Shown piece by piece: positions 1 to 34,599 of a stretch of DNA of 34,599 bases; the stretch's first letter is position 1; the number at the start of each line of letters is the position of its first letter. The notes under the pieces were generated by a model, which worked only from the letters and a program-made list of their open reading frames with translations, was not told the origin of the DNA and made no database searches. Source of the DNA: a virus (Duplodnaviria; Caudoviricetes); IMG/VR virus record IMGVR_UViG_3300019996_000013, positions 1 to 34,599 of that record; one strand, written 5' to 3'. A program made the translations under genes and the position numbers.

Positions 1-753
1 CCCAATTGGGACCCCAGTACTACGACGAAAAGGATAAGAGTATTTTATCGCGCATGGAATCTTTCTATGCCGAAAGTATAACGATCAATCAATCGTTCTG
101 GTCAGAAGCCGATACTGATACGCGATTCTATGTTGGTGATCAGACACTCTGGTCTGATATTTATGGTAATCTTCCGGCCAACCGTAGAAAGCAGTTCAAT
201 TTCAATCGGATTATGCGCGTAGTAAACATGATCTCTGGTCATCAACGTCGGGCGCGTAAATCTACCATTGTAACGCCAATTGAAAACGCTGATCAAAAGA
301 CCGCTGACCAGTTCACCAAGGTTCTGATGTGGGCAAATCAACAAGAAGGGATACTCGAGACAATATCTGAATCGTTTCAAGGTGCCTTAATTACCGGCAT
401 GAACTTGTTACAAGTTTGGGTCGATTATCGTTCCGATCCGATATCGGGAAACATTCGTGTTGAGAATTGTCAGTACAATAGTTTTCTTATTGATCCCTAT
501 TTCAGGAAATCGGATTTATCCGATTGTAACTCTATTTGGAAACGGAGCTTTTTAACTAAGCGCGAATGTATTTCATTACTACCGAACAAAGAAGAAGAGA
601 TCATGGGCCTTTGGGGCGGATCGGCTGGTACTGGCCGCGATGGTAAATTCCAGTTCATGCCTGAATCGTACAATTATGGTATGCAGAATTTGCTCACATA
701 TGACGAATATTACTATCGCGATTACCGTAAACAAAAGCTTCTGGTTGATACCC
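1..753 (+). repeat. Terminal repeat copy A (5' part of portal gene)
   Basis: Colinear without gaps with 33847-34599; about 41 substitutions counted by eye. Confidence 0.97.
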
Positions 754-2027
754 AAACTGGTGAAACACTGGAATGGAAAAACGAAGACCAGGAACGATTA
801 AAAGAATTCCTGAGAGTCTATCCACAAGTAACGATCATAGAATCAGAAGTCCCAACAGTGCGGTTGGCGATCGTTGTTCAAGGCAAAGTGATGTACGATG
901 GTCCGAATCCTATCGGTATTGATTCATATCCCTTTGTTCCTGTTTTTGCTTATTACAATCCGCAAATGCCCTATTTCCCATGGCGTATTCAAGGTGTTGT
1001 GCGTGGACTGAGGGATCCTCAGTATCTCTATAACCGCAGAAAAGTTATCGAATTGGATATTCTCGAAAGCCAGGTCACCTCGGGCTGGATCTATAAAGAG
1101 AATGCACTCGTTAATCCTAAAGACGTATTCTTATATGGCCAGGGACGTGGACTTGCGCTTAAAGAAGAAGCACAGATGAGTGATGTGCAACAGATCCAAG
1201 CACCACAAATACCGCCTTCCATGATCGAACTGTCCAAAATTCTTGGCCAAGAGATACAAGAAATCTCCGGTGTTAACGAAGAACTCTTGGGATCGGCAAC
1301 TGATGATAAAGCTGGAATTCTTTCTATGCTGAGACAAGGCGCAGGCTTGACTACGTTACAGGGATTATTTGACCAACTTGATCGCTCACAGAAACTTTTG
1401 GGCAAGCTCATGATCGAGATAGTACAATCTAATTTCACACCGGGCAAGATCCAACGCATTCTTGAAGAACAACCGAATGATCAGTTCTATAACAAAGCGT
1501 TTGGTAAGTATGATGCAGTTGTAGAAGAAGGTTTGAACACGTCCACACAAAAGCAGATGAACTTTGCCCAGTTGTTACAGTTACGTGAAGCCGGCGTTGC
1601 CATTCCTGATGAAGTACTTCTTGAATCGGCTACTATCCAAGATAAGACCAAGCTCGTTGAAGCAGTCACGCGTGCAGCACAAGCTAAACAACAAGCAGAA
1701 AAAGCTAAAGCTGATATGACAATGGCTGAATTACAAGCGCGTACTAATTTGGCACATGCGCGCGCAGAAGCTGATCGCGGTCTAGGATTGGAACGAGTAA
1801 GTCGTGTTCGTGAGAACCAAGAGTTTGCTGTAGAAAGGAGAGCGCAAGCGCGTAAAGACGATCAAGATGCGTTACTTTCTGCCGCTCGAGCTATGAAGGA
1901 ATTAGAGGGTATAGATCTGGCGCATATTGAAAAATTAATAAAGCTTGCATCGATACTCAAAGATCAGGAGACTAGTACTGTCAAACAACCAGCAGGAGAA
2001 ATGTATGGCAGCTCGACACAAATCTAA
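6..2027 (+). CDS. Portal protein, P22-like (5' truncated by the window edge; true N-terminus MLFPQLGPQ seen in the second copy)
   Basis: About 680 aa, follows TerL in circular order; FNRIMRVVNMISGHQRR, YPFVPVF, GVVRGLRDPQYLYN and EISGVNEELLG motifs; C-terminal coiled coil typical of the P22 portal barrel. Confidence 0.9.
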   Translation: MGPQYYDEKDKSILSRMESFYAESITINQSFWSEADTDTRFYVGDQTLWSDIYGNLPANRRKQFNFNRIMRVVNMISGHQRRARKSTIVTPIENADQKTADQFTKVLMWANQQEGILETISESFQGALITGMNLLQVWVDYRSDPISGNIRVENCQYNSFLIDPYFRKSDLSDCNSIWKRSFLTKRECISLLPNKEEEIMGLWGGSAGTGRDGKFQFMPESYNYGMQNLLTYDEYYYRDYRKQKLLVDTQTGETLEWKNEDQERLKEFLRVYPQVTIIESEVPTVRLAIVVQGKVMYDGPNPIGIDSYPFVPVFAYYNPQMPYFPWRIQGVVRGLRDPQYLYNRRKVIELDILESQVTSGWIYKENALVNPKDVFLYGQGRGLALKEEAQMSDVQQIQAPQIPPSMIELSKILGQEIQEISGVNEELLGSATDDKAGILSMLRQGAGLTTLQGLFDQLDRSQKLLGKLMIEIVQSNFTPGKIQRILEEQPNDQFYNKAFGKYDAVVEEGLNTSTQKQMNFAQLLQLREAGVAIPDEVLLESATIQDKTKLVEAVTRAAQAKQQAEKAKADMTMAELQARTNLAHARAEADRGLGLERVSRVRENQEFAVERRAQARKDDQDALLSAARAMKELEGIDLAHIEKLIKLASILKDQETSTVKQPAGEMYGSSTQI

Positions 2028-2184
2028 AGAAAAAAGAATAACGTATATAGAAATCGAGCCACGTTTGCAGGACACAAAAAACCACGAGCAACATGAAGAA
2101 CGTGCTTTCAGACGGTTAGCGCAGGCCATGGGCTATCGCTTACCGGGAGCTGAAGCACGCCGCAAACATGAGTTAGAAGAGTAG
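2005..2184 (+). CDS. Small charged hypothetical protein (59 aa)
   Basis: AGGAG at 1994-1998, ATG 2005, overlaps the portal 3' end. Confidence 0.6.
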   Translation: MAARHKSKEKRITYIEIEPRLQDTKNHEQHEERAFRRLAQAMGYRLPGAEARRKHELEE

Positions 2185-2263
2185 TTAGAGGATAAACCTT
2201 GCAGCACGCGTGGCTTCATTGGGAAGCGCAACGTGGACTGTATTTTCTACCAAGGAGATGGTG

Positions 2264-2608
2264 ATGGCAAGATATCATCAATCAAAAAAAGACCGTCGTG
2301 ATGAACGAGCAGGCATGAAGCGTTATGAGAGCGAAAAACGCGCTCAAAGTTTAAGCGATGGTGGCTACTATCAAGGGCCACAGGATCGAGAAGCTGAAGA
2401 ACGCCGTGACTCTATGATGATCCACGAAGACCGTCGCGCAGTTGCCAATCTTCCACAAGACGTGATCATGCGTCCGTGGCCTAAAGGCGGCCGTTATACA
2501 CCAGAACATATTGATGACACAATCCGTGGCGTTGATGTGCAAATGGATAAAGACGGTGAAGCAATGTACCGTCACGGTCACATGGGCTACGAAGAAGAGA
2601 AGTACTAA
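2264..2608 (+). CDS. Hypothetical protein, paralogue of 2799-3110
   Basis: AAGGAG at 2252-2257, ATG 2264; shares RR..D..MI.ED..A.ANL...P....Y....IDD motif with 2799-3110. Confidence 0.75.
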   Translation: MARYHQSKKDRRDERAGMKRYESEKRAQSLSDGGYYQGPQDREAEERRDSMMIHEDRRAVANLPQDVIMRPWPKGGRYTPEHIDDTIRGVDVQMDKDGEAMYRHGHMGYEEEKY

Positions 2609-2609
2609 T

Positions 2610-2759
2610 ATGCCGGCTATGTTACGACTCAACGAACTAACTAAGAAAATTGCATACAAGATTCTGGGCACGCCCCCGAACTTGCGCAAGGATCAACCAA
2701 AGAGAGATCCAAGGGTTGAAAAACGGTTAGTATTTGAAGAAACGCAACGAGTACGTTAA
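2610..2759 (+). CDS. Small basic hypothetical protein (49 aa, MPAMLRLNEL...)
   Basis: ATG 1 nt after the preceding stop; ends directly before a terminator. Confidence 0.6.
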   Translation: MPAMLRLNELTKKIAYKILGTPPNLRKDQPKRDPRVEKRLVFEETQRVR

Positions 2760-2760
2760 T

Positions 2761-2785
2761 GGGAGGGCTTCGGCCTTCCCCTTTT
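2761..2785 (+). terminator. Intrinsic terminator with cUUCGg tetraloop
   Basis: GGGAGGGC-TTCG-GCCTTCCC followed by CTTTT. Confidence 0.75.
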
Positions 2786-2798
2786 ATAGGAGAGAGTA

Positions 2799-3110
2799 AT
2801 GGCACGAGAACCTAAAGCTCGATCACGAGCCTCTGCGAAAAATACGTATGAAGTTATGAAAGATAAGGCCTATCTGCAAAGCGATAAACTCTACGATCAA
2901 GTACGTGATGCTCGTGGGGTATTCTATGCAGGAATAGACCAACGTCGACGACAAGAAATGGCGGATGCAGGTATGATTAAAGAAGATCATAACGCTATGG
3001 CCAACTTATCGCCAAAGCCAATTAACAAAGAGTTTCCTCGCGCAGGATTCTATTCATCGCCATACATTGATGATGCAGTTATGTGGTTTGCTGGTAATAA
3101 AGAGGAATAA
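2799..3110 (+). CDS. Hypothetical protein, paralogue of 2264-2608
   Basis: AGGAGAGAG SD; motif RRQEMADAGMIKEDHNAMANL...YIDD. Confidence 0.8.
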   Translation: MAREPKARSRASAKNTYEVMKDKAYLQSDKLYDQVRDARGVFYAGIDQRRRQEMADAGMIKEDHNAMANLSPKPINKEFPRAGFYSSPYIDDAVMWFAGNKEE

Positions 3111-3112
3111 TC

Positions 3113-3409
3113 ATGCCAAGAAAAAAAACAGGAAAGCGTGTTATTGTTGCAAAAGGTGTGAGCGTACCGCGGGCAAAAGAATCCGAGATGCGCGAAGAGC
3201 CGGGATCATCATCAGCTGGCAAATACAAATCGGTATCGCCTAAAAGCTTTGCCGGTGCTGCTGGTGGTGCAAGCAAATTATCTTTTCCTATCAATACCTT
3301 GGCACGAGCGCGTAATGCATTAGCACGTGCGCACTATGCACCAAATCCTACCGGCATACGTAAAGCGGTTTATAAAAAGTATCCTCAATTAAAAATTAAT
3401 AGGGGTTAG
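3113..3409 (+). CDS. Small very basic protein (DUF6582-like resemblance, tentative)
   Basis: GAGGA SD; K/R rich; FAG...SFPINTLARARNALARA segment. Confidence 0.7.
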   Translation: MPRKKTGKRVIVAKGVSVPRAKESEMREEPGSSSAGKYKSVSPKSFAGAAGGASKLSFPINTLARARNALARAHYAPNPTGIRKAVYKKYPQLKINRG

Positions 3410-3410
3410 T

Positions 3411-3620
3411 ATGAAGAAATCAGTAAAAAAGAAAGTAGCTAAACGAGTTTCGGCAAAGAAAAAGGTGCCTAAGTCTCCGGCTGTTCGAGAAAAAGTGGCA
3501 AAGGTAATGCATGAGTTTAAGGAAGGTGAACTTCCTATGGGAAAAAGCAAGAAGAAGGTAAAAAGCCGGAAACAAGCTATTGCTATTGCATTATCTGAAG
3601 CTCGCAAAGCTCGAAAATAA
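3411..3620 (+). CDS. Lys-rich histone-like protein with DUF6496-like domain
   Basis: KVAKVMHEFKEGEL...KKVKSRKQAIAIALSEARK matches the DUF6496 pattern; KKxxKK tail. Confidence 0.78.
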   Translation: MKKSVKKKVAKRVSAKKKVPKSPAVREKVAKVMHEFKEGELPMGKSKKKVKSRKQAIAIALSEARKARK

Positions 3621-3665
3621 TATATACAAATGCTCTTGCTCTTAAAACGGGCATTGCTCTTCATT

Positions 3666-3695
3666 GCCCCCTGGTCATCAGGGGGGCTTCTTTGT
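3666..3695 (+). terminator. Intrinsic terminator
   Basis: GCCCCCTG-GTCAT-CAGGGGGGC then TTCTTTGTT. Confidence 0.7.
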
Positions 3696-3742
3696 TATAC
3701 TCATTCTTCTATCCGCATTTTTCATGAATACGGGTCCTTGTG

Positions 3743-3780
3743 AACCATAGAGCCATTCCACTCTATGGTTTCTTCTTTCT
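3743..3780 (+). terminator. Second terminator-like hairpin
   Basis: AACCATAGAG-8nt-CTCTATGGTT then TCTTCTTTCT. Confidence 0.55.
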
Positions 3781-3833
3781 TGCCGTACGGACAAAAATCA
3801 TGCTACCCTAGCGCCATAGTTCAAGGAGTTTTC

Positions 3834-4286
3834 ATGACGCGAGAGACAGTCGGTAAAGTAGCATTCGACTTATTACAAAAACAATCTGATACTGTATCGC
3901 CCATTGAACAGATGCGGGAAAGCTTAACCGAATATGAAGATAATCTTATAGAGCGCGTTACTGACGGTAAACGAATATACTCAGGAGATTTTTTCGTTGT
4001 TGTTCTGACAAAAAAAGAACGGATTATGCAGAACGTGATCCGCAACTATTTTTTCCATCGCTCTACATGTCCAACTCCTGAATGGGATCAAGCTGTTTAT
4101 TCGTACCATAGATCTGATGATCAGATTCGATTTTTATGGGTTGTTCCTTCAAAAGATACGTGTGAACTTTTACATGCTAATGCTTTATTGGTAGATCCAT
4201 CTGAGCGTGAACTGCTCAAGTTCGTGTTAGATTTTCATGATGGAACCTTAAAAAAGATCGCTCAAAGAATGAATGGCGAAGTTTAG
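3834..4286 (+). CDS. Phage hypothetical protein (150 aa)
   Basis: AAGGAG SD before ATG 3834 (better than the track start 3765); globular, contains RSTCPTPEWDQAVY. Confidence 0.8.
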   Translation: MTRETVGKVAFDLLQKQSDTVSPIEQMRESLTEYEDNLIERVTDGKRIYSGDFFVVVLTKKERIMQNVIRNYFFHRSTCPTPEWDQAVYSYHRSDDQIRFLWVVPSKDTCELLHANALLVDPSERELLKFVLDFHDGTLKKIAQRMNGEV

Positions 4287-4338
4287 TACTATACATAACA
4301 AAAGTTGAGTTCGATACACTCAAGTAAGGAGCAAACGC

Positions 4339-5073
4339 ATGGAATTTGAAAAAGGAATCGATTCATTACCACCGGTACCGGAGATGCAAGAACAACAATC
4401 TGCCGAGGAGCAATCGCAACAGGAACAGGCACAACCAGAACAGATAGCTGCTTCCAGTCAACCTGAACGCGAAACATCCAAAGAGAAAAATATCCGTGCC
4501 CTGCGTGAACGCGCACAACGAGCTGATCAATTGGAACGGGAACGCGATGAACTCTTGCGCATGGTTAGAGAACAACACCGTGCAGTTGCTCCAACACCAC
4601 CACAAGAAGAAGATCTCGAATTCAAACTTGATGATAACGATCTTGCCGAAGGTAAACACTTATCAAAGGTCCAGCGTAAAATCCAACATCTGGAAACGCA
4701 GTTGATAGAAGCGCGGTTGAAAGCCCTATATCCTGATTTTGATCGTGTCGTTTCAGCTGAAAATGTTCGCGCTTTAAGTAGTTCGTATCCTGAAATAGCC
4801 GCTACACTCAATTCATCGCGAGATCTTTATGGCAAAGCAGTTTCTGCCTATACCATGATCAAAAAACTTGGTCTGACACAGCAAGAAGATTCTTATTCCC
4901 GTGATCGAGAAATAGCCGCTCAAAATGCCGCTAAGCCGCGACCGCTTGCAAGCGTATCGCCACAGCAAGGTGACTCGCCCTTATCCCATGCCAATGCTTT
5001 CGCTAATGGGTTAACACCAGAGCTCCGTAAGCAGTTGCATAGAGAAATGGTTGAAGCCATGAAGAAAAATTAA
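4339..5073 (+). CDS. Putative capsid scaffolding protein
   Basis: Acidic/Gln-rich N-terminus, coiled coil (NIRALRERAQRADQLERERDEL), basic helical C-terminus; lies between portal and capsid. Confidence 0.7.
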   Translation: MEFEKGIDSLPPVPEMQEQQSAEEQSQQEQAQPEQIAASSQPERETSKEKNIRALRERAQRADQLERERDELLRMVREQHRAVAPTPPQEEDLEFKLDDNDLAEGKHLSKVQRKIQHLETQLIEARLKALYPDFDRVVSAENVRALSSSYPEIAATLNSSRDLYGKAVSAYTMIKKLGLTQQEDSYSRDREIAAQNAAKPRPLASVSPQQGDSPLSHANAFANGLTPELRKQLHREMVEAMKKN

Positions 5074-5162
5074 CGAAAAACACGACTAGATAGTCTTTCC
5101 GGTGTTTTTAGTACTTTTTAAAATCGGAAAAAAGCATATACTATTTGTGCTTCTTGTTGAGC

Positions 5163-5226
5163 CAGTCCAGAAAAGAGCTAGTTGATATTGAGTATGAAAC
5201 TAATTCTTCCCTGGACTGTTTTCTTT
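5163..5226. terminator. Long hairpin between convergent scaffold and HAD genes
   Basis: CAGTCCAG...CTGGACTG with inner AAGAGCTAGTT/AACTAATTCTT pairing, followed by TTTTCTTT. Confidence 0.5.
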
Positions 5227-5854
5227 ATTCTAAAAGACCATTATCAAACATATGCCTAGCATCGGCATAGGTATATGTACGCATGTCTATTACTTGATGT
5301 ATGCCCGCAGTTTTAGCCGAGAGTATTCCTTTTTGTGTATCTTCCAAACAAATACATTCATCAGGATTAATGCCAAGTTTCTTTATAACGAAACGATACA
5401 AAGCAGGATCGGGCTTGAACGTTGCATCTACCATACATGAATTATAAATATGCTCGCCGAAAAAATTCTGCAAATTCATCTTGTGGATTAAAGGCTGAAG
5501 AGCGTAATCTGGAGCATTTGTTGCGATAGCAGTTATTATCCCACGTTGTTTACAAAAAGAATGAAAGTCTTGGAATCCTTCAACAAAATTGATTTCATTA
5601 TGATTAATAATAGCGCGCGCAATAGATTGATAGGTATGGATAATTTCTTCATCGCTTTGTCCAATATAGCCATAATGTAGACGTAAGATTTGAGCAGTTT
5701 TATAAAGACCTTTCTGAGGTCCATGAAAATCCGAACGTAGAGTTCGAAATCTCTCGAGTTCTGTATCGCCAACAAAATGACCTAAGATTTTATCCCAGAT
5801 ATGGAGAGTTTGTATAATAGTTCCATCCATATCAAATATTGCGACGTTAATCAT
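5225..5854 (-). CDS. HAD-superfamily phosphatase (beta-phosphoglucomutase/CbbY-like, C1 cap)
   Basis: Motif I FDMDGT, motif II ATN, motif III KPDP, motif IV LEDTQKG..SAKTAG. Confidence 0.92.
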   Translation of the reverse strand: MINVAIFDMDGTIIQTLHIWDKILGHFVGDTELERFRTLRSDFHGPQKGLYKTAQILRLHYGYIGQSDEEIIHTYQSIARAIINHNEINFVEGFQDFHSFCKQRGIITAIATNAPDYALQPLIHKMNLQNFFGEHIYNSCMVDATFKPDPALYRFVIKKLGINPDECICLEDTQKGILSAKTAGIHQVIDMRTYTYADARHMFDNGLLE

Positions 5855-6666
5855 TCTGCTTTCTTTCTTTCGGCCTTTGCCTGATCCTGCATTTTATGCA
5901 ATAGTGGCGCTGGCGTTACAAATTGATCGATGCGGAGCTTATTTTGTCGATACGATTGCAGTTCTGGTAGCAATCGCCGTATCTTTTCTATAGCCGTTGG
6001 TGTTCGTTTAGTTATATCATCAAAGGTTATGCGTACATGGTTATAATCAGCAGCATACTGTCCTATAGGACGTAAAAATTGATTAACGAAGGCCAATCCT
6101 TCTGCCATAGTATATTCATCTCCGATCTGTTTTTCGCTCTTATTCAAAGACTTTACTACGTCCCGTGAATCTCTTGAAACAATAACCAGATTCGGCTCAT
6201 ATCCCAATTCTTGAGCTGCTTGTAAATACAAGGGCAATAACAAACATACTCGTGGATGTTTCAGGCCAAATTGTTGAGATCCATTGAATGATTTCTTCAA
6301 TACTCTTTGTATCTTCTTTATTGCTTGTGGCGATTCTTCATGGGATTTAAAATCAATTGGTTGTTTGGTTGACGCATTACGTGGACAAATACCAAACGTA
6401 CGAATCAATTCTCGATTGAGAACAACAGTATTCTCGTCCTCATAATCTCCTTTTGGATTCCATGATCCTGCTGGCGTGAGCTTATCACCCAAATATAATC
6501 CCAATTGTCCCAAAACCCCTGTTGTCACCGATGTTCCACTCCGGGGAGCTCCTAAAATAAATACAGCCCTTTTTTGGTGTTCAACCATACCACTCATGGC
6601 AAAATTGGGAAAAATGACTAATGAAAATAACGCAAATGGACGTGAAACGCCCTTAGAACTGTGCAT
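5851..6666 (-). CDS. Sulfotransferase-family protein with N-terminal hydrophobic/signal segment
   Basis: 5'-PSB loop ILGAPRSGTS, NPKGDYED, LKHPR, VSRD..DVVKSL; AAGGAG SD; ATGA overlap with the HAD gene. Confidence 0.85.
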   Translation of the reverse strand: MHSSKGVSRPFALFSLVIFPNFAMSGMVEHQKRAVFILGAPRSGTSVTTGVLGQLGLYLGDKLTPAGSWNPKGDYEDENTVVLNRELIRTFGICPRNASTKQPIDFKSHEESPQAIKKIQRVLKKSFNGSQQFGLKHPRVCLLLPLYLQAAQELGYEPNLVIVSRDSRDVVKSLNKSEKQIGDEYTMAEGLAFVNQFLRPIGQYAADYNHVRITFDDITKRTPTAIEKIRRLLPELQSYRQNKLRIDQFVTPAPLLHKMQDQAKAERKKAE

Positions 6667-7020
6667 ACAGTACTCCTTGTTGAGGAAGGTTAAAACGCTG
6701 CTTTTAATGATCTCTTTTAGAAGAGAATGACATTCATTTGAGTATGAATTCTTACTTCTTAAAAGATCATCTTTTCTAGCATGTACATTTTTACATAGTT
6801 CGTCAATAGCTTTTTTATTTATTTTTATGAATTATACAAACAGAAAGAAGTAACGTTAAAAATTGGCTCTAGTGGCTTATTTTCATTTCTTTCTATTTAT
6901 AAAAAAAACTATATTCTCTTCATGTTGGTTATCATTTGATAAAATAAAAAAGGGGGGAATATAGGCTAAGAATAAGACATTATCGTATACCTACAATATA
7001 ATTTTCTAAGGGATAAAATT

Positions 7021-7605
7021 ATGATAAAAAAAAGTATATTATTGAGTATTCTTTCAATAAGTGTCATGAGCAACGCAGCATTGCTCGATGGATTGAAGCT
7101 TACTGACGATAATTTAGTAGTGTCAGCGCCGTTGGTTATAAATCCTTCGGCATTAGGCGCATTGAAAGTCTATCGTGATGATAGTAAGTTCTGCGTGCAG
7201 ACGCCAAAAGGCAAGCTCCGTACGATAAAACCATGTTTTGTAAATAAAGAACTTCGTCGCATGGATAAGAGCGAGCTGGCTAAATTACTGACTGCAGGAT
7301 CATATTTAAGGCTTAAACAAAATGCGGAAGGCGATTACGCGCTTGATCTTGATGGGCGTCTACAAGCTGGTGGCCCTATTGGAGGATCAATAGGATGCTT
7401 TTTAGGCAAAGGACTTGTCTATGGTGTTAGCTATGGCGCTATAGGTTTGGTTTCTGCAGCCGTTTCAGCTGTAGCGACACCAGTAGCTGGAGCAGCTGTT
7501 GGTGGTGCTCTTCGGGGTATTTTTGGTCCTGCTATTGAAGGTGCAAGTAATGTTGCAGCAGTAACCTGTGGCATTGCAGGCGCAGCATTGACTGGTCCTG
7601 TGTGA
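7021..7605 (+). CDS. Secreted protein with RLQAGG motif and hydrophobic Gly/Ala-rich C-terminus (bacteriocin/pore-former precursor-like)
   Basis: Sec signal MIKKSILLSILSISVMSNA; basic central domain; GG at aa 117-118; 76-aa hydrophobic tail. Confidence 0.8.
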   Translation: MIKKSILLSILSISVMSNAALLDGLKLTDDNLVVSAPLVINPSALGALKVYRDDSKFCVQTPKGKLRTIKPCFVNKELRRMDKSELAKLLTAGSYLRLKQNAEGDYALDLDGRLQAGGPIGGSIGCFLGKGLVYGVSYGAIGLVSAAVSAVATPVAGAAVGGALRGIFGPAIEGASNVAAVTCGIAGAALTGPV

Positions 7606-7616
7606 GGAAATAAAAG

Positions 7617-7751
7617 ATGAGATGGTTATGGATTGGATGGGTAGAATACGAGTGTATGTGGCAGTACTTGCTTCATTATTTTCTTCTCCACTGTTCCGTG
7701 TGCTGCGCTCTTTTTTTTATTTTTTCTGGTATAAGGAAATGGTATGAGTGA
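7617..7751 (+). CDS. Micro membrane peptide 1 (44 aa, MRWLWIGWVEYECMWQYLLHYFLLHCSVCCALFFIFSGIRKWYE)
   Basis: GAGG SD overlapping the upstream stop; hydrophobic core; below the ORF-track cutoff. Confidence 0.55.
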   Translation: MRWLWIGWVEYECMWQYLLHYFLLHCSVCCALFFIFSGIRKWYE

Positions 7752-7854
7752 ATGGCTGGCAAATCCACACGTGATAGCTGAGTTTGTCATGTATCTATGG
7801 ATCATAGCCTTTGTTCAAAAATATCTTGTCTTGAGATTTGATAAAAAGAGGTAA
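7744..7854 (+). CDS. Micro membrane peptide 2 (36 aa, MSEWLANPHVIAEFVMYLWIIAFVQKYLVLRFDKKR)
   Basis: AAGGA SD; 8-nt overlap with peptide 1; one TM segment and basic tail. Confidence 0.6.
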   Translation: MSEWLANPHVIAEFVMYLWIIAFVQKYLVLRFDKKR

Positions 7855-7856
7855 AT

Positions 7857-7949
7857 ATGTGGTTATGGTGGGAATTATATCTTGTGGGCATTATTGCATT
7901 CTTGGTATTTTTAATGGTATATAGTCTTTCCTCGGAGGAAGATCAATGA
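7857..7949 (+). CDS. Micro membrane peptide 3 (30 aa, MWLWWELYLVGIIAFLVFLMVYSLSSEEDQ)
   Basis: AAGAGG SD; starts 2 nt after peptide 2; clear TM helix. Confidence 0.62.
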   Translation: MWLWWELYLVGIIAFLVFLMVYSLSSEEDQ

Positions 7950-8050
7950 TCATTACTCAGTGGGAACATTATCTCATCGCTTTGCTAGTACTCATACCTA
8001 CCTACAAAATCTTGTATGATTTTTTCATGAACCATCCACTAAAACAATAA
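7946..8050 (+). CDS. Micro membrane peptide 4 (34 aa, MIITQWEHYLIALLVLIPTYKILYDFFMNHPLKQ)
   Basis: GGAGG SD; ATGA overlap with peptide 3; ends just before the terminator. Confidence 0.62.
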   Translation: MIITQWEHYLIALLVLIPTYKILYDFFMNHPLKQ

Positions 8051-8063
8051 AATCATTTTCATA

Positions 8064-8107
8064 ACAAACAAAAATACCCAGAAATTTATCTGGGTATTTT
8101 TGTTTGT
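8064..8107. terminator. Bidirectional terminator, perfect 19-bp inverted repeat
   Basis: ACAAACAAAAATACCCAGA-AATTTA-TCTGGGTATTTTTGTTTGT. Confidence 0.75.
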
Positions 8108-8172
8108 AGAGTTATTTTCTTGTCGGGGAGACAAAGAAAGCCTGTGACTAGGCAGGGGATAGCATAGCAAGG

Positions 8173-8202
8173 TTGCATAGAAAAAAAAGTTATGGTTATA
8201 CT
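8173..8202 (+). promoter_or_regulatory. Putative sigma70-type promoter for the capsid operon
   Basis: TTGCAT-18nt-TATACT; predicted start near 8208. Confidence 0.55.
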
Positions 8203-8206
8203 TGAG

Positions 8207-8327
8207 TAGCAGTATTTGAAGAGTCGCTATCTTCGCTCTTGGATTGTATCGAGTTTCGTCCACTCATCGGCCGTATCAAGTCTCGCCAGCTTTTAATATA
8301 TGTTCGTCCTTTTTTTAGGATATTCTC
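8207..8327 (+). ncRNA. Candidate structured 5' leader: three tandem pseudoknot-like units plus an SD-occluding hairpin
   Basis: Three units with interleaved X-Y-X'-Y' complementarity, conserved GTAT and TCG linkers and different stem sequences. Confidence 0.55.
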
Positions 8328-9275
8328 ATGGCAATAACTACAACTAGCACGTTGCCTGCACCAGTACAACAGAGCTTTAGCTATAAGTTGCTCTCGGTGC
8401 CCGTGCCAAATATGATCCATAAAATACCAGCGATGAAGAAAGCTATGCCACGTAATGGTGGTACTACGCTGCGTATGCGTCGTTACAATCCTTTGGCGAC
8501 CGCAATGGTTCCATTAGGAAACTCTGGTGTAACACCTCCAGCACAATTACTTACTGCAATTGATATTGACGCAACAATATCGTTCTATGGCACGTATGTT
8601 CAATTGAACGAGCAAGTTACACTCCAAAACCAAGATCCGGTTCTCAATGAATGCGCAGCGCGCCTTGGTGTATCACTTCGTCAAACTGAAGATCAGTTAA
8701 CGCGTGACATGCTTGCAGGAACGGCTTCATTCATTAACTGCGTTGGCGGTGTTAATGGTGACAATCCAACTGAAATAACACGTTCTGATGTTGATGTTGT
8801 TGTGCGTACGCTCTTGGATAACAATGCGTACACTATTATGGATAACATCGAAGGTGAAGATAAATTCGGTACAGCGCCAGTTCGTGATGCATACTTTGCA
8901 CTATGTTCGACGCAATTGACCGGAAATCTTGATGCCGTTTCAGGATTCATCCATAAGAACCAATATCCTGCACCAATGGAAGCATTGCGTTCAGAATGGG
9001 GTGCCATTGGAAATTTGCGTTTCTTGGTATCATCTATCGGTTCAGTAACTCCTAATGCTTCTAACCTCGGCGCGAATGTGTTCAACATTTTCTGCGTTGG
9101 TATGGAAGCGTATGCGTGTATTGAGCAAGATGGCTATTCTGCTTCATTCATCTATCGTCCACCAATATATGATGGTCCGTTAGCATTGAATGCTTCAGTA
9201 GGATACAAGTTCGCAGAAGTTCCACGAATCACGAATGATCTGTGGGTTATTAACCTTCGTTGTACACTTGCTTAA
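8328..9275 (+). CDS. Major capsid protein, N4-gp56-like (HK97 fold)
   Basis: 315 aa; MPRNGGTTLRMRRYNPL, YGTYVQLNEQV, SEWGAIGNLRF and DGPLALNASVGYK motifs. Confidence 0.88.
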   Translation: MAITTTSTLPAPVQQSFSYKLLSVPVPNMIHKIPAMKKAMPRNGGTTLRMRRYNPLATAMVPLGNSGVTPPAQLLTAIDIDATISFYGTYVQLNEQVTLQNQDPVLNECAARLGVSLRQTEDQLTRDMLAGTASFINCVGGVNGDNPTEITRSDVDVVVRTLLDNNAYTIMDNIEGEDKFGTAPVRDAYFALCSTQLTGNLDAVSGFIHKNQYPAPMEALRSEWGAIGNLRFLVSSIGSVTPNASNLGANVFNIFCVGMEAYACIEQDGYSASFIYRPPIYDGPLALNASVGYKFAEVPRITNDLWVINLRCTLA

Positions 9276-9285
9276 GGAGTAAAAA

Positions 9286-10323
9286 ATGTCTACAGGAACA
9301 ACAACTTTTCAAGGAAGTTTTCTTTCTACGGGCGGTAATATTGTTATTCCGTTCGCAACACCTATAGATTGGATGCGCGTTATTAACTTAACAATAGCAG
9401 ATGATCAAAGTCCAACAACGCAAGAGGGTGTTGAATATTATTGGCAGCGTGGGTTTCCTTTTGAATCTAGGTATCTGTATTACAAATCAAATGCCACTAA
9501 TGCTGATAACTTGATTCAATATAGAATCGATGGTGGTTTTACGTTTGTTGATACAACGAGCAATCCAATTGGTGATTTAAATAACGGTTCGACCGGTATT
9601 TCTAACATTTCTAATGCTAACCCTCCCGTGGTAACGGTTGGTTCTACGACTGATATGTTACCAGGTAACGTTGTGCGTATTTACAACGTTGTTGGTGCAC
9701 AACAACTTGGTGGTATCGATTTCACGATAGGATATGGAACATTCTCGGGTACAAGCTTCAGTTTGGATTACATGTCAGCTATTGCAACCGCTGCTTCTCC
9801 AGGCGCCGGCGCGTCATTCCGTGTGATCCAATTCGATCCAATATTCTACCCACGTCGTCGTTACATCACTAAGATTACGCGTGCTTCACAAGCAGTTGTG
9901 ACTCTTTCGGTAACGCATCAGTACCAAGTAGGACAAGCGGTTCGATTTGTGATTCCTGCTGTGTATGGCATGCCACAAATGGATGGTCTTTTGGGGACAA
10001 TCGTTGCTATCGATACTTCTACAACAGCGGTTACTGGAAACACGATCACGGTTGATATTGATTCTAGTACATTCAGTTCATTCGCATTCCCAGTAACTTC
10101 TATACATCCGTTTTCGCCTGCTGAAGTCGTACCGGTAGGAGAAGATACTGGAGTTGCATTGAGTCTTGGTTCTAATATCTTGAATGATTCTACAATCAAC
10201 GAAGGCATGTTCGCGATGATACTTAATGGTGGTGATGATCAACCAGGTGGTCGTTCAGTTGGCGATACTATGATTTGGCAGGCTGGAACCGTGTTCAGCA
10301 CAAATAATCTAATATCGTTCTAG
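9286..10323 (+). CDS. Virion structural/decoration protein with two E1-FCCH-like beta-barrel repeats
   Basis: Directly after the capsid gene; ISNISNANPPVVTV and ITKITRASQAVVT...GMPQMDG...ITVDIDSSTF repeats. Confidence 0.7.
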   Translation: MSTGTTTFQGSFLSTGGNIVIPFATPIDWMRVINLTIADDQSPTTQEGVEYYWQRGFPFESRYLYYKSNATNADNLIQYRIDGGFTFVDTTSNPIGDLNNGSTGISNISNANPPVVTVGSTTDMLPGNVVRIYNVVGAQQLGGIDFTIGYGTFSGTSFSLDYMSAIATAASPGAGASFRVIQFDPIFYPRRRYITKITRASQAVVTLSVTHQYQVGQAVRFVIPAVYGMPQMDGLLGTIVAIDTSTTAVTGNTITVDIDSSTFSSFAFPVTSIHPFSPAEVVPVGEDTGVALSLGSNILNDSTINEGMFAMILNGGDDQPGGRSVGDTMIWQAGTVFSTNNLISF

Positions 10324-10345
10324 AATTACCATAACCAACTCTCTT

Positions 10346-10374
10346 CCGGGAGCAGTTTCCCCAACTGCTCCCGG
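10346..10374 (+). terminator. Strong hairpin after capsid and decoration genes (attenuator/terminator)
   Basis: CCGGGAGCAGTT-TCCCC-AACTGCTCCCGG, weak U-tract. Confidence 0.55.
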
Positions 10375-10395
10375 GGATTTATACGAGGAGCAACC

Positions 10396-10806
10396 ATGGC
10401 GCAAGAGACAACAACAAATCCAGAATTGAATGTAAGAAAAGAGAATAAAGCAAAGCTCCGCTATCAACGTGATAAAGATCGTGAATTGGTAACTGGCATG
10501 TTTCATTTTCATGAAGTCCCTGGTGGATCTATGTCATTTGTCTATCGCGGTTATCGCGAAGATCAGGTAGAACGCTATGACATGATAGACAACCAAATCT
10601 ATAAAATACCGTTGGGTGTAGCAAAACACTTAAACAAAAATGGTTGGTATCCAGTTCATTCATATGCTGTGGATGATCATGGAAAACCGATTATGAAAAT
10701 AGGACAAAAAGTCCGCCGGTTCAGCTTTAGATCATTAGAATTTATTGATTCTGCGGATTTAACTCCGGAAGGCTCAGCGAATATCATAACGGTTCAGAGA
10801 GTTTAG
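10396..10806 (+). CDS. Hypothetical head-region protein
   Basis: GAGGAG SD; 136 aa within the morphogenesis operon. Confidence 0.75.
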   Translation: MAQETTTNPELNVRKENKAKLRYQRDKDRELVTGMFHFHEVPGGSMSFVYRGYREDQVERYDMIDNQIYKIPLGVAKHLNKNGWYPVHSYAVDDHGKPIMKIGQKVRRFSFRSLEFIDSADLTPEGSANIITVQRV

Positions 10807-10807
10807 T

Positions 10808-11170
10808 ATGTCAAACTGCTATGCCAATCCCAATCCCACATTTCAGCCCGCGTATCGCCTCATCACGTCTATCACGAACTCGAATCCAGCGATAATCACA
10901 ACATCGTTTGCACATAACTACAAAACGGGGATGATTGTGCGGATTGATATTCCACCAGCGGATAGCATGCAGCAAATAAATGGTTTGACCGGCACGATTA
11001 TAGTGACCGGTCCTACTACTTTTTCGATAGATATTGATACAAAGCATTTTGATGTATTTTCTATTCCTGTCACGCGCTATAATACCTGTGCACTTGTTGT
11101 TCCTATCGGTGAAGTAGCTGCTACACTGAAGGCGGCTACGATTAACGTTTTACCAAGTGGAGATTTCTAA
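10808..11170 (+). CDS. Single E1-FCCH-like domain structural protein
   Basis: ITSITNSNPAIITTSFAHNY..G..VRI.IP...MQQINGLTGTI...FSIDIDT resembles repeat 2 of 9286-10323. Confidence 0.72.
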   Translation: MSNCYANPNPTFQPAYRLITSITNSNPAIITTSFAHNYKTGMIVRIDIPPADSMQQINGLTGTIIVTGPTTFSIDIDTKHFDVFSIPVTRYNTCALVVPIGEVAATLKAATINVLPSGDF

Positions 11171-12147
11171 TGGCAGATTCATCACTCACCGCTATACAAA
11201 CAAAGGTAAGGCGGTTAACACGAAGCCCTTCAGAAGCAATACTCCCTACAGCAACGCTTAATGAATACATCAATACATTTGTGCTTTATGATTTTCCCGA
11301 ACACTTACGCCTTTTTAATTTACGTACAACACTCACGTTTTGGTGTGAGCCTTTTATAGATACTTATACAACTACAACGAGTGATCCAGCTGATCCTTTA
11401 TACAATTTCATCAATAAATATATTTCGGTACATGATCCGGTATATATCGCAGGATATAAAGCTTTTTATTCGCAATCTCGTGAACAGTTTTTCAATATTT
11501 ATCCGTTTACCAATAGCCTTCAGCTCGTTGCATCCGGCGATGGCATAACGACAGCATTTTCTGGCGTATTACCTTCTATTCCCGTTGCACGTAATAATGT
11601 TACGTTTGCATCAATAACTACAACTGGCGGTGGTTTACAATGCCATGACGATGGTAATGGTAATTTGGTTGGTGACGTAACCGTTCCGGGAACTATTAAT
11701 TATCTTACTGGCGCTTTTTCGTTTAATTTCACATCAGCTCCTGCGTCAGGAATTCCCGTAAATAGTGAAACGTATGTCTATGTTCCAGCACGACCATTAG
11801 CCATGCTATTTTATGACGGTGTATTTACCCTACGTCCTATCCCCGATCAGCCGTATCCAATCAATTGTGAAGTGTATATTCGTCCAACTGAACTTCTTTC
11901 ATCAAGTCAAAGTCCTGAACTACAAGAATGGTGGCAATATATTGCTTACGGCGCTGCTAAAAAAGTTTTTGAAGATCGTATGGATGTCGATAGTGTCGGT
12001 CTTATAATGCCCGAGTTTAAGAAACAAGAAGCATTAATTCTAAGAAGAACTATTGTACAATACACCAACGAACGAACCGCTACTATCTATACCGAACAAA
12101 CTGGTCTTCAAACAGGATCATGGGGCTGGGGCGGCGGACCATTTTAA
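11170..12147 (+). CDS. Putative head-to-tail adaptor with inserted beta-rich domain
   Basis: Helical N-terminus (IQTKVRRLT...LNEYIN) and C-terminus (WWQYIAYGAAKKVFEDR) flanking a beta-rich insert; position. Confidence 0.6.
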   Translation: MADSSLTAIQTKVRRLTRSPSEAILPTATLNEYINTFVLYDFPEHLRLFNLRTTLTFWCEPFIDTYTTTTSDPADPLYNFINKYISVHDPVYIAGYKAFYSQSREQFFNIYPFTNSLQLVASGDGITTAFSGVLPSIPVARNNVTFASITTTGGGLQCHDDGNGNLVGDVTVPGTINYLTGAFSFNFTSAPASGIPVNSETYVYVPARPLAMLFYDGVFTLRPIPDQPYPINCEVYIRPTELLSSSQSPELQEWWQYIAYGAAKKVFEDRMDVDSVGLIMPEFKKQEALILRRTIVQYTNERTATIYTEQTGLQTGSWGWGGGPF

Positions 12148-12159
12148 TCAGGAGAAACA

Positions 12160-12780
12160 ATGGCATACAATGCAAATATTCCGCAGCCTAATGATCGGCT
12201 TAAAGATTCTCAACCCGAAATTTTGGCAAACTTCCAAGCAATCAACACGCTTATTGGAATTAACCATGCAACTTTCGGTGCTTCTGATGCGGGAAAGCAT
12301 ACGTATATTGAATTTGTACCACAGCTTGCAGCGCCTCCGATCGTGTTCCCTGCGGGCGAGAATGCAGTTTATAGCTTCTTAAATACACTTACTTCACAGA
12401 ACGAGATCTATGTTAACAAAACACAGCAAGCGACGGTTGTACAAGTTCCATTTACTGCTTCTACCCTAAGTATTACTAATCTTCCGAGTCCTCAAAGCAA
12501 TGGGTGGTCATACTTGCCATCAGGATTACTTATCAAATGGGGTAACGGCCAAGGAACTGGCGATGATGTTCAATCATTCCCCGTAGATGCCACTACACCG
12601 GTCTTTACGCGTGTTATGCAAGTTATATTATGCACTTCAGGTGGTGTTGCCGGTGATCAAGATACCTTTGTTCGCCTTAAAGGTATGAACTCTACACAAA
12701 TTCAATTCTGGGCTGGCAAAAGAACGGTTTTAAACTCGCCAACATTGTGCTTCTTCTCGTATCTAGCCATAGGAAGATAA
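12160..12780 (+). CDS. Tail-associated protein with gp53-like C-terminal domain
   Basis: NGWSYLPSGLLIKWG motif and C-terminal YLAIG. Confidence 0.65.
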   Translation: MAYNANIPQPNDRLKDSQPEILANFQAINTLIGINHATFGASDAGKHTYIEFVPQLAAPPIVFPAGENAVYSFLNTLTSQNEIYVNKTQQATVVQVPFTASTLSITNLPSPQSNGWSYLPSGLLIKWGNGQGTGDDVQSFPVDATTPVFTRVMQVILCTSGGVAGDQDTFVRLKGMNSTQIQFWAGKRTVLNSPTLCFFSYLAIGR

Positions 12781-12781
12781 G

Positions 12782-14977
12782 ATGCCTATCGATCGTTTCA
12801 TGATTGCTCCATTGAATACAGGTCTACAAACGGACCTAAAACCGTGGCTTATTCCTGACGACGCTTTCTTTCGGCTACAGAATGCCTATATTTTCCGTGG
12901 TCGTGTACGTAAGCGTTTTGGTGCAATACTCATGAACGGATCGGTTGACCCTTCAGTAGCGCAATTATATTCTCGCTTTAGAATTCTTGTAGGAACAACC
13001 GATGGCTCGGGGAATCTTTCCGGTACGGTACCAGGAGTTATTTTCCAAATAGGGCAACTGTTTTCTATTGGCGATGAGATATTCACTGTTTATCAAACCG
13101 GAACGCCTGCAGCAATGCTTAAAACTGGTTCAACAACAACAGCAACGTATGACACAACTACTGGAGCATTTAATTTTGTCGGGGCAGCCGCACTTACTGA
13201 TGTATTTTTTTACCCAGCACAACCGGTTATGGGTCTTCTTACCTATGAAACAGCAGCGATAAATGATGAACCAGTTTTCGGGTTCGATACACAATTTGCT
13301 TACACGTATAACGGTACTTCGTGGCAACGATCGTCGGCAGAAGCATCGGCAGGAGCTTCAGTATGGACAGGATCCAATGCTGATTTCTTTTGGGGATACA
13401 CCTATCGTGGCGTTTCTGATAGCAATAATTACTTCTTTGTTTCAAACTTCGTAGCAATAGATTTAATGCGGTTCTTTGATGGTACGCAGTGGAATTTCTT
13501 TAATCCGGTCTATAATAACGGCAGTGAAACAATTGAAACAGCGCGTATTATAGTTCCCTTTAAAAATCGCCTTGTTTTGCTCAATACCATAGAAACAGTA
13601 AGTGCCGCTAATACTGCTTTTGTTAATCGTTGCCGGTTCTCGGTTAATGGCGATCCTACTTCAGTTAATGCTTGGAACGAAGATATTCCAGGACAAGGTG
13701 GCTATGTTGACCTGCCTACAAAAGAAGTAATTGTTACTGCCCAGTTCTTAAAAGATCGTTTAATCGTGTATTGCGAATCGAGCACCTGGGAACTTGTATA
13801 CACAGGAAACCAAGTTCTTCCTTTTGTCTGGCAACAGATCAACACAGAACTCGGCGCTGAATCGACCTTTTCTGAGGTTCCTTTTGATAAATTGATTCTT
13901 GGTGTAGGTAATGTCGGTATCCATGCTTGTAATGGCGCTAACGTTGAACGCATCGATTCAAAAATTCCTGATTCTGTCTTTGAAGTATCTAATGATAACG
14001 AAGGCGTATTTCGTGTGTACGGTATTCGTGATTATTTTGCTGAAATGGTCTACTGGACCTTTCCTTCACTTGAACTGGATTCAACATTCCCTAATCGCGT
14101 ATTGATCTATAACTATCGTACGCAGTCGTGGGCATTTAATGATGATTCAATTACCGCATTTGGTTACTATCAACAACAAGATTCAATAACATGGGCATCA
14201 ACTAATGATACGTGGCAGGACTCAGTTGAAGCATGGAATAATGCTATATTACAAGCCAAGTTTCGACAGATTATCGCCGGAAATCAAGAAGGATTCGTTT
14301 TCATTGTCGATACCGAGGGTACCCGTAATGCTCCTGCTCTTCAAATTACCAACCTTATCGTCACTGGCAATGTCGTTACTATTACTGCTATTAATCATAA
14401 TCTACTGCCTGGGGATTATATATATATCGAGAACACGGTAGGCGTTAATTTACCTATTTTAGGATTTTACCCTGTTGCTAGCGTAATTGATGTTAATAAT
14501 TTCACGCTCGAGAATACTGATATCACACTAGCTCTTGGTGGCTATCTTGGTGGTGGTACTATTACTCGCGTGAGTAGAATTGATATTTGGACCAAACAAT
14601 ATAACTTCTATGTTAATCAGGGCCGTAATGTCGCTATCAATAAAGTAGATTTTCTTGTTGATAAAACTGCATTAGGCGCTATTACTATTGATTTCTTCCC
14701 GTCATCGACCGAGCTTTCTATGATCCAGGAGGGACAAGCGACGGGTGCAATTATTGGTACTAATGTCCTTGAGACATCCGCTTATCCGTTAGTACCGCTC
14801 GAATCACAACAGGATCGAGTATGGCATCCGGTATATTTGCAAGCCGATGGCGAATGTATTCAGTTACGGATTTACTTATCTGATGACCAGATGGTTAATA
14901 TCGATACTGCATTTTCCGATTTTCAGCTCAATGCAATGACTTTCTATGCTCAGCCAACATCTCAGCGTCTCCAATAA
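12782..14977 (+). CDS. Putative tail hub/nozzle (P22 gp10 or T7 gp12-like beta-propeller)
   Basis: 731 aa, beta-rich; NAYIFRGRVRKRFG, PFKNRLVLLN and RCRFS..GDP; one FCCH-like insert; precedes the ejection genes. Confidence 0.68.
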   Translation: MPIDRFMIAPLNTGLQTDLKPWLIPDDAFFRLQNAYIFRGRVRKRFGAILMNGSVDPSVAQLYSRFRILVGTTDGSGNLSGTVPGVIFQIGQLFSIGDEIFTVYQTGTPAAMLKTGSTTTATYDTTTGAFNFVGAAALTDVFFYPAQPVMGLLTYETAAINDEPVFGFDTQFAYTYNGTSWQRSSAEASAGASVWTGSNADFFWGYTYRGVSDSNNYFFVSNFVAIDLMRFFDGTQWNFFNPVYNNGSETIETARIIVPFKNRLVLLNTIETVSAANTAFVNRCRFSVNGDPTSVNAWNEDIPGQGGYVDLPTKEVIVTAQFLKDRLIVYCESSTWELVYTGNQVLPFVWQQINTELGAESTFSEVPFDKLILGVGNVGIHACNGANVERIDSKIPDSVFEVSNDNEGVFRVYGIRDYFAEMVYWTFPSLELDSTFPNRVLIYNYRTQSWAFNDDSITAFGYYQQQDSITWASTNDTWQDSVEAWNNAILQAKFRQIIAGNQEGFVFIVDTEGTRNAPALQITNLIVTGNVVTITAINHNLLPGDYIYIENTVGVNLPILGFYPVASVIDVNNFTLENTDITLALGGYLGGGTITRVSRIDIWTKQYNFYVNQGRNVAINKVDFLVDKTALGAITIDFFPSSTELSMIQEGQATGAIIGTNVLETSAYPLVPLESQQDRVWHPVYLQADGECIQLRIYLSDDQMVNIDTAFSDFQLNAMTFYAQPTSQRLQ

Positions 14978-15012
14978 AACTTCTACCGCAGGAACGAATC
15001 CACGCGGTAGAA
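14978..15012 (-). terminator. Terminator hairpin between convergent genes
   Basis: TTCTACCGC-14nt-GCGGTAGAA; U-rich tract follows on the minus strand. Confidence 0.55.
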
Positions 15013-15050
15013 AAAAGGGAGAGCTATGAAACTCTCTGGGTGATAGGATA

Positions 15051-15602
15051 TCACTCTTTTATGTATTCTAAAATAACATATGTAACTGTATAGTTCGTTC
15101 TATCAGACCCTGTCGTAATATTTACATTCGTACTATCGACATTGAGTTCTATATTTTTAGTCAAAACGGGACTTGCGTACGGGATCGGGATATAGCTCAT
15201 TCCTATTTGGTCTGAAGCTGTCGCATAGATGCGAGTAAAACTATATCCTGATGTTATAGTGAGGTTATGTGCAACGGATTTGGTTGCGGTATTAGGGAGT
15301 GTACCAAAATTGATAACAAGCCGGAATACTTGCCGCCATATAGGGGCTGTAGCAGTAGTCGAAGATCGTGCTGGATTGGGAAAGAATATCTGACCGTTTA
15401 CAAATTCCGTTTGGGCATAATAACCCGCATCGCGTGTATCTACCGATAAAGAAATATTGTTAATATTCTGCCCAAGGCGCACAATAAGCTCTTTAAACTC
15501 AGGACTGGTTACTTCAACTGAATAGACTTGTGATACGTCCCAAATATTGGTCGTTGCAACAAAAGATCCTGGATTGGCTTGTGGACCATAACTTGCAGCC
15601 AT
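15051..15602 (-). CDS. Probable virion structural protein (coiled coil plus beta-sandwich) encoded antisense to the tail operon
   Basis: AGGAG SD; T/S/N/V-rich; FGTLPNTATKSVAHNL...YVILEYIK fibre-tip-like domain. Confidence 0.75.
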   Translation of the reverse strand: MAASYGPQANPGSFVATTNIWDVSQVYSVEVTSPEFKELIVRLGQNINNISLSVDTRDAGYYAQTEFVNGQIFFPNPARSSTTATAPIWRQVFRLVINFGTLPNTATKSVAHNLTITSGYSFTRIYATASDQIGMSYIPIPYASPVLTKNIELNVDSTNVNITTGSDRTNYTVTYVILEYIKE

Positions 15603-15683
15603 ATACTTACTCCTAGAAAATCTAGATAAACAATCTCTTGCTTATTAGGCTAAGAGAGTAGGTATATAAATCAAGGAGATGCA

Positions 15684-16148
15684 ATGCCATTACGCCAATT
15701 CCCGTTGCTCACACAACCACAACAGGGACTCCAACAAAATATCTTATCAATGTTGCCCCAATTGCTTTCTTCTACGAGTCAGCAAGGTTTTGATTTTAAA
15801 CCGATTGCAGAACAGGCGCGCACTCAGTTTCAGCAACAAACGATTCCTTCTATTGCTGAACGATTCACCGGATTGAATGCCCAAGGATCAAGTGCGTTTA
15901 AGCAATCTCTAGGACAAGCGGGCGCTGGACTAGAACAGGGGCTCGGTGCATTACAATCACAATACGGACTTCAACAACAAGGACTTAATCAGCAGCTTCT
16001 TTCTAATTTATTACATCATGGACTCCAGCCGTCGATGGAAAATGTATACTTCCCGCGCCAACAAAGCTTTTCTGAAGGATTTTTCCCCTCATTAGCGCAA
16101 GGTGGTTTATCGGCGCTCTTAAAACTGTTAACTGGTGGTTTACTTTAA
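15684..16148 (+). CDS. Putative ejection (DNA transfer) protein, Gln/Gly-rich
   Basis: AAGGAG SD; composition and position like podovirus pilot proteins. Confidence 0.65.
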   Translation: MPLRQFPLLTQPQQGLQQNILSMLPQLLSSTSQQGFDFKPIAEQARTQFQQQTIPSIAERFTGLNAQGSSAFKQSLGQAGAGLEQGLGALQSQYGLQQQGLNQQLLSNLLHHGLQPSMENVYFPRQQSFSEGFFPSLAQGGLSALLKLLTGGLL

Positions 16149-16157
16149 AGGAATATC

Positions 16158-17648
16158 ATGGCTCAAGTAATCAACGAAACGCCACAACTTGGATTTCGCC
16201 TCGGTACTGGTCTTGGACAAGGATTAGGCGCCGGATTGAATGAATTGGCTAATTATCATGTAGGAAATCTCTTACAACAAAAACAACAGGCCATGGCACA
16301 ACAGCAACAACAACGTACCAGTGGCTTGTTGCAACAGTTCGGTCTTGCGCCAGAAGCTGCAAATTTCATTGCAATCTTACCACCTAAGGAACAATGGGCA
16401 GCTGTGCAAGAACTGTCAGGACTTGGTGCATTAGGCGGACTCCAACAGCAAGAGCAGGGGCAACAACAACAATCTCTTGGGCAACTGGCACAACCACAAG
16501 AAACTTCGCAACCTTTATCGCAGGTTTTGGGCCAGATGGGGCAACAAATGCCAAGATCGGTTCAGGAATTGTTTGCTTTACGAGGATTGCAACAACAGCC
16601 GCAGGCAGCAGCACAGATGCAACAGCCAAGCGCTCAACAACCGCAACAAATAGCACCTCCACCGGAAATACAACAAAAAGCAGCACAAGCTCCAGCACAA
16701 GGTAAGGGCGCTCAAGGTGCACAACCAAGGATAACGCAACGTGAAGTTAAAAGGCCGGTGACCCCAGCTGATCAACTCGCTTTAAAACGACAACTAGTTG
16801 CACAAAAAGAAATGGAAAAAGAGCAAAGAATCGCACAAAAAGATATTAATAAAGAGACTGAAGATTTTTATAAGACTACGATCAAAGACGAACAAGCGGC
16901 TAAAAAGAGTGATCTACGCTTGGGTCGTCTCGAGCAGTTGGTAAAAAAAGGAAATTTACCTGGTTCAACCTGGTATCGGTTATTTAAGGATCTTTCTGAA
17001 GAAGGCCTTGGAATCAATACAACACTTGCTGGCGCTGCTCTTGGAGCATTAGCTGGTGGTGGTGCTGGAACTCTCTTTGGAGGCCCTGCCGGAGCCGTAG
17101 CCGGTATTACCGCAGGACAAGCGGGCGGTGCAGCACTCGGTGGTCTGTTAGGTTCGGCAATCAATCCGCTTGCTAAAGGTCTAGGTAGCGCTGCCCTTGC
17201 CATACAAAGAAAAACGTCACCGGATGTTGAAGAGTTCGAAAAGCTTTCTACTGACTTTATTCGTGAAGCAAAAGAGATATTCGGAGCTCGCGTAACTAAC
17301 CAAGATCTTACTGCCTTCATGCAAATTATTCCTACCCTTATGCAAACAGATGCCGGTAAGAATAGAGTTATTGAGAACATGCGCTTTTTTAATAAGGCTA
17401 ATCATGTTCGTTATAACGCTATGAAACAGATCATTGACACAAATGGTGGCAAACGTCCGGCTAATATCGAACTTCTGGTTGATGAATATACGCAACCACA
17501 ACTCGATAAGCTTGCCGATCAATTCAAAGAAGGAATTGTCACCACTACTTCCCTTCCACAACTTAACGCCAAACCTTTAACTAAAGCTGCCGTTACAGGA
17601 AAACAACCGGGAGTAATAGGATCTGCGCGTAGACGGGCAAATTTATAA
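16158..17648 (+). CDS. Putative ejection (DNA transfer) protein with glycine-zipper hydrophobic segment
   Basis: LGTGLGQGLGAGL N-terminus, poly-Q linker, LAGAALGALAGG...ALGGLLG zipper, C-terminal FGARVTNQDL. Confidence 0.7.
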   Translation: MAQVINETPQLGFRLGTGLGQGLGAGLNELANYHVGNLLQQKQQAMAQQQQQRTSGLLQQFGLAPEAANFIAILPPKEQWAAVQELSGLGALGGLQQQEQGQQQQSLGQLAQPQETSQPLSQVLGQMGQQMPRSVQELFALRGLQQQPQAAAQMQQPSAQQPQQIAPPPEIQQKAAQAPAQGKGAQGAQPRITQREVKRPVTPADQLALKRQLVAQKEMEKEQRIAQKDINKETEDFYKTTIKDEQAAKKSDLRLGRLEQLVKKGNLPGSTWYRLFKDLSEEGLGINTTLAGAALGALAGGGAGTLFGGPAGAVAGITAGQAGGAALGGLLGSAINPLAKGLGSAALAIQRKTSPDVEEFEKLSTDFIREAKEIFGARVTNQDLTAFMQIIPTLMQTDAGKNRVIENMRFFNKANHVRYNAMKQIIDTNGGKRPANIELLVDEYTQPQLDKLADQFKEGIVTTTSLPQLNAKPLTKAAVTGKQPGVIGSARRRANL

Positions 17649-17903
17649 TTTTTTACTTTCTTCTTGGCAGCGTTTGATGTAACAATCAAGCGCTTCCTTT
17701 GTTAAAGAACAAAGTCCTTGCTTATTTTCTGCATTGTCTTGATTAGGTTTATTAAAATCAACCTGAGGAAGTTTTCGAAACATCCATGCAAGCATACGCA
17801 TACCGCCGTAAATAAACCCTACAAATAGTGCTAAGTAGAGCATCAATCCCACAAATAAACTGCCAACTATAAGAAGTATCCCGCCAAGTATATCCAATAA
17901 CAT
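17643..17903 (-). CDS. Small membrane protein, superinfection-exclusion candidate
   Basis: Long hydrophobic N-terminus; AAGGA SD; antisense and adjacent to the ejection genes. Confidence 0.6.
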   Translation of the reverse strand: MLLDILGGILLIVGSLFVGLMLYLALFVGFIYGGMRMLAWMFRKLPQVDFNKPNQDNAENKQGLCSLTKEALDCYIKRCQEESKKL

Positions 17904-17915
17904 TATCGTTTCCTT

Positions 17916-18131
17916 TTAAGTATTATCACTTTGTTCATGTATCTGTTTTTCTCGTTTTATCTGTTCTGCAAGGGCTCGCATTACCCATAAGCGCATGGTA
18001 ATACCCCGAGCTGCAGCCATTCCCTTTATTTTTCTATGGTCTTGTTCCGATAAATCAACCAATAGGCGCTTTTTTGATTTAACTGTCGACATAGTGTCGA
18101 CACTTGAAGTAAGCCGTTTTGTATTTTCCAT
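17916..18131 (-). CDS. Ribbon-helix-helix DNA-binding protein (Arc/Mnt/ParG-like)
   Basis: KKRLLVDLSEQDHRKIKGMAAARGITMRLWVMRAL; AAGGAG SD. Confidence 0.8.
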   Translation of the reverse strand: MENTKRLTSSVDTMSTVKSKKRLLVDLSEQDHRKIKGMAAARGITMRLWVMRALAEQIKREKQIHEQSDNT

Positions 18132-18150
18132 AGACGCACTCCTTAAAATA

Positions 18151-18168
18151 TATAAATATATATTTATA
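18151..18168. promoter_or_regulatory. Perfect 18-bp palindrome upstream of the RHH gene (operator candidate)
   Basis: TATAAATATATATTTATA in the divergent intergenic region; A/T-only, so chance occurrence is possible. Confidence 0.4.
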
Positions 18169-18275
18169 CTACAACTTTCTTTTCACTATTGCAACTGGTT
18201 CCCTTTCGAGTTCTACTAAAGCAAGAAATACCATGAATCTACATGGATCTGGCGCTCGCTCTAAGGAGAAAATAT

Positions 18276-18929
18276 ATGAAAAATATTTTTCTATTTTTAT
18301 TAATAACGATTCCTAGTCTTGCTGCAGATAAAGATTCTCCGGAAAAGTCCGAAGGGAAAGTGCAACTGAGTCCTTTGATTGTTAATCGAGGCGGTCTGCG
18401 AATTCACTATCTACATCCTGTAGCTCCCCTGGTTGTTTCTCATAATCCTGAACTTAGGAGAGGTGGAATGCCATATCAAGATTTAACGCCGGTTTTAGAG
18501 GGGTATGGCACCGATGACGAAGAGGAAATATGGGTATTAAATGGTGGTGGTGGTGGTGATAATAGTCCTAGTAGCGATGAAGAATCATATATGGAGGCAC
18601 AGCGTAATAAACTTCTCGCTTCGCATCTTTTAGGCTCGATGATGTCGTTACCCGGAGCCGTTACTCCTACGCTTATTGATCTTCAAGAAGTACGGGTACC
18701 GGAACATAAACATAGTTTTCCTGAGGTTGTGAGACGTCAAAATGCAGAAATAATGCTTGTTCGTCGAGGTTCGTCGCCAACAATGCCAGAACAATCACCG
18801 GTAATAATGCGATCACAACCTATTGATATTCCTCCTCGAATAGAACCACAGCCAGACGAACAAAAACCTAAGAGTAATGATCGAGGGAAATGCCAATCGT
18901 TGTGGGAAATGTGTTCTGGAAGAAAGTAA
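18276..18929 (+). CDS. Secreted low-complexity Pro/Ser/Glu-rich protein (moron, effector candidate)
   Basis: AAGGAG SD before ATG 18276; signal peptide MKNIFLFLLITIPSLAA; disordered character. Confidence 0.75.
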   Translation: MKNIFLFLLITIPSLAADKDSPEKSEGKVQLSPLIVNRGGLRIHYLHPVAPLVVSHNPELRRGGMPYQDLTPVLEGYGTDDEEEIWVLNGGGGGDNSPSSDEESYMEAQRNKLLASHLLGSMMSLPGAVTPTLIDLQEVRVPEHKHSFPEVVRRQNAEIMLVRRGSSPTMPEQSPVIMRSQPIDIPPRIEPQPDEQKPKSNDRGKCQSLWEMCSGRK

Positions 18930-18974
18930 AAACAATACTATAGTTCAATCTTTTTCAAGATTAAGGAGATAATA

Positions 18975-19949
18975 ATGTCGGTGAATCTACAAAATAATCG
19001 CGTTGCTTACGGGTTAAATGATCCTTTATTGCTGACTGGACCACTTCCTATAATTGCTCAACGCGCACCTACAGCTAATGATAAAGCAGAATTAGGAACT
19101 GAGTGGATTGATAAACCGAATAATCAGGTGTATTTCTTAACCAGTATTGTTAATAACCAAGCCAATTGGTCTAAGGTTGCTAATGGGCTCTTGCTTATAA
19201 CCTTAACAGGTGATAGTGGCGGTGCTGTTCCGGCAACTGCAAACAACATTGATATTTTCGGTGGTACAGGAATTACAGTTGCAGGTACTCCTGGAAGTTC
19301 TCTTCTCTCTATTGGGTTAAATGATGATGTCGTTATCACATTGACTGGTGATAGTGGTGGTGCAGTACCAGGAACTGGCAATAATATTGATGTACAAGGC
19401 GGTACAGGTATTGTGGTAGCTGGTACCCCAGGAAGTTCTCTTCTGTCTATTGGGGTCAGTGATTCTGTTCTGTTAACATTGACTGGCGATACGGGTGGAG
19501 CAGTACCAGGAACTACAAATAATATTAATATCCAGGGCGCTCGTTCAGTGCTTACGGTTACCGGTATTCCATTAAGTTCGTTATTTCAAATTGATGTAAC
19601 GGGTGGTGGCTTGGCTTGGATAGAATCACCAGCAGCGACAGATGCCATATCATTGATAATTAATACTGCCTACATTTCTAATCCTGGTGATGGTAATCAA
19701 GTTGTCTTTCTATTGCCTGCTGTAGCTCCAGTTGGGTCAGTTATTGCGATCGTAGGAAAAGACACTGGTGGCTATCAGATAGCACAGAATGCAGGACAAA
19801 CTATCTTTGATGATCTTGCAGCAACAACAACGGGTGTTCTTGGAACGCTTACTGCAGATAATGCTGGCGCTTCAATAACGATTGTATGTATTACTGCCGA
19901 TACTGATTTTAGAGTTGTTTCAAGGAACGGTACATTCACACCAGCATAA
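18975..19949 (+). CDS. Tail fibre/spike protein with three TLTGDSGGAVP repeats
   Basis: Three ~46-aa repeats; C-terminal LPA..G..IAQNAGQTI domain shared with 21071 and 21595. Confidence 0.75.
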   Translation: MSVNLQNNRVAYGLNDPLLLTGPLPIIAQRAPTANDKAELGTEWIDKPNNQVYFLTSIVNNQANWSKVANGLLLITLTGDSGGAVPATANNIDIFGGTGITVAGTPGSSLLSIGLNDDVVITLTGDSGGAVPGTGNNIDVQGGTGIVVAGTPGSSLLSIGVSDSVLLTLTGDTGGAVPGTTNNINIQGARSVLTVTGIPLSSLFQIDVTGGGLAWIESPAATDAISLIINTAYISNPGDGNQVVFLLPAVAPVGSVIAIVGKDTGGYQIAQNAGQTIFDDLAATTTGVLGTLTADNAGASITIVCITADTDFRVVSRNGTFTPA

Positions 19950-19954
19950 AGTTT

Positions 19955-20088
19955 TATAACGTTGAGAGGATTTGAACTCGTGACGAAATGTCACGGATTG
20001 AAACTTAGGAGCTCAGCTCGTGAAGAAATGTCACGGACTGAAACTTAGAAGCTCAGATTGTTGTTTCAGCGATCCTCTCAACGTTATA
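19955..20088. repeat. 17-bp perfect inverted repeats enclosing two 40-bp tandem repeats
   Basis: TATAACGTTGAGAGGAT (19955-19971) and ATCCTCTCAACGTTATA (20072-20088); repeats 19977-20016 and 20017-20056 match at 37/40. Confidence 0.92.
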
Positions 20089-20132
20089 TACTACAGCAGT
20101 GGTATAACTCATTTTCATAACAGGAGTCTTTC

Positions 20133-20345
20133 GTGGACAAATTAGTAACATTTACCCTTTCCATAACCAGAAATGGTCGTACCTATACATTTGCAGCGCC
20201 AACAGGTTCTCCCCTTGGTGAATCACATGATGTACTCTATGAGTTTTTGGAAGAAGTTGTGAAGATGGCGCGTGAAGCATTCCAAAAATTGGAAGAGCAA
20301 AAACAAAAATCGGCTGATGCTTCATCTCAAACGCTACAATCATAA
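20133..20345 (+). CDS. Small hypothetical protein
   Basis: AGGAG SD, GTG start, 70 aa. Confidence 0.7.
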   Translation: MDKLVTFTLSITRNGRTYTFAAPTGSPLGESHDVLYEFLEEVVKMAREAFQKLEEQKQKSADASSQTLQS

Positions 20346-20374
20346 CGTTGTAGATAACAAAAAGGAGAGTAGTC

Positions 20375-20707
20375 ATGGCAACAACTAATCGCGTAAAAGC
20401 AGTTCCCCTTACTTCTATAGCTTCATCAAGCGTTAGCGGATCCTATGCCGTTATTAATACATCAGGATTACCCAATGCATGTTTTCTTATTCGCATTAAC
20501 AACGCTTCTAATCAAGCTGTTACTATTAGCTATGATGGCTCTACTGACCATGATTATCTTGCTGCTAATACTGCACTTACGTTAGACTTTCAGGCTAATG
20601 CGCAACCAAATGCTTTTATGTCATTATTGGGAGCAGGAACTAAAGTTTATGTAAAAGGAACTGGCGGCACAGGAACTATCTCCCTGAGCGGCTATTATCT
20701 GCTATAA
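20375..20707 (+). CDS. Small beta-sandwich virion protein, paralogue of the next gene
   Basis: SVSGSYA..RINNASNQAVTISYDGSTDHDYLAAN...LDF.AN...GTKVYVKG. Confidence 0.75.
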   Translation: MATTNRVKAVPLTSIASSSVSGSYAVINTSGLPNACFLIRINNASNQAVTISYDGSTDHDYLAANTALTLDFQANAQPNAFMSLLGAGTKVYVKGTGGTGTISLSGYYLL

Positions 20708-20719
20708 AGGAGACCAACG

Positions 20720-21058
20720 ATGAGTTTAGCGATACGAATCCTAGCCGAACCGGTGCGATCACTCGCCTTTGGTAGTATTAGTGGTACTTATGCAGGCATA
20801 GGAGCTTCATTTTCTCATGCTATACGCATTATTTTTATACAAAATTTAACTGATGAAACATTAATGTTCTCACTTAATGGCATTGATGATCACTTTCCAC
20901 TTCCTGCCAATGGTTTCTTATTACTCGATGTTACTGCTAACAAAACACTGGCACAAGGTGCTTTTCTAGCTGAAGGCACACGAGTCTACGTCAAAGAAAT
21001 CGCAAGTCCAAGTACTGGCAGTGTCTATGTTTCTGTCTTTTATGGAACTACTACCTAA
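20720..21058 (+). CDS. Small beta-sandwich virion protein, paralogue of the previous gene
   Basis: SISGTYA..IQNLTDETLMFSLNGIDDHFPLPAN..LDVTAN...GTRVYVK. Confidence 0.75.
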   Translation: MSLAIRILAEPVRSLAFGSISGTYAGIGASFSHAIRIIFIQNLTDETLMFSLNGIDDHFPLPANGFLLLDVTANKTLAQGAFLAEGTRVYVKEIASPSTGSVYVSVFYGTTT

Positions 21059-21070
21059 TAGGGAGAGACA

Positions 21071-21586
21071 ATGTCACAAGCAGGAAGATACGCAACAGCA
21101 GTAGGGCCAGTCGGATCAGTACTGACGCTTACGGGCAATACCGGTGGACCAGTAGGTCCTGATGGGTTAGGTAATATTGATGTCGTAGGATCTGGAAGCG
21201 TAGCTGTTGCCGGTAATGCCGGTACCAATACATTAACAATATCAGTCAGTGGCGGTGGATTACCATGGATTGAAGTTGTAGCCGGTACGCAATCAATGGC
21301 AGTCGATACTGGTTATATAGCAAATTTCGGTACCCCAATTACATTTACTCTGCCTGTCTTAGCGGCAGAAGGGAGCATTTTCCGCATTTGTGGAAAAGGA
21401 GCAGGGGGTTATCTCATTGCCCAAAATGCCGGACAAACTGTCTCTTTCGGTATTGCGACAACAACTTTAGGAATAGGTGGATCATTGACCGCTGCCGATC
21501 CAGGTAACACTATTGAGCTTCTGTGTATTACAACTAATACTGGGTTTCGCGTTCTATCGGCTGTGGGTAACTTTACTGTGGTATAG
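21071..21586 (+). CDS. Short tail-fibre-like protein
   Basis: One TLTGNTGGPV repeat plus the shared IAQNAGQT C-terminal domain. Confidence 0.72.
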   Translation: MSQAGRYATAVGPVGSVLTLTGNTGGPVGPDGLGNIDVVGSGSVAVAGNAGTNTLTISVSGGGLPWIEVVAGTQSMAVDTGYIANFGTPITFTLPVLAAEGSIFRICGKGAGGYLIAQNAGQTVSFGIATTTLGIGGSLTAADPGNTIELLCITTNTGFRVLSAVGNFTVV

Positions 21587-21594
21587 GAGAAACA

Positions 21595-24558
21595 ATGCCA
21601 GGATCTATAAATAGCATTGATAATAAAACAACGGATAGTTCTTTTTTTGTGGAAGATACTGACAATGCGGCCACTACCAGTACTCTTGATATGCGTAAGA
21701 GTCGCCTGGGTGGTATCATTACTAATGGTGATACGATTGGCAATGTTCGCTTTATGGGATTTGATGGTGCCACTTATCAAGTAGGCGCGCGTATTTATGG
21801 TGTAACTGATGGCACAATAGGTGCTGGACGTATGCCGACAGATCTATTTTTCAATACTTCTCCCAATTTAGTAAGTGGCGATTTATTACGTATGCAGATT
21901 GCTGCTGCCGGAAACGTCACTATATTTGCTCCTGATTCAGGCATAGGTCTTACTATTGGTGCTGGTGGCGAAGTTATTAGTAGCGGCGATCTTAATATCG
22001 TTTCCGGTAATATATTTATGGCCAATAGCGACCCAGGTGCGGCATTCGGGATCTACTGGATGGGTGGTATTCCCTTTATGGCCAATTGGGGAACCAATAA
22101 CGTATTTCTTGGTGCTTCAGCAGGAAACGCGGCACTAACCTTTGGCACCGACAATGTTGGCGTTGGAGAGTTGGCATTATCAGATATCAAGACCGGTAGC
22201 CGTAATGTTTCGGTAGGTAGTAATGCGGGATTAGCCTCGAGTAGTACTGACGATTCAGTATTTGTTGGTTATCAGGCAGGAACGGCTGTCACTACGGGTC
22301 CTAATAACGTTGCCGTCGGTTCACAGGCTTTACAAACATGTATAACTAATATCAATAACGTCGCAATAGGCTATCAGACATTGGCAGCTTGTGTTAGCGA
22401 TAATAATACTGGACTTGGTGTTCAAGCTCTCAGATTTCTGACAACTGGAGCTCGCAACATAGGTCTCGGTCCCGCGGCAGCCTTTGCTCTACTCACTGGT
22501 AATGATAATATAGCTATTGGATTTCAATCCGGTCAGAATTACACTGGTGCAGAATCTAATAACATTGTCATAAGTGGCAGTGGCGTTACTGGAGATGCTA
22601 ATACTATACGTATAGGAACTCAAGGCAGTGGCTCAAGACAACAAAATCTTTGTTATATCGCGGGAATTACTGGCGTTAGTGTTTCTAATCTTGCTCTTGT
22701 ATCTATTGACACTGTAACAGGGCAGTTAGGATCCACCAGTGGCGGTTCATCATTTCTTAATGCACTCAATGGTGACACAGGTACGGCTACGCCTTCTAGT
22801 GGTACAATTACTATTGCTGGCGGTGTTGGCATTACAACTTCGGCAGCCAGTAGCACAGTTACAATAGATCTTGATGCTCCAGTCTCTATTGCAAATGGCG
22901 GTACAAATGCTATTTCATTTACTACCACTGATGGGACTATTTATTTTGACGGCACAAGCTTAGTAACTACCACTACAGGTAGTTCTGGAGATGTTCTGAC
23001 AAGTAATGGTATCGGTGTGGCGCCTACCTATCAAGCTATTTCTGCGAGCGGCGCTATCACGACAATAAACGGAAACTCTGGATCAGTTACTCCTACCCTA
23101 GGAGCAGTAACTATTTCCGGTGGAAATAATATTACTTCTTCTGGAAGCGGGTCTACGCTAACCGTGAATGTTTCCGGCACGACTGACCATGCACTACAAT
23201 TAGGAAATGCGACTAATAGTCTCAGTTCATTAGTATTAGGTTTAGCCGGGCAGTTATTACAATCGGCAGGTGCAGGCGTTGATCCAGCATGGACAACTTC
23301 TACCTATCCGAGCACTAATGCTCAAGGTGATTTGATCTATGGTTCGGCACTTAATACATTCTCGACATTAGTTAAAGACACTAATGCAACACGTTATTTA
23401 GCCAATACGGGGACCACGAATAATCCTAAATGGGATCAAGTAGCGCTTTCAACCGGTGTTACGGGCGTCTTACCTATCGCTAACGGTGGTACCAATGCTT
23501 CGTCATTTGTAACAACTGATGGGACTGTCTATTACGATGGTACTTCTTTGGTCACTACAACTACGGGTACTTCAGGGCAGGTCCTGACAAGTAACGGAGT
23601 AGGCCTCGCACCTACCTATCAAGCAGTATCAGCAAGTGGTGGCATAACCACCATCAATGGTAATTCTGGATCGGTAACGCCTACGCTCGGAGTGGTTACT
23701 ATTTCCGGTGGTAACAATATTACTACAAGTGGTTCAGGTTCTACTTTAACAGTCAATGTTTCTGGTACGACAAACCATACAGTGCAGATAGGTAATGCTA
23801 CCAATAGCTTGACCTCTATTGCTACTGGATCGTCTGGTCAGCTATTGCAATCGGCTGGATCTTCTGCTGATCCTGCGTGGACTACAAGTACCTATCCAGC
23901 AACTAATGCTCAAGGCGATCTCATCTATGGATCAGCAAGTAACGTGTTCTCAACACTAGCAAAAGACACCAATGCAACACGATATTTATCCAATACCGGT
24001 ACTACTAACAACCCCGCATGGGCACAAATAGATCTTTCCAATGGCGTTACTGGAATTCTTCCAATTGCCAATGGCGGTACATTTGCTTCCTCATTCACGA
24101 CTACTGATGGCACAGTCTATTATGACGGTACACGACTGGTTACAACTACCACCGGTTCTTCAGGTCAAGTACTTACGAGTAATGGTATAGGACTTGCTCC
24201 TACCTATCAAGCAGTGGGGTCTTCAGCATTTCCTTGGACAGTGGTAACGGGAGCGACACAGGCTATCGCTGTTAATAATGGCTATATAGCAAACAATGCA
24301 GGTACGTGTGTTATGACCTTGCCAGCAACTGCTGCTGTTGGGGATCTTGTTCGTGTTACGGGGATCAATAATGCTACCGGTTGGAAAATAGCACAAAATA
24401 GTGGACAGACCATCTATTTTGGCGATTCTCCTACTACTACGGGAGCTACTGGATTCTTGGCATCATCGCTTACACGAGATTCAGTTGAATTAGTCTGCGT
24501 CGTTGCTAATAATGATTGGAACGTGTTGTCAGCACAAGGCAATATTCAAGTTTCTTAA
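21595..24558 (+). CDS. Long tail fibre/adhesin: YadA-head-like beta-roll repeats, 196-aa tandem repeats, shared C-terminal domain
   Basis: NVGVGELAL/NVAVGSQAL/NVAIGYQTL 14-aa repeats; IANGGT modules at 22888, 23476 and 24064 (588-nt period). Confidence 0.82.
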   Translation: MPGSINSIDNKTTDSSFFVEDTDNAATTSTLDMRKSRLGGIITNGDTIGNVRFMGFDGATYQVGARIYGVTDGTIGAGRMPTDLFFNTSPNLVSGDLLRMQIAAAGNVTIFAPDSGIGLTIGAGGEVISSGDLNIVSGNIFMANSDPGAAFGIYWMGGIPFMANWGTNNVFLGASAGNAALTFGTDNVGVGELALSDIKTGSRNVSVGSNAGLASSSTDDSVFVGYQAGTAVTTGPNNVAVGSQALQTCITNINNVAIGYQTLAACVSDNNTGLGVQALRFLTTGARNIGLGPAAAFALLTGNDNIAIGFQSGQNYTGAESNNIVISGSGVTGDANTIRIGTQGSGSRQQNLCYIAGITGVSVSNLALVSIDTVTGQLGSTSGGSSFLNALNGDTGTATPSSGTITIAGGVGITTSAASSTVTIDLDAPVSIANGGTNAISFTTTDGTIYFDGTSLVTTTTGSSGDVLTSNGIGVAPTYQAISASGAITTINGNSGSVTPTLGAVTISGGNNITSSGSGSTLTVNVSGTTDHALQLGNATNSLSSLVLGLAGQLLQSAGAGVDPAWTTSTYPSTNAQGDLIYGSALNTFSTLVKDTNATRYLANTGTTNNPKWDQVALSTGVTGVLPIANGGTNASSFVTTDGTVYYDGTSLVTTTTGTSGQVLTSNGVGLAPTYQAVSASGGITTINGNSGSVTPTLGVVTISGGNNITTSGSGSTLTVNVSGTTNHTVQIGNATNSLTSIATGSSGQLLQSAGSSADPAWTTSTYPATNAQGDLIYGSASNVFSTLAKDTNATRYLSNTGTTNNPAWAQIDLSNGVTGILPIANGGTFASSFTTTDGTVYYDGTRLVTTTTGSSGQVLTSNGIGLAPTYQAVGSSAFPWTVVTGATQAIAVNNGYIANNAGTCVMTLPATAAVGDLVRVTGINNATGWKIAQNSGQTIYFGDSPTTTGATGFLASSLTRDSVELVCVVANNDWNVLSAQGNIQVS

Positions 24559-24568
24559 AGGAGTAGTT

Positions 24569-25510
24569 ATGGCTTTTTTTAATAACGCTATAAATGGTCG
24601 CGGCCAGCTTACTACAACATTTACTGGTAGTGGTACGTGGACCATGGATCATCGGACCAATTTCGTTCAACTTCTTATTTGGAGTGGTGGCGGTGGTGGC
24701 GGATCGGGACGACGGGGAGTAACTACTACCGCTGCTGGCGGAGGAGGCGGATCTCAAGGAGGATTCCTTGAGTCGTGGCTTCCAGCTTCTGCTTTTGCTG
24801 CATCAGAAACAGTAACTATTGGAGCAGCAGGTGGTGGTGGCGCTGCTCAAACGGTTAATGATACTAGTGGAAATAATGGAACTGCGGGTGGCTTAAGTTC
24901 TCTAGGAAATATGCGAGCAACTCCTGGGGTGGCATCAGGAAATTTCTTTGGTTCAGGAGGTAACACGGGTAGTGGAACTGGTGGACCTGGTACAACTAAA
25001 ATTTTACTTTCCAATGGCGTAGGAGTTATTGGATCGATCGTGGCTACAGGTGGTGGATCAGGAACTACTCAAGATGGGCAGTCTGCTAACTACATACAAT
25101 CAATACCAGATATTTCTTCTGACACGTACTCTTTTGGTATTGGAGGAGGCGGTGGTGGCGGCGCAGGTGCTGATAGTATTACAGTTCGAACAGGCGGAAA
25201 TGGATCTGGTATTCGTTTTATTAACTCTGCAGTATACATTGTTGCAGTAGCAGCCGGCGGAGTTGAAACAGGAACTATCAACGGCGCGAACGGGACAACT
25301 GGAGCTTTTGGCAGTACTGGTGCCTACTACGGAGGATCTGGCGGCGGCGGCGGCGGCGGACAAAAAACTGGCGGTAGTGCTGGTACTGGTGGTGCTGGAG
25401 GAACTTTTGGCGGTGGCGGTGGTGGTGGCGGCGGTTCATTGAATGGAACCAATAGCGGCGCAGGCGGCTCTGGCGGGGCTGGTAGAATTGTTGTTGTGGA
25501 ATATTTCTAA
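24569..25510 (+). CDS. Glycine-rich (polyglycine) tail fibre tip protein
   Basis: AAGGAG SD before ATG 24569; TFTGSGTWT...WSGGGGGGSG...GGAGRIVVVEYF. Confidence 0.78.
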   Translation: MAFFNNAINGRGQLTTTFTGSGTWTMDHRTNFVQLLIWSGGGGGGSGRRGVTTTAAGGGGGSQGGFLESWLPASAFAASETVTIGAAGGGGAAQTVNDTSGNNGTAGGLSSLGNMRATPGVASGNFFGSGGNTGSGTGGPGTTKILLSNGVGVIGSIVATGGGSGTTQDGQSANYIQSIPDISSDTYSFGIGGGGGGGAGADSITVRTGGNGSGIRFINSAVYIVAVAAGGVETGTINGANGTTGAFGSTGAYYGGSGGGGGGGQKTGGSAGTGGAGGTFGGGGGGGGGSLNGTNSGAGGSGGAGRIVVVEYF

Positions 25511-25519
25511 GGAGAAACC

Positions 25520-25714
25520 ATGCGCCATGCAATCATTGATCGTTCATTGACCGTGATCAATATCATCAAATGGGACGGTATAAGCAAATGGAATTCCCCT
25601 ATAGGAACGACTGTCATTCAATCCGATGTTGCTCAAATCGGTGATATATATGATCCGAAAAATGACGTTTTCATTCCTGATTCCGCACGTATTGCAAAAC
25701 CAGATAATCAGTAA
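25520..25714 (+). CDS. Small fibre-associated protein, paralogue of 27702-27902
   Basis: MRHAII...VINIIKWDGISKW...IGDIYD...FIP. Confidence 0.72.
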   Translation: MRHAIIDRSLTVINIIKWDGISKWNSPIGTTVIQSDVAQIGDIYDPKNDVFIPDSARIAKPDNQ

Positions 25715-25741
25715 TTAATGTTTCCAAAAGGAGAGAGTAAT

Positions 25742-27688
25742 ATGGCAAATCCACAAAATAAACGTCTAACAGGCCTCAATCCTTTGGCCTACTTAGGAGT
25801 TGAACCTATTACTCCTCCTGATGAAGTGATTGATAATCGTGTTCCAACTATTAATGATTATGATAATTTCAATTTAGGTACCTTTTGGCTCGATTCAGCC
25901 AGTGAGGATCTCTATCTCTTAACCAATAAAGACGCGGGAATTGCAACGTGGCGACTGCTAGGTGGATCTACAGTATTACTTGCTTTGGATGGCGATACAG
26001 GTACCGCAGTACCTTCTGGCGGTGTTATTACTATTGCCGGTGGTTCTGGGATATCAACAGCAGCAAGTGGAAGTACCGTTACAATTACAGCAACTGGATC
26101 AGGAGGAGCAACAACCTTTGATGCCGATAGTGGATCTGCTGCTCCGTTGGCGGGCGTTATTATCATGGCTGGCGGTTCTAATATAACTACATCCGCGAGC
26201 GGTAACACCGTAACTTATGATGTTTCTGGCGTTATTCCTATTGCTAATGGCGGTACCAATTCTTCATCATTTGCGACTACTGATGGGACTATTTATTTTG
26301 ATGGTACTTCTTTAGTTACGACCGCTACAGGGAGTTTAGGAGACGTTCTAACAAGTAATGGAATCGGTGTGGCGCCTACGTATCAAAGTATTTCTTTTGC
26401 TACACTGACCTTTGCTGGAGATAGTGGTACTGCTGCACCTTCATTAGGTATTATTACTTTAGCCGGCGGCACTGGCATAACAACTTCAGCTTCCGGGAGT
26501 ACGGTTACTATTAATCTCGATACGCCAGTAGCAATAGCCGATGGCGGCACCAATGCCTCATCATTTGCAACAACTGACGGCACGATATACTACGATGGCA
26601 CAAGCCTAGTAACTACAACCACAGGTGGAGCAGGTGATGTCTTAACGAGCAATGGCGTGGGGCTTGCTCCTACCTATCAAACACCTACGACAGGGACTAC
26701 TACTTTTAATGCTGATTCAGGATCGGCAACACCTTCAGCCGGAGCTATAACATTTACTGGTGCTGGTGGAATAACGACGTCCGCCTCAGGAAGTACGGTA
26801 ACTATTACCGGAACTGGTGGCGGCTTTAGTGTAAAAACAACGACATTCAATGCATCAGGAACCTGGACTCCAGATGTTAATGCTTTCTGGGTTATTGCAT
26901 GGGGCTGGGGCGGCGGCGGAGGTGGAGCAAGTGGTCGTCAAGGAACAAATACCACTGCTGGTGGTGGTGCAGGAGGAGCATCATCAGGACCATTTTATGT
27001 CTCATATCCCATAAGCTTTTTCGATCCTTTAGGAGAAACAGTCACTATAGCAGCGGGAGGCTTAGGAGGCGCAAGTCAAGGATCAGCCAATACCAATGGT
27101 AATGATGGAAGCACTGCTACTCTTTCCTATTTAGGATATATATCTCAGCTATCAGCTGGTGCAAGTAGTCCTCAAGGAGGTACTACCGGAACGGCTTTGT
27201 CTCAAGGAGGAGCAACTGGATTATTTATTGTAACCACTGGTAGTTCTCAAATTGGCGGTCAAGGAACGATTACCGATGGCACAACTCATCTTCCCGATGC
27301 TGTCTCGTCTAATTCACAGGGCGGTGGCGGCGGTGGTGGCGCTGATACGGGAACACCTCGGACGGGAGGCGATGGGGGAACAGTTTATACTCCTGATCTT
27401 CTTATAACACTTGTAGCGGGTGGCCTTGGCGGTATTGAGACCGGAACTATTGATGGACAGCCTGGCGCTAATCAATTGACTTCAGCCATGCATGGACTTA
27501 TGTGTGGTGCGAGTGGTGGTGGCGGCGGCGGCGGCCAAAGTTCTGGATTAGTGGCAGGTAATGGCGGTGTTGGTGGTTTTCCAGGCGGCGGTGGCGGTGG
27601 CGGCGGCGGTTCGATCAATGGCACTACAAGTGGCATTGGTGGCGATGGTGCTGATGGCTTAGTTATCGTTGTAGAGTATTTACAATAA
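25742..27688 (+). CDS. Mosaic tail fibre with DSG.A.P repeats, IANGGT modules and a glycine-rich tip
   Basis: AGGAGAGAG SD before ATG 25742; N-terminus resembles 18975, middle resembles 21595, C-terminus resembles 24569. Confidence 0.8.
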   Translation: MANPQNKRLTGLNPLAYLGVEPITPPDEVIDNRVPTINDYDNFNLGTFWLDSASEDLYLLTNKDAGIATWRLLGGSTVLLALDGDTGTAVPSGGVITIAGGSGISTAASGSTVTITATGSGGATTFDADSGSAAPLAGVIIMAGGSNITTSASGNTVTYDVSGVIPIANGGTNSSSFATTDGTIYFDGTSLVTTATGSLGDVLTSNGIGVAPTYQSISFATLTFAGDSGTAAPSLGIITLAGGTGITTSASGSTVTINLDTPVAIADGGTNASSFATTDGTIYYDGTSLVTTTTGGAGDVLTSNGVGLAPTYQTPTTGTTTFNADSGSATPSAGAITFTGAGGITTSASGSTVTITGTGGGFSVKTTTFNASGTWTPDVNAFWVIAWGWGGGGGGASGRQGTNTTAGGGAGGASSGPFYVSYPISFFDPLGETVTIAAGGLGGASQGSANTNGNDGSTATLSYLGYISQLSAGASSPQGGTTGTALSQGGATGLFIVTTGSSQIGGQGTITDGTTHLPDAVSSNSQGGGGGGGADTGTPRTGGDGGTVYTPDLLITLVAGGLGGIETGTIDGQPGANQLTSAMHGLMCGASGGGGGGGQSSGLVAGNGGVGGFPGGGGGGGGGSINGTTSGIGGDGADGLVIVVEYLQ

Positions 27689-27701
27689 GAGAGGACAAAC
27701 T

Positions 27702-27902
27702 ATGCGTTATGCTGTTATCAATGCGGATAATAAAGTAGTTAATATTATTTTATGGAATGGGCTCGACACATGGCAGCCTCCACGAGGATGTAAAGCAATT
27801 ATATGTGAAGGACTTATCGTACATCCTGGCGATTCATATGATGCTATGACTAAAACTTTTATTCCTAATCCCAAACGCCTCGGTTCAACTGGTAATCAAT
27901 AG
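27702..27902 (+). CDS. Small fibre-associated protein, paralogue of 25520-25714
   Basis: MRYAVI...VVNIILWNGLDTWQPP...PGDSYD...FIP. Confidence 0.72.
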   Translation: MRYAVINADNKVVNIILWNGLDTWQPPRGCKAIICEGLIVHPGDSYDAMTKTFIPNPKRLGSTGNQ

Positions 27903-27914
27903 AAAGAGCAACTC

Positions 27915-28247
27915 ATGGAATCGTACAAACTGAATTCTCTTATAGGATCCTATTCCTTTACTCCATCTTCGCGTCGGGGCAAAGAGAATATCCAAGATAT
28001 GGACGAAGAAAGTATTTTCCTCTATTCATTGCGGCCTGTTATATTTAACTATATTTCTGATAGAACCAAATCGGTTCATTATGGACTTATCGCTGAAGAA
28101 GTTGAAGAATTAGCTCAGACTTTAGTTGCTTATGATGAAGAAGGGAAGCCTGAAGGGGTTAAGTATTACGATCTTCCAATCTTGCTTCTTAATGAACTGC
28201 AGAAACTGCACAATCGCGTAGAAGAACTAGAAAAACAACTGAAATAA
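27915..28247 (+). CDS. Stand-alone Peptidase S74 / intramolecular chaperone domain
   Basis: SSRRGKENI, LRPVIFNY, YGLIAEEVEE, GVKY..L..LLLNELQKL and terminal coiled coil. Confidence 0.85.
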   Translation: MESYKLNSLIGSYSFTPSSRRGKENIQDMDEESIFLYSLRPVIFNYISDRTKSVHYGLIAEEVEELAQTLVAYDEEGKPEGVKYYDLPILLLNELQKLHNRVEELEKQLK

Positions 28248-28252
28248 TCAAG

Positions 28253-28345
28253 GGCGCTCTCTATCCTGTAACAAATAGAGAGCGCCTCCTCAGCAGTGTA
28301 TTTAGAGGAGGAAGGGGCCTCTTTTTTAGGAAGGCCCCTACTTTG
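28253..28345. terminator. Multi-hairpin terminator region between convergent late and ERF operons
   Basis: GGCGCTCTCTAT/ATAGAGAGCGCC, CCTCCTC/GAGGAGG and AGGGGCCT/AGGCCCCT stems. Confidence 0.65.
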
Positions 28346-28347
28346 TA

Positions 28348-29070
28348 TTACTTAACGGCAACGCCATTACGTATAGCTTTTATTTCCCTCACACGCGTCA
28401 CTGAGGTTTGATATTTACTCTTGGGCAGATCAGCCAGCGATTGCAATTGCATCTTTTCTAGGATCATTTCACCTATATCTGGATACTCTTGAAGTTCATA
28501 TTCCAATTCATCTAACTGCTCTTTAGAGATGACATCAACGCTCTCTTCTTTTGGGTTGTATTTCGTGGTTGGCCCTTTTACAAATACATTACGCGCTTGA
28601 CCCATAGCCACTTCAGCATCATCATCCTGCTTGTCTTGCGAACACGTTACTCCTAAAAGTGCCATAGCGGCATAACGTTTTTGGTAGGTCAACGTTGATC
28701 CATAGGTTTGTGGATCATTCTTAGGAGGTATGATTCTATTACGGGATTCCATCCATTGCCCACTAGAATGCGTCAGGATTGTATGAAGTATCGTGGCCCC
28801 ATCACTTGTTATCCGAATCTGTTGCGTTAATCCTAGGCCATTTTTGGTCAATGCTGGACGAATCGCTCTTAAAATAGTGTCTAAATCAGTATATGAAGAT
28901 TTAAAATAAGGATTTTCTCGATTAGGACCTATAACGGGATATTCTCCCTGTGCTTTGGCAAGTGAGGCATAGATCTCGTTCGTTTGTGCAGATGAGTAAG
29001 GAGATAGAGTTTTCTCTTGGATAATGCTCTTGAGCTCTTCTAACAATGTGTATATTTTTTCTGTATCCAT
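28348..29070 (-). CDS. erf: ERF-family single-strand annealing protein
   Basis: LAKAQGE, NPYFKSSYTDL, HSSGQW, QTYGSTLTYQKRYA and DDDA motifs. Confidence 0.9.
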   Translation of the reverse strand: MDTEKIYTLLEELKSIIQEKTLSPYSSAQTNEIYASLAKAQGEYPVIGPNRENPYFKSSYTDLDTILRAIRPALTKNGLGLTQQIRITSDGATILHTILTHSSGQWMESRNRIIPPKNDPQTYGSTLTYQKRYAAMALLGVTCSQDKQDDDAEVAMGQARNVFVKGPTTKYNPKEESVDVISKEQLDELEYELQEYPDIGEMILEKMQLQSLADLPKSKYQTSVTRVREIKAIRNGVAVK

Positions 29071-29079
29071 TATGGTCCC

Positions 29080-29319
29080 TTATTTTTTTGTGATGAGCAT
29101 AATCTTTTCACACCATGATCGAATCTCATCGTCTTCTACCTGTAATGGAGAACGTTCTGAGAGCATGAACAAGGCATAGTCCTTTACCATAGAGTCAGAT
29201 ATATCTTCTTGCGCACGTTCTTTTATTTCTTGAAATGCTTCGTACATCCATTTTTTCTGAATTGCACGATTTTGAATTACTATCGCTATCCTAGAATCTT
29301 CCTTACTACTCATAAACAA
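29080..29319 (-). CDS. Hypothetical protein
   Basis: AAGGAG SD; in the leftward early operon. Confidence 0.65.
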   Translation of the reverse strand: MFMSSKEDSRIAIVIQNRAIQKKWMYEAFQEIKERAQEDISDSMVKDYALFMLSERSPLQVEDDEIRSWCEKIMLITKK

Positions 29320-29342
29320 CTCCTTAATTGCTGAGAATTATC

Positions 29343-29531
29343 CTAGAACTGTTTGTGCGCCAGAGCTATCCTCGCTGATTTAGGAATCTTACCAAAATTC
29401 TTAAGACTTGCGGCAAAAGCTTTCTTCTGTTCTAAAGAGGTTTGTAGTTGAGCAATCTTTTCAGTATCGGAAATGATCTCTTCTAAAAGTTTTATCTTAG
29501 TTAAGAGTTGTTCTTCTCGAGTGAGATCCAT
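29343..29531 (-). CDS. Small coiled-coil hypothetical protein
   Basis: AAGG SD; first gene of the leftward operon. Confidence 0.6.
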   Translation of the reverse strand: MDLTREEQLLTKIKLLEEIISDTEKIAQLQTSLEQKKAFAASLKNFGKIPKSARIALAHKQF

Positions 29532-29572
29532 GCTTTTTTACCTTGTAATTTAGAGCTATTTCTCTATAATTC

Positions 29573-29646
29573 ACTATATCTATAACTTAGTATAAGTCAA
29601 TGTATTTTGACATATATTTTGACAATATAGTCAAATATGTGATAAT
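29573..29646. promoter_or_regulatory. Divergent early promoters with operator-like TTGAC/GTCAA boxes
   Basis: Rightward TTGACA(29619)-16-GATAAT with extended TG; leftward TTGACT-16-TATAGT; dyads GTCAA-N6-TTGAC and TTTGAC-N6-GTCAAA. Confidence 0.65.
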
Positions 29647-29679
29647 AACGTCCACCACGTTGTATTCAAAGGGGAAACT

Positions 29680-29916
29680 ATGTCTAAAAATGTGCCTGAA
29701 GAAATAAAGAGTCCTGAATTTCTCGAAAAAGTAATCATGGCTGTTAGGGAAAGGATGACCAAGATGCAAGATAAGAAATTTCTTACGTATAAAAAAGCTG
29801 CTGAATCTATAGGAATTTCATACATGACACTGCTTACATTTATGCAGCAAAGTAAAAAAATGTCTCGTACTACTACATTAAAAATTGTGCGTTGGTTGGA
29901 AGAAGAAAGTAAATAA
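29680..29916 (+). CDS. Cro/XRE-like HTH protein 1
   Basis: LTYKKAAESIGISYMTLLTFM...KMSRTTTLKIVRWL. Confidence 0.82.
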   Translation: MSKNVPEEIKSPEFLEKVIMAVRERMTKMQDKKFLTYKKAAESIGISYMTLLTFMQQSKKMSRTTTLKIVRWLEEESK

Positions 29917-29928
29917 AAAGGAAAAACT

Positions 29929-30144
29929 ATGATTACCTATGAAGAAATGAACAATCCTGAGTTCTTGAAAAGAAGTAGAGCTGCGGTTTGGAAAAAAGTG
30001 TCGGATAAAAAAATAAGTTATGCCGATGCAGCACTTGAAGTAGGAATATCTTCTATCACGCTCAAGAAATTTTTGTATTCAGACGAAAAAATGTCACGCA
30101 TAACTATTTTGAAGATTCTGTGCTGGTCCGAAATAGAAATCTAA
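29929..30144 (+). CDS. Cro/XRE-like HTH protein 2 (tandem paralogue)
   Basis: ISYADAALEVGISSITLKKFL...KMSRITILKILCW. Confidence 0.82.
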   Translation: MITYEEMNNPEFLKRSRAAVWKKVSDKKISYADAALEVGISSITLKKFLYSDEKMSRITILKILCWSEIEI

Positions 30145-30410
30145 TAAAAATGGAGATGATATATGAATTATCATCCCCACTAAATTTTTACGTGTATTTT
30201 TAGGGTAGTACTAGCTTATATTGTTCCCGTTTTCAATGGTCTTTTAAACCTCTGATAACTTTGAGCTTCCCTTTTTAAAAAAAACAGCGTATAGTTTAAT
30301 CAAAATTTTATGTCATCGCATCTTGAAGTTTGTTAAAACTAGTCCCGCCCCCCGGTGGTTCTTTGTTTCTTCTTTGATTTGTATGATCAATCCGACCAAG
30401 GATAACGAAT

Positions 30411-30533
30411 ATGAAAAATCATACCCGCCTTTTTGATTCACGTTACTTATTAAGTACATTGAAAATAATTTTATGTACCTACGAAATAAATAACTATTAC
30501 GAACTCAGCTATGTTTTTAGCGAAAGCAAATAA
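30411..30533 (+). CDS. Possible 40-aa leader ORF upstream of rep
   Basis: AAGGA SD; stops 5 nt before the rep ATG, which has no SD of its own. Confidence 0.35.
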   Translation: MKNHTRLFDSRYLLSTLKIILCTYEINNYYELSYVFSESK

Positions 30534-30538
30534 CTGTT

Positions 30539-31327
30539 ATGTATCGTATATCAAAAAACTCAGTTTTACAAGCACTTTCTCGCAGCCAAAATCTAAAATC
30601 AATAATTTCTTCCCTTTCTGGGATGGGCAAACGGTTACTTAATCAACTAATTGCATTTGATAACAATTGCGATTCTATCTATGTTTCTCAAACGACATTA
30701 AGCACGTATGTGAGTGGGACTCGTTGCCATGTTAATGTACTGATAAAAGAGCTTGTCGAGCGTGGTCTTTTAGAGAAGAAGTATCGTTATCGTCGTACAT
30801 GTCTGTACGCATTACCGTCTATCTTTCAACGAGCTGTGATTCGTGATGAACTGAAGAGTATATTACCTGCTCTTCGAGCTTTGACCTTTAAGGTTGTTCT
30901 TCAGCTTACTGCCCTTGCTCATATGGCAAATCTAACACCATATAAAGGAAGTAATAATATGATTAATAATATTAATAAAAAGGGAGGGGTTTTACCGACC
31001 CTTGTCAGTCAATATGCAGCAGTTGCTCGACGCTTTGAACAACAACACAGTCCACCAGCTCCCCAATTGACCATCGAAGAACGAAAAAAGCTCGCTGAGC
31101 TTCGCAAGCAGCGCGCTGCATTGCATGATCGACCGTTATTGGAGAAGATTCGCTCTGAAGCTTTGAGTCAAGAAACTACCTTATCCGAACAGGGAAAGGC
31201 ATTTCTTTCAGGGTGTCCTGCTCTGCAGAAGATCTTATCCCGGGCTTCCCAAAAACAGGAAATTGAGAGTAGTATTGCTACGGAAAAATCATTGCAAGAG
31301 GAGCAGGTATGGAAAAAGCCCCTGTAA
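30539..31327 (+). CDS. Putative replication initiator with N-terminal winged HTH
   Basis: IYVSQTTLSTYVSGTRCHVNVLIKELVERGLLEK..R..TCLY; N/I/K-rich linker; position between HTH regulators and RusA. Confidence 0.65.
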   Translation: MYRISKNSVLQALSRSQNLKSIISSLSGMGKRLLNQLIAFDNNCDSIYVSQTTLSTYVSGTRCHVNVLIKELVERGLLEKKYRYRRTCLYALPSIFQRAVIRDELKSILPALRALTFKVVLQLTALAHMANLTPYKGSNNMINNINKKGGVLPTLVSQYAAVARRFEQQHSPPAPQLTIEERKKLAELRKQRAALHDRPLLEKIRSEALSQETTLSEQGKAFLSGCPALQKILSRASQKQEIESSIATEKSLQEEQVWKKPL

Positions 31328-31704
31328 CATTAAGTTATGTATTACCAGGAGATCCGACTATTATAGGTCGCATGCGTGGCAATCACGGTATGGCATGGTC
31401 AGATATTAAAGCAAAGCGCTGGGAAATAGCATCTTTTTTAAGTGAACAGGCCCAGAGTCTCTTTGAAGCGCCTACCCATCTTGATGTAATATTCTACTTA
31501 CCACTCGCCAAACAACCATGCCAAACAAAAACAGACGGCAAACCGCACTATCAGAAACCATGCTTGAATGATCTTGTTGGGGGTATTTTGCATATATTAG
31601 AAGGATATGTCTTTAAGCCAGAGTGTATTATTGTATCAATTAATTCGAAAAAATTTTACGACTCTATCCCAAGAATTGAATTATTTTTTACAAAGGTACA
31701 ATAA
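31309..31704 (+). CDS. rusA: RusA-like Holliday junction resolvase fold, catalytic motif degenerate
   Basis: LPGDP...LDVIFYLP...H..KPCLNDL...IVSINSKKFYD..PRIE. Confidence 0.65.
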   Translation: MEKAPVTLSYVLPGDPTIIGRMRGNHGMAWSDIKAKRWEIASFLSEQAQSLFEAPTHLDVIFYLPLAKQPCQTKTDGKPHYQKPCLNDLVGGILHILEGYVFKPECIIVSINSKKFYDSIPRIELFFTKVQ

Positions 31705-31710
31705 AAGCTT

Positions 31711-32226
31711 ATGAGAACAAAGAACTCCTCACGCGCGCCTATTGTGCGTAGAAAAACGACGATTACACCGCAACGCACAACTCATTTCAAACTTTGTTGG
31801 CCTCCTTCTGATGAGAGAGAACAGAATCGTCTTGGGGATCAGTTGGTAGAATGGTCGATCCTCAGTGAAAGCACCAAGATAGAGGATTTTCCCTTATCGC
31901 GACGCATGAACCCGTATCGCTTTAAGCATATAGGTGACGACAACGATTATTTCAAAGATTGTTATGAATACGCCCAGTATGCTATAGGATCTCGTTTACA
32001 GGAGGGCATTCATACACACAGTGAAACAATAGATCGAGAATTGGGGATGCGTCTACTCCCGCTCTATAATCGCGAATATAGAGAAATGCAGATTCAGCTC
32101 AAGACGCCTGCCAATATTAATCAGAATGCGGGTACACAATACATAGTCTTAGAGAAGATGCCAAGTTCTCCGCTCGTTATTGAAAGAAAGAATGATGAAG
32201 GTCGAAGCACAGATACATCTGAATAA
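31711..32226 (+). CDS. Putative terminase small subunit
   Basis: Directly upstream of and overlapping TerL; helical LVEWS...FKDCYEYAQYAIGSRL as in P22-gp3-like TerS. Confidence 0.6.
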   Translation: MRTKNSSRAPIVRRKTTITPQRTTHFKLCWPPSDEREQNRLGDQLVEWSILSESTKIEDFPLSRRMNPYRFKHIGDDNDYFKDCYEYAQYAIGSRLQEGIHTHSETIDRELGMRLLPLYNREYREMQIQLKTPANINQNAGTQYIVLEKMPSSPLVIERKNDEGRSTDTSE

Positions 32227-33547
32227 ATTCAAGCCACGTTCATATCAGTTACCGCTTATTGATGCTATTGAGAACAAAGGTTATAAACGTGTCCTGGCTA
32301 TTATGCCACGTCGGGCGGGCAAAGATGTTACCGCGTTCAATATCATGATCCGTGCCGCTATAAAGAAGATCGGTGTTTATTACTACATCTTTCCTACATA
32401 TGCCCAAGCGAAGAAAGTTATCTGGGATTCTATTACCAATACAGGAGAAAAGTTCCTCGACTATATTCCTAAGCAGCTTATCGAATCAAGCAATAGCCAG
32501 GAAATGAAAATACGGCTTACTAACGGCTCGCTGATTCAATTAGTCGGATCGGATAATGTTGATTCTCTTGTTGGTACTAATCCTCGGGGTATAGTCTTCT
32601 CAGAGTACGCCTTACAAGATCCACGAGCATATATGTTTTTACGGCCTATTTTATTGGCCAATAACGGATGGGCGCTTTTCATATCAACGCCACGCGGAAA
32701 AAATAGCCTCTGGGAGCTCTGGAATATTGCACAGCACTCACAGGATTGGTATGCATTAAAACTTTCAATAGAAGACACGCAGCACATATCCTTGCATGAA
32801 ATAGAACGCGAGCGTGCTGAAGGTATCATGTCTGATGATCTCATTCAACAAGAATACTTCTGTTCGTTTGAGATGGGTGTTGAGGGTTCGTACTATGCCA
32901 AATATCTCGATCGTATGCGTGTTAAGGGGCAGATAAGCCAGGTGCCTTGGGAACCGGGATTCAAGGTCAATACTGCATGGGATCTTGGTGTACGGGATAG
33001 TACAACGATTATATTCTTTCAAGTTATTGGGCAAACGGTTCGCATAATTAATTGTTATGAAAACAATAAGTTCGGTTTGGAGCACTATGTAAAGGTGTTG
33101 CAAGAGCAGCTGTATGTCTATGGTAAGCATATTGCTCCGCATGATATCAAGGTCACGGAGTTCGGTACGGGGATGTCGCGGATCGAGCGTGCTCGCCAGC
33201 TCGGAATTAATTTCACCGTCGCTCCTGATTTGAGTATTGAAGATGGGATTGAAGCGGTACGGGGCTCGCTGTCTAAGATCTGGATCGATCAATCATGTGT
33301 CGGGTTAATTAAAGCGCTCGAGAATTATCGCCAGGAGTATGATACGAAGAAAAAGATTTATAAGAATCATCCTCTTCATGATTGGTCATCGCATTATGCA
33401 GATTGTATGCGGTATTTGTGTATTAGTTTGCCCAAGACCCGGGATGGCATTACGCCAGAGGAGTTGGACAGACGCTATAACGAAGCGGTTTATGGTGTAT
33501 CGTCTTCAATGCCTGCAGTGTTTCGCGATGATTTACCACCCTATTGA
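32192..33547 (+). CDS. terL: Terminase large subunit
   Basis: PRSYQ, Walker A PRRAGKD, Walker B GIVFSE, ISTPRG, QQEYFCSF; nuclease AWDLGVRDST and HDWSSHYADCMRY. Confidence 0.95.
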   Translation: MMKVEAQIHLNKFKPRSYQLPLIDAIENKGYKRVLAIMPRRAGKDVTAFNIMIRAAIKKIGVYYYIFPTYAQAKKVIWDSITNTGEKFLDYIPKQLIESSNSQEMKIRLTNGSLIQLVGSDNVDSLVGTNPRGIVFSEYALQDPRAYMFLRPILLANNGWALFISTPRGKNSLWELWNIAQHSQDWYALKLSIEDTQHISLHEIERERAEGIMSDDLIQQEYFCSFEMGVEGSYYAKYLDRMRVKGQISQVPWEPGFKVNTAWDLGVRDSTTIIFFQVIGQTVRIINCYENNKFGLEHYVKVLQEQLYVYGKHIAPHDIKVTEFGTGMSRIERARQLGINFTVAPDLSIEDGIEAVRGSLSKIWIDQSCVGLIKALENYRQEYDTKKKIYKNHPLHDWSSHYADCMRYLCISLPKTRDGITPEELDRRYNEAVYGVSSSMPAVFRDDLPPY

Positions 33548-33550
33548 AAG

Positions 33551-33575
33551 AGATGTCGACAGATTGTCGACATCT
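33551..33575. promoter_or_regulatory. Perfect 11-bp inverted repeat right after terL (operator-like)
   Basis: AGATGTCGACA-GAT-TGTCGACATCT; core TGTCGACA-N3-TGTCGACA also at 18084-18102. Confidence 0.6.
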
Positions 33576-33592
33576 GAAATTAAGGAGAAGAT

Positions 33593-33772
33593 ATGTATGG
33601 AGTTTTCGCTGATTACGTTCAACTCTGGGTGAGCTTAACATTATTGTTTTTTATAACATTGTTCATGATTGAAGATGAACGAACTCTTATCTTTTTGGGA
33701 ATCAGTGCTATATCATCCATATGTTGCGTACAGTTTCTGCATTACACTGGTATCGTTATATTTTTTTCGTAA
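33593..33772 (+). CDS. 59-aa two-TM membrane protein between terL and portal
   Basis: AAGGAG SD; MYGVFADYVQLWVSLTLLFFITLFMIEDERTLIFLGISAISSICCVQFLHYTGIVIFFS. Confidence 0.6.
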   Translation: MYGVFADYVQLWVSLTLLFFITLFMIEDERTLIFLGISAISSICCVQFLHYTGIVIFFS

Positions 33773-33776
33773 CAAT

Positions 33777-33805
33777 TTGCGATAAAAGTCCTAGCTTTCT
33801 AGAAT
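33777..33805 (+). promoter_or_regulatory. Putative promoter for portal
   Basis: TTGCGA-17nt-TAGAAT upstream of AAGGAG and ATG 33837. Confidence 0.5.
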
Positions 33806-33836
33806 GCAAGTAGGCAACCGTATAAAGGAGAAAAAC

Positions 33837-34599
33837 ATGTTGTTTCCCCAATTGGGACCCCAGTACTACGACGAAAAGGATAAGAGTATTTTATCGCGCA
33901 TGGAATCCTTCTATGCCGAAAGCATAACAATAAACCAATCGTTCTGGTCAGAAGCTGATACTGATACCCGATTCTATGTTGGTGATCAGACACTCTGGTC
34001 TGATATTTATGGTAATCTTCCGGCCAACCGTAGAAAGCAGTTCAATTTTAATCGGATTATGCGCGTAGTAAACATGATTTCTGGTCATCAACGCCGGGCT
34101 CGTAAATCTACCATTGTAACGCCAATTGAAAATGCAGATCAAAAGACCGCCGACCAATTCACCAGGGTTCTTATGTGGGCCAATCAACAAGAAGGGATAC
34201 TCGAGACAATATCCGAATCGTTTCAAGGTGCCTTGATTACCGGCATGAACTTGTTACAAGTCTGGGTTGATTACCGTTCCGATCCGATATCGGGAAACAT
34301 TCGTGTTGAGAATTGTCAGTACAATAGCTTTCTGATAGATCCTTATTTCAGGAAATCAGATTTATCCGATTGTAACTCTATTTGGAAACGGAGCTTTTTA
34401 ACTAAGCGCGAATGTATTTCATTACTGCCGAACAAAGAAGAAGAGATCATGGGCCTTTGGGGCGGATCGGCTGGTACTGGCCGTGACGGGAAGTTCCAGT
34501 TCATGCCCGAATCATACAATTATGGCATGCAGAATTTACTGACGTATGACGAATATTACTATCGTGATTACCGTAAACAAAAGCTTCTGGTTGATACTC
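33837..34599 (+). CDS. Portal protein, second allele, 5' part (runs off the window)
   Basis: ATG 33837 with SD; MLFPQLGPQYYDEKDKS...; open to the end; one K-to-R change versus copy A. Confidence 0.92.
   Translation, partial: MLFPQLGPQYYDEKDKSILSRMESFYAESITINQSFWSEADTDTRFYVGDQTLWSDIYGNLPANRRKQFNFNRIMRVVNMISGHQRRARKSTIVTPIENADQKTADQFTRVLMWANQQEGILETISESFQGALITGMNLLQVWVDYRSDPISGNIRVENCQYNSFLIDPYFRKSDLSDCNSIWKRSFLTKRECISLLPNKEEEIMGLWGGSAGTGRDGKFQFMPESYNYGMQNLLTYDEYYYRDYRKQKLLVDT
33847..34599 (+). repeat. Terminal repeat copy B (about 95% identical to 1-753)
   Basis: Direct base-by-base comparison. Confidence 0.97.

What the first reader, a model, noticed from the sequence alone, without database searches (positions are those of the whole stretch)
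8207..8327. Three tandem covarying pseudoknot-like units form the 5' leader of the major capsid gene
Seen: right after a promoter (TTGCAT-18-TATACT) come three units with interleaved pairing X-Y-X'-Y'. Unit 1: TAGC-agtattt-GAAGA-gtc-GCTA-TCTTC (8207-8234). Unit 2: GGAT-tgtatc-GAGT-ttc-GTCC-ACTC (8241-8265). Unit 3: GGC-cgtatc-AAGT-ctc-GCC-a-GCTT (8269-8292). The stems differ between units but keep pairing, including G-U pairs, while the GUAU and UCG linkers are constant. That is the signature of RNA structure rather than a DNA operator. A fourth partial copy, TTCGTCCT (8303-8310), can pair with the capsid SD AGGA (8317-8320) or with GGAT of unit 2, which would give an expression platform. Inference: an undescribed tandem cis-regulatory RNA (riboswitch-like or a protein-binding array, for example for scaffold or capsid autoregulation). 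Tandem pseudoknots are also the architecture of type III antitoxin RNAs such as ToxI.
Basis: partly seen in the sequence, partly recalled or inferred. Interest (0 to 1): 0.82.

Follow-up and report, generated by a model that had tools for sequence, protein, structure and literature searches.

The report
RNA knots linking scaffold and capsid
The RNA in front of this phage's capsid gene carries three copies of a 25-base module whose two interlocking stems are kept by matching mutations in over a hundred related phages and also inside scaffold genes of unrelated phages; it is predicted to fold into small knots and likely works as a protein-binding switch that matches capsid output to free scaffolding protein.

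Summary
Confirmed and wider than reported. Window 8207-8292 holds three interlocked X-Y-X'-Y' modules ahead of an N4-gp56 capsid gene; 120 of 134 distinct homologous leaders carry 1-5 copies, and both stems covary far above permutation. The first module starts at the predicted +1. In 41 of 74 leaders of the window's clade the last module's 3' strand also opens a hairpin over the Shine-Dalgarno, an ON-switch layout, weak in the window itself. The module follows the capsid transcript: capsid leader in 75 of 75 phages with a separate scaffold gene, scaffold start in 7 of 9 with adjacent genes. It also lies, covarying, inside the first 25 codons of scaffold genes of unrelated phages. No Rfam match; at chance level in candidate host genomes. 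Best reading (0.5): protein-binding translational operator, most likely for free scaffold. Rivals: RNase E shield (0.25), metabolite riboswitch (0.1). Not ToxI-like. The scan noted similar capsid-leader pseudoknot arrays on other DNA (e1-10211063 and others); those notes do not describe the in-frame scaffold copies. Two unviewable published candidates may overlap. Folding, ligand and function untested.

The parts
8064..8107 (.). 19-bp inverted repeat, terminator-like; likely insulates the capsid promoter from upstream transcription
   Evidence: listed on +; function inferred
8173..8202 (+). Predicted sigma70-type promoter: -35-like TTGCAT 8173-8178, 18-nt spacer, -10-like TATACT 8197-8202
   Evidence: below the cut of the consensus scan; -10 spacing to the first unit conserved in 66 of 96 leaders
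8207..8235 (+). Module 1: X 8207-8212 (bulge 8211), loop 8213-8216, Y 8217-8222, X' 8225-8229, Y' 8230-8235; starts at about the predicted +1
8241..8265 (+). Module 2: X 8241-8246 (bulge 8245), Y 8251-8254, X' 8257-8261, Y' 8262-8265
8269..8292 (+). Module 3 (last): X 8269-8273 (bulge 8272), Y 8278-8281, X' 8284-8287, Y' 8289-8292; best hit of the covariance model in the window (23.3 bits)
8292..8319 (+). Weak version of the family's anti-SD hairpin (8292-8296 with 8315-8319, two G-U pairs)
8303..8321 (+). Extra X'-like half-site 8303-8310 and the hairpin 8306-8310/8317-8321 that covers the SD AGGA (8317-8320); nearly private to this phage
8328..9275 (+). Major capsid protein gene, N4-gp56 family, first gene of the structural operon
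   Evidence: TIGR04387, 141 bits over a cut-off of 60; phrog_1357
4339..5073 (+). Likely scaffolding protein gene (candidate ligand), 3.25 kb upstream; no module at its own start
   Evidence: no family hit; homologous to the gene that abuts the capsid gene in relatives; model with disordered acidic N-terminus, long helix 47-83 and C-terminal helix pair; weak Foldseek hits named scaffolding protein from rank 7 on; no unit

Best explanation
The capsid leader is an array of three 25-base modules whose two stems covary, predicted to fold as small non-classical pseudoknots, that likely serve as binding sites for a phage head-assembly protein, most likely free scaffolding protein, whose binding would lock the last knot, free the ribosome-binding site and turn capsid translation on. 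Shown: the modules, their covariation, their place at the 5' end of the capsid-encoding unit, the overlap of the last module with an anti-SD hairpin in over half of the window's clade, and covarying copies around and inside scaffold gene starts. Inferred: that both stems form at once; that a protein binds; that it is scaffold (about 0.3 of the total; coat, portal or small terminase about 0.2); that the same module at a scaffold start acts as an OFF operator (bound protein at +14 to +20 nt, or a knot over SD and AUG), so that surplus scaffold would make more coat and less scaffold.
For: Both stems covary on sequence-only anchors and on a gapless 70-unit alignment (8 of 9 pairs with double changes, 141 cells against 46 shuffled; these units were pre-selected by the parser). 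A sequence-specific core (RRCG, YA, CGYY) is kept while stem 2 varies freely, whereas RNase E obstacles act by size and not by composition (PMC9943677, abstract and passages). Anti-SD helix of 5 bp or more starting in Y' and closing on the GG of the SD: 41 of 74 last units against 10 of 144 other units, cross-leader permutation 0.36 +- 0.03, with compensatory variants such as CCUG/CAGG and CUAG/CUAG; forcing the knot raises SD opening from 0.27 to 0.48 (up in 41, down in 5 of 76). Context is always head assembly: 55 of 61 motif-first hits precede this capsid family; other hits fall in the first codons of scaffold-like genes directly ahead of a major head gene in L280, L286, L334, L354 and in the L364/L371 family. 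There two in-frame units covary (stem-2 score 11.2 against 7.1 and 11.4 against 7.4) and imprint the protein (D..S 59, G..P 25, D..P 8, G..S 11). Capsid-leader and scaffold-start copies exclude each other (75 of 75 and 3 of 75 against 0 of 8 and 7 of 9; background 116 of 1294 windows). One unit covers SD and AUG of a scaffold gene (L286). Not enriched in candidate host genomes. Precedent: T4 gp32 binds a leader pseudoknot to control its own translation (PMC3014915, passages); P22 scaffold autoregulation (title only, in the reference list of PMC2115188; details recalled).
Against: No binding, probing or expression data. In the window itself the canonical hairpin is weak and forcing the knot leaves SD opening at 0.21; a separate hairpin holds the SD. 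The second leader clade lacks this hairpin (2 of 35; SD opening 0.29 to 0.31; pairing of the last unit with SD and AUG only marginal, p = 0.064). The 3' half of last units is no better than other units against the whole SD-start region in clade 1 (p = 0.26). In scaffold-coding copies the knot does not change SD opening (0.46 against 0.47, n = 20), so the OFF mode rests on position alone. The module left the scaffold gene when the operon split, which a pure scaffold autoregulation site should not do. The leader/scaffold switch is about one to three evolutionary events, not 84 (quick tree). P22 gene 8 and seven annotated phages have no unit at scaffold or capsid starts. Upstream units have no evident coupling to the SD. 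Loop 1 (mostly 3-5 nt) and loop 3 (0-2 nt) are short, so simultaneous pairing is not self-evident.
Confidence: 0.5

Rival explanations
1. Constitutive decay shield: the knots pair the 5' end at +1 and act as tandem obstacles to RNase E/G scanning, stabilising the capsid-encoding mRNA; inside scaffold genes they would protect the downstream capsid cistron.
For: First unit starts at the predicted +1 (66 of 96); copy number varies from 1 to 8 without fixed spacing; RNase E/G found in 60 of 61 genomes of one candidate host phylum; pseudoknots impede RNase E scanning (PMC9943677, passages); in-frame units start at +14 to +20, just beyond the initiating ribosome (footprint size from own knowledge).
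Against: Composition matters little for RNase E obstacles and small knots protect only modestly (PMC9943677), yet the core sequence is kept across unrelated phages. With loop 3 near zero, entry and exit strands would be separated by stem 2 only (geometry inferred). A shield does not explain a hairpin that competes with the last knot. RNase J, needed for an xrRNA-like block, was found in 1 of 61 genomes.
Confidence: 0.25
2. Tandem small-molecule riboswitch (nucleotide, ion or alarmone) that turns capsid translation on when the host can support assembly.
For: Small pseudoknot, start at +1 and a strand that toggles between knot and SD are riboswitch-like; the core nucleotides are conserved.
Against: No Rfam class. 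A tandem pattern is at or below its reversed control in 201 + 201 candidate host genomes (13 matches, 2 of them the phage contigs, against 20; 8 against 18). Every convincing context is head assembly; copies lie inside coding sequence; the U before X' varies in the unrelated family.
Confidence: 0.1
3. put-like nascent RNA that modifies RNA polymerase for read-through of the 20-kb structural operon.
For: Array lies directly behind the promoter of the structural operon; no Q-like antiterminator among the ORFs scanned.
Against: Terminator-like sites in 8330-28320 are near the shuffled number (21 against 14.7 +- 3.8); the conserved coupling is to the SD; units recur 40-60 nt inside scaffold genes with no promoter shown next to them.
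Confidence: 0.08
4. The two stems are alternative hairpins or a single-stranded DNA structure rather than an RNA pseudoknot, or the array is a ToxI-like antitoxin or decoy.
For: Short loops 1 and 3; each window module folds weakly as a nested hairpin (-2.3 to -4.6 kcal/mol).
Against: Both stems are kept in nearly every unit without sharing bases; G-U outnumbers A-C in paired columns 23 to 8, favouring the sense RNA; units are not near-identical repeats and precede a capsid gene.
Confidence: 0.07

Closest known systems
T4/T2/RB69 gene 32 translational operator (PMC3014915, passages read)
   Same: Small pseudoknot in a phage mRNA leader, followed by an A+U-rich stretch and the SD; protein-read translational control is the proposed use here too.
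   Different: Gene 32 has one knot with two coaxial stems about 67 nt upstream, bound by its own product to repress. Here 1-8 modules with loop 2 of 1-4 nt and loop 3 of 0-2 nt, at head-assembly genes, with a predicted ON layout and copies inside coding sequence.
P22 scaffolding protein (gene 8) autoregulation (Wyckoff and Casjens 1985; title seen in the reference list of PMC2115188, paper not held, details recalled)
   Same: A P22-like podophage (P22-type portal) and RNA-level control at the scaffold start by free scaffold is the logic proposed.
   Different: P22 gene 8 and gene 5 starts carry no canonical module; activation of coat translation by scaffold is not part of what I recall of that system.
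Rfam GP20-a (RF02991) and GP20-b (RF03003), and six further candidates upstream of GP20 genes (PMC10690425 section 2.5, read)
   Same: Candidate cis-regulatory RNAs directly ahead of phage genes of the head module (GP20 as scaffold is my own knowledge; the paper calls it unknown).
   Different: No match of window or 20 loci to these models; those motifs lie upstream, this one also inside the reading frame and ahead of capsid genes.
Candidates DNAVirus_3698 (85 nt, 180 sequences, 37 ahead of capsid_maj_N4) and DNAVirus_865 (62 nt, 139 sequences, 4 ahead of capsid_maj_N4) in the supplement of PMC10690425 (table rows seen)
   Same: Lie within 25 nt of genes of the same capsid family (TIGR04387).
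   Different: Only 2 covarying bases each, no description in the passages read; alignments and drawings could not be opened, so identity with this module is neither shown nor excluded.
Pseudoknot obstacles to RNase E scanning (PMC9943677, abstract and passages read)
   Same: Leader pseudoknots can protect downstream RNA in RNase E/G hosts.
   Different: Protection scales with coaxial length and ignores sequence; this module is short, sequence-specific and coupled to the SD.
Type III antitoxin RNA ToxI (features recalled)
   Same: Tandem small pseudoknots behind a promoter.
   Different: No near-identical repeats, no terminator after the array, capsid gene instead of toxin, no Rfam match.

Membership tests
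Type III antitoxin array (ToxI-like) | Near-identical tandem repeats | tested here: not met
   The three units differ in both stems; feature recalled
Type III antitoxin array (ToxI-like) | Terminator, then toxin gene, after the array | tested here: not met
   No + strand terminator-like site between 8292 and 8328; next gene is TIGR04387 capsid
Type III antitoxin array (ToxI-like) | ToxN-family gene in the genome | tested here: inconclusive
   PF13958 found nothing, but also nothing in the control genomes
Any Rfam family, riboswitches and GP20-a/b included | Match at the gathering score | tested here: not met
   0 in the window; no match to E 10 over 8207-8327; none over the modules in 20 loci
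Metabolite riboswitch (new class) | Aptamer strand competes with an expression platform | tested here: inconclusive
   Met in 41 of 74 clade-1 leaders, 2 of 35 clade-2 leaders, weak in the window
Metabolite riboswitch (new class) | Occurs ahead of host genes that point to a ligand | tested here: not met
   Pattern at chance level in 201 + 201 candidate host genomes; host assignment is itself unsure
Metabolite riboswitch (new class) | Selective small-molecule binding | not testable with these tools
   Needs in-line probing
T4 gene 32 operator | Single pseudoknot with coaxial stems ahead of an SSB gene | tested here: not met
   Tandem modules, loop 2 of 1-4 nt and loop 3 of 0-2 nt, ahead of capsid or scaffold genes
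T4 gene 32 operator | Bound by the product of the gene it controls | not testable with these tools
   No protein-RNA test available
P22 gene 8 autoregulatory site | Same module at the P22 scaffold start | tested here: not met
DNAVirus_3698 / DNAVirus_865 (PMC10690425) | Within 25 nt of a capsid_maj_N4 gene | tested here: inconclusive
   Same capsid family, but the last module ends 35 nt before the AUG here and only the SD hairpin is closer
DNAVirus_3698 / DNAVirus_865 (PMC10690425) | Same sequence and structure model | not testable with these tools
   Alignment and figure files too large to read
RNase E scanning obstacle | Host encodes RNase E/G | tested here: met
   60 of 61 genomes of one candidate host phylum; host not proven
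RNase E scanning obstacle | Protects downstream cleavage sites | not testable with these tools
   Needs reporter decay assay
HK022 put-like antiterminator | Nascent RNA next to the promoter makes RNA polymerase read through terminators | not testable with these tools
   Position fits; activity untested; features recalled

The most novel reading that the evidence does not exclude
One small, non-classical RNA pseudoknot is a shared operator of head assembly across unrelated tailed phages: free scaffolding protein binds it, shutting scaffold translation where the module is written into the first codons of the scaffold gene and opening coat translation where it overlaps an anti-SD hairpin. The D/G-V-x4-S-S/P peptides at many scaffold N-termini are then the translation of an RNA structure, not a protein motif.
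Probability: 0.3. Interest if true: 0.87.

Novelty: new variant of a known kind. Interest (0 to 1): 0.72.

Why it matters
How tailed phages match coat to scaffold is an old question; for P22 the control is known genetically but, as I recall, its RNA target has no described structure. This module gives a defined 25-base RNA, hundreds of natural variants with compensatory changes, and two opposite genomic layouts, so binding and direction of control can be tested directly with reporters in E. coli. It also shows an RNA fold encoded inside protein N-termini strongly enough to make amino acids covary, and a minimal pseudoknot topology (loop 3 of 0-2 nt) worth solving; if protein-gated it is a compact part for engineered translational control.

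Tried and rejected
Rfam: nothing (the hits are a tRNA and a HEARO RNA elsewhere in L085). Expression: no RNA holder listed. Literature: ten full-text searches showed no description of this module in the listings; one mini-NAD+-II search returned 0 papers, so that recalled class was not compared. The supplement of PMC5737381 could not be read; of PMC10690425, three files were too large and two zip files were not searched; the P22 paper PMC255007 is not held. These may hold the motif. Cultured or annotated phages: capsid relatives are under 28% identical; no unit at scaffold or capsid starts of BUCT555, ppBjS10J-1, a TM7 phage, vB_Pun_Y3, Page, cthkR962, DES1 or P22; no phage record matched the L371 scaffold. 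Scans with the L085 and L280 scaffolds gave 3 and 1 loci. L089's 546-kb contig changes from about 0.73 to 0.41 G+C at the phage edge and was not used for the host. An ON role for the in-frame copies was tested and not found. An X-strand partner near the clade-2 SD was not specific to the last unit. The careful tree and the one-clade test did not finish. One row (L150) of alignment A4 had wrong coordinates and A4 was not used for counts. Of the 32 metagenome single-unit hits 22, of the 24 viral ones 5 and of the 61 tandem-pattern hits 4 had no head-gene context and are treated as chance. The first idea that scaffold-adjacent phages lack the module was wrong.

Full report
Setting. The window is a nearly whole podophage genome: a P22-type portal gene appears at both ends and the last 750 bases repeat the first. 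The gene at 8328-9275 is an N4-gp56 major capsid protein (TIGR04387) and opens the structural operon. The family is large: 641 viral stretches encode a relative and no phage record in the annotated collection exceeds 28% identity. The host is unsure. Genome bins that hold the capsid carry many different labels, among them Babeliales, Chlamydiae and Parachlamydiaceae; 2 of 201 genomes in the phylum of the Babeliales-labelled bin and 4 of 251 in the phylum of the Chlamydiae-labelled bin have a match.

The observation. Parsing shows a slightly different anatomy: stem 1 is RRC[bulge]G paired with CGYY, loop 1 starts with YA, stem 2 has a three-pair core RRR/YYY with optional flanking pairs, and X' runs almost directly into Y'. 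I located a capsid start in 225 of 247 sequences held at that point (22 had none found), giving 134 distinct leaders; 120 have at least one unit (9 one, 14 two, 71 three, 24 four, 2 five), and one later locus shows seven parsed copies and a likely eighth (L328). Leaders are only 57% identical to the window's at the median (62 leaders). Because the parser selects for pairing, covariation was retested with sequence-only anchors: in 290 distinct units from 107 leaders the outer stem-1 pairs are Watson-Crick in 84% and 81% (permuted 41% and 48%, best of 2000 permutations 50% and 56%), stem 2 reaches four pairs in 70% (permuted 28%, best 36%), and a unit's own Y' scores 10.1 against 6.7 for a neighbour's Y' in the same leader. 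A gapless alignment of 70 parser-selected units of one length class gives 89% paired cells and 141 double changes against 71% and 46 in shuffles, with all slid controls far lower. These counts are not corrected for relatedness, but the within-leader control keeps it. The U before X' is 100% by construction of the parser. G-U exceeds A-C 23 to 8, a modest sign for the sense strand. A strict descriptor hits 260 times in 30.3 kb of leaders and 32 times in 922 kb of other same-strand sequence; none of 5000 shuffles of the window leader gives the two hits observed. Rfam has nothing.

Position. In 66 of 96 leaders with three or more units a TAnnnT hexamer ends 6-7 nt before the first unit, and T-T-G is enriched about 36 nt upstream, so the first unit likely begins at +1; the window has 5 nt and a -35 too weak for the consensus scan. 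A 19-bp terminator-like repeat lies at 8064-8107.

Expression platform. In the window's clade the last Y' also begins a long hairpin whose other arm ends in the first half of the SD. A helix of five or more pairs that starts in Y' and closes on the GG of the SD occurs for 41 of 74 last units, 10 of 144 other units, and 36 +- 3% of cross-leader pairs (best 49%), with compensatory variants. Forcing the knot raises predicted SD opening from 0.27 to 0.48, up in 41 and down in 5 of 76.

The module follows the capsid transcript. Twelve of the 14 leaders without units belong to phages in which the upstream gene, a homolog of the window's likely scaffold, stops 10-33 nt before the capsid start. There the units sit at the scaffold start instead: one just before the SD, often one inside the reading frame at about +18 to +32, and by eye a variant enclosed in an outer helix further upstream. 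With one scan for all: separate genes, capsid leader with units 75 of 75, scaffold start 3 of 75; adjacent genes, 0 of 8 and 7 of 9; background 116 of 1294 windows. A quick tree puts the adjacent type basal to the leader clade with one leader-type phage outside, so this is one to three events (careful search unfinished).

Unrelated phages. Motif-first scans returned 61, 24 and 32 loci. Of these 55, 16 and 6 precede this capsid family, with capsid identity down to 38%. Of the rest, 2, 3 and 4 lie in the first 5-35 codons of acidic scaffold-like genes; for L280, L286, L334 and L354 the next gene matches a major head family other than the window's (weakly for L334, E 0.04). In L286 a further unit covers SD and AUG. 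The others are treated as chance. For the L371 family, 104 of 120 homologous proteins fit an N-terminal pattern in which D goes with S (59 against 8) and G with P (25 against 11; Fisher p = 4e-9, uncorrected), the translation of GAC/GUC against GGC/GCC in stem 1. DNA for 25 distinct starts shows two in-frame units near +14 to +20 and +43 to +57; on sequence-only anchors (18 and 20 of 25) stem 2 scores 11.2 and 11.4 against 7.1 and 7.4, above all 2000 permutations. A covariance model built only from capsid-leader units ranks the L085, L334, L354, L280, L286 and L371 copies next after window unit 3, at 13-19 bits, E 0.02-0.75 (those loci were found with the same consensus). Forcing these knots does not change SD opening. 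Many of these genes also have, by eye, a permuted hairpin with the same core just before the SD.

Mechanism. Shown are the covarying stems, the head-assembly context and the SD overlap in part of one clade. Inferred is the rest. A sequence-specific core shared by unrelated phages and absent above chance from 402 candidate host genomes points to a phage-encoded ligand. Variable copy number suits a multimeric protein. Locking the last knot would free the capsid SD, while a protein at +14 to +20 of a scaffold gene, or a knot over SD and AUG, would block initiation. Free scaffold is the one ligand for which these two directions make sense together: more coat, less scaffold. Scaffolds here share a basic helix behind the acidic tail (residues 47-83 in the model), and P22 gp8 has an arginine-rich stretch at a like place; this is a resemblance only. 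I give the protein-operator reading 0.5 (scaffold 0.3, coat, portal or terminase 0.2). The RNase E shield (0.25) has the +1 start, the loose copy number and RNase E/G in 60 of 61 genomes for it (RNase J 1 of 61), but obstacles act by size and not by composition (PMC9943677) and a shield gains nothing from a competing hairpin. Riboswitch 0.1, put-like 0.08, other 0.07.

Known relatives and novelty. Closest in use is the T4 gene 32 operator (PMC3014915, passages); closest in logic is P22 scaffold autoregulation (title seen only, rest recalled), yet P22 lacks the module. GP20-a/b do not match. Two candidates in the supplement of PMC10690425 lie ahead of the same capsid family and could overlap; their alignments could not be opened, nor could the supplement of PMC5737381. 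Ten searches of the held library listed no description; most subscription papers are not held. The scan has noted tandem pseudoknot capsid leaders on other DNA: e1-10211063 reaches a similar switch reading and may be this module, which I could not check; others favour a decay shield, and their mention of RNase E and of GP20-b gave me two leads. The few lines shown do not describe in-frame scaffold copies. Verdict: a real, apparently undescribed RNA module; new variant of a known kind; interest 0.72; 0.87 if the dual scaffold-operator reading (0.3) holds.

Noticed in passing
L034, L065-L067, L074, L081, L087, L089, L095 (capsid gene): The capsid gene is often interrupted by intron-like insertions, several with an internal ORF; the scan has reported group I introns in this capsid family.
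   Followed up: partly
window 5074-8060: A 3-kb insertion separates scaffold and capsid genes: a HAD hydrolase (5225-5854), an ORF with a sulfotransferase-like motif recalled from memory and no family hit (5851-6666), and an ORF with a signal-peptide-like start (7021-7605).
   Followed up: no
L098-L103, L111, L266 upstream of the scaffold gene: A variant module with a shorter stem 1, enclosed by an outer helix, seen by eye about 45-75 nt before the scaffold start.
   Followed up: partly
L388-L412 and L417, L418, L424, L425, just before the scaffold SD: A permuted hairpin (X' first, then X-YA, then an A run and the SD) with the same core; no Rfam match in those scanned. May link the module to GP20/DUF4355-type leader RNAs.
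   Followed up: partly
L328:1356-1550: Seven near-identical modules in a row plus a likely eighth: recent tandem amplification.
   Followed up: no
L377, L378: A single good module in an A+T-rich intergenic-looking stretch with no head gene seen nearby; unexplained.
   Followed up: no
L085:1667-1879 and 732-803: A HEARO RNA and a tRNA gene upstream of the head genes of the Chlamydiae-labelled phage contig.
   Followed up: no
L265 (G376:C4, about 208.7-209.4 kb): A lone, apparently broken capsid gene remnant (39% identity) among host genes in a 223-kb contig.
   Followed up: partly
window 28348-31327: ERF recombinase, small HTH-like genes at 29680-30144 and a replication-type gene, with no integrase among the ORFs scanned; lifestyle unclear.
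   Followed up: no
window 8119-8153: Two further hairpins between the terminator-like repeat and the promoter.
   Followed up: no
window 33847-34599 and 1-753: Direct terminal repeat of about 750 bases; the unique genome is about 33.85 kb.
   Followed up: yes
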